From a virus: a stretch of 43,380 bases of DNA. The stretch covers positions 1-43,380 of IMG/VR virus record IMGVR_UViG_3300045988_083803. The stretch is one strand, 5' to 3'. Made by a program: the position numbers and the translations under genes. The notes under the pieces were generated by a model that saw only the letters and a list, made by a program, of their open reading frames with translations, was not told where the DNA came from and searched no databases. Positions 1-43,380 of this stretch are shown here, one piece after another (position 1 is the first letter of the stretch; the number at the start of each line of letters is the position of its first letter).

Positions 1-55
1 AGTTACGAAAATGTGACCCTAGAGAAAGAGAGAAAAAAAGAGAAAAATAAAGACA
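1..55. repeat. Terminal overlap: bases 1-55 are identical to 43326-43380 (circular-assembly closure)
   Basis: AGTTACGAAAATGTGACCCTAGAGAAAGAGAGAAAAAAAGAGAAAAATAAAGACA is read at both window ends. An ORF runs through the junction in frame. Confidence 0.95.
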
Positions 56-561
56 TAAATAAAAGAGAAGAAGTAGAAGAAAAGGCAATCGTTTCTGACG
101 AACCGATTTCACCGACAGAAGTCGGTACAGAAGTCATGCAGGAAGTCGTCAAAGCATGGAATGAGTTAGAAACGCTAGGAATTAAAACAGTATATAAGAT
201 TGTGCCATCAAGCAAACGCTATGGAAATCTTAGAGCTAGATTAAAGCAGTATGGAAAAGAAGCAGTGTTGGCAGCGATTGACAATGTTCGCTCAAGTAGT
301 TTCCTTTGTGGAGATAATAAAACAGGTTGGATGATTACTTTTGATTGGTTCGTTTTGCCAAACAATTTTGTGAAAGTCCTTGAGGGAAATTACGGTACAT
401 GGGTATGCAAAGATACCCCACAAAAGAAAGGTGATGACAGATATGACGGAATCAAGTCTTGGGCAATCAAAAACGGGCTTAACACCGGAGAAGGAAGCGT
501 GGTTGGCGATAACAACAATTCTGAAAACAGCGTATCCGACAAAGGGTTTTTTGGATTCTGA
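1..561 (+). CDS. Replisome organizer, C-terminal continuation across the circular junction
   Basis: Frame 1 is open from base 1 (SYENVTLEKERKK...) and stops at 559-561. WNELETLGIK...SSFLCGDNKTGWMITFDWFVLPNNF resembles the conserved phage replication-protein C-terminus. Confidence 0.75.
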   Translation, partial: SYENVTLEKERKKEKNKDINKREEVEEKAIVSDEPISPTEVGTEVMQEVVKAWNELETLGIKTVYKIVPSSKRYGNLRARLKQYGKEAVLAAIDNVRSSSFLCGDNKTGWMITFDWFVLPNNFVKVLEGNYGTWVCKDTPQKKGDDRYDGIKSWAIKNGLNTGEGSVVGDNNNSENSVSDKGFFGF

Positions 562-1102
562 TGCAGCGGTTGAACTGTGGTATAAGATGCTGCAAGATAT
601 ACCGATGCAGAAGGTGCAGAACGCAGCTGCACGATACATCATGGAGGAACATTTTCCACCTACAATTGCAGATATCCGCAAGCGGTGTGCAGAGGATAAT
701 GCAGCACAACTCCCAGACTGGGAGCAGGGTTGGGCTGAGTGGCTGACAGCGATGCACAAGTATGGATATATGAGAGAGGATGAGGCTATAGCGAGTCTAA
801 GCCCAATCACAAAAGAGGTTGTAAAGTGCCTCGGATGGAAAAATCTCTGCCATAGTCAAAACTTGGAGGGCGATAGAATCGCCTTTAGAGAGGTACATAG
901 CAGATATGTAAAGCAGGCGCGAGAGAATTTGCAGTTACCAGAGCGACTAAAAGTGAACCATTATCAGATACCAACGTATGCTGAGGAACGATTGCAGATT
1001 GAGGCAATCCAGAATGGCATGAGGTATATCGGAACGGATCAGAGAACAGAAGGGTATGCGGAGACTGCTGCAAACCGCATCCGAGAAAGGATTGGTGAGT
1101 GA
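434..1102 (+). CDS. G39P-like replicative helicase loader/inhibitor (start uncertain: 434 or 443)
   Basis: Taken from ORF 380..1102. AWLAITTILKTAYPTKGF...VELWYKMLQDIPMQKV...FPPTIADI fits the SPP1 G39P N-domain pattern. It overlaps the end of the upstream gene in another frame. Confidence 0.55.
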   Translation: MTDMTESSLGQSKTGLTPEKEAWLAITTILKTAYPTKGFLDSDAAVELWYKMLQDIPMQKVQNAAARYIMEEHFPPTIADIRKRCAEDNAAQLPDWEQGWAEWLTAMHKYGYMREDEAIASLSPITKEVVKCLGWKNLCHSQNLEGDRIAFREVHSRYVKQARENLQLPERLKVNHYQIPTYAEERLQIEAIQNGMRYIGTDQRTEGYAETAANRIRERIGE

Positions 1103-1368
1103 TGAAAGACATTAGAGCCAAGGCAGAGGAGTGGAACGCAGGATCAACGAAAAAAGTGCCGTATGAGTTTGTTGAGTTCTGTGAGGGCAAGAGAAGCATT
1201 GATGCAAGCAAGAAGTATTGTACATGGAAACATTACTCTCATATAAGCTTGGAATCTGTGAATACAGCTTGCGGAAACGAAATTGCGTTCATAAACGCTA
1301 GAGGACTAGAAAAATACAAATTCTGCCCGTATTGTGGTAAAAAAATTAAGGTGAATAAGGAGGATTAA
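1099..1368 (+). CDS. Hypothetical Zn-ribbon protein
   Basis: ATGA overlap with the upstream stop. C-terminal CPYCGKK plus earlier Cys pairs. Confidence 0.55.
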   Translation: MMKDIRAKAEEWNAGSTKKVPYEFVEFCEGKRSIDASKKYCTWKHYSHISLESVNTACGNEIAFINARGLEKYKFCPYCGKKIKVNKED

Positions 1369-1503
1369 ATGATTAGCTATTTAGTTGCAGCATATTTAGT
1401 TGTTTGTGGAATTGCAACAGGAGATGCCTTAACTTTGGTTGCAGCAGGTGTATTTGCTGTAGCAGGAGCTATTGCATGTGCAGATTTTAGAGAAAAGAAA
1501 TAA
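1369..1503 (+). CDS. Small hydrophobic membrane protein (44 aa, not in the ORF track)
   Basis: The ATG directly abuts the upstream TAA. It encodes MISYLVAAYLVVCGIATGDALTLVAAGVFAVAGAIACADFREKK, which fills the gap before the next RBS. Confidence 0.45.
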   Translation: MISYLVAAYLVVCGIATGDALTLVAAGVFAVAGAIACADFREKK

Positions 1504-1517
1504 GGAGGAATGGGAAA

Positions 1518-1847
1518 ATGGCTGAACAAATTAAATTTGAGATGGATTCCGATGAGGCATTTGACATTTTGAAGGATATCGGAGAGGCAGAAAACGAGTT
1601 GGGAAAGCAGTGTTGGAAAGATGGATTAAAAGCACAAGCGATTGAGTATTTTAAACATGAGGCTACATGCGAAATTGCGATTAAAGCAATCGAAAAAACA
1701 ATTCCAATGAAACCAACTAGAATTAAAAAGGGGAATTATGTATCAGATATCTATAGATGCGAATGCTGCAAACAGTTAGTTGCAGTTGTTCCAATGGTGA
1801 CAAAATATTGCGATAACTGCGGACAGAGACTTTACTGGGAGGAATAA
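1518..1847 (+). CDS. Hypothetical Zn-ribbon protein
   Basis: AAGGAGG RBS. CECC...CDNCGQ motif. Confidence 0.55.
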   Translation: MAEQIKFEMDSDEAFDILKDIGEAENELGKQCWKDGLKAQAIEYFKHEATCEIAIKAIEKTIPMKPTRIKKGNYVSDIYRCECCKQLVAVVPMVTKYCDNCGQRLYWEE

Positions 1848-1855
1848 AAGCGAGT

Positions 1856-2143
1856 ATGAACATGGACATGGAATTAAAAGTAGTGCAGGGGCTTCGCCCT
1901 TGCTACGTTAAGCATGGACTGCAAAAGAAAGCAGCGATGTTCCATCAGTGGGAAAACGTGAGTTACCCAGTGAGAGAAGAATTATTTATTGGTGGTATGC
2001 CATCTGGTATCGTTTCACATACTCTGGCGATTGTAGAGTACGAGAACGGAGAGGTGTGCAAGGAACAGCCAGAAAACATTATTTTTACGGATAGCAAAGA
2101 ATATGCTTTTCCGAGAGAGGAGGAAGAGAATGAGACTGATTGA
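1856..2143 (+). CDS. Hypothetical protein
   Basis: ORF track entry, same-strand packing, no recognisable motif. Confidence 0.45.
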   Translation: MNMDMELKVVQGLRPCYVKHGLQKKAAMFHQWENVSYPVREELFIGGMPSGIVSHTLAIVEYENGEVCKEQPENIIFTDSKEYAFPREEEENETD

Positions 2144-2324
2144 TGCGGATGCAATTAAAGAAGTGATTGATGATGTGTGCAGAGAAGGTATAGACGGAGT
2201 AGATAATGAGCTAGATAACGATGATCCAGTAACAGCAATGTATGTGGCAAGAATCCTTCACTTGGTTAATAATAAGCTTAAGAAAAAAATTGATGAAGCA
2301 CCTACAGTAGCGGAACAAAATTGA
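2130..2324 (+). CDS. Hypothetical protein (MRLIDADAIKE... type). The frame stays open past an in-frame TGA to 2432.
   Basis: GAGGAGGAAGAGA precedes ATG 2130. The stop is TGA 2322-2324, and the next 35 codons in the same frame include the motif ERLPE. Confidence 0.5.
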   Translation: MRLIDADAIKEVIDDVCREGIDGVDNELDNDDPVTAMYVARILHLVNNKLKKKIDEAPTVAEQN

Positions 2325-2428
2325 GTGTATTGTGAAGAGAGATTGCCAGAAATGGAAGTAACTCGTGACGCTTCATTTTTCAAGAAGTATCGCTCAGAAC
2401 CGAATTTTGATTTAGAGGCTAAGAAAAA

Positions 2429-2737
2429 ATGAAAAGTATAATGCAGACAAAAAAAGAGTGCTATGTCTGCCGCAGACTGGTAGGGAAAGAAATGTCCCTA
2501 CCAGATACAGGGCTAGAAATGCACCATATCTTTGGAGGAACGGCAAATAGAAAGTTGTCTGAGAAGTACGGCTTAAAGGTTTGGCTGTGCCATAACCACC
2601 ACAACGAACCGCCTTGCGGTGTACATTTTTGCAAAGAGGCAGCGGAAAAGCTGCACGAGGAAGGCCAAAAGGCATTTGAAAGAAAATATCCCAATGATGA
2701 TTTTAAAACGATTTTTGGGAAGAATTACAGGAGGTAA
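2429..2737 (+). CDS. HNH-like zinc-binding nuclease-family protein
   Basis: CYVC...LEMHHIFGGTANRKLSEKYGLKVWLCHNHHNEPPCGVH shows an H-N-H style His/Asn/Cys arrangement. Confidence 0.4.
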   Translation: MKSIMQTKKECYVCRRLVGKEMSLPDTGLEMHHIFGGTANRKLSEKYGLKVWLCHNHHNEPPCGVHFCKEAAEKLHEEGQKAFERKYPNDDFKTIFGKNYRR

Positions 2738-2740
2738 GAA

Positions 2741-3679
2741 ATGGCAGAAAGTGAGTGGAATCCAAAAATTGGAGATAAAGTATACTGTGTATGTGAGTAC
2801 TACACAAGTGATTACACGATGAGATATAAGGGACTGGAAGGTTTTAGAAATTACGGACTTGAGGTAGTGGAGTCTGTGATAAAATCTCCGTACAAGTGGA
2901 AAAGTGGTGGGCTAGGCTGCGTATCCGTGTGCTTACACAGAGAGGTGGGCGACAATGCCAATAATTTATTTTACTGGAAAAAGAGCGACCTAGGCACAAG
3001 ATTATTTTCTACACGAGAGGAAGCTGCGGCTGTAGCAGATGTCAGAGCACACAACATGGACTTGGGAATGTGGGGGAAGAAGTACGAGAACCGTCCCATG
3101 TACAAGAACTGGTTGCACTGGGAGAATGCGCAGAAGAAGCAGGAAACACAGAAGATCACGCAGAAGCAAGTACAGAAGCCCAAGAGAAACCGAGTGTACA
3201 AAAGAAAGAATGAGCTGCCAGAAGAGTTATATACACGTTGGAGAGACGGAAAGATAACTGCGGTTGATGCTGCTAAGGAAATTGGAGTAAGCTGTACAAC
3301 TTTTGAGAAGTACGCACAGGAAATCTTGAAGGCGAGAGGGGAAACCCACACCTATGCAAGCAAAAAGAAAGGATTGCCAGAGAGCTTTGAGGAAACTTAC
3401 GAAGAGTGGAAAGCAGGAAAGATTAACGCAGCGGAAGCAGGGAAGAAATGCAAGATGAACCATGCAAGATTTAGACGTGAAGCAATAAAACGGCTAGAGG
3501 AGAGTGGAGAAACCAAGCAGAGAAAAGATGGGTACGGCACGCACTTCCCAGACAATTTCCGCGAGGTATGCGACCTGGTACTTGCAGGAAAGATAACAGC
3601 AGCAATGGGAGCAGAAAGATGCGGCACACCATACACGACATTTTACAGTTGGATTCAGCGCGAAAAGGCTGAGAGATAA
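2741..3679 (+). CDS. DNA-binding protein with three tandem resolvase-type HTH repeats in its C-terminal half
   Basis: Three repeat units are readable: WRDGKITAVDAAKEIGVSCTTFEKYAQE, WKAGKINAAEAGKKCKMNHARFRREAIK and LVLAGKITAAMGAERCGTPYTTFYSWIQRE. Confidence 0.55.
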   Translation: MAESEWNPKIGDKVYCVCEYYTSDYTMRYKGLEGFRNYGLEVVESVIKSPYKWKSGGLGCVSVCLHREVGDNANNLFYWKKSDLGTRLFSTREEAAAVADVRAHNMDLGMWGKKYENRPMYKNWLHWENAQKKQETQKITQKQVQKPKRNRVYKRKNELPEELYTRWRDGKITAVDAAKEIGVSCTTFEKYAQEILKARGETHTYASKKKGLPESFEETYEEWKAGKINAAEAGKKCKMNHARFRREAIKRLEESGETKQRKDGYGTHFPDNFREVCDLVLAGKITAAMGAERCGTPYTTFYSWIQREKAER

Positions 3680-3689
3680 GGAGGGCAAC

Positions 3690-3776
3690 ATGGCATTGTT
3701 TATTGGTGGATTTTTAGCAGGTATCATTGTAACTATCGTTTTTGCATTGTGTGCAGCAGGTGGTGATGATGATTGA
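3690..3776 (+). CDS. Tiny membrane peptide (28 aa, not in the ORF track)
   Basis: TAAGGAGGG RBS 5 nt before the ATG. Encodes MALFIGGFLAGIIVTIVFALCAAGGDDD. Confidence 0.35.
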   Translation: MALFIGGFLAGIIVTIVFALCAAGGDDD

Positions 3777-4072
3777 ACACATCACGCTATAAGAACTGGT
3801 GGTACAACATAGTACTGGGAATGATCAACCACTATGCAAGGGCTACACCTGCTACACGGCAGGGGAAGCTGATAGAAAAAGCAATGGAGCAGGCTGTAAA
3901 AGAAACTGCAAAGTACGGAAATTACAGAGATAGGCTACAAGCTATAGAGCTGCTATTCTTCGAGGGCTACAGCGTGCCTAAGGTATCAATGATATTAAGC
4001 TTCTCGGAGCGCACAATTCAGCGGTGGAAAATAGATTTTGTAAACTCCGTTGGAAAAAATGCAGGATTCTAA
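3773..4072 (+). CDS. Sigma-70 region-4 / ArpU-RinA-like late transcription regulator (TTG start, or ATG 3821)
   Basis: AIELLFFEGYSVPKVSMILSFSERTIQRWKIDF is a region-4-type HTH. It sits immediately upstream of terS, the canonical position for late activators. Confidence 0.55.
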   Translation: MNTSRYKNWWYNIVLGMINHYARATPATRQGKLIEKAMEQAVKETAKYGNYRDRLQAIELLFFEGYSVPKVSMILSFSERTIQRWKIDFVNSVGKNAGF

Positions 4073-4109
4073 AAGTTGGCACAACATCAATCAAAATTAG
4101 TTCTACAAT
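4072..4109 (+). promoter_or_regulatory. Late-promoter candidate 1: 25-bp box AAAGTTGGCACAACATCAATCAAAA plus TACAAT 7 nt downstream
   Basis: The box 4072-4096 is identical to 9242-9266. A TAnnnT hexamer follows at the same spacing in both copies. Confidence 0.5.
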
Positions 4110-4232
4110 ATGGGAGTACGGAGAAAGCTGTTGACGACTCTATACACCTCCTATAAGCCACAGGCGGTAAAAGTGGCTGAGTTGATACACTCCCCCAGTG
4201 CAATTCTGGTTCGCCACACCCTCAGGGTGCAT

Positions 4233-4258
4233 AGCCGTCTGGAAAGGCGGCTTTTCTT
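4233..4258 (+). terminator. Terminator-like hairpin inside the terS leader
   Basis: AGCCGTC-TGGAAA-GGCGGCT (7 bp including one G-U pair) is followed by TTTCTT, 26 nt before the terS start. Confidence 0.4.
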
Positions 4259-4283
4259 GATATACGGAAAGCAGGTGAATAAA

Positions 4284-5213
4284 TTGGCAAGAGCACCAGA
4301 TGCAAGGATTGATCAGGCAAAGGAATTGTATTTGCAGGGTAAGAAATTAACCGAGATTGCAAGTCAGTTGGGCTTGCCAGAAGGGACAGTTAGACGGTGG
4401 AAAAGCACTTATAAGTGGGATAAGGGAGACACCGAGCGTTCGGAAAAGAAAAGCGAACGTTCGCTAAAAAATAACGAGCGTTCGAATAAAAAGAAAACCC
4501 TAAAGGAAAGAGCTATAGAGTCCGAAGTTAAGCAGGTAATGGAGAACACAGAATTAAACGATAAACAGCGACTTTTCTGCATCTACTACATTAGGAGCTT
4601 TAACGCAACGAAAGCGTATCAAAAAGCGTATCAGTGCAGCTATAACACAGCAATGGTGGAAGGATTCAACGCCCTAAGAAACCCTAAGATTCAAAATGAG
4701 ATTCAAAAGCTAAAACAGAATCGCTTAAATCGGGAATTACTGGACGAATCCGACATCTTTCAGAAATATATGGATATTGCATTTTCTGATATTACCGATT
4801 ATCTAACCTTTGGAACGGAGGAAGTTCCAGTAATAGGGGCATCTGGACTGGTAGAAATAAAAGACCCCGACACAGGAGAGAAAAAACCACTTACCAAGAT
4901 TGTTAATGTCGTTCGTTTTAAGCCCTCTGCCGAGATAGACGGAACTATTCTTGCAGAAGTTAAGCAGGGAAAAGATGGGGCAAGTATCAAGCTAGCTGAC
5001 CGTATGAAAGCACTTGATTGGCTGGCAGCGCATATGGACTTAGCTACAGCCGAGCAAAAGGCAAAGATAGCACAGATCAACGCACAAACCGAACGGCTAA
5101 AGCAGGATAACGAGCAGGAGGAGCTTGCTGATGACGGATTCCTGCAAGCACTTGAAGGTAATGCTGCTGCGGATTGGGAGGGCTGGACAGATGAGCCTGA
5201 TAAAGAAAGTTAA
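4284..5213 (+). CDS. terS: Terminase small subunit (N-terminal HTH plus Terminase_2-like core)
   Basis: TTG 4284 lies 6 nt after AGGTG. (M)ARAPDARIDQAKELYLQGKKLTEIASQLGLPEGTVRRWKSTYKWD and NATKAYQKAYQCSYNTAMVEGFNALRNPKIQNEI fit the family. The upstream 58 codons of ORF 4110 look non-coding. Confidence 0.8.
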   Translation: MARAPDARIDQAKELYLQGKKLTEIASQLGLPEGTVRRWKSTYKWDKGDTERSEKKSERSLKNNERSNKKKTLKERAIESEVKQVMENTELNDKQRLFCIYYIRSFNATKAYQKAYQCSYNTAMVEGFNALRNPKIQNEIQKLKQNRLNRELLDESDIFQKYMDIAFSDITDYLTFGTEEVPVIGASGLVEIKDPDTGEKKPLTKIVNVVRFKPSAEIDGTILAEVKQGKDGASIKLADRMKALDWLAAHMDLATAEQKAKIAQINAQTERLKQDNEQEELADDGFLQALEGNAAADWEGWTDEPDKES

Positions 5214-6501
5214 ACAGTTTTTTCATTTTAAACCATTCTCTCCAAAGCAACGCAAGGTGCTTAATTGGTGGTGTGATACATCCCCAGTAAAAGATATGGA
5301 GGGCATCATTGCAGATGGTGCTATTCGATCAGGAAAAACGCTGAGTATGTCACTAGCTTTCGTATTTTGGGCTATGACTAACTTCGAAAGTCAGAATTTT
5401 GCAATGTGCGGCAAAACAATTGGATCATTTCGCCGCAACGTTCTTTTCTGGCTAAAGCTGATGCTAAGAGCCAGAGGCTATAAAGTAGAAGATCATCGAG
5501 CTGACAATCTGATTGTCATATCGAGAGGAGAAACGGAGAACTACTTTTATGTCTTTGGTGGCAAGGATGAGCGATCACAAGACTTAATACAGGGTATAAC
5601 GCTTGCAGGTGTATTTTTTGACGAAGTGGCTCTTATGCCTGAGAGCTTCGTTAACCAGGCGACAGGACGTTGTTCTGTTGATGGTTCAAAATTCTGGTTT
5701 AACTGCAATCCTGATTCACCTTCGCATTGGTTCAAAGTAAATTGGATAGATAAGCGCAAGGAAAAGAAACTGATTTACCTGCACTTTACCATGGACGATA
5801 ACCTCTCACTCTCGGAAGAGATCAAAGAACGATATCGCAGCATGTACGTGGGAGTGTTCTATAAGCGTTATATTCTCGGACTCTGGTGCATAGCTGAGGG
5901 ACTTGTATATGATATGTTTTCGAAAGAAGAGAACGTGTTGAAAGAAGAACCTGACACAATCGGAGATTATTACGTTTCTTCTGACTTTGGTATTCAAAAC
6001 GCAACGACTTTTTTACTTTGGCGCAGAATTGCAGGAACAGACGACTGGCTATGCCTGAAAGAATACTACTACAGTGGGCGAGAGAATAGCCAACAAAAGA
6101 CAGTGGGACAGCTTGTAGACGGACTTGCGGAAATGCTAAATGGAATCAAGCCAAAGCAGGTAATCATTGACCCCTCTGCTGCTGCGTTGAAAGTAGAGGT
6201 AAGAAACCGAGGGCTGCATGTAAAGGATGCGGATAACGATGTAACAAATGGAATTTCAGACGTTTCAACCATGCTGCAAACTAGGCGATTAAAGTTTATG
6301 GCTTGCTGCAAATACACCATAAAAGAGTTTGGGGCTTACGTGTGGAATCAGAAAGCCCTAGACCGAGGCGAGGAGAAAGTGGACAAGGAAAGCGATCATT
6401 GCATGGATGCAGTACGATATTTTGTAAGAACCAAGAGATTGATAAAAAAGACAAGAGCCGCACTTGATGCAGCAGTAGCAAGCGGCAATTACATGCTGTA
6501 A
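5191..6501 (+). CDS. terL: Terminase large subunit (PBSX-type)
   Basis: GGGAGGG RBS. Walker A reads DGAIRSGKT and Walker B-like reads GVFFDEV. The C-terminal nuclease region contains ESDHCMDAVRY. Confidence 0.9.
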   Translation: MSLIKKVKQFFHFKPFSPKQRKVLNWWCDTSPVKDMEGIIADGAIRSGKTLSMSLAFVFWAMTNFESQNFAMCGKTIGSFRRNVLFWLKLMLRARGYKVEDHRADNLIVISRGETENYFYVFGGKDERSQDLIQGITLAGVFFDEVALMPESFVNQATGRCSVDGSKFWFNCNPDSPSHWFKVNWIDKRKEKKLIYLHFTMDDNLSLSEEIKERYRSMYVGVFYKRYILGLWCIAEGLVYDMFSKEENVLKEEPDTIGDYYVSSDFGIQNATTFLLWRRIAGTDDWLCLKEYYYSGRENSQQKTVGQLVDGLAEMLNGIKPKQVIIDPSAAALKVEVRNRGLHVKDADNDVTNGISDVSTMLQTRRLKFMACCKYTIKEFGAYVWNQKALDRGEEKVDKESDHCMDAVRYFVRTKRLIKKTRAALDAAVASGNYML

Positions 6502-6511
6502 GGAGTATAGA

Positions 6512-7900
6512 TTGAAAACATATCAAGATTTAGTAAACGTCCCAGACAAGGGCAAGGGTGATTTCTGTGCAGAAGCTGTGGCAGAGTTCAGAGGAACAAA
6601 GGAGTACGCAGAAGCCAAAGACGGTGAGCGGTACTACAACAAGCACAACGCTACAATAGAGCAGTTCCAGAAGTTTTTATACACTGTGAGCGGAAAGCGG
6701 GTAAAAGATATTTTCTCAGCAAATTACAAGCTTAAAACGCTCTTTTTCCGCAGACTGTGCCAACAACAAGTACAGTATGTATTAGGAAACGGCTTGAAGT
6801 TGGAGAAGCCAGAGAACAAAGAAAAGCTTGGGAAAGATTTTGATTTTAAGTTACAGCTTGCAGCAAAAAGAGCTATGGCAGGAGGCAGAGCTTTCGGCTT
6901 TTGGAACTTAGATCATCTGGAGGTGTTTGGGTACGCTGATACACCATCACAGCCGGGTTTTTGCCCTCTGTATGATGAGGAAACATCACAGCTAATGGCA
7001 GGTATTAGGTATTGGTATCGCCAAATTGGGTTAGATGTTATCTTCCATTGCACGTTATACGAACCAGACGGCTATACCGATTACATTCAGACCAACAACG
7101 ACCCAGTGAGGACGAAGGATGGAAAACATGGCTATATCAAGACAATCAAACGCACGGCTGTAGGAGTAGATGAAGAAATTGAGAGCAACTATTCAGAGTT
7201 GCCGATCATCCCATTATATGCCAATGACTCACATGAGAGCGAATTGGTAGGCATCAAAGAGAGCATAGATTGCTACGATTATATCAAGAGTGGACTTGCA
7301 AATGATATTGATGATACCGCAGGATTCTATTGGATACTGAAAAATGAGGGAGGTATGGACGATCCAGACCTTGCAAAATTCATTCAGCGTATGAAGTCCG
7401 TAAGAGCAGCTGCAGTTGAGGATGGCACAGAAGCAGAAGCTCATACACTAGAGATTCCCACGGACGCAAGAAACACCATGTTGGAAATTCTCAGACGTGA
7501 TATATACGAGGACTTCCAAGCTCTGGACGTTTCCACTCTCTCGGCAGCTGCAAAGACTACGCAGGAGATTCAGGCGGCTTATCAGTCGCAAGATAATAAG
7601 TGTGCGGATTTTGAGTATTATGTTTTGGATTTCGTGCAAAAGGTTCTTGAACTCGCAGGAATCAGCGACAATCCTACTCTTGCTTGGAACAGAGTTGTAA
7701 ACCAAAGTGAGCAGACAAACATGGTGCTATCAGCTGCAAACTATCTTTCTGACGAGTGCGTTATACAACATCTTCCGTTCCTTACTCCTGAGGAAGCTAT
7801 TGCAGAAATCGAAAAGCGGCAGGCAGAAGAAATTAAGAGATTTTCAGCAGACGATGAAGAGGACGAGGATAACGAAGATGAAGGGACTGATACTGAGTGA
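6512..7900 (+). CDS. Portal protein (SPP1 gp6-like)
   Basis: TTG lies 6 nt after AAGGAG. The gene encodes 462 aa directly after terL and has an acidic C-terminal tail (DDEEDEDNEDEGTDTE). Confidence 0.85.
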   Translation: MKTYQDLVNVPDKGKGDFCAEAVAEFRGTKEYAEAKDGERYYNKHNATIEQFQKFLYTVSGKRVKDIFSANYKLKTLFFRRLCQQQVQYVLGNGLKLEKPENKEKLGKDFDFKLQLAAKRAMAGGRAFGFWNLDHLEVFGYADTPSQPGFCPLYDEETSQLMAGIRYWYRQIGLDVIFHCTLYEPDGYTDYIQTNNDPVRTKDGKHGYIKTIKRTAVGVDEEIESNYSELPIIPLYANDSHESELVGIKESIDCYDYIKSGLANDIDDTAGFYWILKNEGGMDDPDLAKFIQRMKSVRAAAVEDGTEAEAHTLEIPTDARNTMLEILRRDIYEDFQALDVSTLSAAAKTTQEIQAAYQSQDNKCADFEYYVLDFVQKVLELAGISDNPTLAWNRVVNQSEQTNMVLSAANYLSDECVIQHLPFLTPEEAIAEIEKRQAEEIKRFSADDEEDEDNEDEGTDTE

Positions 7901-8823
7901 GTAGTTACTCCGACAAATACACAGAAAAAAGGCTGAGAGAGGTAGAAAAGCGGCTACAACAGGTATATCAGGAAGCGCACAAAGAACTGAAAGAAAAGGC
8001 TACGGAGTACTTTAAAACGTTTCAATCACGCTACCTAAAAGAGTATAACGCATACATGGAAGGGAAATATACAGATGCAGAGTTCTTCCAGTGGATCAAC
8101 AATCAGGTAGCACGAGGGGCGAGGTGGGAAGCTTTGAGAGATCAGATGGCAAGGCGGCTCACTGATGCAAACAAATTGGCGGCTGACTATATCAACAACG
8201 TTACCCCTGAGGTGTTCCGCGAGAATTATAATTATTCAGCCTATGAAATCGAGAAGGGAAGCGGCATAAGCTTTGATCTTCTGGACGAGGACACAATCAG
8301 GAGACTGTCCGAGGGTGAGATTGAGTTGCTACCACCTGCAAGAGTAGATATCCCAAAGGATGAGCGATGGAATCGCCAAAAGGTGCAGAATGCAGTGCTG
8401 CAAGGTATCTTACAAGGGGATGCAGTGAGTGATTTGGCAAAACGGCTAGAAAACGTCACCAACATGAACCGCAGCGCAGCTATCAGAAATGCAAGGACGA
8501 TGATAACAGGCGCACAGAATGGTGGGCGGCAGGAAAGCTATAACCGTGCCTCTGCCATAGGGATTGAGATACAGAAAGAATGGATGTCGGCAAACGATAA
8601 CCGAGTGAGAAATTCACATAGGCAATTAAATGGAGTAAGGGTGAGGTATGATGAGCCATTCCCAAACGGCTGTATGTACCCTGCCGACCCTAAAGGCAAG
8701 CCGTGCGAGGTATACAACTGCCGCTGTACTATGGTAGCAATCACAATACACGCAGATCAGACGAGGAGAAACGATCACAGCGTAAAAAGTTATAAGGAGT
8801 GGAAACAGAGACATGGGAAGTAG
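7897..8823 (+). CDS. Head morphogenesis / minor capsid protein (SPP1 gp7 / Mu F-like)
   Basis: NRSAAIRNARTMITGAQNGGRQESY...WMSANDNRVRNSHRQLNG...EVYNCRCTM matches the Mu-F domain pattern. Confidence 0.85.
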   Translation: MSSYSDKYTEKRLREVEKRLQQVYQEAHKELKEKATEYFKTFQSRYLKEYNAYMEGKYTDAEFFQWINNQVARGARWEALRDQMARRLTDANKLAADYINNVTPEVFRENYNYSAYEIEKGSGISFDLLDEDTIRRLSEGEIELLPPARVDIPKDERWNRQKVQNAVLQGILQGDAVSDLAKRLENVTNMNRSAAIRNARTMITGAQNGGRQESYNRASAIGIEIQKEWMSANDNRVRNSHRQLNGVRVRYDEPFPNGCMYPADPKGKPCEVYNCRCTMVAITIHADQTRRNDHSVKSYKEWKQRHGK

Positions 8824-9214
8824 CATAAGAATTGAGATTGATAATACTGATGCTGTTATCCGTGCCAGTCGCGATCAAATCAGAAAAGCACTAGAGGAGT
8901 GCGGACTGACAGCGGAACGATATGCCAAAGAGAAATGCCCTGTAGATACTGGAAACCTACGCAATAGCATCACACACCAGATGGACGGAGATAACAAGGT
9001 ACTGATAGGCTCTAATGTAGAGTATGCACCGTATGTTGAGTTGGGCACTGGAAAGTATGCTGACGGTGGAAGAAAAACCTCGTGGGTATACGAGGATAGC
9101 AAGGGTAACTGGCACATGACAAATGGGCAGAAAGCGCAACCATATTTGAAGCCTGCACTTGCAAATCATACGGATGAGTATGCAAAGATTATACGAGAGA
9201 ATTTGGAGGGTTAA
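8813..9214 (+). CDS. HK97 gp10-family protein
   Basis: CPVDTGNLRNSITHQ...VEYAPYVELGTG...AQPYLKPAL matches the family. Confidence 0.65.
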   Translation: MGSSIRIEIDNTDAVIRASRDQIRKALEECGLTAERYAKEKCPVDTGNLRNSITHQMDGDNKVLIGSNVEYAPYVELGTGKYADGGRKTSWVYEDSKGNWHMTNGQKAQPYLKPALANHTDEYAKIIRENLEG

Positions 9215-9232
9215 CACCCTCCTTTTTCTTTT
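9205..9232 (+). terminator. Intrinsic terminator
   Basis: GGAGGGT-TAAC-ACCCTCC (perfect 7 bp) is followed by TTTTTCTTTT. The stop codon lies in the loop. Confidence 0.8.
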
Positions 9233-9241
9233 GCCATTTTG

Positions 9242-9279
9242 AAAGTTGGCACAACATCAATCAAAAATCATGGTAGGGT
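9242..9279 (+). promoter_or_regulatory. Late-promoter candidate 2: identical 25-bp box plus TGgTAGGGT
   Basis: The box 9242-9266 equals 4072-4096. TAGGGT at 9274-9279 has the same offset as TACAAT in copy 1. It sits between a terminator and the scaffold gene. Confidence 0.5.
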
Positions 9280-9357
9280 GTAGCCACTGTAAAGAATAAC
9301 AGTCGCAATACGGCTATAGCGCGAGAATGCGCCCCAAAGAATAGGAGAAGAAATAGC

Positions 9358-9945
9358 ATGGCATTAAAAAAATCAGATTTTAGAGAGATCATTAAAAACC
9401 AAAACGCAACCGATGAGGAGAAAATTTCTGAGATTCTTGAACTGGCACACGCTGAGGTAGACGCGATCAAGACCGAGCGTGACACCTTAAAGACTCAGCT
9501 TGCCGAAGCTCAGAAGGGCAACAGTGACAAGGAAAACGAGTGGAAAACCAAGTATGAGTCCGAGCATGATGCTTTTGAAAAGTATAAGAGCGATCAGGCG
9601 CAGGCGGCAGAGCTTACAGCGAAAGAAAACGCTTACAAGCAGTTGCTTACCGATGCAGGAGTTTCCAACAAGTTGGTTGATCTGGTAGTAAGGGCGAGCG
9701 CAAAGCAGATTTCCGATATCAAGCTTAAAGATGGCAAGATTGAGGGAGCTGATGAGCTTACAAAGTCCATCAAGACGGAATACAAAGATTACATCGTGGA
9801 TACGCAGAAGAAGGGGGCAAACCTCCCGAACCCACCGAAGAACGATGAATCAAATGATTTTGAGAAGATGAGCCTTGGGGACAAGATGGCATATGCAAAT
9901 GAGCACCCAGATGCACCAGAGGTTAAGACATGGCTCTCTAAGTAA
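9358..9945 (+). CDS. Capsid scaffolding protein (GP20-like)
   Basis: Coiled-coil, charged 195-aa protein (MALKKSDFREIIKNQNATDEEKISEILELAHAEVDAIK...) directly upstream of the capsid gene. Confidence 0.7.
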   Translation: MALKKSDFREIIKNQNATDEEKISEILELAHAEVDAIKTERDTLKTQLAEAQKGNSDKENEWKTKYESEHDAFEKYKSDQAQAAELTAKENAYKQLLTDAGVSNKLVDLVVRASAKQISDIKLKDGKIEGADELTKSIKTEYKDYIVDTQKKGANLPNPPKNDESNDFEKMSLGDKMAYANEHPDAPEVKTWLSK

Positions 9946-9956
9946 AGGAGTAATAC

Positions 9957-10979
9957 ATGGCAGTATTTGATAACAAACACTTTAACAGTGAGGTATTTGG
10001 AAAATACCTTGAAACCGTACCGAGAATTAAGCAGAACGCTTTTTTAAGAGCAGGTATTTTTAACATTAGAGACGAGCTTAAAACATTACTTGCAGATCAG
10101 ACAGGCGGCAACTACGTTGTATTGCCTATGGTTGGCTTAATTGGCGGTGATGCTCAAAACTACGATGGTAAAACTACGATTACACCTAATAGCATTGATA
10201 GCTATATGCAGGGTATTGTAGCTTATGGTAGAGCTAATTCGTGGGGAGAGAAGGACTTTACTAGAGATATCACGGGACATGATTTTATGGTAGATATTGC
10301 AAAGCAGGTATCTGGCTACTGGGATGATAACCTACAGTTTAATATCTTAGCTGTCCTTGAAGGTATTTTTGGCATGACCGAAACGAATGATGCCAAGTTT
10401 GTTGAAGGACATACATTCGACATCACTGAAGCAAATGAAAAGACTGTGGGTGTAACCACACTTAATAATGCTATCCAGAAAGCAGCAGGTGCAAACAAGA
10501 ATATTTTTTCACTTGTGATTGCGCATTCTCAGGTAGCTACTAATCTTGAGAACTTGCAGGTATTACAGTACGGCAAGGGTGTAGATGCAAACGGAGTTGA
10601 AAAAGATCTGACGCTTGCTACATGGAACGGCAGAACCGTACTAATTGATGATGATGCTCCGTTTGACTCTGATACAGGCGCATACACAACTTATATTTTA
10701 GGGCGAGGCGCATTTGATTATTGCGATATTGGCGCAGCAGTGCCAAATGAAACAACTCGTGACCCGTTTAAGTACGGTGGGCAGGATTTTTTGATCTCCC
10801 GTCAGCGCAAGGCAATTGCTCCGAGAGGAATCACTTATAAGCAGCCTACAACCACAACGTCTCCAATGCCAGCTGATTTTAAAACAGCTTCGAACTGGAC
10901 ACTCGTTGAAAATGCAGAAAAAACTCAGAAGATTGATCACAAGGCAATTCCGATTGCACGCATCAAGTCTCTAGGCTAA
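9957..10979 (+). CDS. Major capsid protein
   Basis: 340 aa after the scaffold gene with a strong RBS (AAGGAG). Its position and size are typical of HK97-fold capsid proteins. Confidence 0.75.
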   Translation: MAVFDNKHFNSEVFGKYLETVPRIKQNAFLRAGIFNIRDELKTLLADQTGGNYVVLPMVGLIGGDAQNYDGKTTITPNSIDSYMQGIVAYGRANSWGEKDFTRDITGHDFMVDIAKQVSGYWDDNLQFNILAVLEGIFGMTETNDAKFVEGHTFDITEANEKTVGVTTLNNAIQKAAGANKNIFSLVIAHSQVATNLENLQVLQYGKGVDANGVEKDLTLATWNGRTVLIDDDAPFDSDTGAYTTYILGRGAFDYCDIGAAVPNETTRDPFKYGGQDFLISRQRKAIAPRGITYKQPTTTTSPMPADFKTASNWTLVENAEKTQKIDHKAIPIARIKSLG

Positions 10980-10993
10980 GAAAGGTGGGGGCT

Positions 10994-11431
10994 ATGCTGT
11001 ATCAGGTATTAACACACATACGCAACTTTTTTGTTGCACCTAATGGCACACATGAGGGTGTTTTCACACTCCGAGATAATAATATCTACATTGATGATGC
11101 AGGAGTACAGCAGCCCATCACCTTTCTGCAAGAGGGGCAATATTTTCTGGTTCAAGGCTCTGTCTTTCACGATGGGGTGTATAGATATCCTTGCGAATGC
11201 AGAGTGGAGGAGCGATTTACCGGTTCGATTTCCGCCCTCTGCATACCGCAGGAAGTCGTTGATCTTGCACTGGATATCGAGGAGTGGCAGAAGAAATACG
11301 GAGACCCTACACCGTATATGTCGGAGTCTTTTGGCGGCTACAGCTATACCAAGGCGACTCAAGGAAGCACAGGCACAGCTACTTGGCAGGAGGCTTTCAG
11401 AAACCGCCTGCACACATGGAGGAAGATATGA
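10994..11431 (+). CDS. Putative head-tail connector protein
   Basis: AAGGTGGGGG RBS before ATG 10994. The call rests on position between the capsid and head-closure genes. No diagnostic motif. Confidence 0.4.
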   Translation: MLYQVLTHIRNFFVAPNGTHEGVFTLRDNNIYIDDAGVQQPITFLQEGQYFLVQGSVFHDGVYRYPCECRVEERFTGSISALCIPQEVVDLALDIEEWQKKYGDPTPYMSESFGGYSYTKATQGSTGTATWQEAFRNRLHTWRKI

Positions 11432-11778
11432 AACTTGTAGAAAATATGATGGAAGATTGTAGACTGATTGAGAAAAAGCGTGTGCCAGATGGTGCAGGAG
11501 GCTTTCAGACTACATGGGTAGAAGGGGCAGGCTTTCAGGCGGCTATTAGCCGTGATACATCCCTAGACGCTCGTGTCGCTGAGAAATCAGGGGTAACAAG
11601 CGTTTTTACAATTACGACTCATAGATCATGTCAGCTTGCATATCATGACGTTTTCAAGCGGCTTTCGGACGGCAAGACCTTCCGCGTAACCTCTGATGCA
11701 GGAGACAAGGTATCACCGCAGGTATCAGGGTTAGATATGGCACAGGTAACAGCAGAGAAGTGGGAGTTAACGACATGA
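11428..11778 (+). CDS. Head closure / head-tail joining protein (SPP1 gp16-like)
   Basis: ATGA overlap and GGAGGAAG RBS. Size, position and the pattern ...DGAGGFQTTWVE...FTITTH... fit the family. Confidence 0.5.
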   Translation: MKLVENMMEDCRLIEKKRVPDGAGGFQTTWVEGAGFQAAISRDTSLDARVAEKSGVTSVFTITTHRSCQLAYHDVFKRLSDGKTFRVTSDAGDKVSPQVSGLDMAQVTAEKWELTT

Positions 11779-12131
11779 TGGATCAGGTAAACATAATGGG
11801 TTGCAATTACAAAATCGTCAGAGTAAGCCACGACCAATATAAAACATGTGAGGGTGCTGATGGATGGTGCGATTTCTACGGAAAGAAAATTTACTATGTA
11901 GACCCTGAGACAGACCCCGATAGCGATCCGATTGCAACATCGCCAGAGGAACTAGTAAAGCAGGTTTTAAGGCACGAGATTGTTCATGCTTTCCTCACAG
12001 AGTCAGGGCTTGCTTTTAACTCACACAGCATTGTCGGTGCATGGGCGATGAATGAAGAAATGGTGGACTGGATTGCATGGAACGGTGACAAACTGCATAA
12101 GGCATGGAAGGAGACAGGATTAGTTGAGTAA
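11775..12131 (+). CDS. Small HExxH (zincin-like) protein within the connector genes
   Basis: ATGA overlap. LRHEIVHAFLTESG contains an HExxH motif. Confidence 0.45.
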   Translation: MMDQVNIMGCNYKIVRVSHDQYKTCEGADGWCDFYGKKIYYVDPETDPDSDPIATSPEELVKQVLRHEIVHAFLTESGLAFNSHSIVGAWAMNEEMVDWIAWNGDKLHKAWKETGLVE

Positions 12132-12489
12132 AGATAAGGCGCTACAGGCATGGTTTACGGCTTTTGGCATGACGGCTTATCCTTCCACATCCGTTCCTGA
12201 TGACACAGTTTTTCCGTGGCTGACCTATGAGTATATCACAGGCGGCTTTGGGGATCCTGACATGGCTATAGTAGTCAACATGTGGTTTTGGACGGAATCG
12301 GAGTCAATCCCTAACCAAAAAGCCGAGGAATTTAGAAAATATATCTTAGAACATGATTTGATTGAGTGTGACGAGGGCTTGATCTGGGTAAAAACTGGTG
12401 TTCCGTGGTGTCAGTCGCTCATGGATGAGACATCACCGACAGTAAAACGCAGATACATAAACGTCACACTCGAATATTTAACGAGGTAA
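12124..12489 (+). CDS. Putative tail completion/terminator protein
   Basis: TTG start. The call rests on position immediately upstream of the major tail protein. No diagnostic motif. Confidence 0.4.
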   Translation: MSKDKALQAWFTAFGMTAYPSTSVPDDTVFPWLTYEYITGGFGDPDMAIVVNMWFWTESESIPNQKAEEFRKYILEHDLIECDEGLIWVKTGVPWCQSLMDETSPTVKRRYINVTLEYLTR

Positions 12490-12494
12490 TCAAA

Positions 12495-13061
12495 ATGGGA
12501 AAAGCAGCAACAAAATTGCCAGATAAAGTATTTGAGCATATTCAAATGAATGCAGGCATTTTAATGTCTGAGTTTGATCCTCAGACATGGACAATTACTG
12601 CAACAAATATTATCGGTGCAACTTCTGGCGGTATCAATTTCTCTGATACTCCATCTTTTACGGATTATGGCGAGGACATTGATAACTGCCCAAAGAACAC
12701 CAAGGAGCTGAAAGAGCTTGATAGCCGAGAAATCAAGGTATCAGGCACTTACGTAGCAGTAACAGCAGAGCAGATTAAGAATCTTGCGGCAGCAGCAGAC
12801 ATTGACACATCAAAGGCAACGATCACCCCTCGTACAACACTTACAGATGCAGATTTTGCAGATATCTGGTTTGTGGGTGATTACGGCAAGGGTGGATTTA
12901 TCGCGATCAACATTAAGAATGCACTTTCAACAGGCGGTTTTAACTTGCAGACCACCGACAAGGCAAAGGGTACTTTTACCTTTGAGTATACCGCACACTA
13001 CTCTCTTGAGAATCCAGACGAAGTACCATACAAAGTATACGTTAAGGCAGGTGGCGAGTGA
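12495..13061 (+). CDS. Major tail (tube) protein
   Basis: 188 aa, located upstream of the chaperone pair and tape measure. Beta-rich C-terminus reads KGTFTFEYTAHY. Confidence 0.65.
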   Translation: MGKAATKLPDKVFEHIQMNAGILMSEFDPQTWTITATNIIGATSGGINFSDTPSFTDYGEDIDNCPKNTKELKELDSREIKVSGTYVAVTAEQIKNLAAAADIDTSKATITPRTTLTDADFADIWFVGDYGKGGFIAINIKNALSTGGFNLQTTDKAKGTFTFEYTAHYSLENPDEVPYKVYVKAGGE

Positions 13062-13396
13062 TGAAATTATCAGATATCAAAGGCGATCAGGTACTTGATG
13101 TACTTGCAGAAGTAATTGTGCCAGTAACCAATATTGCAATGGATGAAGCAGCAGCGGCAATTTTTAAAAAGGCAGAGCTTCCAGAGGGCGAAAGCAGAAC
13201 TACTTTTGCATTGAAACGCATTCAGAAAAATATTCCTGCACTCATCAAGGGGCATAAGGACGATCTAATCAAAATTATGGCTATTATCTCACAGCAGACT
13301 GAGGACGAGTACAAGCAGGGGTTGAGCATGGCATCGTTTATTCACGATCTTACTGACCTAATGTCAGACGAGGAATTCGTAAAGCTTTTTACCTGA
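13058..13396 (+). CDS. Tail assembly chaperone (gpG-like)
   Basis: Acidic 112-aa ORF directly upstream of the tape measure, followed by a -1 frame ORF. Confidence 0.6.
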   Translation: MMKLSDIKGDQVLDVLAEVIVPVTNIAMDEAAAAIFKKAELPEGESRTTFALKRIQKNIPALIKGHKDDLIKIMAIISQQTEDEYKQGLSMASFIHDLTDLMSDEEFVKLFT

Positions 13397-13419
13397 GCGC
13401 AGACGAGGAGACGCGGAGA

Positions 13420-13701
13420 GTGCTTTACCTCTGCATAGGAGATTACAGAGGTAGAACACTAGCAGGTTTTTTTGCGTATGTGCAAGGCAGACATGCACAG
13501 TACGTAGAGAACCTGCTTTATCGCGTTTATGTGACGGATGCGCTGCAAAAAATCTGTGAAAACACTGCTAACTTTGCAGGCGGCCGTATCATGAAGCAGC
13601 GATATTATGATGCGGCATATGGAAAGCCAAAAAAGGAAGAAGATGCAGAAGAGATCATAACAAAAATTATTAAAGCGGCAGGACTGGAGGTGAGGCTGTG
13701 A
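13420..13701 (+). CDS. gpT-like -1 frame extension of the chaperone (predicted G-T frameshift product)
   Basis: This frame is -1 relative to 13058..13396 and is open from 13357. No RBS precedes 13420. U-run 13386-13390 and A-AAG 13381-13384 lie in the overlap. Confidence 0.5.
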   Translation: MLYLCIGDYRGRTLAGFFAYVQGRHAQYVENLLYRVYVTDALQKICENTANFAGGRIMKQRYYDAAYGKPKKEEDAEEIITKIIKAAGLEVRL

Positions 13702-16700
13702 ATATACTTGAACTGGTGGCAGGAATCTCTGTTGATTCGTCTGGCATGGAAGAGGACTTAGAATCTCTTGCTACACGTGCTGTAGCAAAGGGCAAACTAA
13801 TTGCAGATGCTATAGGCACAGTAGCCACTAAAGGCTTTGATCTACTGAAAGGTGCTATATCATCATCAGTAGGGACTGGAAAGTCATTTGATACAGCTAT
13901 CTCACAGGTTGCAGCGACAACAGGTCAGACAGTAGACCAGATTGGTGATTTAAAGGCTGCGGCTGAGGAAATGGGAGCGACCACAAAATTCACAGCAACT
14001 GAGGCAGCAGAAGGTATCAATATATTATCGCAGGCTGGCATGTCGGCGGCTGATATTTTAAACGAAGATGCCAACGGAGCTACCCTTTTAAGTACGACAC
14101 TTGATCTTGCTTCGGCTGGCGCAATGTCGATGGAATCCTCTGCTACATACCTTACATCATCCTTGAAAGGCTTTAAAAAAGAGGGCAAATCCGCGGCATA
14201 CTATGCAGATTTGATGGCTAAGGGTGCTACCCTTGCAAATACTAATGTAAGCGGTTTGGGCGAGGCATTATCTGGTGTCTCTGCCAATGCCTCAGCTTAC
14301 GGACAGGCTTCGGACTCTGTAACGCTATCCCTGCTTAAATTAGCAGAAGCTAATGTTACTGGCTCAAATGCAACGACTGCGCTTAACTCTGCAATGTCTG
14401 AGGTCTACACACCTACAGATCAGGCTAAAAAGGCTTTGGATAGCTTGGGAGTATCTGCATATAACGCTGATGGAACTGCACGTGACTTTAACGATGTGGT
14501 AGATAATCTCACAGGGGCATTATCTGGAATGACGGATCAACAAAAGAACGCTACCCTTAATACTATCTTTGGTGTGCAAGGGCTTGATGCATACAATAAG
14601 ATGGCGGCTGTATCGGCTGATAAAACAAACGAGTTTAAAGCGGCTCTTGCAGATGCAGGAGGTTCGGCTGCATCGCAGGCACAGACTCAGCTTGATAATT
14701 TAGGCGGTTCATTTACCCTTTTAAGCTCTGCAACTGATGGTTTAAAGCTTGCGTTTTACAACCTCTTTTCCAAGACGTTAAAGGACGGTGTAGACCTTGC
14801 CACAGACTCAATCACTATCTTAACTGATGGGTTGAGTTCTGGCGGTTTACTGGGGCTTGTGGAGTCTCTGGGAGGTGTTGCTGATAATGCAGTAACCAAG
14901 CTGTTAGGAAAACTTAGCTCTCTCACCAAGCTTCCTCTGGTATCTTGGTTCAAGCAAATCAAAAAAACTGGTGCAGATGCTTTCTCTGGTCTTGGCGGTG
15001 CTGTAAAAACTCTTTTTTCTGCATTTGATCCAGTTATCAGTGCTGTAAAAGAATTTTTAGGACTCACAGATGATGCAGGAGGCACAATTGATAATGCACG
15101 AGCCAAGATGGATGCAGGAAAGTCAGCTCTCGAAGCGATCAAGCAAGCGATCAGCGTAGCAGGGCAGGTTGTAACGTGGTTTGTATCAGTTCCGCTAACT
15201 GGGCTTGCAAATATCCTTGGGCAGAGTTTGCTTGCTAAATTTAACATTTTAAAAGCTGTATTTACATCGGCTGTTGATTTTATATCAAGCTTGCCTGTCA
15301 TGGACTGGCTTGAAAAGCTTCAAAGTGCTTTCTCTAGTGCGTTTGATTCCATTGCAAGTGCGATTTCACCATTAGTTGATGCAGTGCTTAATTTTTCCAA
15401 TTATCTGGTGAGCCTGGTAACTGATTTTTCAGACGCAGGGACACAAAGCACAGCGTTTGGAACTGCATTATCAGTGCTTAATGTGATTGTTGATGGCATT
15501 GCAACTGCGATCCAGTTTGCAGGTGATATTATCTCTGGTGTTATCTCAGTACTAACGCAAGCGATCAACCAGATTGTAACTGATGCACAGACAGATGGTA
15601 CGCTTATCAACTCAATTATCACTGGCATTCAGTCAGCAGTGGAGACTGCATTTGCGATAATTGCGGATGTATGGCAAAACGTATTACTACCAGTTTTTAC
15701 TGGCATCTATACATGGCTATCTGAAAATATCGGCCCGATATCAACGGAGGTTTTTAATGCTCTCGGTGAAGTTGTAACGGCTGTTTTTTCGGTGATTGAG
15801 GCAGTTTGGAACAACGTATTGCTGCCAGTATTTACCGCTTTGTTGTCCTCGCTTGAAGATAACATAAAACCGCTTTTTGAGACTACTTTTCAAGCAGCAC
15901 AAGAAGCTGTCAGTGTAGCATTCCAGATGATTGCAGACACTTGGGAAAACCACTTGAAACCTTGTTGGGACGCAATCAAGACTTTCGCAGATGAAACGCT
16001 TTTGCCATGTTTTCAAGCGATTGGAGATTTCCTTAGAGAAAATCTTAAACCAGTATTTGATGAGGTTTTTAAGGCGGTATCAGAGAGTGTAACAACGGCT
16101 TTTGATACAATCGTAAGTTGGTGGGATAATGTTTTGAAGCCGCTTTTTGATGGAATGCTAGATTTTGTAACTAACATCTTTTCAGGCAAATGGAGTGATG
16201 CTTGGAACGGAATTGTAAGTACATTTTCGACTGTTTTTGCAGGCATTATAGAGTTTGCAAAAACACCAATCAATGCAGTTATCAAGTTGATTAACGGTGC
16301 AATAGCTGGCATAGAGTCGGCTTTAAATGCAGTTATCGGAGCGATGAACAAAATCTCAGTAACAATTCCAGATTGGGTTCCGGGCTTTGGCGGTAGCAAC
16401 TTTGGAATAAATATACCAACTGTCGGATTTGGAAGAATCGGAGAGCTTGAAAAAGGCGGTATCTTGCGTAAAGGTCAGAAGGGATTGCTAGAGGGAAAAG
16501 GTGACGAAGCAGTTGTGCCTCTGGAGAAGTCTGAAGGATGGCTCAACAAGCTTGCTGAGAAGATCAACGGCAATCCAAAGCCTACACAAGTAACCGTAGT
16601 GATAGAGGGCTACGACAAGGATAAGAAAGAGCTTGCAGAAGCTGTAGCTGAGGAGGTATCAAAGCAGATGGCAGACGATTATGACAGAGATAGGAGGGTA

Positions 16701-16709
16701 TTTGCATGA
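13698..16709 (+). CDS. Tail tape measure protein
   Basis: 1003 aa. MGATTKFTATEAAEGINILSQAGMS matches the TP901-type core. The C-terminal half has repeats of about 45 aa of the form W-x-N-V-L-x-P-x-F. Confidence 0.9.
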   Translation: MNILELVAGISVDSSGMEEDLESLATRAVAKGKLIADAIGTVATKGFDLLKGAISSSVGTGKSFDTAISQVAATTGQTVDQIGDLKAAAEEMGATTKFTATEAAEGINILSQAGMSAADILNEDANGATLLSTTLDLASAGAMSMESSATYLTSSLKGFKKEGKSAAYYADLMAKGATLANTNVSGLGEALSGVSANASAYGQASDSVTLSLLKLAEANVTGSNATTALNSAMSEVYTPTDQAKKALDSLGVSAYNADGTARDFNDVVDNLTGALSGMTDQQKNATLNTIFGVQGLDAYNKMAAVSADKTNEFKAALADAGGSAASQAQTQLDNLGGSFTLLSSATDGLKLAFYNLFSKTLKDGVDLATDSITILTDGLSSGGLLGLVESLGGVADNAVTKLLGKLSSLTKLPLVSWFKQIKKTGADAFSGLGGAVKTLFSAFDPVISAVKEFLGLTDDAGGTIDNARAKMDAGKSALEAIKQAISVAGQVVTWFVSVPLTGLANILGQSLLAKFNILKAVFTSAVDFISSLPVMDWLEKLQSAFSSAFDSIASAISPLVDAVLNFSNYLVSLVTDFSDAGTQSTAFGTALSVLNVIVDGIATAIQFAGDIISGVISVLTQAINQIVTDAQTDGTLINSIITGIQSAVETAFAIIADVWQNVLLPVFTGIYTWLSENIGPISTEVFNALGEVVTAVFSVIEAVWNNVLLPVFTALLSSLEDNIKPLFETTFQAAQEAVSVAFQMIADTWENHLKPCWDAIKTFADETLLPCFQAIGDFLRENLKPVFDEVFKAVSESVTTAFDTIVSWWDNVLKPLFDGMLDFVTNIFSGKWSDAWNGIVSTFSTVFAGIIEFAKTPINAVIKLINGAIAGIESALNAVIGAMNKISVTIPDWVPGFGGSNFGINIPTVGFGRIGELEKGGILRKGQKGLLEGKGDEAVVPLEKSEGWLNKLAEKINGNPKPTQVTVVIEGYDKDKKELAEAVAEEVSKQMADDYDRDRRVFA

Positions 16710-17413
16710 TGCACTACTTGATATATAATGGCGAGTCCTCTGCCGACTATGATCTTTTAGTGGGAGCGCAAAACACTTTTAACGCTCCCAAAAGAAGCGT
16801 AACAAAGTATACGATACCTGGCAGAAACGGAGATTTAATCAAAGATAATGGATGCTTTGAAAATATCTCAGTAGCCTACACTATAGTGTGTAAGAATCGG
16901 TTTGAGAGCCTTGCGGACTCTATCAGCGCATGGCTCAAAAGTCCTACAAGCTATTGCAGGTTAGAGGATAGCCACCATCCAGAGTACTACAGGATGGGAC
17001 TTGTGACGGATGCTATCACCTATACAACTGGGACACTCAATCACAGTGCAAAAGCCACAGTGACTTTTGATTGCAAGCCCCAGAAATGGCTTATAGAGGG
17101 CGAGAGGGTAGAAAAATTCACTTCGGCAGGTATAATTTTCAATCCTACAAAGTTTGCTTCGAAACCACTTATAAAAGTATATGGGAATGGACAATCTACC
17201 CTAAAAATTGGCGATTATTCGATGAGTTTAAACTTGCAGGCTTATGTAACTATCGACTCTGAGTTGATGGACTGCACCAGAGGAAATATGAACATGAACA
17301 GTTATGTGGTGCTTGCTTCTGGCTTCCCAGAGCTTAAATCTGGGATGAATTTAATTACTTTTACTGGTGGAATAACATCAATAGAGATTACTGGGAGGTG
17401 GTGGACAATTTGA
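16706..17413 (+). CDS. Distal tail protein (Dit)
   Basis: ATGA overlap with the tape measure gene. YNGESSADYDLLV...YTIPGRNGDL fits the siphovirus tail-component pattern. Confidence 0.75.
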   Translation: MMHYLIYNGESSADYDLLVGAQNTFNAPKRSVTKYTIPGRNGDLIKDNGCFENISVAYTIVCKNRFESLADSISAWLKSPTSYCRLEDSHHPEYYRMGLVTDAITYTTGTLNHSAKATVTFDCKPQKWLIEGERVEKFTSAGIIFNPTKFASKPLIKVYGNGQSTLKIGDYSMSLNLQAYVTIDSELMDCTRGNMNMNSYVVLASGFPELKSGMNLITFTGGITSIEITGRWWTI

Positions 17414-19548
17414 TACCGATTTTGTATATAGCAACCGAAAAGCTTTTTAAGTCTCAAGGCTTAGGAGCTTTGGTGGATGTGATCACTTGCAGAGTCACTG
17501 AAGAAAGAAACGGCTCATATGAGTTGACGATGACTTACCCTTTGAACGGTCAGCATTTTAAAGATTTAGAATTATCAAGAATTATCAAAGCCGTACCGTC
17601 CTACAAAACCGATCCAGAACCGTTTCGCATTTACGCTATCAGCAAGCCTTTAAACGGTATTGTAAAGGTAAATGCGGAGCATATCTCATATCAGCTATCA
17701 CATATACCAGTAGCACCCTTTGAAGCATCTAACGTAGTGGAGGCAATGGATAACCTCAAAAAGTACTCAGCAGAGGATAACCCTTTTTCTTTCTGGACTA
17801 GCAAAGAAACGCAAGCAAAAATGGCTTTTACAGTTCCGACCTCTTGCCGTGCTCTGCTTGGTGGTGTAGAAGGGAGCATTTTGGATACCTACAAGGGAGA
17901 GTATGAGTTTGCTGGGTACACTGTAAAGCTACATCAAAACCGAGGATCGAATAAAGGTGTGACAATCAGATATGGAAAGAACCTCACCGATCTAAAGCAA
18001 GAGGAAAGCATTGCAAATACGATCACTGGTATCTGCCCATACTGGAAGAGTGAGGAAACGGAAGAAGTTGTAACACTTCCAGAAGTATCAGTTTACAGCA
18101 AGTATGCGAATAACTTCCCATATAAGCGGACTGCGGTACATGATTTTTCGGCAAGCTTTGAGGAAAAGCCGACAGTCGCACAGCTTAGAACCAAGGCAGA
18201 AAGCTACATTACGCAGAGTGGTGTAGGTGTGCCTGATGTATCCCTTACAGTATCTTTTGTAGTGCTGTCGCAGTTTGAAGAGTACAAAGATATAGCTGCA
18301 TTAGAGTCCGTCAACCTATGCGATACAGTAAATGTTATATTTGAGGATTTGGGTATCAACACAACTGCAAAAGTTGTGAAAACCGTGTATGACGTGCTAC
18401 TTGATAAGTACGATAGTATCACGGTTGGAAGTACTCAAAACAGCCTCACCAAGAAGCTCACAGAGATTGACGAGAACACGCAAGAGGAAATCAACAAGGA
18501 AACCTCTGCCAGAAAAAGAGCGATTACAGAGCTTGTAAAGAAGGTAGAGCAGGGCAGCGGTTTGTATGTAACTGATAAAGGAACTGGTGGGGCGCATGAT
18601 TGGTTTTTGCATGATAAGCCAGTCCTTGAAGAATCTCAGACCATCATTCGTATCAATGATGGTGGCATAATTTTTTCTGTTGATGGTGGCGAGACTTACA
18701 ATGGCTTAGATTGGAGCGGTACAGCAATCTTGCAAAAAATCTACACTGTGGGCATCAACGCAGCGTATATAGATACTGGACAGCTAAAGGTTGTAGATAA
18801 CACTGGAAAGACTCTTTTTTGTGCCGATATGGACTCAGGTGAAGTAACTATAAACTCTGGCTTGCTTAAAGTTGGTGCAGGATATATTAACACTGACGGA
18901 CGTTTTAAAATTGGCTCTATGTATTCGCAGGGTGGAGTATATAACAAAGATACAGGGATATACGAGCGACAAGATGTGTGTTTTGATAAGGCAATATTTA
19001 TCAATTATGGAATTGAGCTTTACGGTAACAACGACTCAGCTGAGGGCGTTGCATACTGTGATTTTCACTCTGGGTCAGACGTGACGACAGGTGATAGCTT
19101 GTATGATTACACTGGACGTTTGCAAAATTATCTTGCACCAACTGGGACGAGCGAGTTTACGTTTTCTGGAAAAAAGAAAGTTGATGATACAGAGGCAGGT
19201 ACTTGCACAGTAGCAGTAAACGGAACTATTGTGCATTCGTCTGACAGGCGATTAAAGGATAACATTGAAGATATATCTTGTGATACTGCAACAGACTGGA
19301 TAATGGCTCTAAACCCAGTGAAGTATAATTATAAAGCTGATAGTGAGCTTAAAGTGCATCATGGACTTGTATATCAAGAGGTGCAAGAAACCGCCAAAGA
19401 ATTATCTATGGATAATCTGGCACTGCTTCAAGAGTTCCGAGGAGCTGATAAAGTGGTTTACGGTGCTATCGGATATGAAGAACTGATAGCCGATCTTATA
19501 AAAGTGGTACAAAACCATGAAAAAATCTTGAGAGGAGAACAAAAATGA
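17410..19548 (+). CDS. Tail-associated protein (Tal) with a C-terminal peptidase-S74 intramolecular chaperone domain
   Basis: TTG 17410 lies 8 nt after GGGAGGTGG (the ORF track starts at GTG 17398). The C-terminus SSDRRLKDNIEDI...LNPVKYNYK...GLVYQEVQE is the S74 auto-cleaving motif. Confidence 0.8.
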   Translation: MIPILYIATEKLFKSQGLGALVDVITCRVTEERNGSYELTMTYPLNGQHFKDLELSRIIKAVPSYKTDPEPFRIYAISKPLNGIVKVNAEHISYQLSHIPVAPFEASNVVEAMDNLKKYSAEDNPFSFWTSKETQAKMAFTVPTSCRALLGGVEGSILDTYKGEYEFAGYTVKLHQNRGSNKGVTIRYGKNLTDLKQEESIANTITGICPYWKSEETEEVVTLPEVSVYSKYANNFPYKRTAVHDFSASFEEKPTVAQLRTKAESYITQSGVGVPDVSLTVSFVVLSQFEEYKDIAALESVNLCDTVNVIFEDLGINTTAKVVKTVYDVLLDKYDSITVGSTQNSLTKKLTEIDENTQEEINKETSARKRAITELVKKVEQGSGLYVTDKGTGGAHDWFLHDKPVLEESQTIIRINDGGIIFSVDGGETYNGLDWSGTAILQKIYTVGINAAYIDTGQLKVVDNTGKTLFCADMDSGEVTINSGLLKVGAGYINTDGRFKIGSMYSQGGVYNKDTGIYERQDVCFDKAIFINYGIELYGNNDSAEGVAYCDFHSGSDVTTGDSLYDYTGRLQNYLAPTGTSEFTFSGKKKVDDTEAGTCTVAVNGTIVHSSDRRLKDNIEDISCDTATDWIMALNPVKYNYKADSELKVHHGLVYQEVQETAKELSMDNLALLQEFRGADKVVYGAIGYEELIADLIKVVQNHEKILRGEQK

Positions 19549-21644
19549 TTAAAGCAATTTATGATTTGGATATGACACCAAGAAGAAGCCTTCCAATCAT
19601 CATCAACGTTTCGCAGAATGATGATCTTGGAAGAACGCTCGTCTTTAACCTCTTTTCTTCAACTGGAACATGGACAGCACCAGACAGCGCAACCGCAACC
19701 CTCGAAGGTGGAAAGCCAGATGGAAAGTTCTTTTCTTTTAACTGCACATACTCTAAAGGAACGGTAACAGCGATCATCCAACAGCAGATGACTGCTGTAT
19801 CTGGAAAGGTTGTTTGCAAGGTAAAGGTGCAGTCTGGAAACAAGGTGATTGAGTCCGCGCCAATCTACATGATGGTAGATGCAGCAGGCATTCCAGATGG
19901 TGCAGACATGTCTAAGTCTGATGTTAACGATGCAGTGGCAGCGGCTACTAAAAAGATTGTTGAGCAGGTAGCAGGAAGTATACCATCTGATTACTCCGCA
20001 CTTAGCAAATCAGTTGATGAACTAAAGCAGGATTTAGGTGAGCTAAAAGATGCAACGAATGCTTTGCTATCTAACAATTTGCTAAACCCGAACAAAGTAA
20101 AAACAAATACGGAAATTAAGCAAACAACAGGCGAAGAATCACAAAATAACGGGTACTCTGTCACCGATTTTATGGAAGTAACAGAAGGGTTAAAGTATGT
20201 TTATGCATCAACTCAAGCGTTTTCATTTTTAAGAATCTGTTATTACTCTTCAAAAAATGCTTATATTAACGGAATAACTCTAAATGTTTACGAAAGAGAG
20301 CATATCATAGAAATCCCAAGTGGAGTAAAACTAATCAGGTTAATGGTGCGGGGCAATATAACACAAGATTGTTGGTTTGGAGAATCTGAAACAACGGATT
20401 ATTTGTATTCTGTGTATGGTTATTGCGGAAACAATGCAGTAGAAAAGTCTACGGTAAAGATAGATTACGCACTGTATAACACAGATAATATGTATGATTC
20501 TTCTGATAATAGAAATGCCAAAGGGAAAATTATCAATTGGAACAGAATGAATATTAGAGGATGTGTTTATACAGAAACTTTTGAAGACAATGCATCGTAT
20601 CATGTTTCAATGCCGATGCCAGTAAAATATGGAAAAACATACTACATGTATGGGAACAACGCAGGGAAATATGTTAGATTACAATGTCGTAGGTGGTACA
20701 TGTTAGACAAGGACTTAAAGATACTAGGAAGAGTCCTTGAAGCGGATAATGTAACTATAGATAATCCTTATGTTTCTTTTATTGTTTTTAACAATGAACT
20801 TGCATATAAAAACGATATTGTTATAACAGATAATCAAAATCAAGATGATGTACAAGACAACAATTTATATCAGAAACGTCTATCTGATGATACAGGATAC
20901 CTTATGTCAAAAAAGACCGCATTTGATTGGACTGGTAAAAACATTTGCGGATATGGTGATAGCATTACCCAATATGGATTTTGGATTCCTATAGTTGCTA
21001 AATGGTTCGGATTTTCCAAATACTATAATTATGGTTTAAGCGGTTCACATGTCGGAGATTGGGATGCTGATTCTGATTGGTGGGTTGGCTCTGAAAATTT
21101 TAAGGTGTATGGAAGTACTGCGAGTATAGCAGAAAAGCCCGCAAATGATGCAGTTGTTGTAAACGGAAGTTTTAGTAAACAATCAAGAATAGATTGTATT
21201 CCATCCGATACGGACGTGATTTTGATTATGGGCGGAACAAATGATATGCCTAGTGGTGTACCAATTGGTGAACTGAAATTTGGAATTGATTATGATACGA
21301 CCACTTTCAAAGGAGCGTTAGCAGAAACCGTAAAACGAGTTCAAACAAAACTTCCAAACGCACAAGTTGTATTGATGACCTGCATATACAATACAAAAAA
21401 CGACATAACTCCATACAACAAAGCAATTAAAGAAGTCGCTGACGAACTTGGATTGCATTATATTGATACACATGCATGTGGAATCAACAGATTTAATGCT
21501 AATGAGAAATTGCGAGATGGGACACATCCGACATACAATGACGGAAAATATACAGGTTCATTTATGATGGCAAGCACAATTATTAGTGGCTTACAAAATA
21601 TAAGGCCTCATTATAATGATTCATATCGTTATACGGTTAATTAA
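19545..21644 (+). CDS. Receptor-binding / baseplate upper protein (BppU-like N-terminus) fused to a C-terminal SGNH/GDSL esterase
   Basis: The N-terminus fits the BppU_N pattern. SGNH blocks are ICGYGDSITQYG, IMGGTNDMP and DGTHPT. The distal two-thirds is visibly AT-rich. Confidence 0.75.
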   Translation: MIKAIYDLDMTPRRSLPIIINVSQNDDLGRTLVFNLFSSTGTWTAPDSATATLEGGKPDGKFFSFNCTYSKGTVTAIIQQQMTAVSGKVVCKVKVQSGNKVIESAPIYMMVDAAGIPDGADMSKSDVNDAVAAATKKIVEQVAGSIPSDYSALSKSVDELKQDLGELKDATNALLSNNLLNPNKVKTNTEIKQTTGEESQNNGYSVTDFMEVTEGLKYVYASTQAFSFLRICYYSSKNAYINGITLNVYEREHIIEIPSGVKLIRLMVRGNITQDCWFGESETTDYLYSVYGYCGNNAVEKSTVKIDYALYNTDNMYDSSDNRNAKGKIINWNRMNIRGCVYTETFEDNASYHVSMPMPVKYGKTYYMYGNNAGKYVRLQCRRWYMLDKDLKILGRVLEADNVTIDNPYVSFIVFNNELAYKNDIVITDNQNQDDVQDNNLYQKRLSDDTGYLMSKKTAFDWTGKNICGYGDSITQYGFWIPIVAKWFGFSKYYNYGLSGSHVGDWDADSDWWVGSENFKVYGSTASIAEKPANDAVVVNGSFSKQSRIDCIPSDTDVILIMGGTNDMPSGVPIGELKFGIDYDTTTFKGALAETVKRVQTKLPNAQVVLMTCIYNTKNDITPYNKAIKEVADELGLHYIDTHACGINRFNANEKLRDGTHPTYNDGKYTGSFMMASTIISGLQNIRPHYNDSYRYTVN

Positions 21645-21667
21645 CTATAGGAAGCTATAGTTAATTA
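21638..21667 (+). terminator. 13-bp AT-rich hairpin at the end of the tail operon (weak terminator)
   Basis: TAATTAACTATAG-GAAG-CTATAGTTAATTA. The stop codon lies inside the left arm. There is no clear U-tract. Confidence 0.4.
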
Positions 21668-21776
21668 CTTGTGTCAGGAGGAAGAACTTGAAAAGATACC
21701 ACTTTATCGCGTTGGTACGTGCTGAACCGCGTACGAAAGAAAATTAAAAAAAGACTCAAAATAAGGAGAAAATGGC

Positions 21777-22043
21777 ATGGCACTTTTGGAAACCCTGATA
21801 CCTGCATGTATATCAGCAGGAGTTACCTTGCTTGTGTGCCTCATCAATAATCATGGACAGCAGGAACGCACACGGGCACTTATGGAATATAAGTTGGATG
21901 AGCTTGCAAAGAGAGTTGATAAACACAATTCGGTGATCGAGCGGACTTATAATCTCGAAAAGGACATGGCGGTTGTGATGGAAAAAATCGGTGTAGCAAA
22001 TCACCGAATCAAAGATTTGGAGCAGGAGGAAAAAGAGGAATGA
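21777..22043 (+). CDS. N-terminally membrane-anchored coiled-coil protein, lysis-cassette associated
   Basis: TAAGGAG RBS. TM segment LIPACISAGVTLLVCLI followed by a charged coiled coil. ATGA-coupled to the holin. Confidence 0.5.
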   Translation: MALLETLIPACISAGVTLLVCLINNHGQQERTRALMEYKLDELAKRVDKHNSVIERTYNLEKDMAVVMEKIGVANHRIKDLEQEEKEE

Positions 22044-22228
22044 AGAAGTGGTTAAAAACCGTAGGTATCAGATGTGTTAAGACTATGGCACAGGCAGCAA
22101 TTGGAGTCATTGGCTCCTCTGCCATGCTTGCCGAGGTAGATTGGAAGGTATGCCTATCAACTGTGGTTCTGGCAGGTATCACTTGCATCTTGATGAACGT
22201 AAGCCAGATCAAGGAAACGGAGGTATGA
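22040..22228 (+). CDS. Holin (two TM segments)
   Basis: 62 aa with TM segments TMAQAAIGVIGSSAML and VCLSTVVLAGITCILMNV and a charged C-terminus. It lies upstream of the endolysin. Confidence 0.6.
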   Translation: MKKWLKTVGIRCVKTMAQAAIGVIGSSAMLAEVDWKVCLSTVVLAGITCILMNVSQIKETEV

Positions 22229-22554
22229 AAATGAAAGCTATGTTATCGCAGCCAATGGCGGGCAAAACTGATGAGGAAATTGTTGCAACAAGAGAAAAGG
22301 CTGTTACAGCTTTAGAGGCGAAGGGCTATGAAATCGTAAATACTCTTTTTACAGACGAGTGGTACAGCAATGAAGCTATGAAGGAACGCGGTGTTGTACA
22401 GATTCCACTCTGTTTCTTAGCTAAGTCTCTGGAGAACATGAGCCTGTGCCATGCTGCATATTTCTGCAAGGGATGGGAAAAGGCTAGAGGATGCCGTATT
22501 GAACATGATGCAGCAGTAGCTTATGGATTAACAATCATCTACGAGGAGGACTAG
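22225..22554 (+). CDS. DUF4406 / nucleoside 2-deoxyribosyltransferase-like protein
   Basis: ATGA overlap with the holin stop. SQPMAGKTDEEI...GWEKARGCRIEHDAAVAYGL matches the DUF4406 pattern from memory. Confidence 0.55.
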   Translation: MKMKAMLSQPMAGKTDEEIVATREKAVTALEAKGYEIVNTLFTDEWYSNEAMKERGVVQIPLCFLAKSLENMSLCHAAYFCKGWEKARGCRIEHDAAVAYGLTIIYEED

Positions 22555-22557
22555 TTA

Positions 22558-23538
22558 ATGATACATGTAGGTAGTGCAAGAATTGATGAGAACGGCAAGC
22601 TGATTGGTGGGCAGGCAGGAGATCAGACAGGGCAGGAAGTAGCTGTAGAAGCATGGTATCGCCATGATAAGGGGTGGGTAGTCATCCGTGCTAAAGATGC
22701 AGCAGTGCGTGAGCGCATTGCACAGTGCATGGAAGCAGCGTGCGCAAATAATAATGTTGGTTACGATCAGTCTGCGTCTTGGGAATTGTACGACAAGGCT
22801 AAGCAGTACGGATGGGATTGTAGCAAGGTTAACACCCCAGTGGAGACAGACTGTAGCAGCCTTGTACGTGTATGTGTAGCTTTTGCTATTGGCAAGGATG
22901 TGCCGTGGTTTTCAACAGCTAATCAGGTGCTTGTACTTGATGCAACAAAGCTTTTTGATGTTATTACAGATACAAGTGTTACCAATCATGATACCGCCCT
23001 TAAACGTGGGGATATTCTCTGCACACGCACACAGGGGCACACCGTGGTAGTCCTTGATAACGGATCAGCAGTAAGCGGCAGCACCTCAAAGCCATCAGAG
23101 GGCAATACAAGCTTCTGCGGCAAGGGTATCGGAACGGCAGTTGCAAAGACTGCAATGCATATTAGAGACGGAGCAAAAGACTCTGCAAACTCTCTTGCTA
23201 TCATCCAAAAGGGAACGGCAGTAGAAGTACTTGAAGTAACCGCTGATTTTTGGTACAAAATCGTGTGGCCAGGTGCATCATGTGGCTACGCATATACTAA
23301 GGGCGGTGAAGTGTACTACAGCTATACAGCTATCAAGTCCACAGCTATCAGCGTGGGCGATGCGGTATACTTTTCTGGTGGTGCGCAGTATATCTCCGCA
23401 TGGGCTACAACACCAGTAGCAGCTAAGGCAGGAAAAGCAAAAGTTACACAGCTTTGTGCGACTGGTAAGCATAACTATCACATCGTAGGCGATGGAGTCT
23501 ATGGTTGGGTAGATGGATCTACTTTAAAAAAGGAGTAA
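22558..23538 (+). CDS. Endolysin: NlpC/P60-like cysteine peptidase plus SH3b-type wall-binding repeats
   Basis: Catalytic-type Cys in ETDCSSLVRV and His in GDILCTRTQGHTVVVLDNG. The C-terminus has WYKIVWPG...GYAYTKGG and YHIVGDGVYGWVDGSTL. Confidence 0.8.
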   Translation: MIHVGSARIDENGKLIGGQAGDQTGQEVAVEAWYRHDKGWVVIRAKDAAVRERIAQCMEAACANNNVGYDQSASWELYDKAKQYGWDCSKVNTPVETDCSSLVRVCVAFAIGKDVPWFSTANQVLVLDATKLFDVITDTSVTNHDTALKRGDILCTRTQGHTVVVLDNGSAVSGSTSKPSEGNTSFCGKGIGTAVAKTAMHIRDGAKDSANSLAIIQKGTAVEVLEVTADFWYKIVWPGASCGYAYTKGGEVYYSYTAIKSTAISVGDAVYFSGGAQYISAWATTPVAAKAGKAKVTQLCATGKHNYHIVGDGVYGWVDGSTLKKE

Positions 23539-23540
23539 GT

Positions 23541-23681
23541 ATGGATGCAAAGAGAATGCTTTTAGAGGATGCAATCGAGACGGCTATTAAAGCAGAAAGG
23601 AAATTTTTGCTTTGTCGTGCAATGCTGATTGCATCCGTGGCGGTGAACGTGTGCCTAGTGGCTTATATGTTGGCGAGGTGA
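23541..23681 (+). CDS. Small C-terminally membrane-anchored protein (46 aa, not in the ORF track)
   Basis: AAGGAG RBS. Encodes MDAKRMLLEDAIETAIKAERKFLLCRAMLIASVAVNVCLVAYMLAR. It directly follows the endolysin. Confidence 0.45.
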   Translation: MDAKRMLLEDAIETAIKAERKFLLCRAMLIASVAVNVCLVAYMLAR

Positions 23682-23685
23682 TTCT

Positions 23686-23943
23686 ATGGATAGAGGACTT
23701 GTAAAAGCATTCTGGAATTGCGGAGACAATACGATAATCGAGTTTGCATTGATGAGGGCGAGGCTTAACCAGAGGGAGAAAGAGGCGGTTGCATACCTCT
23801 TGGACGATTGCTTGTCGCAGGAGCAGGCAGCTGAAAAGATGTGTGTAAGTACCAGAAGATTTCAAGAATATTGGTACTCTGCAACCGATAAACTCTTGGC
23901 TCTGCCTTGGTTGGTAGCCTATGCAAATGAATTAAAAAAATAA
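23686..23943 (+). CDS. Second sigma-70 region-4-like HTH regulator
   Basis: LNQREKEAVAYLLDDCLSQEQAAEKMCVSTRRFQEYW is a region-4-type HTH. Confidence 0.5.
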   Translation: MDRGLVKAFWNCGDNTIIEFALMRARLNQREKEAVAYLLDDCLSQEQAAEKMCVSTRRFQEYWYSATDKLLALPWLVAYANELKK

Positions 23944-23948
23944 TTTTT

Positions 23949-23974
23949 AGGGAGCTTTTGTGGCTCCCTTTTTT
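23949..23974 (+). terminator. Intrinsic terminator ending the late/lysis operon
   Basis: AGGGAGC-TTTTGTG-GCTCCCT followed by TTTTT. Confidence 0.8.
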
Positions 23975-23984
23975 AGTGAAAGCG

Positions 23985-24013
23985 TTGACGGATGCCAAAA
24001 TAAGATGTACAAT
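23985..24013 (+). promoter_or_regulatory. Sigma-A-type promoter of the moron
   Basis: TTGACG, a 17-nt spacer, then TACAAT. Confidence 0.7.
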
Positions 24014-24047
24014 GAGCTAGAAAAATATCTCACGGAGGGAAGGAAAC

Positions 24048-24614
24048 ATGAGAAAAGTATTTTATGCGCTTGCAGCTGCATCTATGCTTATGGCATCGGT
24101 AGCACCTACAATGGCAGAGGAAACCACAGAGGCTCAAACTGTAATCGAAGGAGACGAGGACAGCATAGAGGGAATTGAAGCTCTTTTGCAGCAACTTGAT
24201 AAGCGCATCGCAGAGTTGAAAATCAAATTAAAGGAGCTGAGAGGTGAAACCGCAGTACAAGAGGGCGATGTGATCTACCAAGATGATATGATTATCTTAA
24301 CTTATGATGGCATCACGGACGAGTACGGAAGATATGATATCAAGTTTACTGCCGAAAATCTTACCGATAAAAAGATTCGTGTTCAGACGGCTGACGCATC
24401 TATAAACAACATTATGACGTACTCAATGTTTGCGGCAGGCATGGAGGCAAACAAGACGGCAAAGGGAACCTTGACCATCACTGACGAGGTTGAAGTTGAG
24501 AGCCTTGAAGATTTGGAGACGATGGAGTTTAAGATTCAAGTTCTGGACGATACCACATATCAAGAACTTTTACTTACCGAACCTATCACCCTTAATTTTG
24601 ATTTGAGTGAGTAA
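24048..24614 (+). CDS. Secreted protein (signal peptide), moron gene 1
   Basis: MRKVFYALAAASMLMASVAPTMA-EE is a signal peptide. It is followed by a coiled coil and a beta-rich domain. Confidence 0.6.
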   Translation: MRKVFYALAAASMLMASVAPTMAEETTEAQTVIEGDEDSIEGIEALLQQLDKRIAELKIKLKELRGETAVQEGDVIYQDDMIILTYDGITDEYGRYDIKFTAENLTDKKIRVQTADASINNIMTYSMFAAGMEANKTAKGTLTITDEVEVESLEDLETMEFKIQVLDDTTYQELLLTEPITLNFDLSE

Positions 24615-24625
24615 AGGTGGTGCTT

Positions 24626-25147
24626 ATGGCAAAGACTATAAAATGCCCTAACTGTGGGGCAAGTATAAAGGGGAATGCGAAATCTTGTGAGTTTTGTGGC
24701 ACTCAGTTCTCGGCAGAGGTGCTAAAAGAGAACGAGAAAGCAAATAAAGCAGGGTGTCCAAAGTGTGGTAGTACAAATGTAACTTTTAGCCGTGAGAAGC
24801 AACGCGAGATCACAGCAGGAAAGAACACTGTAGCGATCAGATCAACCGTGGGAGTGTGCAAAGATTGCGGCTATACATGGGATGCAAGTGCAGGTGCGCA
24901 ACAGCCGAAGGAAAAGAAAAGAACTTGGCTTTGGGTTTTGGGATGGCTTTTTATCTTTCCAGTACCTTTAACAATTTTACTTTTACGTCCAACCACTCAA
25001 ATGGACAGTAAAGCCAGATGCGGCATCATCGTTGCTGCATGGGTGCTGTATGTGCTGATAATCGGTGGATCAGCTGCCAACAACAAGAATGCAGATCAGC
25101 CACCACAAACAGCGATAGAAACACAAGCAGAGCTTACAACTGAATAA
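24626..25147 (+). CDS. Double zinc-ribbon membrane protein, moron gene 2
   Basis: AAAGGTGG RBS. Zn-ribbon motifs CPNCG...CEFCG and CPKCG...CKDCG, then two TM helices (WLWVLGWLFIFPVPLTILLL and IIVAAWVLYVLIIGG). Confidence 0.6.
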   Translation: MAKTIKCPNCGASIKGNAKSCEFCGTQFSAEVLKENEKANKAGCPKCGSTNVTFSREKQREITAGKNTVAIRSTVGVCKDCGYTWDASAGAQQPKEKKRTWLWVLGWLFIFPVPLTILLLRPTTQMDSKARCGIIVAAWVLYVLIIGGSAANNKNADQPPQTAIETQAELTTE

Positions 25148-25158
25148 AAAAATAAATT

Positions 25159-25186
25159 GAGCTTACCAAACGGTAGGCTCTTTTTT
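25159..25186 (+). terminator. Intrinsic terminator
   Basis: GAGCTTACC-AAAC-GGTAGGCTC (one G-U pair) followed by TTTTTT. Confidence 0.8.
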
Positions 25187-25263
25187 ATGCGCAAAATTAT
25201 CGTTTCTGCATCGTGTATCTTTCAAAGCCTTTGTGCGATGATATGAGCAGGAGGAATGAGAGC

Positions 25264-25647
25264 ATGTATAAAAAGTATAATCCAAATCCAGAAGCCGCGA
25301 GAGTAGGAGATTGCACGGTAAGAGCATTGTGCAAAGCTCTCAACCAAGACTGGGACAAAACTTACCTACAGCTATGTATACAAGGCTTGCTAATGGCAGA
25401 TATGCCATCTGCTAACGCTGTGTGGGGTGCATTTTTGAGCCAGAACGGTTTTAAACGTGGCATAGTTTCGGAATCATGTCCAGTATGCTACACTGTCGCA
25501 GATTTTGCAGCTGAACACCCTCACGGGGTATATGTAATTGCGTTAGGCAGCCATGTTGTAACGGTAGTGGATGGGAATTATTTTGATACATGGGACTCTG
25601 GGCAGGAAATCCCCCTCTACTTTTGGGAAAGGAGTGATGAAGCATGA
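25264..25647 (+). CDS. Accessory cassette gene 1: papain/C39-like Cys...His protein
   Basis: AGGAGGA RBS. GDCTVRALCKAL ... SHVVTVVDGNYFDTWDSG has the layout of a cysteine-peptidase fold (inference). Confidence 0.5.
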   Translation: MYKKYNPNPEAARVGDCTVRALCKALNQDWDKTYLQLCIQGLLMADMPSANAVWGAFLSQNGFKRGIVSESCPVCYTVADFAAEHPHGVYVIALGSHVVTVVDGNYFDTWDSGQEIPLYFWERSDEA

Positions 25648-26123
25648 ACGGATATAACCCTTACTATGGATATCAACCTTATAGCCCACCAGTCCCAGAT
25701 CAGCTAGCGCAACTGCGGTACAATCAGGGGATGCAGCAAGGAATGCAGCAGGGCTTTCAAGGGTTCGGGCAGCAAAGCAATGATGAACGTATCTGGGTGC
25801 AGGGTAAGAATGCGGCAGAAGCTTATCTAGTGGCGGCAAATGGCTTTGTAAGACTTTGGGATAGCAACGGACAAGTTTTTTACGAGAAACGAGCTGATGC
25901 ATCAGGGCGACCGTGCATGGAAACCTACGAGTACAAACGACTGGGCGCAGAGCTGCCTAAAACGGGAGCAGAAAGCAAGAGTAGTGTAAATGATTACTCA
26001 AAAGAGATTGATAGCTTGAAGGTACGGCTAGCGGCACTAGAAAAACGTTTAAACGATGGAGGTAGAGCAAATGCAAATGTTTCAGAATCCAATGCAAATG
26101 ATTCAGCAGTTTCAGAAATTTAA
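25644..26123 (+). CDS. Accessory cassette gene 2: Tyr/Pro/Gln-rich N-terminus, small globular core and coiled-coil tail
   Basis: ATGA overlap. Encodes NPYYGYQPYSPPVPDQ...QGMQQGMQQGFQGFGQQ. Confidence 0.55.
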   Translation: MNGYNPYYGYQPYSPPVPDQLAQLRYNQGMQQGMQQGFQGFGQQSNDERIWVQGKNAAEAYLVAANGFVRLWDSNGQVFYEKRADASGRPCMETYEYKRLGAELPKTGAESKSSVNDYSKEIDSLKVRLAALEKRLNDGGRANANVSESNANDSAVSEI

Positions 26124-26259
26124 GCAGCAGTTTACAGGCGATCCAAAGGCAGAGGTGCAGAAGCTCCTCACCTCTGGCAAGATCAATCAGCAGCAACTCA
26201 ATCAGTTGCAAGCAATGGCGCAACAGTTTCAAGGGTTGTTAAATAGCAATGGTAAGTAA
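26071..26259 (+). CDS. Accessory cassette gene 3: 62-aa Gln-rich peptide
   Basis: GGAGGT lies 7 nt before ATG 26071. Encodes MQMFQNPMQMIQQFQKFKQQF...QQQLNQLQAMAQQFQ. It overlaps the gene-2 tail by 53 nt. Confidence 0.45.
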   Translation: MQMFQNPMQMIQQFQKFKQQFTGDPKAEVQKLLTSGKINQQQLNQLQAMAQQFQGLLNSNGK

Positions 26260-26310
26260 ATCACGCAAAATGCGTTGATTATACAAAAAACTCAGAAAGG
26301 AGAAAAATTT

Positions 26311-27165
26311 ATGAGTTTAACAAGTGAAAGTATGACTCCTGCCGATATCGCAGCCGTAACAGGTAATAACGGTAACGGAATGTGGGGTGATGGTGGTGCA
26401 TGGTGGATCATCATTCTTTTCCTCTTCGTGTTCTGCGGTTGGGGAAACGGTAACGGATGGGGAAACAACGGAGGTGCAGGCGCGGCTGATAACTACGTTT
26501 TAGCAAGCGATTTTGCAACCTTACAGCGACAGATCGACAGCTCTACAGCGTCATTAGAGCGCAAATCCGATGCAATCAACAGCGGCTTATGTGATGGCTT
26601 TTATGCGCAGAACACTACCGCATTGACTGGATTTGCAAATGTAAACCAGAACCTTTGCAATGGCTTTTCACAGGCTGAGTTATCCAGAGCCAACGGGCAG
26701 ATGAACCTCATGCAGCAGATGAACGCAAACAATATCACAGCTATGCAGAATGCAAATGCTTTGCAGTCTCAGCTTGCACAGTGCTGTTGTGATAACCGAG
26801 AAGCCATAGCAGGTATAAATTACAACATGGCGATGAATACCAATGCTTTGCAGCACAGTGTAGAATCTGGATTCTGCCAGACAAACTACAACAACGCTTC
26901 CAACACACGCGATATCATCGACAATCAGAACAGCAACGCAAGAGCTATCCTTGATGCACTGAACGCACAGCAGCTTGCAGCGAAAGACGCGAAGATTGCC
27001 GAGCAGAATCAGCAGATTTTCGGCTTGCAGTTAGCAGCATCACAGCAGGCACAGAACAACTACTTGGTTCAGACGCTTAAGCCTGCACCAGTTCCGAGCT
27101 TCCCTGCTGGACAGCTTTACGGCTATATGAACGGTTGCTGCAATCCATGCAATAGCTGTTCCTGA
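26311..27165 (+). CDS. Accessory cassette gene 4: single-pass membrane protein, Gly/Asn/Trp-flanked TM, long N/Q-rich Cys-studded region
   Basis: AAAGGAG RBS. Encodes GNNGNGMWGDGGAWWIIILFLFVFCGWGNGNGWGNNGG, has QCCCDNR, and ends GCCNPCNSCS. Confidence 0.6.
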   Translation: MSLTSESMTPADIAAVTGNNGNGMWGDGGAWWIIILFLFVFCGWGNGNGWGNNGGAGAADNYVLASDFATLQRQIDSSTASLERKSDAINSGLCDGFYAQNTTALTGFANVNQNLCNGFSQAELSRANGQMNLMQQMNANNITAMQNANALQSQLAQCCCDNREAIAGINYNMAMNTNALQHSVESGFCQTNYNNASNTRDIIDNQNSNARAILDALNAQQLAAKDAKIAEQNQQIFGLQLAASQQAQNNYLVQTLKPAPVPSFPAGQLYGYMNGCCNPCNSCS

Positions 27166-27180
27166 TAGGGGGTGGCGAGT

Positions 27181-27591
27181 ATGGCAGAATATACGTTAAC
27201 CACACCTACAGCCGTCCCTCTGGGCGGTGCAGTGCCATATACCAACACAATTATCAAGGGTTGCTGTAATATCAAGCACAGGGCAGGATCAGGGCAGGTG
27301 ACTGTCAAGGGCGGCACTTGCTGCAATCCTGCAAAGTACCTTGTGTACTTCCATGCCAACGTAACAGGGGTTGCAGGAGCAATTCAGCTTGCACTGTTTT
27401 TGGATGGCGAGAGGCTTCCAGAAACCTTGATGGCTGTTGTTCCTGCCGCTGCGACTGACGTTTGGTCAGTGAGTGCAGAAACTGAATTTTGCGTGGACTG
27501 CTGCTGTGGCACAGTCTCAGCAAGAGTAGTAGAGGGTGCAACTGTTACGATTAATACAGCAGAGATAATTGTAAAGAAGGAGGTGGCATAA
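27181..27591 (+). CDS. Accessory cassette gene 5: Cys-cluster beta-rich protein, possibly a C1q/TNF (BclA C-terminal)-like jelly roll
   Basis: GGGGGTGG RBS. Cys clusters KGCCNIKH, GGTCCNP and VDCCCGT. The fold assignment is by pattern recollection only. Confidence 0.5.
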   Translation: MAEYTLTTPTAVPLGGAVPYTNTIIKGCCNIKHRAGSGQVTVKGGTCCNPAKYLVYFHANVTGVAGAIQLALFLDGERLPETLMAVVPAAATDVWSVSAETEFCVDCCCGTVSARVVEGATVTINTAEIIVKKEVA

Positions 27592-27986
27592 TGGGAACAA
27601 TGGAAGATTTGAAGCGCATGATTTGCACAGAGCTTGAGGAAATCGCACAGAAAGGTGAAATGTCCGCAGGTGATCTTGATACAGTATACAAGCTCATCGT
27701 ATCGAAGGAAAAGCTTCTGCGCATTGACGAGCTTGAAGAAAAGCTTGGCTATAGCGAGGACGGCAGAAAATGGAGATACAGCAGAGACGGAGAGCCAGAT
27801 GGCGGTAGCAGCTATGGACGGCATTATGTGAGGGCACACTACAGCAGAGACGGCAGAGGACGCTACAGCATGGATGAAGGGCGCACGATGCTTGCAGATC
27901 AAATCAAAGATATGATTGATAACAGCGATCTGAGCCAGAGTCAGAAAGGCGCACTCAGAAAGGCAATGGAAGCTTTGCAGGAATGA
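27591..27986 (+). CDS. Accessory cassette gene 6: helical ends with an Arg/Gly/Tyr/Ser/Asp-rich centre
   Basis: GAAGGAGGTGG RBS and TAATG overlap. The centre reads YSRDGEPDGGSSYGRHYVRAHYSRDGRGRYSMDEGR. Confidence 0.55.
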   Translation: MGTMEDLKRMICTELEEIAQKGEMSAGDLDTVYKLIVSKEKLLRIDELEEKLGYSEDGRKWRYSRDGEPDGGSSYGRHYVRAHYSRDGRGRYSMDEGRTMLADQIKDMIDNSDLSQSQKGALRKAMEALQE

Positions 27987-28007
27987 TGATGGAAAGGGGG
28001 TAGAGCG

Positions 28008-28331
28008 ATGCTTGATATGGACGAGATAAAAAGTGAGATTGCACGGCTTGAAAATGGAAATATCACCTTTTCAACTGTGGAAAAGCTTGCTATGCTCTAC
28101 ATAGTACAAGAGCGCAACTCCCCTACACCAGAACCAGAGCCAATTGAGATACAGCAAATGCCAAGATATGCGTATGCAGCAGCTCCAACTGCCCCTAAAT
28201 CTGATTTTTTAGAGGCGGTTGGAAAAGTACCGATAGAAAAAGCCTTAGATGTACTGGATGAGCATATGGAAGCAATAAAGCTGCTATATCCTAAGGAGTA
28301 CAAGGCTGTGATCAGCAAGATTTTAGAGTAA
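28008..28331 (+). CDS. Accessory cassette gene 7: hypothetical protein with a Pro-rich linker
   Basis: AAAGGGGG RBS. It has the linker SPTPEPEPIEIQQ and is the last gene before the terminator. Confidence 0.5.
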   Translation: MLDMDEIKSEIARLENGNITFSTVEKLAMLYIVQERNSPTPEPEPIEIQQMPRYAYAAAPTAPKSDFLEAVGKVPIEKALDVLDEHMEAIKLLYPKEYKAVISKILE

Positions 28332-28332
28332 C

Positions 28333-28365
28333 AAAAAAAAGGCAGGGAGCTTTTAGCCCTCTGCC
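28333..28365. terminator. Bidirectional terminator between convergent gene sets (stronger on the minus strand)
   Basis: AAAAAAAA-GGCAGGGAGC-TTTTA-GCCCTCTGCC-TTT, an imperfect 10-bp stem. An 8-nt U-run results when read on the minus strand. Confidence 0.6.
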
Positions 28366-28374
28366 TTTAACTGT

Positions 28375-29058
28375 TTATCGAAAATTGATATAGCTGTGCC
28401 AAAAATATCCGTTTTTTAATCTTTCGAGATCCGATTCGTAAGTGTCAATGTCGTGATGATCTAGCTTTCCAATCAATTCCATGTATTGATATTCATATCC
28501 ATCTTCTTTCATGAGGTCTGCCATGATCTTCCATACCATAAGAGACTTAGCTTCATCGTAAGGCTTACCTTCGTACCACTCGTCTCTCTCTTCAAGCAAT
28601 CCAAGTTCTTCCGCTTTCTTTTCATACATTGGAAGAAACTGCAAATCATGCTCTGGAATTGAATCAGTAGTAATAACTTCACATGCTTTGAAATAATAAT
28701 GCTTAAAAAGTGAATTGAATTTAGACGGAATTTGACGTGGTGCGTGTTTGTGCTTGTACTGCTCGGTAAGATCAGATACTAGCGCACTCAAATCTATATC
28801 ATCTGGCATTGCACTGGTAATATAGCAATAACCGTCATTTGCGTTAAAGATACAATACCATGTGCTGCCATCTGCCTTGAACTTGAAAACGTCCAAGCTG
28901 TAGAAGCAGTTATCGGTGCAAATAATAGGGGATAACTCCAATGGTATATTGCATTTGCTTGCAGAGTCTAACAGGCTTTCTAAGCTTTCCGTGTAGCATA
29001 CCGTAACAGCAACTCCATAATGCGTTCCTTCAAATAATGGCTTTAAAAAATTTTTCAT
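28375..29058 (-). CDS. Unknown 227-aa protein, last gene of the reverse-strand operon
   Basis: ORF track entry. It starts 1 nt after the upstream stop. The region is AT-rich. No motif recognised. Confidence 0.6.
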   Translation of the reverse strand: MKNFLKPLFEGTHYGVAVTVCYTESLESLLDSASKCNIPLELSPIICTDNCFYSLDVFKFKADGSTWYCIFNANDGYCYITSAMPDDIDLSALVSDLTEQYKHKHAPRQIPSKFNSLFKHYYFKACEVITTDSIPEHDLQFLPMYEKKAEELGLLEERDEWYEGKPYDEAKSLMVWKIMADLMKEDGYEYQYMELIGKLDHHDIDTYESDLERLKNGYFWHSYINFR

Positions 29059-29059
29059 T

Positions 29060-29245
29060 TCATTGTCCTCCGTTCTTTGTTTTAAAATCTTCCTTTACCA
29101 TTCGTTCCAGTGCCAATCTAAAATAAATTGGGCACTTATTTACTCCCAGTTCCCAGTTCTGGAGTGTGCGCTTGGGGATTGAGTATAAATCCCCAAACTT
29201 TTGTTGGTTTAATCCAGTCAGCTCTCGAAGCTCCTTAACTTCCAT
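29060..29245 (-). CDS. Small XRE-type HTH protein (61 aa)
   Basis: ELRELTGLNQQKFGDLYSIPKRTLQNWELG is an XRE-type HTH. Confidence 0.7.
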   Translation of the reverse strand: MEVKELRELTGLNQQKFGDLYSIPKRTLQNWELGVNKCPIYFRLALERMVKEDFKTKNGGQ

Positions 29246-29251
29246 ATTGTT

Positions 29252-29587
29252 TTAGTTCCTTTCCTTTTTCTGACGCCAATTGTAAATTATCTTTGCGTTC
29301 TTGGAATAATGTTGACCATACTCAGGTCTTTCTCTTGGTAGATATGCACGGACACTTGATAAGCTTAACTTTACTGCCTTGGAAATATCTTCAACCCCCA
29401 CCCCTTGGCTATACAATTCAAGAATCCTTGCATGTGCTGCATTTAATACATATCCATGAGTGGCTAGACACTTGGTTATTTTGTGATGAGAACAACCAGT
29501 TTGAATTGAAATAGGCTTAACTGCTCCATACTGCTTCCACAAATCAATTATAGCTTTGTCTGTCTTACTGATTTGATCACCCATCAT
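29252..29587 (-). CDS. HTH protein (sigma-r4/LuxR-like, 111 aa)
   Basis: ARILELYSQGVGVEDISKAVKLSLSSVRAYL. ATGA overlap with the upstream gene. Confidence 0.55.
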   Translation of the reverse strand: MMGDQISKTDKAIIDLWKQYGAVKPISIQTGCSHHKITKCLATHGYVLNAAHARILELYSQGVGVEDISKAVKLSLSSVRAYLPRERPEYGQHYSKNAKIIYNWRQKKERN

Positions 29588-29814
29588 CGTTCCTCTCTAC
29601 ACTCGGCACTATAGATAAGTTTCATATCTTCTCCTGCTTCAATATAGGAGTTGTAATCTGTTAATTCACAATAGATTACTTCACCACTTGCAGTATTAAG
29701 CCATGCCTCCACATATCCGTTATATGTTGCTTTTTTTGCCATTGCTCTTGCATGTGCTGCAATTCTCTTTTTATCTGTCTTGCTGAGCACGAATCTGTTA
29801 TTTTCTTTCTTCAT
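29584..29814 (-). CDS. Hypothetical 76-aa protein, first gene of the reverse operon
   Basis: ORF track entry, downstream of the predicted promoter at 29864-29892. Confidence 0.5.
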   Translation of the reverse strand: MKKENNRFVLSKTDKKRIAAHARAMAKKATYNGYVEAWLNTASGEVIYCELTDYNSYIEAGEDMKLIYSAECREER

Positions 29815-29863
29815 TTCCCTTTACCTTACTACCTTTGGCAGTTCCTTTCTTTGTTATGACTAT

Positions 29864-29892
29864 AGTATAGCACCGATTCAGTGCTTTGTAAA
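29864..29892 (-). promoter_or_regulatory. Promoter of the reverse-strand operon
   Basis: On the minus strand: TTTACA, a 17-nt spacer, then TATACT. Confidence 0.6.
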
Positions 29893-29917
29893 GTATATAT
29901 TTGCACTTAATCAGTGC
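29870..29917. promoter_or_regulatory. Two 15-bp palindromic operator candidates (29870-29884 and 29903-29917)
   Basis: GCACCGATTCAGTGC and GCACTTAATCAGTGC share GCAC-N7-GTGC dyads with centres 33 bp apart. The first fills the promoter spacer. Confidence 0.5.
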
Positions 29918-29930
29918 TTTTTATTGATAT

Positions 29931-29982
29931 TTTTTGCTATTATGTTACTATGACAAGTGACAAGGTGACATAATAGCAAAAA
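29931..29982. repeat. Perfect 14-bp inverted repeat around a 24-bp core (attP candidate)
   Basis: TTTTTGCTATTATG (29931-29944) and CATAATAGCAAAAA (29969-29982). The right arm ends 27 bp from the integrase stop codon. Confidence 0.45.
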
Positions 29983-30009
29983 GTAAGCACAAAAAAATTG
30001 CACAAAAAT

Positions 30010-31344
30010 TTAAACAAAGTACACCTTGTCGACTGAGTGACGCTTGATCTCGATTTTCCTCACAACTCTGTGCCAGAAATCTCGCTTTCCCTGTCTTGAT
30101 AGCTGCTCGTAAATTTCCTTCCAGTTATCTGGCATCTGGCTGACTGGTAGCGCAGGTGCTGCCAAACTCTCAAGCTCCGCAAGCTGTGCTTTCAGCTCTT
30201 TTGTTTTTTCAAGATACTCAGCACGGCTCATATCACCATCAAGGTATATATCTTTCAGCCGTTCCAATCTCCCCTTGATCTTCTCAATTTTTCCCTCGGT
30301 GCTTTTTGCTTTCGCTGCAAGCTTTTGAACGCTTGCGTTATAGTCTACAATCAATTCTTCCAGATGATCTATCATGTAGCTTTCCAAATTGTGTTCCATG
30401 ATGAATGCAGCGTTTTTGCATTCTCCTCTCCGCACAGTTCTCATGCGACATTGATAGTATAGCTTTTCACTTGGTTTGCCGTAGCTTGTATAGCAAGTAC
30501 ACTTGGAACCCATCCTTGCACCACAACTTGCGCAGAAGATCAACCCTGTAAAAATATATACTCTGTCTGCTTTTGGCTGTCTGGGATAATGCTGCCTTGC
30601 TTGCTGTATAAGCTCATGTTGTGCAGGTGTGATATATCCTGGCACTGATACACCATAGTAAGTGCCGTAGTACGGCTCTTTATCAAGCAAAAAATGAGCG
30701 GTTTTCCGAGACATTTTCAAGCCCTTTTCGGCAGCTGCATCCATGGCTTGCACTGGGCTGTATGTGTTAAGATAGGTATCGAAAAAAGCTTGCATAGCTT
30801 CTTTTGTCTGAGGATCGAAGTCAATCGTAGATGCTGATGTGCGGATATATCCGAGTGGCATCTTGCCTACTATGATATATCCCTGCGATTTGCGATACTC
30901 GTTAACCGCTCTGATACGCTCTGAGGTGCGGTCTGACTCAGCTTGGGCGATGGAAAGCATGATGTTAACCTTGAAAACACCTGCGGACGTTTCCGTCTCG
31001 TAGTCCTCCCAGATAGCTCTCCAAGGCACTTTTGCGGCATCAAGCTGACTCTGTACCTCATAGTAGTCCGCAACCGAGCGAAACCATCTATCGAGCTTTG
31101 TAAAAAGGATGATATCAATTTTGTGATCTTTGCAATCCTGTATAAGTTGTAGCAGCGCAGGACGTGCTTTGTACTTCTTTCTCGCACTAATGCCTGCATC
31201 GTTGTAGATGCCTGCAACTTCCAAACTGTTCTCGCGGCAATACTTTTGCAGCGCATCAATCTGGCTATCTACTGATAAGCCGTGATCTCTTTGTTCTGCG
31301 GTTGATACGCGGACATATATAGCCGCCCTTTTCTTTCCTTCCAT
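30010..31344 (-). CDS. int: Large serine recombinase (integrase)
   Basis: AAIYVRVSTAEQ contains the catalytic Ser. Resolvase domain, recombinase domain and a Cys-rich zinc ribbon (CASCG...CTCY...YYQC), then a coiled-coil C-terminus. Confidence 0.9.
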   Translation of the reverse strand: MEGKKRAAIYVRVSTAEQRDHGLSVDSQIDALQKYCRENSLEVAGIYNDAGISARKKYKARPALLQLIQDCKDHKIDIILFTKLDRWFRSVADYYEVQSQLDAAKVPWRAIWEDYETETSAGVFKVNIMLSIAQAESDRTSERIRAVNEYRKSQGYIIVGKMPLGYIRTSASTIDFDPQTKEAMQAFFDTYLNTYSPVQAMDAAAEKGLKMSRKTAHFLLDKEPYYGTYYGVSVPGYITPAQHELIQQARQHYPRQPKADRVYIFTGLIFCASCGARMGSKCTCYTSYGKPSEKLYYQCRMRTVRRGECKNAAFIMEHNLESYMIDHLEELIVDYNASVQKLAAKAKSTEGKIEKIKGRLERLKDIYLDGDMSRAEYLEKTKELKAQLAELESLAAPALPVSQMPDNWKEIYEQLSRQGKRDFWHRVVRKIEIKRHSVDKVYFV

Positions 31345-31374
31345 TTCCTTTTCTGTATCCTTTCTTGTGTTACG

Positions 31375-31396
31375 TTTACATGATTAGTCATGTAAA
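31375..31396. repeat. 22-bp palindrome in the int 5' region
   Basis: TTTACATGA-TTAG-TCATGTAAA with perfect 9-bp arms. Confidence 0.6.
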
Positions 31397-31474
31397 AAGT
31401 GTTAAAAAAAGTATTATATCGCTTTCTTCTTTGTGTTAGCATGGAAACATCTTTTTTTTAAGGAGGTGCATCAT

Positions 31475-31606
31475 ATGGATAGAAAGGAGCTTATAAAAAA
31501 GATATCAAGTCTACTGCAAACCTTTGATCTTGTTACCCTGTTAGCTATTTACCGTACGCTTAAACGCGTCCAGAAAGGAGCCGTAAATGAAAAAGATGCT
31601 GATTAA
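31475..31606 (+). CDS. Micro-ORF A (43 aa, not in the ORF track)
   Basis: AAGGAGGTG lies 6 nt before the ATG. Encodes MDRKELIKKISSLLQTFDLVTLLAIYRTLKRVQKGAVNEKDAD. Confidence 0.5.
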   Translation: MDRKELIKKISSLLQTFDLVTLLAIYRTLKRVQKGAVNEKDAD

Positions 31607-31682
31607 AAAGATAACCGATATGTTGCAAACACAAAATGAAGATGTGTTGCTGTTAATTTATGAAATTTTGCTTAGGATGTAG
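31587..31682 (+). CDS. Micro-ORF B (31 aa), paralog of micro-ORF A
   Basis: AAAGGAG lies 6 nt before the ATG. Encodes MKKMLIKKITDMLQTQNEDVLLLIYEILLRM. Its 3' end overlaps the convergent repressor-like gene by 11 nt. Confidence 0.45.
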   Translation: MKKMLIKKITDMLQTQNEDVLLLIYEILLRM

Positions 31683-32061
31683 CTTGTTTGAGTTCTTTGA
31701 GGTTGCACAGTATGCCCCCAAAACTCTGCGCTTGATCCTCTGAGAGCTGCAAGACGTACTGTACAGCCTCAATTGCGACTTGATAACGGCTTGATGTGGG
31801 ATCAAGTTGCCTCAGTTGGCTTGCGATGTTGGAGACTTCCGCACATGATGTAACCTGCATTTTGCCTTTTCCAGTCCGTAACCACTCCTCACGAATGCCG
31901 AATCTCTCGCAGATCAGCGTGATACTCTGCGTGCTTGGCTTGCTTTTTCCACTGCACATATTAGATACTGCTGACTCTGAAATGTGCAAAGTTCGTGCCA
32001 ATCCTGCCTGCTTCATCCCCTTCATCTTCAATATCTGTAAAATTCTATCCCCGATTTCCAT
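31672..32061 (-). CDS. XRE/CI-like HTH repressor 2
   Basis: ILKMKGMKQAGLARTLHISESAVSNMCSG...ICERFGIREEWLRTGKGKM. It has its own extended -10 promoter. Confidence 0.8.
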   Translation of the reverse strand: MEIGDRILQILKMKGMKQAGLARTLHISESAVSNMCSGKSKPSTQSITLICERFGIREEWLRTGKGKMQVTSCAEVSNIASQLRQLDPTSSRYQVAIEAVQYVLQLSEDQAQSFGGILCNLKELKQATS

Positions 32062-32086
32062 TTTTTTTCACCTCCCTTCTCTTCTT

Positions 32087-32115
32087 ATTATATCACATTC
32101 CCTTTTGAAAGTAAA
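32087..32115 (-). promoter_or_regulatory. Promoter of repressor-like gene 2
   Basis: On the minus strand: TTTACT, a 17-nt spacer, then TGATATAAT (extended -10). Confidence 0.6.
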
Positions 32116-32148
32116 TAGACAACTTATATAGATTAAGGAAAAGACTAA

Positions 32149-32293
32149 TAAAAAAAGGAAACCAGAACAATCTGGCTTCCTAAATGCGGGGAATTATTGA
32201 GTTCTTTTCACACAACGCCCCTCGTGCCGAAAGGAAGCACGAAGGGCAGACAGAAAGGATAAAGGTACTTGCCTTTTGTGGTTATCCCACATA
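32149..32293 (-). ncRNA. Candidate stand-alone sRNA of about 145 nt (class unknown)
   Basis: It has its own promoter (32300-32328) and an intrinsic terminator (32149-32180). Internal hairpins include an 11-bp stem at 32217-32247. No RBS-preceded ORF. Confidence 0.45.
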
Positions 32294-32299
32294 GAGAAA

Positions 32300-32328
32300 A
32301 GTATAAAAGATGTATGAACCCTTTACAA
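32300..32328 (-). promoter_or_regulatory. Promoter of the sRNA candidate
   Basis: On the minus strand: TTGTAA, a 17-nt spacer, then TATACT. Confidence 0.55.
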
Positions 32329-32351
32329 CCCTAACTATAAGTGCGATGAAT

Positions 32352-32393
32352 AAAAAAAGCAAGGACTTTTTTAAGTCCCTGCTTTCTTTTTTT
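32352..32393. terminator. Bidirectional intrinsic terminator downstream of repressor 1
   Basis: AAAAAAA-AGCAAGGACTT-TTTT-AAGTCCCTGCT-TTCTTTTTTT. The single imperfect position in the stem is a G-U pair on the minus strand. Confidence 0.7.
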
Positions 32394-32440
32394 ACCTTTT
32401 TACTGGGTGCGGTAATATGCTGCGGAAATGCAGCGTTTTT

Positions 32441-32836
32441 TTACTTTTCCCCCTTACTGATCGCAGCATTAAGCTTGCGGATCATGTCCAATACAGCTTG
32501 CATTTGGGTTTCGTCCAGCTGCAAAAGAGTTTTGTTTAATGCAACTAAAAAGTTGTATGTCTCTGGATCGGTTTCTTCTTTGCGAAAAAGTTGTGCTGTG
32601 ATAGCAGCTATTTCTTCTTGTTTTGATGTGGGTGCATACATTTCCCCTTCACCAGTGCGAAACCAATTCTCATTTATTCGAAACTCCCTGCAAATGTCTT
32701 TTATAACACGGTCTGCAATTGGGTTTCTACCTGCCTCCATTAGATATATATAGTTCTTAGTCAGGTTTATTCGCTTTGCAAATTCATCTTGCGTAAGCTT
32801 TGCGGCTTTCCTTATTTGCTTTAGTCTCTCTTCCAT
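32441..32836 (-). CDS. XRE/CI-like HTH repressor 1 (adjacent to the divergent switch)
   Basis: LKQIRKAAKLTQDEFAKRINLTKNYIYLMEAGRN...FRINENWFRTGEGEM. Confidence 0.8.
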   Translation of the reverse strand: MEERLKQIRKAAKLTQDEFAKRINLTKNYIYLMEAGRNPIADRVIKDICREFRINENWFRTGEGEMYAPTSKQEEIAAITAQLFRKEETDPETYNFLVALNKTLLQLDETQMQAVLDMIRKLNAAISKGEK

Positions 32837-32859
32837 GCAAAAGCCCTCCTTTCTACTTC

Positions 32860-32891
32860 ATTATAAAGCATACTCTTAAAAGTGTAAAGAG
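32860..32891 (-). promoter_or_regulatory. Leftward (repressor) promoter overlapped by a palindrome
   Basis: On the minus strand: TTTACA, a 17-nt spacer, then TATAAT. The dyad CTCTTAAAAGTGTAAAGAG (32873-32891) covers the -35 and spacer. Confidence 0.6.
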
Positions 32892-32931
32892 TAAAAATCT
32901 TAATTTTTCACACTTTTTTATCTAAAACCTA

Positions 32932-32977
32932 TTGACAAGTCTTAAAAATTAAGATATACTAGTCTTAGAAGTTAAGA
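32932..32977 (+). promoter_or_regulatory. Rightward early promoter with two operators
   Basis: TTGACA, a 17-nt spacer, then TATACT. The operator TCTTAAAAATTAAGA (32940-32954) fills the spacer. TCTTAGAAGTTAAGA (32963-32977) lies just downstream. A half-site-like copy is at 32898-32912. Confidence 0.75.
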
Positions 32978-33006
32978 TAAAGCTTCACAGAAAGGAAGGA
33001 AACAAA

Positions 33007-34776
33007 ATGAGAAAGGTTACAGAAAAGACATTCAAGGCATATGCAAAGGAAGCTGTAAAGCAGCTCAATACATTAGAGCTTTTCGCAGCATTACGTTTTA
33101 CAGCTGTAGGAGTCGAGATCAGTTTATACCGCAATGGAGTAGAAGTAGGTCGCATCTCAATTCAGGATAATGGTTGGGTACATGCAGAGGACTTGGCGAG
33201 AGATGATGAATTTGAAATCATCCCAGAGCATGACACTATGAAGGACTTATTCAAGGCAGTATATATAACAGTCAATGGTTTGCTTGATAACGGCTGGTTC
33301 ATACAGGAAGAGTCAGAGCAGGTTGAGGAAGTTACAGATGAGCCGAAGCAGTATTTCTCAGTTACTTTTGAAAAGAATGGGATCTACAGTGCCAACATCG
33401 CACATGCCTTAAAGAAGTCCGATGTAGAAGCACACTATAGCAAGTATAACAACTATGTAATTAACGAAGCAAAGGGCTATGAAGTAGAGGAAGCAAAACG
33501 TAAGCATATGCCAATTGTAGAGATTGAGTCAGTCAAGGAAGAAGCAGAGAAGCAGGAAGGAAGAACAATTACAGTTACACTCCATCCAGAGGATGAAGAG
33601 GAAGAAATAACCATCACATATGAAGATGCTAAAGGCTTCCACCATGTAGTAGGTCAGGAGGCACTTGAAATCGAAAAGAGCACAGACGGAATCAGTATTG
33701 ACAAAGATCATGTATATATAGTGATTGAGTTTCTTGACGGAAGTGAAGCTACATTCCGACGAAGCAGCGTTGTTAGGATAGCAGAAGAGGGACACGTATT
33801 ACTTGAGCGTGATCCTGAGCCAACTCCAGAGGAAGCCGACAGAGAAGTAACGTATACCGACTTTAAGCCAGAGCAGGACTACAGCGAAGAAGAGCCAAAG
33901 GTAGAGAATAGCAAGGTTAAAGCAGTTGCACAGTACCTTAGCAACAAGATCACAGGATGGTACGAGAACGCAAGAATCGATTACGGTGTGAGTGGTAAGT
34001 TCCTTAGCTGCAAGGCAGAGGGTGAAAACGGTATCCGCATCAACTGGGAAGAGAACGGCAAGGAGTACACAATGGTGATCAACTGGTTCACTGAGTACAC
34101 CACAGAACATCTTTACAATATTTGGATGGAGCAGGGTGTAGAGGTTGAGGAAGTGAAGCCAGAGCCAAACAAGATCACCGATGTAAAGGCTTTCTTTGAT
34201 AAACTTGTAAGAAGTTTTGATGATGCAGGTTTTGGAACCTCTTGCAAGCAGTTGAGCAAAAGCGAGTATAGCATTCATGCGATTTCAAGCCCAAATGGAG
34301 AAGTAACTATAACATTAAACCTTAATACTGGTTATCTTTGGCACTCCGCAGACGTTACCGTATATAGCGGTACAGATTGCATTATCATCGACTACGCAAA
34401 GTACAGCACCGAGGCAGATTTTATTAAAGCAATCACAGAAAAGGTTATTGCCAGTAAAAGGGAAAAGGAGCTTGAGAAAGCAACCAAGCTTTTTGAAAGT
34501 ACAGATAGTACAGATAATAAGGTGCGAAAGCTCCGCAAGGAGTTTAAACAGTGGGAACTCTTGCGGGAAAGAAAAAAGGAAGCAGATGAAGCTTACGAAG
34601 CAAACTACAAGAATAAGGAGCTTGAGAAAGCAGCAGATGAAGCTTTCAAAGCTGCGTATAAGCAATACAACAAGATAGCACGCATGATAGCAGAGCTTAT
34701 CAATGTAGATGTGCTTGACGCGAAATGGATGCTTACAAGTGGAAAAGAACGTGTTAAGAAAATCTTAGGACTGTAA
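33007..34776 (+). CDS. Large acidic early protein (589 aa), function unknown
   Basis: First gene after the early promoter (GAAAGGAAGGA RBS). Glu/Asp runs include HPEDEEEEITITYED, EESEQVEEVTDE and PEQDYSEEEPK. Confidence 0.7.
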   Translation: MRKVTEKTFKAYAKEAVKQLNTLELFAALRFTAVGVEISLYRNGVEVGRISIQDNGWVHAEDLARDDEFEIIPEHDTMKDLFKAVYITVNGLLDNGWFIQEESEQVEEVTDEPKQYFSVTFEKNGIYSANIAHALKKSDVEAHYSKYNNYVINEAKGYEVEEAKRKHMPIVEIESVKEEAEKQEGRTITVTLHPEDEEEEITITYEDAKGFHHVVGQEALEIEKSTDGISIDKDHVYIVIEFLDGSEATFRRSSVVRIAEEGHVLLERDPEPTPEEADREVTYTDFKPEQDYSEEEPKVENSKVKAVAQYLSNKITGWYENARIDYGVSGKFLSCKAEGENGIRINWEENGKEYTMVINWFTEYTTEHLYNIWMEQGVEVEEVKPEPNKITDVKAFFDKLVRSFDDAGFGTSCKQLSKSEYSIHAISSPNGEVTITLNLNTGYLWHSADVTVYSGTDCIIIDYAKYSTEADFIKAITEKVIASKREKELEKATKLFESTDSTDNKVRKLRKEFKQWELLRERKKEADEAYEANYKNKELEKAADEAFKAAYKQYNKIARMIAELINVDVLDAKWMLTSGKERVKKILGL

Positions 34777-34820
34777 AGCCTTTGCTGACCTAACGGCATG
34801 ACGGGGAGGAGGATATAAAA

Positions 34821-35090
34821 ATGAGTGAAAAGACAGAAAACAGACTGAGAACCGAGCTAACCAAGCTTGATGAGCTTGTAGCAAAGAGTATACACCTGCT
34901 TGGAGAATGCATGAACGACCCAGAAAGCTCGTTAAAGAAGAGTGCATATCATGAAATGTGTATGATGATTAACAATCAGTTTACAGACTGTGCAACTCTT
35001 CTTAGAGATTATGGATACGCCCCAGATTTTGAAAAAGCTGTCAAGCTGTTGAGAAGTGTGGGCGCATATAGACTTTCTAAGGCTGTTTGA
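34821..35090 (+). CDS. Hypothetical early protein
   Basis: GGGGAGGAGG RBS and ORF track entry. Confidence 0.55.
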   Translation: MSEKTENRLRTELTKLDELVAKSIHLLGECMNDPESSLKKSAYHEMCMMINNQFTDCATLLRDYGYAPDFEKAVKLLRSVGAYRLSKAV

Positions 35091-35116
35091 TAGTTCGATG
35101 CAGAGGAGGTGAGGTT

Positions 35117-35293
35117 ATGTTTTACATTAAGGGGCAGGAAGTCAACAGCTTGGGTGAGTTGCCAGAGGATAGCCGTAAAGAGGCAGCACATGACATCCTC
35201 ACCGAGCTGTGCAAGATATGGTGCAGAGAGCATGGGATGCGGCTTGAGAGCGTCGAGGTAAACAGAAAGAGAAAGGGGGATGTGGGTGCATAA
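35117..35293 (+). CDS. Hypothetical early protein (58 aa)
   Basis: GGAGGTGAGG precedes ATG 35117, within ORF 35087..35293. Confidence 0.45.
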   Translation: MFYIKGQEVNSLGELPEDSRKEAAHDILTELCKIWCREHGMRLESVEVNRKRKGDVGA

Positions 35294-35495
35294 ATACACG
35301 GTACATTTTTACGTAGATTGGCAATTGGTAGCAGGCTGCATCATTGAAACCTATGACAAGGATAGTGCAGAAAAACTAGCAACTGCCAAATTGCAAGACG
35401 AAATCAAAGAAATAGAAAATGCACTGAATGCAAAGGTTAACCGAACTTTTGTATCACAGTTACCAGATAATCAACACAGAAAGGAAAGACAATGA
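35280..35495 (+). CDS. Hypothetical early protein
   Basis: ORF track entry with AAAGGGGGA RBS. Confidence 0.45.
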   Translation: MWVHKYTVHFYVDWQLVAGCIIETYDKDSAEKLATAKLQDEIKEIENALNAKVNRTFVSQLPDNQHRKERQ

Positions 35496-35914
35496 CAGAC
35501 AAAGAGTTAAGATCAAAATTTGAGTGGATCATCAGAAACGAAGTATACCCAAACAGCGAGGATATGCAAGATTATGTTATTCGCCAAAATGAATGCCTTA
35601 TTGAGCTTTCAGGTGAGAGAATTACAAGTATCAAAAAGCCTGAGAGCCTTGGCGATATATATTGCTTCGAGGAACGCGTAGGAATGCTGAGAAAGTGTCT
35701 CAAGGGGACTCACAAGTGTAGAGCGATTAGTTTGTTGAACGGATGCAAACTTGTACATACAGTTTGCTACAAGGCAGAAGATGAGCCTGATTGGATATCT
35801 GAGAATCCACAAAAGGTATCTAAGCTCTGGAAGAGAGACATAAAACGTATCATCGCAGGATATCAGGCAATGATCAAGCAGTATAAGAGAGCTTTAGGAG
35901 GGGCAGAGGAATGA
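35492..35914 (+). CDS. Hypothetical protein, tandem paralog 1
   Basis: MTDKELRSKFEWIIRNEVYPNSEDMQDY... parallels the next gene. ATGA overlap. Confidence 0.55.
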   Translation: MTDKELRSKFEWIIRNEVYPNSEDMQDYVIRQNECLIELSGERITSIKKPESLGDIYCFEERVGMLRKCLKGTHKCRAISLLNGCKLVHTVCYKAEDEPDWISENPQKVSKLWKRDIKRIIAGYQAMIKQYKRALGGAEE

Positions 35915-36339
35915 CGCAGAAGGAGCTGAGAAAGAAGTACATGCAGATCATCAAGACCGAGGCATATCCTCACGATGCAAAAATGCAGAAGTATTGCAAA
36001 GAAAGATGTGGCTACATTGTAGAGCTTACAGACGGTAAGATCATCAGATTATACAAGCCAAGAAAGCATGTTCTGTATGATTTCACTGAGATTATGGACA
36101 AAATTACCAGATTAACGTTGTGCCTTGAAGGCTTCTGCGGGTGCAAGACATTTGTGCAGTATTTCGCATCATCAGACGATTGCGATCTGGTGCAAGAAGT
36201 TACATATTCTGGTGTAGAGCCAGAGTGGATGAAAGAAAAGGCGGCTAGAGGGCAGGACAGAAATAGCGAAGATATCCAAAGAATGATTGATGGCTATAAG
36301 TATCTGCTGATGAAATACAAGGTTGGAGGTAAGAAATGA
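35911..36339 (+). CDS. Hypothetical protein, tandem paralog 2
   Basis: MTQKELRKKYMQIIKTEAYPHDAKMQKY... It has the same length class and the same C-terminal motif (IIAGYQAMIKQYK versus MIDGYKYLLMKYK). Confidence 0.55.
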   Translation: MTQKELRKKYMQIIKTEAYPHDAKMQKYCKERCGYIVELTDGKIIRLYKPRKHVLYDFTEIMDKITRLTLCLEGFCGCKTFVQYFASSDDCDLVQEVTYSGVEPEWMKEKAARGQDRNSEDIQRMIDGYKYLLMKYKVGGKK

Positions 36340-36632
36340 AAGTAACAGATATTATCCATAAGATTTCCAATATAGTTTGTAGAATGCCTGACACTCTTTT
36401 CCCGACTAGTGTAGCTACAGCTTGGAATGTTGGCGAGATCAATGCATTATGTTCTTTGCTATCCGAATATGCAGGAGTTGGAACAGGAGCAAATTATACT
36501 ATTGATGAATCCCTTCATGTCTGCATAATTCGCGAGATCACAATAGGAAGCCACACAATCTATCATGATAAGGCACTTGATCAGGTGGAAATTGATGCAG
36601 CACTTGAAGAATATGAATACCTTGAAATCTAA
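36336..36632 (+). CDS. Hypothetical early protein
   Basis: ATGA overlap and ORF track entry. Confidence 0.5.
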   Translation: MKVTDIIHKISNIVCRMPDTLFPTSVATAWNVGEINALCSLLSEYAGVGTGANYTIDESLHVCIIREITIGSHTIYHDKALDQVEIDAALEEYEYLEI

Positions 36633-36642
36633 TTAAATTATA

Positions 36643-36694
36643 GCTCCGCACGGATTACCCGAAGGGTAATGCAGGTTCTACTCCTGCACGGAGT
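36643..36694 (+). ncRNA. tRNA-like three-helix element (closing stem, 7-bp hairpin, T-arm-like hairpin). Not a complete tRNA.
   Basis: GCTCCG/CGGAGT closing stem, ATTACCC-GAA-GGGTAAT hairpin, and GCAGG-TTCTACT-CCTGC, which resembles a T stem-loop. Confidence 0.3.
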
Positions 36695-36749
36695 GATCAG
36701 GTTTGCGCAGACCTTGTAACTATTGGAATAGCACAAGAAAGGAGTATAC

Positions 36750-38309
36750 ATGTTAGAGTACATAACCGAAGAGGTCGGAAGAATTAGAACTGAAAAAATC
36801 AATTTTATACCGTATTTTTACGCTGCTGACATTTGCAGAATCCTCGGAAAAGGCACATGGACAGGTACATATGCGCAGAGATATGCAGGAAAAGAGCATA
36901 TCAAGCAGATTAAGAATGGCTTGAAGAAAGCAAATCTAGTTGACCTTGACGGAGTAATGAATTTGTGCGAGAAAGCACAGGCAAAGTCTAGCAACTTACT
37001 TATGGGGATAGCAAATAGAATCCACTACGATGTCGCGTATTTAGAGGATTCGCCCAGTGGAACAATTTATCTTCCCCTTTTTAAGGGTGAACAGCAGGAC
37101 TATGAAAACGATGCAGGAGATTTTAAGGTTTTCCATCACGCGATTTTTGGAAAAATCAGAGCAACATTGATTAACGAGAATATGTATTTCTACTCAACAG
37201 ATATCTGCAGGGCTTTAGGCTTTAAACGATACGGAAGCGTATATACTAACCGCTATGCAGGCGAAGAAAACTTGAAGCAGATTGTCAGCGAGTCAATGAG
37301 AGGCACACGTTGCATCAATGTTATAAGCACTGCAGGAGTACGCAATCTGTGTCAGCGTAGCAAGCTATCTCCAGATACTATATCAGATTTTTTAAACTGG
37401 CTGCATAACGCTACAAAGCAGGAAAAAGAGCCTGAAAATCCACAGGCAGAAGAAAAGCCAGTAGAAGAGATTCCGCTTGCCAAAGCTAATAGATATATCG
37501 CCAAAGAACCTATTTTGATGGAAGAAGTAAAGCAGGAACTAGAAGAGCATGAAAAAATCAAGGAGGAAGAAACAATGGAATCAAACGCAATGAAGATTTT
37601 TAGCAATCCAGAATTTGGAGATATCAGAACAGAGGTTATCAACGGTGAGCCGTGGTTTTGCCTGAAAGACGTATGCAAGGCATTAGAGATTGCAAATGCT
37701 GTAAATGTAAAGAACAGACTGACGCCAAAGGGGGTACGCACTATGGATACCCTTACAGCAGGAGGCAAGCAGGGATTAACCTTCGTTGACGAAGCCAATC
37801 TCTACAAGACCATCTTCCAGAGCCGCAAGGAAAGTGCAGAACGCTTTACAGACTGGGTTGCAGGTGAGGTACTTCCTTCAATTCGTAAGACTGGCAGCTA
37901 TCAGCAGACTCCACCGCTTACAGCAGCAGAACAGATACAGCTAATTGCGAAGGGGTGTGTAGAGCTTACACAGCAGGTTGCCACCCTTGGGGCAGAGGTA
38001 ACAGAGCTGAAAACAGATATGCCGCTGTATGGATGCGAGATTGACGAGGTACAGCAGCACGTAAAGCGCAAGGGAGTGCAGTGTTTAGGCGGTAAGGACA
38101 GCGAAGCATACGCAGACGGCAGCATCAGAAGCCAAGTGTATAAGGACATTTACAGCCAGTTGAAAAGAGAGTATGGCTGTGTGAGTACCTATAAGAGTAT
38201 CAAGCGTAAGTATATTGCAGATGTACATGATTTCATTGACTGCTATCAGCTTCCGACAGTACTTGAGGAGCAGATCACGGCAGCCAACGCACAGCAGAGA
38301 CTTTTTTAA
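36750..38309 (+). CDS. Antirepressor: three Bro-N-like domains plus an ORF6C-like C-terminus
   Basis: Bro-N domains: IRTEKINFIPYFYAADICRILG, KIRATLINENMYFYSTDICRALG and DIRTEVINGEPWFCLKDVCKALE...ERFTDWVAGEVLPSIRKTGSY. The C-terminus reads DEVQQHVKRKG...YKDIYSQLKREYG. Confidence 0.8.
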   Translation: MLEYITEEVGRIRTEKINFIPYFYAADICRILGKGTWTGTYAQRYAGKEHIKQIKNGLKKANLVDLDGVMNLCEKAQAKSSNLLMGIANRIHYDVAYLEDSPSGTIYLPLFKGEQQDYENDAGDFKVFHHAIFGKIRATLINENMYFYSTDICRALGFKRYGSVYTNRYAGEENLKQIVSESMRGTRCINVISTAGVRNLCQRSKLSPDTISDFLNWLHNATKQEKEPENPQAEEKPVEEIPLAKANRYIAKEPILMEEVKQELEEHEKIKEEETMESNAMKIFSNPEFGDIRTEVINGEPWFCLKDVCKALEIANAVNVKNRLTPKGVRTMDTLTAGGKQGLTFVDEANLYKTIFQSRKESAERFTDWVAGEVLPSIRKTGSYQQTPPLTAAEQIQLIAKGCVELTQQVATLGAEVTELKTDMPLYGCEIDEVQQHVKRKGVQCLGGKDSEAYADGSIRSQVYKDIYSQLKREYGCVSTYKSIKRKYIADVHDFIDCYQLPTVLEEQITAANAQQRLF

Positions 38310-38319
38310 GGAGGAAAAA

Positions 38320-38502
38320 ATGATGTTAAACGAGATTAAAGAGTATTTCAGTGACAAGCAGCGCGAGGCATTGCCACTTATCATCACCGAGGCGGCAACC
38401 CTGCCTAGTAGCTATAGAACATTCTTGCTTGGCTATACCTCAGGTATGGCAGACGCAGCAAGACTTGAGGTAATGCGTCAGGCGAAGAGGGAAGCAAAAT
38501 GA
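38320..38502 (+). CDS. Hypothetical protein (60 aa)
   Basis: AAGGAGG RBS before ATG 38320, within ORF 38215..38502. Confidence 0.45.
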   Translation: MMLNEIKEYFSDKQREALPLIITEAATLPSSYRTFLLGYTSGMADAARLEVMRQAKREAK

Positions 38503-38720
38503 AGGTGATTTGGCAGCCCACACTAGAAGCAGAAAAGCTTGTAAGTAATGCAGAGAGAGCATTACAGTGCCAGATTTCAAGAGGATTCAAGGCGCGACTT
38601 GAGAAGGAAGCGAAGCGTGAAAAAATTCTTGATGCAATTGCTAAGGGTATCTCAGACCTGATTCTTGGATGTGTTATCTTTGGCGGCATGGCAGTAGCAT
38701 TATACTTTGGTTCAAAATAA
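38499..38720 (+). CDS. Small protein with a C-terminal TM segment
   Basis: ATGA overlap. TM segment ILGCVIFGGMAVALYFG. Confidence 0.5.
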   Translation: MKVIWQPTLEAEKLVSNAERALQCQISRGFKARLEKEAKREKILDAIAKGISDLILGCVIFGGMAVALYFGSK

Positions 38721-38733
38721 GGAGGACAGAAAG

Positions 38734-38973
38734 ATGGTAGAAACATATCTCTATACAACAGAACAGGGAAGCAAGGAAGTAACGATGCGAATTTCAGACT
38801 CAGGAGCGATTGCAGCGGTCTTGGCAGTGCTTAGAATCCGCATCAATGAAGCAATGGACGTAAGCGACTATGCTAAGGTTGCAAAGCTTGCAAGAGAAGC
38901 TGATGAGCTGTCGCAGGCAACTGTGATTGCATTCAAGTCAGAAACTATTTGCAAGGGGGAGGAAGGAGAGTAA
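38734..38973 (+). CDS. Hypothetical protein, dispersed paralog 1
   Basis: AAGGAGG RBS. ...DYAKVAKLAREADELSQATVIAFKSE...GEEGE parallels 39709..39942. Confidence 0.5.
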   Translation: MVETYLYTTEQGSKEVTMRISDSGAIAAVLAVLRIRINEAMDVSDYAKVAKLAREADELSQATVIAFKSETICKGEEGE

Positions 38974-39185
38974 TGGAAAAAATGATGGAATGCGGAATTG
39001 CAAAAGCTATGAAAAAAATGACGTATACCTTTAGCAATTTTTGCGAAATAACCATTTATCCACAGCAGAAGTGGAAATTTTGCACTGATGATATTTGGAC
39101 AATGGTAATTCTGAAAAATCACAATGTAAAAATAGTGCTTCGCAAGGAGGAATTTGACGAAGATTGGAAAAAAATTAAAGACTGA
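38973..39185 (+). CDS. Hypothetical protein (70 aa)
   Basis: TAATG overlap. Starts MEKMMECGIAKAMKKM... Confidence 0.4.
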   Translation: MEKMMECGIAKAMKKMTYTFSNFCEITIYPQQKWKFCTDDIWTMVILKNHNVKIVLRKEEFDEDWKKIKD

Positions 39186-39200
39186 GGAGAGTAAGCAATT

Positions 39201-39698
39201 ATGGCATTTTCACTGTACGAAATCAATTCACAGATTGAGCAGGCATGGGGCGCAGCAGTAGACCCAGACACAGGAGAGATCATCAACGAGGAAGCATTGC
39301 AGGAGCTTGAACAGCTTGGAATGCAGCGTGAGGAGAAGCTTGAGAACCTGGCATTGTTTTACAAGAATCTTTCGGCAGAAGCAGAAGCTTTGAAAGCCGA
39401 GAAGATGCGCCTTGCAGCACGTCAGGCGGCAGCAGAAAAAAAGGCAGAGGGTATTAAAAAGTATATTGCAGCGTCTATGGATTCCGCAGGGGGCGAGAAG
39501 ATCAAGACAAGCAAGGTTGCCATTGGCTGGAGAAAGTCTGAAAGCGTGCAGGTTGAAGAGAACGCATTTTTACCAGATGAGTACCTTACTTTTAAGGCTC
39601 CAGAACCGAACAAAACCGCCATCAAGAAAGCCTTGAAAGCAGGAGAAAAGATTGACGGAGCAAGTCTTGTGACCGCAAACAATATCCAGATTAAGTAG
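39201..39698 (+). CDS. Siphovirus Gp157-like protein
   Basis: Coiled-coil N-terminus (YEINSQIEQ...EEKLENLALFYKNLSAEAEALKAEKMRL). It sits upstream of the SSAP and SSB genes, as in Sfi21-type modules. Confidence 0.5.
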   Translation: MAFSLYEINSQIEQAWGAAVDPDTGEIINEEALQELEQLGMQREEKLENLALFYKNLSAEAEALKAEKMRLAARQAAAEKKAEGIKKYIAASMDSAGGEKIKTSKVAIGWRKSESVQVEENAFLPDEYLTFKAPEPNKTAIKKALKAGEKIDGASLVTANNIQIK

Positions 39699-39708
39699 GA
39701 GGTATTCA

Positions 39709-39942
39709 ATGATAGAGGCAATTCGTTTTGAGCAGGGGAGCCGTAAGGTGACGGTAACAATCATCAACACGGAAATAATCAAGGAAATCATCAGCTGCCT
39801 TGCAGCGCACACTACTTGGCAGCTCAGCTGCAAGCACTATGAACGTGCTGCGCAGTTGGCAAACGAAGCTTCGGAGCTTGAAAAAGCTATGAAGGCTGCA
39901 TTTTCAACTGAGGCTGCCAAGGCAGGTGAAGACGATGAATAA
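39709..39942 (+). CDS. Hypothetical protein, dispersed paralog 2
   Basis: ...HYERAAQLANEASELEKAMKAAFSTE...GEDDE has the same architecture as 38734..38973. Confidence 0.5.
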   Translation: MIEAIRFEQGSRKVTVTIINTEIIKEIISCLAAHTTWQLSCKHYERAAQLANEASELEKAMKAAFSTEAAKAGEDDE

Positions 39943-40104
39943 ACGTCAGAAGAAAAAGAAGTATGGGAAAGATTGGAAAGTGTGGATGGTTCTTTGGGGA
40001 GGGCATCCGAAGAGAATGTTCGTAGTCCCGAAGAAATCGCCATACGAAACATTAACCACCATTCTCACGATACAGAGAGTGATTGGCAGAAGAAAGAAAG
40101 GAAA

Positions 40105-40851
40105 ATGGACATGTTGAAATTTAGACCACTTACCGCAGATGATGTTGAGGTGAGAATCTCTACGGTAAAAAAGAATGGAGTGCAGTTGCTTTTGTACAAA
40201 GATGCACGAGTAGACCAGAACGTGCTTGACGAGAGCGTAGGAGTTGAAAACTGGCAAAAAAAGTATGAAATGATTGGTGGCAACCTCTTTTGCAGCGTAG
40301 GCATTCTTGTTGATCGCGGTGCAGGAATCAAGGAATGGATTTGGAAACAGGACGTTGGTGTAGAGAGCTACGCTGAGAAGGAAAAGGGGCAAGCTTCTGA
40401 CGCATTCAAACGTGCGTGTTTCTGTTTAGGCATTGGAAGAGAGCTTTACACAGCCCCGTTTATTTGGATATCAGCCGATAAGGTTGAAATCAAAGATGCA
40501 GGAAAAGACACCTATAAATGCTATGAAAGATTCGCAGTTCGAAGTATGACGGTTTCTGACGGCAGAATCACGGCTTTAAGCGTTATCAATAGCAAAGGCA
40601 TAGAAGTTTTCAGCTATGGCAAAAGAACCTCTCAGAGCGCAATACAAGAGCCTACGCAGGTATATGAGCAGAAACCAATGCTTGTAACTGAGGCGGAAAT
40701 TAAGATTTTGGAGGCTGAGTTGGCGAGAACCGGAGTTGCAAAGCAAGTTATCTGCAATGCATACCACGTAAACGATTTAAGCGAGTTTACGCTTGGACAG
40801 TATAACAGCTGCAAGAAGAGATTAGCAGCGACAAAGTCAAAGGAGGAGTAA
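40105..40851 (+). CDS. Rad52/Sak-like single-strand annealing protein
   Basis: ATG 40105 follows AAAGGAAA. LLLYKDARVDQNVLDESVGVENW...EKEKGQASDAFKRACFCLGIGRELY fits the Rad52/22 pattern. The upstream 44 codons of ORF 39973 are doubtful. Confidence 0.7.
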   Translation: MDMLKFRPLTADDVEVRISTVKKNGVQLLLYKDARVDQNVLDESVGVENWQKKYEMIGGNLFCSVGILVDRGAGIKEWIWKQDVGVESYAEKEKGQASDAFKRACFCLGIGRELYTAPFIWISADKVEIKDAGKDTYKCYERFAVRSMTVSDGRITALSVINSKGIEVFSYGKRTSQSAIQEPTQVYEQKPMLVTEAEIKILEAELARTGVAKQVICNAYHVNDLSEFTLGQYNSCKKRLAATKSKEE

Positions 40852-40857
40852 CGCAAA

Positions 40858-41358
40858 ATGAAAAAAAAGAAAAAGGCAATTGAAAAGCCGACTACAGCGG
40901 CAAGATATGTAGCCAATGAACTTGTGAGCGATTACATTAATAACAACTGTCATTATGATTCGATTAAGCGGGCTAGCATGGTAGGCTATACCGCATCAAA
41001 GCAGGAGCCACTTGTAGAGCTGAGTGAGAAAAGAATTGCTGAAATAGCTGAATTGTTGGCAACATGCGAATTTGTGAAAATTGAAGATGATGCGTACTAT
41101 TATATTATTGATTGCAAGGGATGCAGCATTGAACAAGTAAGCGAACTTCATCATGCCATCTGGGACATTGCGTGCACTCTATCGTATAAAACAAAATGCA
41201 GTATTGGAGATATTAAATTAACAATTGATGGTGCTGCTTCTTTAGGTGTATACACAATTGAAAAAACGATTGTTGCAGGATTTATTAAATCAGAAGTTTT
41301 GGGGGCCTTCTTAAAGGAATCAAAAGTTCTCAACAGAGCATTAGGAGGTAACAAATGA
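40858..41358 (+). CDS. Hypothetical protein
   Basis: ORF track entry, ATGA-coupled to ssb. Confidence 0.5.
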   Translation: MKKKKKAIEKPTTAARYVANELVSDYINNNCHYDSIKRASMVGYTASKQEPLVELSEKRIAEIAELLATCEFVKIEDDAYYYIIDCKGCSIEQVSELHHAIWDIACTLSYKTKCSIGDIKLTIDGAASLGVYTIEKTIVAGFIKSEVLGAFLKESKVLNRALGGNK

Positions 41359-41804
41359 ATAAAGTAATTTTGATGGGAAGATTGACACGTGATCCAGAAG
41401 TGAGATACACGCAGGGCGCACAGCCCCTTGCAATCGCCAGATATACACTGGCAGTAGACCGCAGAGGTAGCAAGCAGGGCGAGCAGTCAGCAGACTTTAT
41501 CAGCTGCACAGCATTTGGGAAGAGTGGCGAGTTTGCAGAGAAGTATCTGCACCAAGGAATGAAGATTGTTGTTGTGGGTCGCATTCAGACGGGAAGTTAT
41601 ACCAACCGTGAGGGTCAGAAGGTCTATACAACTGAGGTTGTAGCAGAGGAAAATTATTTCTGTGAGAAGAGAAGTGAGGGCGATTCACCAGTGCCACACC
41701 CAGTTATGGCAGAGGCACAGAAGAACACACCACCAAGTCAGCATAAGGGCGGATGGATGAATATTCCTGATGGTGTAGAGGATGAAGGTTTACCATTCAA
41801 TTAA
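41355..41804 (+). CDS. ssb: Single-stranded DNA-binding protein
   Basis: MNKVILMGRLTRDPEVRYT...VVVGRIQTGSYTNREGQKVYTTEVVAE is an OB fold. The C-terminal acidic tip reads DEGLPFN. Confidence 0.9.
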   Translation: MNKVILMGRLTRDPEVRYTQGAQPLAIARYTLAVDRRGSKQGEQSADFISCTAFGKSGEFAEKYLHQGMKIVVVGRIQTGSYTNREGQKVYTTEVVAEENYFCEKRSEGDSPVPHPVMAEAQKNTPPSQHKGGWMNIPDGVEDEGLPFN

Positions 41805-41818
41805 AGGAGGTTTAAAAA

Positions 41819-42052
41819 ATGTTTTTAGTAGATTTATCAAGACACAAAGCTTACAACGTTGATAATTTTTCGTGCATCTATTACGTCAAAAACTGCTTAT
41901 ATATTGGAACTGAATACAACGAAGTGACTGTGGCAGAATATGATAGTGAAAACGATTGTGCAAAAGCGTTTTACAAAATCGTTACACAGATGAGCAAAAA
42001 GGGAACAAAATTAGTTTTTGCGCCAACACAGATTGAGGTTGATCAATGGTAG
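41819..42052 (+). CDS. Hypothetical protein
   Basis: AAGGAGG RBS and ORF track entry. Confidence 0.5.
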   Translation: MFLVDLSRHKAYNVDNFSCIYYVKNCLYIGTEYNEVTVAEYDSENDCAKAFYKIVTQMSKKGTKLVFAPTQIEVDQW

Positions 42053-42579
42053 TTTCTGGAAAGTTTGACAGCGTGAGCTTGTCACTAGATGGCAAGCTGA
42101 AAATCACTTTTTCCGTGACTGATAAAGAAAAAGCTCTGCGAGAGGTAGAGGAAATAAAAGACGTGGAAAAGCTAGATATTACTGCGGAAAAGCACCGTAG
42201 CAAGCGAAGCTTGGATGCAAATGCATATTTTTGGGTGCTGTGCGATAAGATAGCAAAACGTCTTGGCTCTGATAAGTGGACGATCTACCTCTTGCAGCTC
42301 TCAAAGTATGGAGTGTTTGCAGATTTAAAAGCGACCGCCCAGGCACTGGAAATTTTGAAAGATAAGTTCCGATACACTGAGATTTTGAGCGCAGAGGGAG
42401 AAAGTTATATAGTGCGATGCTATTTTGGTTCCTCCACCTACAACACCAAAGAAATGAGCGATTTAATACATGGCACGGTATCTGATGCAGGATCACTTGG
42501 AATTGACACCATAACACCAGAGGAAATGGAAAAGATGCTTGCTATCTGGAAGGGTAGCAGTAACATGAAAGATTATTGA
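42046..42579 (+). CDS. NinB/Orf-like recombination mediator
   Basis: KRSLDANAYFWVLCDKIAKRLG and GSSTYNTKEMSDLIHGTVSDAGSLGIDT parallel lambda NinB (RSLDQN...W...STS.M...EF...). Confidence 0.55.
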   Translation: MVVSGKFDSVSLSLDGKLKITFSVTDKEKALREVEEIKDVEKLDITAEKHRSKRSLDANAYFWVLCDKIAKRLGSDKWTIYLLQLSKYGVFADLKATAQALEILKDKFRYTEILSAEGESYIVRCYFGSSTYNTKEMSDLIHGTVSDAGSLGIDTITPEEMEKMLAIWKGSSNMKDY

Positions 42580-42600
42580 TAGCGTTTAACCCCTTCGTAT

Positions 42601-42673
42601 ATGCCTTTTAAAGCGATTTGAGGTTTTAGGTGATAATTTATAGCCTAAAGCACACCAAAAAGCTAAAAGGCAT
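42601..42673. repeat. Long imperfect inverted repeat upstream of the replication module
   Basis: ATGCCTTTTA (42601-42610) pairs with TAAAAGGCAT (42664-42673). An inner pair is TTTAGG (42625-42630) and CCTAAA (42644-42649). Confidence 0.5.
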
Positions 42674-42700
42674 TACAGAGGGGCGAGAAAGGAGCAAAGA

Positions 42701-42883
42701 ATGAGAATTATTAAGTATGGCACTAAAAAGTTAAAGATGAAGCGTTTTACATGCCCGCATTGCGGAAGCATCTTTGATGCAGAGCCGGGTGAGTACGAAA
42801 CGAATTTTACAAAGGGTGTTAAATACAACATTATCACATGCCCTTGCTGTCGCTTGCAGGTGATGCAGGCAGAGGAGGAATAA
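42701..42883 (+). CDS. Zn-ribbon protein (60 aa)
   Basis: AAAGGAG RBS. CPHCG...CPCC motif. Confidence 0.55.
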   Translation: MRIIKYGTKKLKMKRFTCPHCGSIFDAEPGEYETNFTKGVKYNIITCPCCRLQVMQAEEE

Positions 42884-42887
42884 ACGG

Positions 42888-43380
42888 ATGGCGAAAAGGT
42901 ACTATTGGTTAAAGCTCTCGGATGATTTTTTCAAGAGTAAGCCAGTAAAAAAGCTTCGGAGAATCGCAGGTGGCGATACCTACACGGTAATTTACTTGAA
43001 AATGCTTTTGGTAGCACTTAAGCAGGATGGAAAAATCTATTATGAGGGAGTCGAGGACACTTTTGCAGATGAGCTTGCACTTGATCTGGACGAGGACGCG
43101 GAGAATGTAAAAGTTACAATCGCATTTTTAAAGGCTCAAAACCTCTTGGTTGATGGCGATGTGGAAAACGAGTATATCTTGCCAGAGTGCGCAGCCATGA
43201 CAGGGACAGAAAGCGATAGTGCGGAGAGAATGCGGAGAATGAGAGAGCGTAAAGCGTTACAATGTAACGATATTCCGTCACAATGTTATGTGCAAGCGTC
43301 ACAATGCTACGATGGTGTGACGGACAGTTACGAAAATGTGACCCTAGAGAAAGAGAGAAAAAAAGAGAAAAATAAAGACA
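42888..43380 (+). CDS. Phage replisome organizer (DnaD-like), N-terminal part. The ORF is open at the window end and continues into 1..561.
   Basis: ATG 42888 lies 9 nt after GAGGAGG. MAKRYYWLKLSDDFFKSKPVKKLRRIAGGDTYTVIYLKMLL... fits the replisome-organizer N-terminal family consensus from memory. No stop occurs before 43380, and position 43338 equals position 13 in frame. Confidence 0.8.
   Translation, partial: MAKRYYWLKLSDDFFKSKPVKKLRRIAGGDTYTVIYLKMLLVALKQDGKIYYEGVEDTFADELALDLDEDAENVKVTIAFLKAQNLLVDGDVENEYILPECAAMTGTESDSAERMRRMRERKALQCNDIPSQCYVQASQCYDGVTDSYENVTLEKERKKEKNKD
43255..43342. repeat. Iteron array (origin candidate) inside the replisome-organizer gene
   Basis: CGT(T/C)ACAATG occurs at 43255, 43276 and 43297 with exact 21-bp phasing. 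Inverted TGTGAC(GG) copies occur at 43316-43323 and 43337-43342. The first copy is part of the 15-bp palindrome CGTTACAATGTAACG. Confidence 0.55.
43326..43380. repeat. Second copy of the 55-bp terminal overlap
   Basis: Identical to 1-55 by direct comparison. Confidence 0.95.

What the first reader, a model, noticed from the sequence alone, without database searches (positions are those of the whole stretch)
25187..28365. Insulated seven-gene Q/N-rich, Cys-cluster accessory cassette with no described phage role
Seen in the sequence:
- Seven ORFs (25264..25647, 25644..26123, 26071..26259, 26311..27165, 27181..27591, 27591..27986, 28008..28331) are co-oriented and tightly coupled. There is an ATGA overlap at 25644, a TAATG overlap at 27591, and AGGAGG-type RBSs.
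- The set is bracketed by intrinsic terminators at 25159-25186 and 28333-28365. It lies outside the structural, lysis, lysogeny and replication modules.
- The protein compositions are atypical for phage proteins. Gene 2 starts NPYYGYQPYSPP...QGMQQGMQQGFQGFGQQ. Gene 3 is a 62-aa Gln-rich peptide.
- Gene 4 has one TM helix flanked by Gly/Asn/Trp (GNNGNGMWGDGGAWWIIILFLFVFCGWGNGNGWGNNGG). It continues as a long N/Q-rich region with spaced Cys (LCDGF, LCNGF, QCCCDNR, GFCQ) and ends GCCNPCNSCS.
- Gene 5 carries KGCCNIKH, GGTCCNP and VDCCCGT on a beta-rich body of about 135 aa.
- Gene 1 has a Cys...His layout (GDCTVRA ... SHVVTVVDGNYFDTWD).

Inference:
- Gene 5 may be a C1q/TNF (BclA C-terminal)-like jelly roll, and gene 1 a papain/C39-like peptidase.
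- Together with Q-rich and Cys-rich partners, this resembles cross-linkable spore-coat or exosporium building blocks (GerQ-like, CotY/CdeC-like, BclA, tiny Gly-rich YjcZ-type TM proteins).
- Alternatively it could be a peptidase-matured envelope or bacteriocin-like product carried as lysogenic conversion.
Basis: partly seen in the sequence, partly recalled or inferred. Interest (0 to 1): 0.78.

Follow-up and report, generated by a model that had tools for sequence, protein, structure and literature searches.

The report
Conserved Cys-rich accessory gene module in gut phages
The seven genes are real and form part of a conserved, very common module of gut Clostridia phages (its own small regulator, a Cys-rich membrane-anchored protein, a BclA/TNF-fold protein and a small peptidase) that matches no described system, looks like spore-surface proteins only in fold and composition, and also occurs in phages of non-spore-forming hosts.

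Summary
All seven ORFs exist with RBSs, the ATGA and TAATG overlaps, and an upstream terminator. The downstream hairpin is mainly a terminator for the converging minus-strand gene. g1, g4, g5 and g6 are under strong purifying selection. The window is a temperate siphovirus of an uncultured Lachnospiraceae, and the cassette lies between lysis and integration genes, about 1.6 kb from the prophage edge.

Two fold predictions are borne out. g5 is a TNF/C1q jelly roll closest to BclA-C and ExsFA/BxpB. g1 has an invariant Cys-His-Asp in papain-like topology, with only weak structural support.

It is a small sigma70-region-4/GerE-type HTH plus g2-g3-g4, with exchangeable partners (g5, g6, g7, g1). 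g1 is fused to g2 in some genomes. It moves from the first to the last slot in others, and an HExxH ORF replaces it in ten loci.

The spore-coat reading is weakened. The module occurs in a lytic phage of non-spore-forming Butyrivibrio and in a Vescimonas prophage, and no sporulation-type promoters are enriched. No curated family, defence system or paper describes it. The function is unresolved. My best guess is a peptidase-matured, Cys-locked, membrane-tethered assembly.

The parts
23686..23943 (+). Small (85 aa) sigma70-region-4/GerE-type HTH ORF. It belongs to the regulator family that accompanies the cassette. In this window it lies 1.3 kb upstream, separated from g1 by two unrelated genes.
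   Evidence: jackhmmer links it to the family found upstream, on the same strand, in 52 of 78 loci. A family member scores 28.3 bits on Pfam GerE (cutoff 23.5), and its L038 homologue gives a weak Sigma70_r4 hit at E 2.5e-4. The window ORF itself has no direct Pfam hit.
25159..25186 (+). Intrinsic terminator that closes the preceding unit (late genes and the two upstream accessory genes).
   Evidence: 9-bp stem with 5 GC pairs, 4-nt loop and a T6 run, dG -14.5 kcal/mol.
25183..25190 (+). TTTTATGC motif directly after the terminator T-run. It may be a promoter or operator element, or a module boundary.
   Evidence: Present upstream of the cassette in 8 of 73 loci against 0.3 expected, with 0 of 300 shuffles reaching that count. 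Function not shown.
25264..25647 (+). g1: a 127-aa papain-like (Cys-His-Asp) putative cysteine peptidase.
   Evidence: Invariant C17, H97 and D108. Model pLDDT 93.5, with Cys at a helix N-terminus and His at a strand start. Weak Josephin match. phrog_3754. 2,776 family representatives. Fused to g2 in P0343, P0396 and P0397. 8 synonymous and 0 nonsynonymous differences against relatives.
25644..26123 (+). g2: a Y/P/Q-rich N-terminus, a conserved beta domain of about 55 aa, and a C-terminal helix. Core member and the likely partner or substrate of g1.
   Evidence: Directly upstream of g4 in 72 of 78 loci, and 3 of the 6 exceptions are truncated contigs. Alignment A4. ATGA overlap with g1. phrog_21718.
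26071..26259 (+). g3: a 62-aa Gln-rich helical peptide that overlaps the end of g2 in another frame. Core member.
   Evidence: GGAGG RBS at the 26071 start. phrog_22984. Detected in 24 loci, and a g3-like small ORF fills the g2-g4 gap in most of the others.
26263..26275 (+). Small hairpin between g3 and the g4 RBS. Related loci carry a larger SD-sequestering leader at this position.
   Evidence: ACGCAAAATGCGT. The spacer folds at dG -9.2 kcal/mol. The larger element in 8 related loci is described.
26311..27165 (+). g4: the hallmark protein. It has a conserved N-terminus, one hydrophobic segment flanked by Gly/Asn/Trp, an N/Q-rich helical region with near-invariant Cys (GLCDGFY, QCCCD), a coiled-coil-like stretch, a Pro-rich stretch and a Cys-rich tail.
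   Evidence: Alignment A3. Across 72 homologues the Cys of GLCDGFY is 99% conserved, the CCC triplet 96-97% and two tail Cys about 90%. At least 7,949 protein clusters. phrog_16490. pN/pS 0.07. No Pfam, NCBIfam or PDB match.
27181..27591 (+). g5: a stand-alone TNF/C1q/BclA-C-type jelly roll of 136 aa with a conserved CC pair.
   Evidence: Model pLDDT 89.6. Foldseek matches: F-BclA-CTD at E 1e-9 and TM 0.76, then BclA, BxpB, ExsFA, then EDA and C1q. Viral library matches are stand-alone gut-phage proteins at TM 0.83-0.95, two of them auto-named 'BclA protein'. Present in 43 of 78 loci. pN/pS 0.07.
27591..27986 (+). g6: N- and C-terminal helices around a variable R/G/Y/S/D-rich low-complexity core.
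   Evidence: Alignment A5. Present in 40 of 78 loci. TAATG coupling to g5. pN/pS 0.08.
28008..28331 (+). g7: a 107-aa helix / Pro-rich linker / helix protein. It is the least conserved member.
   Evidence: Present in 17 of 78 loci. A natural g4::g7-like fusion exists, P0263. No family match.
28338..28368 (.). Hairpin between the converging g7 and gene 28375-29058. It is a strong terminator on the - strand (U8) and weak on the + strand (UUU).
   Evidence: dG -18.2 (+ strand) and -17.7 (- strand) kcal/mol. Only the - strand site passed the terminator scan.

Best explanation
This is a self-contained, horizontally mobile phage accessory module, not seven unrelated hypothetical genes.

SHOWN: composition of the module.
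- Its conserved core is a small sigma70-region-4/GerE-type HTH protein plus g2, g3 and g4.
- The partners are exchangeable: g5, g6, g7 and a peptidase, which is either papain-like g1 or, in other lineages, an HExxH protein.

INFERRED: where it assembles.
- Only g4 has a hydrophobic anchor, and none of the other proteins has a signal peptide.
- So the proteins are made and assembled in the cytoplasm, at the inner face of the membrane.

INFERRED: role of each part.
- g4 is the anchor and stalk. It carries one transmembrane-like segment, an N/Q-rich helical region with near-invariant Cys (C...CCC...) and a Cys-rich tail.
- g5 is a trimeric TNF/BclA-type cap or tip.
- g2 is bound and probably processed by the g1 peptidase.
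- g3, g6 and g7 are low-complexity adaptors.
- The conserved cysteines stay reduced inside the anaerobic host. They lock the assembly by disulfides or metal binding, most plausibly when the contents are released.

INFERRED: regulation and role.
- The HTH protein controls the unit, which is bracketed by terminators.
- The role is not spore-specific.
- Because the module is kept in an apparently virulent phage and usually follows the late and lysis genes, it most likely acts late in productive infection. In lysogens it may also be expressed as a moron.

What the assembly does for the phage is unknown.
For: A real functional unit:
- g2 sits directly before g4 in 72 of 78 loci. g5 is in 43, g6 in 40, g1 in 41, and the HTH family in 52.
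- g1 occupies two slots: 1-2-3-4-5-6-7, or 2-4-5-6-1. In the second arrangement its start lies within 12 nt of the g6 stop in 11 of 14 loci.
- Natural g1::g2 fusions exist. P0397 residues 1-124 match g1 at E 1e-30, and residues 171-219 match the g2 beta domain at E 1e-7.
- An HExxH ORF with invariant H, E and H fills the terminal slot in 10 loci, and none of them has g1. The hypergeometric P is 3e-4, ignoring relatedness.

Parts:
- g5 fold.
- g1 triad and topology.
- Conserved Cys in g4 and g5.
- Only g4 has a hydrophobic segment. The other six proteins have maximum KD19 values of 1.34 or less.

Autonomy:
- Upstream terminator.
- An HTH - terminator - spacer - cassette layout in many loci, with extended -10-like TGnGATAAT in some.
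- The position varies. It lies after endolysins and before integrases or host DNA in most loci, and between the MuF-like minor capsid gene and the scaffold gene in three.

Lytic-cycle relevance:
- The full cassette is present in Ceridwen, which was seen only in lytic growth.

Selection:
- pN/pS of 0.07-0.08 for g4, g5 and g6.
Against: - No physical interaction, proteolysis, membrane insertion or disulfide has been shown, and no structure was obtained for g2, g3, g4, g6 or g7.
- g1 homologues occur alone in early regions of Tsamsa-like Bacillus phages, GBK2 and Lak megaphages. g1 may therefore have a general role unrelated to the partners.
- The g4 hydrophobic core is short (about 15 residues) with no flanking positive charges, so its topology, and even whether it inserts in the membrane, are uncertain.
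- The window has no recognisable sigmaA promoter before g1.
- In the window the HTH is 1.3 kb upstream of g1, not adjacent to it.
- Timing of expression is inferred from position only.
Confidence: 0.4

Rival explanations
1. Virion-associated accessory structure. The proteins would form a decoration, whisker or fibre made of a g4 stalk and a g5 TNF-type knob. Alternatively they would be internal or ejected proteins, assembled in the cytoplasm and matured by g1.
For: - TNF/BclA-type domains cap phage tail fibres and giant-virus fibrils.
- In three loci the cassette lies inside the head-morphogenesis operon, between the MuF-like minor capsid gene and the scaffold gene.
- It is kept in an apparently virulent phage.
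- It has strong RBSs and no signal peptides.
- The peptidase-plus-partner fusion recalls fusions of prohead protease and scaffold (the parallel is from my own knowledge).
Against: - The usual position is outside the structural module, behind a terminator.
- It has its own HTH regulator.
- A hydrophobic anchor and Q/N- or RGY-rich low-complexity regions are unusual for virion proteins.
- The partners g5, g6 and g7 are dispensable in many loci.
- It occurs next to different tail and baseplate types.
Confidence: 0.2
2. The proteins are exosporium- or coat-like building blocks that the prophage adds to the host spore surface: a BclA/ExsF-like protein, CotY/CdeC-like Cys-rich proteins, a GerQ-like Gln-rich protein, and a peptidase or cross-linker.
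For: - The best PDB matches of g5 are exosporium proteins.
- Spore-surface proteins likewise lack signal peptides and assemble in the mother-cell cytoplasm (my own knowledge).
- CC motifs lock ENA spore fibres.
- Tgl, an enzyme with an NlpC/P60 core, cross-links Gln-rich GerQ.
- The regulator is a GerE-type stand-alone HTH.
- The hosts are Clostridia.
Against: - The full cassette is in a phage that grows lytically on Butyrivibrio, a non-spore-forming genus.
- It is also in a prophage of Vescimonas fastidiosa, whose type species is non-spore-forming.
- sigmaK, sigmaE and sigmaF/G -10 motifs are at or below chance upstream of 73 cassettes.
- There is no sequence match to any spore family.
- No Tgl structure appears among the 50 g1 fold matches listed.
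Confidence: 0.12
3. A membrane complex that protects the infected cell or lysogen, by superinfection exclusion or an undescribed defence or counter-defence function. It could instead assist lysis or egress.
For: - The position at the prophage edge next to the integrase or att site is typical of morons.
- It lies next to the lysis genes.
- It has a membrane-anchored core protein with exchangeable partners.
- g1-like genes lie near an ocr-like anti-restriction gene in Tsamsa.
Against: - No PADLOC family matches.
- Known exclusion systems have one or two genes (my own knowledge).
- The window already has an r1t-type holin, an XhlA-like protein and an endolysin.
- Nothing in the module resembles a nuclease, an NTPase or a toxin.
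Confidence: 0.12
4. A bacteriocin-like or modified-peptide product: g3 or g2 as the precursor, matured by a C39-like g1.
For: g1 has a Cys-His-Asp layout, and g3 is a small peptide.
Against: - There is no ABC transporter, immunity gene or modification enzyme.
- There is no C39 match.
- There is no double-glycine leader.
- g1 is absent from 37 of 78 loci.
Confidence: 0.02

Closest known systems
BclA C-terminal domain and ExsFA/BxpB, the TNF/C1q-fold exosporium proteins of the Bacillus cereus group
   Same: g5 shares the all-beta TNF-like jelly roll, at TM 0.72-0.79 and rmsd 2.5-3.1 A. Like ExsFA/BxpB it is a stand-alone domain of about 140 aa, and it has no signal peptide.
   Different: Sequence identity is 12-15%, with no Pfam BclA_C match. 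g5 has no collagen repeats and no N-terminal exosporium-targeting extension. It is encoded by phages, including phages of non-spore-forming hosts.
ENA endospore appendages: jelly-roll subunits locked by N-terminal CC motifs
   Same: The concept is shared: small jelly-roll proteins with CC motifs, made without signal peptides and locked by disulfides.
   Different: There is no sequence match, and no ENA subunit appears among the 50 PDB matches listed for g5. ENAs are spore structures, and this module is not tied to sporulation.
[quoted passage not shown]
   Same: A small papain-superfamily enzyme is paired with Gln-rich partner proteins.
   Different: Tgl uses a Cys/Glu dyad in a tunnel, while g1 has Cys-His-Asp. 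No Tgl or transglutaminase match was found by sequence or fold. Replacement of g1 by an HExxH protein argues for proteolysis rather than cross-linking.
Josephin-type papain-like cysteine proteases (deubiquitinases)
   Same: This is the best structural match for g1. The order Cys (helix N-terminus) ... His ... Asp/Asn is the same.
   Different: TM is only 0.50 and E is 0.048. There is no sequence similarity and no ubiquitin-like partner was identified.
Phage morons and lysogenic-conversion cassettes
   Same: The module sits at the prophage edge between the lysis genes and the integrase or att site. It is bracketed by terminators and varies in position among phages.
   Different: It is much larger than typical morons (up to eight genes), it has its own regulator, and it is retained in an apparently virulent phage.
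The tapA-sipW-tasA matrix operon with the adjacent sinR regulator in Bacillus subtilis (comparison from my own knowledge, not tested)
   Same: The gene logic is similar: a regulator, a Cys-containing anchor protein, a dedicated peptidase and a beta-rich fibre subunit.
   Different: TapA and TasA are Sec-exported and cleaved by a signal peptidase. Here no partner has a signal peptide, and there is no sequence relationship.

Membership tests
BclA_C / TNF-C1q jelly-roll domain (Pfam PF18573; SSF49842) | TNF-like all-beta jelly-roll fold | tested here: met
   AF2 model with pLDDT 89.6. Foldseek against PDB gives F-BclA-CTD at E 1e-9 and TM 0.76, then BclA, then EDA and C1q.
BclA_C / TNF-C1q jelly-roll domain (Pfam PF18573; SSF49842) | Sequence match to the family profile | tested here: not met
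   No Pfam family at E<=1 for g5. No PDB sequence hit for the g5 profile.
BclA-type collagen-like exosporium glycoprotein | Collagen GXY repeats and an N-terminal exosporium-targeting region before the C-terminal domain | tested here: not met
   g5 is 136 aa and the jelly roll begins at residue 2. There are no GXY repeats.
BclA_C / TNF-C1q jelly-roll domain | Homotrimer | not testable with these tools
   No multimer prediction was available.
Papain-like cysteine peptidase (clan CA), including C39 | Conserved Cys, then His, then Asp/Asn, with Cys at a helix N-terminus and His on a beta strand | tested here: met
   C17, H97 and D108 are invariant in 30 sequences. The model has helix 17-26 and strand 98-102. 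The side-chain geometry was not checked.
Papain-like cysteine peptidase (clan CA), including C39 | Significant structural similarity to a solved member | tested here: inconclusive
   The best match is Josephin-2 at E 0.048, probability 0.87 and TM 0.50. Ataxin-3 ranks 11th. Nothing reaches E<=0.001.
Peptidase C39 (bacteriocin-processing) | Sequence match to C39 profiles, and an associated ABC transporter | tested here: not met
   No Pfam or NCBIfam hit. No transporter is present in the window or the related loci.
Transglutaminase (Tgl or Transglut_core) | Sequence or fold match to a transglutaminase core | tested here: not met
   No Pfam hit. No Tgl or transglutaminase appears among the 50 Foldseek PDB matches listed for g1.
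YjcZ / tiny Gly-rich TM sporulation proteins (NCBIfam TIGR01732) | Match to the family model | tested here: not met
   The NCBIfam scan of g4 at E<=1 gives only a spurious SecD hit.
Sporulation-controlled genes | sigmaE, sigmaK, sigmaF or sigmaG-type promoter upstream | tested here: not met
   The -10 and full consensus patterns are at or below the shuffle expectation in 73 upstream regions. This was a consensus scan only.
Phage moron | Own terminator and own promoter, with a location between conserved modules | tested here: inconclusive
   The upstream terminator and the variable location are confirmed. No sigmaA promoter was found before g1 in the window. Extended -10-like motifs occur in some relatives. 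Expression was not measured.
Known anti-phage defence systems (PADLOC) | Match of any component to a defence-system model | tested here: not met
   No hit at E<=0.01 for the seven proteins or the three flanking proteins.
Holin or lysis accessory protein | Match to holin families, or absence of another holin | tested here: not met
   The window has an r1t-type holin (37 bits, cutoff 26.9), an XhlA-like ORF and an ELLD endolysin elsewhere. g4 matches no holin family.

The most novel reading that the evidence does not exclude
Gut Clostridia phages carry a very abundant, previously unrecognised kit for building an exosporium-like protein structure in non-sporulating cells. The structure would combine a BclA/ExsF-fold cap, a Cys-rich anchor and low-complexity adaptors, matured by a peptidase and governed by its own sigma-region-4-type regulator. 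It would stay reduced in the anaerobic cytoplasm and become cross-linked on release into oxygen. One example would be a protective or adhesive coat or fibre for virions or lysed-cell remnants that aids transmission between hosts.
Probability: 0.15. Interest if true: 0.85.

Novelty: categorically new. Interest (0 to 1): 0.6.

Why it matters
The g4 family alone comprises at least 7,949 protein clusters at 90% identity, and the g1 family has 2,776 representatives at 50% identity. This is therefore one of the commoner pieces of functional dark matter in human and animal gut phages, yet every curated library calls it unknown.

The module is now well enough defined to test directly:
- a core, exchangeable partners and a dedicated regulator;
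- gene fusions and an enzyme swap that point to a peptidase-substrate pair;
- invariant cysteines to mutate;
- two cultured systems, Butyrivibrio virus Ceridwen on B. fibrisolvens DSM 3071 and the prophage of Vescimonas fastidiosa MM35.

If the assembly proves to be a cross-linked coat or fibre, it would show that the TNF/BclA-type architecture of spore surfaces is also used by phages in non-sporulating anaerobes.

Tried and rejected
- Pfam, NCBIfam and PADLOC scans of all seven proteins gave nothing above threshold. PHROGs gave only unknown-function families.
- Sequence and profile searches of PDB for g1, g2, g4, g5, g6, g7 and the HTH gave nothing significant.
- Megablast of the region against GenBank phages gave no match.
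- Rfam scans of the window and ten related loci found no family at the g3-g4 leader.
- The Cys-rich 133-aa protein that follows g4 in g5-less loci was tested as a remote g5 homologue. hhalign gave a probability of 11%, so this is not supported.
- Pfam scans of longer g1-family members found no known fused domains. They turned out to be g1::g2 fusions and tandem g1 repeats.
- A consensus search for sporulation-sigma promoters was negative.
- Literature searches for prophage plus BclA or exosporium, phage sporulation genes and DUF7841 found no description of this module.
- The bacteriocin reading and the holin reading were considered and rejected (see rival explanations and the membership table).

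Full report
OBSERVATION. The seven co-oriented ORFs are present as described: g1 25264-25647, g2 25644-26123, g3 26071-26259, g4 26311-27165, g5 27181-27591, g6 27591-27986 and g7 28008-28331. Each start is preceded by an AGGAGG/GGAG-type ribosome-binding site. For g3 the 26071 start has GGAGG, whereas the longer 26056 ATG has none. The ATGA (g1/g2) and TAATG (g5/g6) overlaps are real. The upstream terminator has a 9-bp stem at 25159-25180 plus T6, with dG -14.5 kcal/mol.

The downstream hairpin at 28338-28368 is stable (dG -18.2). It is followed by UUU on the + strand and by U8 on the - strand, so it mainly terminates the converging gene 28375-29058. An independent gene caller on contigs about 92% identical calls the same seven genes. 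Against those relatives, pN/pS is 0.07 (g4), 0.07 (g5) and 0.08 (g6), and g1 has 8 synonymous and 0 nonsynonymous differences. These are real protein-coding genes.

CONTEXT. The window is a temperate siphovirus. The gene order is small and large terminase, SPP1-type portal, MuF-like protein, tape measure, tail proteins, a BppU/GDSL tail protein, an XhlA-like ORF, an r1t-type holin (22040-22228) and an ELLD-SH3 endolysin (22558-23538). On the minus strand lie HTH genes, a serine recombinase (30010-31344) and a CI-like repressor.

An integrated relative (L082) loses homology to the window at position 29966 and continues into host genes. One of those host proteins is 99% identical to a protein in a Hadza-gut Lachnospiraceae MAG. 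The host is therefore an uncultured Lachnospiraceae, attP lies just beyond the recombinase stop codon, and the cassette ends about 1.6 kb from the prophage edge.

WHAT THE PROTEINS ARE. Pfam, NCBIfam and PADLOC give nothing for any of the seven. PHROGs place g1-g5 in families of unknown function.

- g5: its model (pLDDT 89.6) is an all-beta jelly roll. The best PDB matches are the F-BclA C-terminal domain, BclA, BxpB and ExsFA (E 1e-9 to 1e-7, TM 0.72-0.79), followed by EDA/TNF and C1q domains. In the viral structure library the nearest are stand-alone 130-145-aa proteins of uncultured gut phages, two of them auto-named 'BclA protein'. Next come collagen-repeat fibres of giant viruses and phages that end in the same fold.
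- g1: its model has pLDDT 93.5. Cys17 is invariant and sits at the N-terminus of helix 17-26. His97 sits before strand 98-102, and Asp108 follows. This is the papain-like arrangement, but the best structural match is only Josephin-2 (E 0.048, probability 0.87, TM 0.50).
- g4: it has a conserved N-terminus, one hydrophobic segment flanked by Gly/Asn/Trp, and the invariant blocks DNYVLASDF..RQ, GLCDGFY, QCCCD and GFCQTNY. A coiled-coil-like stretch and a Cys-rich tail follow. Across 72 divergent homologues the GLCDGFY Cys is 99% conserved, the CCC triplet 96-97% and two tail Cys about 90%. g5 keeps a CC pair in 90-97% of 40 homologues.
- g2: a Y/P/Q-rich N-terminus, a conserved beta domain of about 55 residues and a C-terminal helix.
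- g6: two helical ends around an R/G/Y/S/D-rich low-complexity core.
- Only g4 has a hydrophobic segment, and none of the others has a signal peptide.

THE UNIT IS CONSERVED BUT DELIMITED DIFFERENTLY. I collected 78 loci that contain a g4 homologue: the window, 8 GenBank phage records and 69 species-level genomes, nearly all gut Clostridia. I then searched their ORFs with iterated HMMs.

- g2 lies directly upstream of g4 in 72 of 78 loci, and three of the six exceptions are truncated contigs.
- A g3-like small ORF fills the g2-g4 gap even where the search missed it.
- g5 is present in 43 loci, g6 in 40, g1 in 41 and g7 in 17.
- A small sigma70-region-4/GerE-type HTH protein lies upstream on the same strand in 52 loci, usually within 25-330 nt. 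The window's ORF 23686-23943 belongs to this family.
- The core is therefore HTH + g2 + g3 + g4, with exchangeable partners.
- Other partners include a DUF7841 protein, a long g6-like protein, an unrelated Cys-rich beta protein (not demonstrably homologous to g5) and an HExxH protein.

THREE LINES TIE THE PEPTIDASE TO THE CASSETTE.
1. g1 occupies two different slots: first (1-2-3-4-5-6-7) or last (2-4-5-6-1). In the last-slot arrangement its start lies within 12 nt of the g6 stop in 11 of 14 loci. In the window it is coupled to g2 by ATGA.
2. Natural g1::g2 fusion proteins exist (P0343, P0396, P0397). P0397 residues 1-124 match g1 (41% identity, E 1e-30), and residues 171-219 match the g2 beta domain (42%, E 1e-7). 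The two parts are joined by a Q/P/Y/N-rich linker that corresponds to the g2 N-terminus.
3. In ten loci the terminal slot holds a 110-aa protein with an invariant HExxH, and none of these loci has g1 (P about 3e-4, ignoring relatedness). That looks like replacement of one peptidase by another, and it favours proteolysis over transglutaminase-type chemistry.

On the other hand, g1 homologues also occur alone, in early regions of Tsamsa-like Bacillus phages, Geobacillus phage GBK2 and Lak megaphages. g1 is thus a widespread module that is only sometimes recruited here.

WHERE IT SITS AND WHEN IT MAY ACT. Upstream neighbours are mostly endolysins (Amidase_2, Amidase_3, M15, CHAP, M23, GH25). Downstream neighbours are tyrosine or serine recombinases in about 15 loci, or host housekeeping genes. 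In three loci the module lies between the MuF-like minor capsid gene and the scaffold gene. Many loci show the layout HTH gene, terminator, short spacer, cassette. Some have TGnGATAAT-type extended -10 elements, and an enriched TTTTATGC follows the T-run in 8 of 73 loci against 0.3 expected. The window has that motif at 25183-25190. No sigmaA promoter was detected before g1 in the window.

THE SPORE READING. Several results argue against a spore-specific role.

- The complete g1-g7 set is present in Butyrivibrio virus Ceridwen. Ceridwen was observed only in lytic growth and was judged virulent, and its host genus is described as non-spore-forming.
- A g2-g7 set sits at the edge of a prophage in the cultured Vescimonas fastidiosa MM35. 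The type species of that genus is non-spore-forming, in agreement with genome predictions.
- sigmaK, sigmaE and sigmaF/G consensus motifs are at or below chance upstream of 73 cassettes.
- No protein matches a spore family by sequence.
- The paper on sporulation genes in gut phages does not mention coat or exosporium genes.

I therefore rate a spore-specific role at about 0.12.

BEST EXPLANATION (confidence 0.4; the mechanism is inferred, not shown). This is an autonomous accessory module that builds a cytoplasmically assembled, membrane-tethered protein assembly. g4 would be the Cys-rich anchor and stalk, g5 a trimeric TNF/BclA-type cap, and g2 the partner and probable substrate of the peptidase g1. 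g3, g6 and g7 would be low-complexity adaptors, and the small HTH protein the regulator. The invariant cysteines would stay reduced in the anaerobic cytoplasm and lock the assembly by disulfides or metal. Retention in a virulent phage and placement after the late genes suggest action late in infection. The position at the prophage edge also allows moron-type expression.

Rivals are a virion decoration or fibre (0.2), spore-surface conversion (0.12), an exclusion, defence or lysis accessory (0.12) and a bacteriocin (0.02).

NOVELTY. No curated library, defence catalogue or paper that I could search describes this module. Its parts belong to known fold classes, but the system as a whole cannot be filed under any known kind. 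It is extremely common: at least 7,949 g4 clusters and 2,776 g1 representatives.

Noticed in passing
Related loci, just upstream of g4: L041 ~9790-9941, L047 ~9625-9728, L048 ~3985-4086, L057 ~1400-1502, L058 ~2990-3091, L060 ~1810-1909, L061 ~9655-9761, L068 ~2725-2843. The window has only a small hairpin at 26263-26275.: A conserved leader of about 100 nt lies between the g3-like ORF and g4. Its outer helix pairs a CTCCTnTCAG strand with the g4 Shine-Dalgarno (CTGAnAAGGAG), and it encloses two hairpins. RNAalifold predicts 23 pairs, 11 of them with compensatory changes. No Rfam family matches. It is a candidate new translational control element.
   Followed up: partly
L006 (Dulem virus 39) 13133-13197 (+) and 10924-10991 (-); L033 (Clostridium sp. 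CAG:510) 5310-5378 (-): Type II hammerhead ribozymes (RF02276, 54-59 bits against a cutoff of 37) occur in cassette-bearing phage and prophage loci.
   Followed up: no
Proteins P0370 (299 aa) and P0385 (354 aa), from the g1 profile search: These are tandem duplications of the g1 domain. In the second copy the catalytic Cys is replaced by Ser (GDC becomes QDS or SDS), which suggests a pseudo-enzyme partner.
   Followed up: no
Protein P0263 (327 aa): The N-terminal two-thirds of g4 is fused to a g7-like C-terminus, skipping g5 and g6. This is either a natural deletion or fusion, or an assembly artefact.
   Followed up: no
window 24048-24614 and 24617-25147: Two further unknown genes lie between the HTH ORF and the cassette. 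One is an acidic 188-aa protein with a Sec-type signal peptide. The other is a 176-aa double zinc-ribbon protein with a C-terminal transmembrane segment. Neither recurs in the other 77 loci.
   Followed up: partly
window 22141-22554 (ATG start probably near 22225): A DUF4406 ORF lies between the holin and the endolysin. It is present in the window and in L080 but absent from the otherwise collinear relatives L081 and L082, so it is a recent indel inside the lysis module.
   Followed up: no
window ~29966-30010: Homology to the integrated relative L082 ends at 29966. This places attP immediately downstream of the serine recombinase stop codon. In L082 the neighbouring host genes are glycogen synthase, NFACT, yicC, remA and gmk.
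   Followed up: partly
window 19545-21644: This tail protein combines a BppU N-terminal domain with a C-terminal GDSL/SGNH esterase domain, which suggests a receptor-modifying (deacetylase-type) activity at the baseplate.
   Followed up: no
L163 (Vescimonas fastidiosa MM35, NZ_AP023416.1) 8184-10918: A cultured, sequenced isolate carries g2-g7-sized genes at the edge of a prophage, after a holin and an amidase. All are annotated as hypothetical. This makes it a ready experimental system.
   Followed up: partly

Follow-up and report, generated by a model that had tools for sequence, protein, structure and literature searches.

In a temperate phage whose host is Anthropogastromicrobium aceti, a Lachnospiraceae bacterium of the gut, a hypervariable slot lies between the lysin genes and the integrase, beside attP; it is occupied by a short operon that codes for two HTH proteins and two proteins of no familiar type. 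What such an operon does for the phage is the question addressed here. The window, that is, the whole stretch of DNA analysed, comprises 43,380 nucleotides (IMG/VR virus record IMGVR_UViG_3300045988_083803). An earlier note on this DNA had taken the operon for a defence, toxin-antitoxin or acr-aca-like locus. From the comparison with relatives we consider it rather probable that the locus is an autonomous, negatively autoregulated accessory ('moron') operon with swappable genes.

Organization of the operon

Four minus-strand ORFs, coding for proteins of 76, 111, 61 and 227 aa, form a translationally coupled series, exactly as first described, in which the 76-aa and 111-aa ORFs overlap by ATGA and a 1-nt gap separates the stop codon of the 61-aa ORF from the 227-aa ORF.

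29584-29814, minus strand: 76-aa gene, the first of the operon (product pI 7.7)
29252-29587, minus strand: 111-aa double-HTH gene (basic product, pI 9.7)
29060-29245, minus strand: 61-aa XRE-type HTH gene of the phrog_2104 type (product pI 9.25)
28375-29058, minus strand: 227-aa gene (acidic product, pI 4.8)
28338-28368: strong intrinsic terminator (fold -21.3 kcal/mol, z = -3.9)

Comparison with relatives points to purifying selection on all four ORFs (dN/dS 0.07-0.31), the values being 0.07-0.27 for the 76-aa gene and 0.07 for the 227-aa gene. The AT-richness remarked upon earlier is evident from a GC content of 0.36-0.39 over positions 28201-30000, against 0.44-0.50 in the flanks. The terminator, a stem followed by a T-run on the minus strand, separates the operon from the convergent late operon ending at 28331; it is as strong as had been supposed, and only its coordinates, previously given as 28333-28365, were slightly off.

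The assignment of two products to HTH proteins was correct, though for the copies in the window the similarity is weak. On Pfam HTH_3, where the gathering cut-off is 23 bits, the 61-aa protein reaches 20.4 bits, and it matches phrog_2104 with E = 5.8e-7; its homologue fused in P0003 reaches 29.6 bits on HTH_3. The 111-aa protein, whose family carries the signature AYLPRxRPxY..SxNA, gives matches to HTH_23, HTH_7 and GerE, all below threshold. Homologues score better than the copies in the window. A search of PDB sequences at E ≤ 1 retrieved for the XRE protein only the generic 3mlf, 2ppx and HigA-2, with nothing labelled Aca or AcrIIA1 among the matches; the 111-aa protein had no match in PDB sequences and no relative in the species-representative genomes that were scanned with it.

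Promoter and candidate operators

The following elements precede the first gene:

29864-29892, minus strand: sigma-70-type promoter, TTTACA-17-TATACT, with a TG-extended -10 element
29870-29884, minus strand: proximal candidate operator dyad, GCACTGAATCGGTGC, filling the spacer between -35 and -10
29903-29917, minus strand: distal candidate operator dyad, GCACTGATTAAGTGC, touching the outer edge of an attP arm
29828-29842, minus strand: 5'-UTR hairpin, ACUGCCAAAGGUAGU (-6.2 kcal/mol, z = -3.1)

The promoter shows 10 of 12 matches and is kept in relatives, both the -35 and the -10 element being conserved in L001, L004, L007, L009, L027, L030/31, L033, L035 and L036. Because promoter-like sites across the region are not above chance (seven found, 8.3 expected), the promoter call rests on this conservation and not on the scan. 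The hairpin lies just 5' of the Shine-Dalgarno sequence of the first gene, and its sequence is likewise kept in relatives.

Both dyads, already noticed at these positions, are 15 bp long, lie 33 bp apart and depart from perfect symmetry by one mismatch each. The pattern GCAC-N7-GTGC occurs four times in the window, where 0.56 occurrences are expected and none of 100 shuffles reaches four, and two of the four occurrences are the promoter dyads. The refined operator motif has no further good site across the window, and the circuit therefore appears self-contained. The position of the distal dyad, at about -103 from the ATG, is kept in relatives. In diverged relatives the position of the operator is retained and its sequence is altered symmetrically: at the same place as in the window, the proximal dyad is GCACTCA-N-TGAGTGC in L030/31 and CCACCT-N3-AGGTGG in L179, the latter preserving the two-dyad promoter design (promoter score 11/12) with a wholly different operator sequence. 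Despite these sequence differences the distal dyad is found 31-33 bp upstream of the proximal one in the window group, L030/31 and L179; the promoter palindrome pair of L027 follows another geometry, with two 14-nt arms 10 bp apart. In a co-variation comparison the XRE protein and the 111-aa protein both change in every operator class, and a promoter in L177 that serves only a 111-type gene has no dyads, a weak hint on the identity of the binder. The predicted binder of the dyads is most likely the 61-aa XRE protein. The design of the operators is kept and co-varies with the regulators in diverged relatives. The earlier description is supported in that the interval from lysin to integrase holds an accessory operon which is self-contained, probably represses itself and codes for two HTH proteins.

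Attachment site and position in the prophage

Upstream of the operon are placed the attachment site and the integrase gene:

29918-29995: attP of the large serine integrase, an imperfect inverted repeat whose 38-nt arms flank a 2-nt centre
30010-31344, minus strand: large serine recombinase integrase, 444 aa, on the far side of attP from the operon

The integrase matches Resolvase (1.1e-30) and Zn_ribbon_recom (1.6e-09) in Pfam, as well as phrog_95 (4.6e-93). In an integrated copy (L002) the phage-prophage homology breaks exactly at the centre of the attP repeat, and the empty attB of A. aceti (L037) has in common with attP only the crossover dinucleotide, located at 29956-29957 and reading AG on the plus strand and CT on the minus strand; some relatives have GA as the central dinucleotide. 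Resolvase and zinc-ribbon domains, an attP repeat and a 2-nt crossover shared with attB are thus all present, as in a large serine recombinase module. An Rfam search gave no match above threshold, its weak miRNA-like matches corresponding to the attP inverted repeat. The operon abuts attP, so that no other transcription unit of the prophage lies further out.

A constant core and a swappable cassette

Eight variants of the operon have in common the promoter, the dyads, the 111-aa gene and the XRE gene, and differ in all else; judged from these sequences, the four shared elements are the constant core. What changes at the distal end is sharply delimited:

28363-29071, minus strand: swappable payload cassette, made of the last few XRE codons and the 227-aa gene, as defined by comparison with L036

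The cassette is a discrete unit of 709 bp. Homology to L036, which carries no cargo, ends at 29072 and restarts at 28362, with 26 bp between the two points in L036. Among relatives the 227-aa gene is replaced by nothing, by an 83-aa gene or by a pair of 79- and 190-aa genes, and most of them lack it; the 111-aa and XRE genes stand without it in L004, L033, L035, L036 and L030/31, and in L036 and L030/31 the core is followed by no payload at all. The 227-aa protein, previously proposed as the effector of the operon, is hence not a fixed component. The presence of the head trio without a payload in L036 and L030/31 implies that there may be an output that comes from the regulators themselves or from the 76-aa protein. 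The 76-aa gene itself appears as a dispensable or variable part, since in L009/L010 it has been removed by an in-frame deletion and in L027 an unrelated 241-aa gene stands in its stead.

In the XRE protein, residues 1-54 are identical or nearly so (V3I in L033) ahead of four different downstream states, and the window protein continues past residue 54 only with KTKNGGQ, about seven residues. The payloads range from 69 to 241 aa and contain no nuclease, ATPase or other effector or enzymatic domain. By blastp the 241-aa protein of L027 and the 237-aa protein of L179 show no relationship; of the latter only the N-terminal Zn-ribbon matches P0003, weakly.

The 227-aa protein and its homologues

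The 227-aa protein has a net charge of about -17. Structure prediction, one of the checks proposed earlier, gave an unusable model from the single sequence (AlphaFold, pLDDT 44); the MSA-based model used instead is confident (pLDDT 89.3, pTM 0.75) and shows a beta-sheet/helix domain in the N-terminal part, followed by a helical bundle in the C-terminal part. It matched no known fold, since Foldseek against PDB and BFVD returned nothing at E ≤ 1e-3 (TM ≤ 0.28), and the fold as modelled is without recognisable relative. Likenesses of the N-terminal domain to the DcrB, EagT6, PsbP, TBP-like and RnlA-N folds were too weak and were not relied on. At the sequence level the product, which had been described as bearing no recognisable motif, has no match in Pfam, PHROGs, NCBIfam, PADLOC or PDB sequences. 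Searches with blastn and tblastn of the locus and the 227-aa protein against phage and plasmid collections gave no match, nor did an IMG/VR scan with the protein as single query.

The genomic company of 227-like genes is more informative. By adjacency and fusion, the linkage of the family to both HTH families in unrelated elements is, on the sequences compared, non-random, the 111-like genes concerned being distant homologues of the window gene. In P0010 and P0003 the 227-like domain is N-terminally fused to an XRE domain of the phrog_2104 subtype found in the window, and in about 40 gut contigs an XRE gene overlaps a 227-like gene downstream; a 227-like gene lies directly beside a 111-like gene in L024-26, L119, L177/178 and L122, and the two share one operon in L179. 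In Pfam and PHROG scans the family matched only through the fused HTH domains. The 227-aa protein probably acts with both HTH families or under their control. The association is a loose one, as about seven of 15 227-like lineages have neither HTH partner, and HTH partners and 227-like genes are each also found without the other; the occurrence of either partner alone corresponds to the acr-aca pattern and not to an obligate complex.

Some 227-like genes belong to extended small-ORF arrays carried by conjugative or plasmid-like elements, and the homologue in P0003 adjoins a GmrSD-type restriction gene. A Pfam survey of 55 neighbours of intact 227-like genes found a few recombinases, PemK, GmrSD, a ligase and DUFs, and did not reveal the type of element that carries them.

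A model for the operon and the role of its payload

We propose that a dimer of one HTH protein, most likely XRE, binds the dyads. Dyad occupancy would exclude RNA polymerase because the proximal dyad fills the spacer between -35 and -10. Expression would then come as a burst when the DNA enters the cell and be capped at a low level in the lysogen, where the operon would be read inward from the host junction. Small genes would plug in around the HTH anchor, the 227-aa gene being one such cassette.

The analogy with acr-aca operons and AcrIIA1 leads us to suggest, tentatively, that the payload serves as a counter-defence inhibitor. Promoters of acr-aca operons are near-consensus, with an inverted repeat, IR1, within the core promoter and often a second similar repeat, and AcrIIA1 is an HTH repressor fused to an effector (PMC9410906). 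The operon described here resembles acr-aca loci in its near-consensus promoter, in the inverted repeat within the core promoter and in the second similar repeat nearby; in having, on a prophage, a small HTH gene co-operonic with small non-HTH genes (76-aa and 227-aa); and in that small neighbours vary around an unchanging HTH anchor and each partner can occur alone. As in AcrIIA1 of Listeria prophages, some homologues fuse the HTH to the 227-like domain. It differs from acr-aca loci in having two regulators, XRE and double-HTH, instead of one, and in placing the payload downstream of the regulators and not in the classical acr-then-aca order. The PDB sequence search assigned neither HTH protein to a described Aca family (Aca1-13) or to the AcrIIA1 N-terminal domain. 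Nor is a known Acr present: the payloads have no similarity to any annotated anti-CRISPR PHROG, and none resembles a known Acr or anti-restriction protein. The facultative association of the genes fits acr-aca or AcrIIA1-like logic and argues against a toxin-antitoxin pair. Among the kinds of locus proposed at the outset the acr-aca-like one fits best and toxin-antitoxin is disfavoured; no product matches a PADLOC defence model.

Hypervariable anti-CRISPR regions are known from the host junction of clostridial prophages in the gut (PMC8545432). The operon is akin to these AcrIIA22-type regions in its human-gut Clostridia host, in its location at the prophage-host junction and in that the small genes surrounding a conserved gene vary between close phages, a sign of frequent recombination. 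The proteins, however, are unrelated, the conserved genes are here regulators with clear putative operators, and the cassette has defined limits, namely the end (3') of the XRE gene on one side and the terminator on the other.

A broader reading is possible, though doubtful, namely that the 227-aa, 111-aa double-HTH and phrog_2104-type XRE families constitute a previously unrecognised mobile module, spanning Firmicutes phages and conjugative or plasmid-like elements, in which the acidic protein of novel fold works tethered to or complexed with its regulators. Such a module would be either an HTH-linked anti-defence effector of a new class, structurally analogous to AcrIIA1 logic but made of unrelated parts, or a sensor-regulator pair of a kind not seen before.

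Alternative functions

It is rather unlikely that the operon is a purely regulatory circuit, with the 227-aa protein as sensor, co-repressor or anti-repressor partner of the HTH proteins and, as output, transcriptional control of host or phage genes (lysogenic conversion) and not inhibition of defence. Rosetta-stone fusions tie the 227-like domain to an XRE DNA-binding domain, 111-like genes are conserved as its neighbours, the 227-aa protein is acidic where its two DNA-binding partners are basic, the head trio without payload implies that the regulators may have targets of their own, and a prophage inside spo0A already perturbs the developmental regulation of its host. All this would suit such a circuit. 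Within the phage, however, the operator motif occurs only at the promoter of the module itself, HTH neighbours are missing from about half of the 227-like lineages, Foldseek found no ligand-binding or known regulatory fold, and the slot takes unrelated small genes, which would not be expected for a dedicated sensor.

Cargo for prophage defence or superinfection exclusion, in which the 227-aa protein and the alternative payloads would act against incoming phages under their own regulator, we regard as improbable. The search of defence models suggested in the earlier note matched no product: in PADLOC-DB v2.0.0 no operon component has a significant match, the 111-aa protein giving only partial matches in its HTH region (E = 0.0066 and E = 0.025), and no alternative payload or recurrent neighbour is matched. 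Moreover, the payloads are small and devoid of nuclease, ATPase or other effector domains, and small-ORF arrays on conjugative or plasmid-like elements, where 227-like genes also occur, are more typical of establishment or anti-defence functions. The location in a variable hotspot at the prophage end and the module's own promoter, possibly active in lysogens, nonetheless speak for defence, and the GmrSD-type neighbour in P0003 points the same way. The pattern of a regulator anchor with variable cargo also fits defence islands, for instance those in which BrxR/CapW-type regulators stand beside varied defence systems. With these the operon shares a conserved DNA-binding regulator, its own operator, swappable cargo and a hotspot on a mobile element; it departs from them in that its regulators, tiny HTH proteins, lack any WYL or similar sensor domain and its cargo is small, non-enzymatic and absent from PADLOC.

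Much less probable is a type II toxin-antitoxin or abortive infection system, in which the toxin would be the 227-aa protein and the part of antitoxin and autorepressor would fall to XRE, to the 111-aa protein or to the two together. The operon has the outline of one carried on a mobile element, with a small XRE gene directly 5' of a larger gene and coupled to it across a 1-nt gap, promoter palindromes consistent with autoregulation and an XRE protein weakly similar to the HTH domains of HigA2 and MqsA-type antitoxins; fused toxin-antitoxin proteins are also known. An antitoxin, however, should contain a region specific for its toxin, and here the nearly invariant residues 1-54 precede four downstream states, one of them no gene at all, leaving about seven residues for neutralisation and no cargo-specific tail. 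Co-occurrence is facultative where that of toxin and antitoxin would be obligate, and a toxin gene that stood without either HTH partner, as 227-like genes do in nearly half of their lineages, would be lethal. In addition, the candidate toxin is acidic, unlike most toxins, has a novel modelled fold and matches no toxin family or fold in Pfam, NCBIfam, PADLOC, PDB sequences or Foldseek.

Finally, control of excision, by a small protein serving as recombination directionality factor (RDF) of the integrase or by HTH proteins modulating the use of attP, attL and attR, is very improbable: the operon abuts attP, the distal dyad touches an attP arm and small genes near the recombinase fit the pattern of RDFs of large serine recombinases, which are small, non-homologous and often encoded near the recombinase, e.g. 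the 72-aa CD1234 (PMC5025042), but the 76-aa gene is deleted (L009/L010) or replaced (L027) while the same integrase and attP are kept, so that this gene does not show the conserved co-occurrence with integrase and att sites of an RDF, in L030/31 and L179 the same promoter, dyads and regulators are found at a distance from att sites, and a strong constitutive-type promoter is unexpected for an RDF, which must stay silent in lysogens.

Implications

If an accessory operon with exchangeable cargo is the correct reading, the two HTH families and the two-dyad promoters would serve as guilt-by-association anchors when gut Lachnospiraceae phages, in which almost nothing is annotated and Aca-based searches fail, are searched for new genes of counter-defence or other accessory function. 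The 227-aa protein is linked to DNA-binding partners by its genomic context in three independent ways, which provides a concrete, testable interaction hypothesis. The locus also offers a compact, orthogonal set of candidate repressors and operators, several operator specificities being already visible in relatives.

Insertion within spo0A

The phage inserts within the spo0A gene of its host and truncates it, leaving a Spo0A of 251 aa, and the 28 codons lost are not restored by the phage. Prophages that intervene in sporulation genes include skin in sigK, SPbeta in spsM and yin in yabG (PMC5025042, PMC4191935, PMC10747680). As in these cases, a serine-integrase prophage sits inside a sporulation gene; unlike them, which target late mother-cell genes, the phage enters spo0A, the master initiator that acts before a mother cell exists, and does so without restoration of the 28 codons. 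Integration at this site suggests that lysogeny could turn off sporulation in a gut commensal, which would matter for transmission and persistence. At the junction on the operon side a 30-aa ORF is created, probably by coincidence, since its ATG overlaps the -10 element of the sole promoter-like site nearby on the plus strand.

Organization of the operon

The operon at the prophage end is self-contained, and it joins a constant pair of HTH genes to small payload genes that are exchangeable. It consists of four coupled ORFs, with the positions, the ATGA overlap and the 1-nt gap that the earlier note had claimed:

29584-29814, minus strand: 76-aa ORF, ATGA overlap with the 111-aa ORF
29252-29587, minus strand: 111-aa ORF (double HTH), ATGA overlap with the 76-aa ORF
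29060-29245, minus strand: 61-aa ORF (XRE), 1-nt gap before the 227-aa ORF
28375-29058, minus strand: 227-aa ORF, 1 nt after the 61-aa ORF

All four ORFs gave dN/dS values of 0.07-0.31 against relatives and are therefore genuine genes. As had also been noted, the operon is AT-richer than its surroundings (GC 0.36-0.39 versus 0.44-0.50 in the flanks) and ends at a strong terminator, a stem folding at 28338-28368 with −21.3 kcal/mol (z = −3.9). The assignment of two HTH proteins was correct, although the HTH matches of the window 61-aa and 111-aa copies are below threshold. The promoter that had been called good, TTTACA-17-TATACT at 29892-29864, is present and scored 10/12 in a promoter scan, with a TG-extended −10 element; however, the count of promoter-like sites in the region is not above chance, and the scan alone is little proof. 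A 5′-UTR hairpin (29828-29842, minus strand, ACUGCCAAAGGUAGU; −6.2 kcal/mol, z = −3.1) lies directly upstream of the first Shine-Dalgarno sequence and is kept in diverged relatives, even in L031, a locus on an unrelated backbone.

Among 5.8 billion proteins the 111-aa protein forms only eight clusters (62-99% identity), all on contigs of up to about 44 kb, mostly phage-sized. The variants of the operon differ around three constant parts: the dyad-bearing promoter, a 111-type gene and an XRE gene.

Gene order in the operon variants (products in aa)
Window, L001, L002: 76, 111, 61 (XRE), 227
L004, L007: 76, 111, 78 (XRE), 79, 190
L009, L010: order of L004, 76-aa gene lost in an in-frame deletion between direct repeats that code for SKTDK
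L033, L034: 76, 110, 58 (XRE), 79, 190
L035: 75, 110, 58 (XRE), 83
L036: 75, 110, 58 (XRE), no gene after
L027-29: 241, 116, 69, 82, 190, 61 (XRE last)
L030, L031: 77, 115, 62 (XRE); unrelated phage backbone, after the endolysin, adjoining host-like DNA

The alignment with L036 delimits the 227-aa gene as a separate cassette: homology ends at 29072, directly after XRE codon 56, and restarts at 28362, with 709 bp in the window versus 26 bp in L036. Most relatives of the window phage carry the 111-aa and XRE genes without it, and the proposal of its product as the operon's effector needs correcting: it is one exchangeable payload, not a fixed effector. The direct repeat encoding SKTDK is present at the 5′ end of both the 76-aa gene (29760-29786) and the 111-aa gene (29545-29571); the deletion in L009 and L010 (L009 5974-6321) makes a 115-aa fusion.

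Operators and putative autorepression

The two 15-bp dyads, 29870-29884 and 29903-29917, are real, lying 33 bp apart with one of them within the −35/−10 spacer. They account for two of the four GCAC-N7-GTGC sites in the window, where 0.56 are expected and none of 100 shuffles gave at least 4; a motif search with the refined dyad found no further good site anywhere in the phage. The −35 and −10 elements are kept in all relatives, with one dyad at about −70 and the other at about −103 relative to the ATG. The dyad itself changes: GCACYGA-N-TCRGTGC in the window group becomes GCACTCA-N-TGAGTGC in L030/31, a symmetric swap that both copies share, and L027 has a different palindrome pair again. In L179, from a different phage, an XRE~227 fusion is preceded by TTGACA-17-TATTAT (11/12, extended −10) with dyads TTCCACCT-N3-AGGTGGAA and ACCACCT-N3-AGGTGGT, 31 bp apart, the proximal one filling the spacer. 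An operator architecture that is kept while its sequence co-varies with diverged regulators provides good indirect evidence for autorepression, in which one HTH protein, probably XRE, would occupy the spacer dyad and repress the promoter. XRE is weakly favoured over the 111-aa protein as the putative binder, because a small Cro/XRE-type dimer would fit palindromes of 15 bp and because the one promoter examined with only a 111-like gene, that of L177, has no dyads.

The 227-aa family and its HTH partners

The 227-aa protein had no match in Pfam, PHROGs, NCBIfam, PADLOC or PDB sequences, and HMMER, run in full over 1.84 billion representatives, returned 21 relatives, all unannotated. Its pI of 4.8 and net charge of about −17 mark it as acidic; both HTH proteins are basic. 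A confident AlphaFold model (pLDDT 89.3, pTM 0.75, 13-sequence alignment) predicts an N-terminal β-sheet/helix domain (7-81) and a helical bundle (90-223), along with an acidic linker that is disordered; Foldseek with this model found nothing in PDB or BFVD at E ≤ 1e-3 (TM ≤ 0.28).

The gene is not random cargo, since its family is linked non-randomly to both HTH families. In two homologues, P0010 (308 aa) and P0003 (692 aa), which also occupy post-endolysin slots in other phages, the 227-like domain carries at its N-terminus a fused XRE domain that shares the phrog_2104 subtype of the window XRE. A 227-like remnant, IS605-truncated and frameshifted, is present on about 40 gut-metagenome contigs, where a phrog_2104-type XRE gene overlaps its 3′ end. 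Full-length 111 homologues (35-41% identity, HMM E 1e-39 to 1e-54) with the common signature AYLPRxRPxY..SxNA adjoin 227-like genes in L024-26, L119 and L177/178, and a weaker match (E = 6e-6) does so in L122; in L179 a 111-like gene and the XRE~227 fusion are in one operon. The association is strong but facultative: about 7 of 15 lineages have neither partner, their 227-like genes lying in long same-strand arrays of small unannotated ORFs on large elements. One of these genes has TraG/VirD4 and an orphan D12 methylase as neighbours; recombinases, PemK or GmrSD lie near others.

The decayed locus on the human-gut contigs (L127-L169, one a 577-kb chromosomal contig; e.g. L157 3350-6407) has the order IS200/IS605 TnpA/TnpB, 227-like remnant, overlapping P0010-like XRE gene, small resolvase and 544-aa protein, and seems to be a fossil form of the module that has spread widely. 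Other recurrent neighbours of 227-like genes include a GmrSD_N restriction-type gene (L180 4540-5631), adjacent to the P0003 triple fusion. A protein of about 237 aa with a Zn ribbon (L179 5928-6641) resembles the P0003 N-terminus at its own N-terminus and also the gene downstream of the L021 227-like gene, and a family of about 260 aa is common to L024 (1471-2253) and L123 (3933-4724) at 69% identity.

Nature of the locus

The earlier note had read the locus as defence, toxin-antitoxin or acr-aca-like. The logic of acr-aca/AcrIIA1 operons and AcrIIA22 regions seems to fit best, taking into account: (i) the facultative partners; (ii) the HTH-effector fusions; (iii) the small, non-enzymatic, partly acidic payloads, and (iv) the junction-proximal hypervariable site in a gut clostridial prophage. 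Together these agree with acr-aca operons and AcrIIA1 (PMC9410906) and also with the AcrIIA22 regions (PMC8545432). Payloads would target functions of the host or of competitors in trans. We would liken the locus to an Aca-anchored accessory operon but not class it in that family; a PDB sequence search detected no Aca family membership of XRE. The logic is familiar, whereas the dual-HTH anchor, the novel-fold partner and the defined cassette boundaries are new parts.

The three-family module might be a new anti-defence or sensor-regulator system. A purely regulatory circuit, the 227-aa protein being its sensor or a co-regulator, is a serious rival. A toxin-antitoxin pair fits less well, as XRE residues 1-54 are identical or nearly so before four downstream states and 227-like genes exist without any HTH partner. 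So does a known defence system or complex: the suggested search of defence models, run against PADLOC, gave no match for the operon products or the alternative payloads. Recombination directionality factors are small, non-homologous proteins (PMC5025042), but such a role is improbable here: relatives that keep integrase and attP have lost the 76-aa gene or carry another in its place, and the 111-aa/XRE module is found away from att sites as well.

Integration inside host spo0A

A temperate phage genome makes up the window; its genes stand in vegetative order, with late and lysis genes on the plus strand as far as 28331. The minus strand carries the operon, a CI-like repressor and a large serine recombinase (30010-31344). 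An imperfect inverted repeat (29918-29995, 38-nt arms, 2-nt centre) separates the integrase stop from the distal dyad. In the integrated copy L002 host genes lead straight into the 76-aa gene, and the repeat centre is the precise point where phage/prophage homology breaks off. The flanking host DNA matches Anthropogastromicrobium aceti H6_35 at 100% identity, and the empty attB of that genome has only the central dinucleotide in common with attP; the break and this dinucleotide map attP to 29956-29957. In the lysogen, the prophage's outermost transcription unit is the operon, its promoter reading inward from 65-95 bp off the junction, with the integrase at the opposite end. In L033, L035 and L036 the attP arms are the same but the centre is minus-strand GA, not CT, which for a serine integrase implies a different attB or target allele.

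The attB (L037 2758-2759) is inside spo0A (L037 2020-2844; 274 aa; Response_reg 1.5e-23, Spo0A_C 1.3e-44), with the crossover at codon 247 of 274. The phage brings no replacement 3′ end, and the predicted lysogen Spo0A would stop at 251 aa, ending ...TIN-SDKVT*, the last 28 residues gone, including the end of the DNA-binding domain (Spo0A_C). Limited literature searches found intervening elements reported in sigK, spsM, yabG and gerE, and no prophage or intervening element in spo0A.

A promoter-like site on the plus strand (29924-29952, TTGATA-16-TACTAT, TG-extended, 9/12) faces the spo0A 3′ remnant and glgA across attP in the lysogen. The phage ATG at 29950-29952 is in frame with the remnant, giving a would-be 30-aa ORF, MTSGKGKPTNSEFVALIADKIRLELNLFKS, which is probably a coincidence because the ATG overlaps the −10. 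On the other side of the operon, four conserved late-strand genes without assigned function (26275-28331, plus strand) separate it from the lysis genes; two of their products stand out as unusual, a 296-aa protein (phrog_16490) with CCC/CC motifs and a hydrophobic N-terminus rich in Gly, Asn and Trp, and a Cys-rich protein of 139 aa (phrog_20016).
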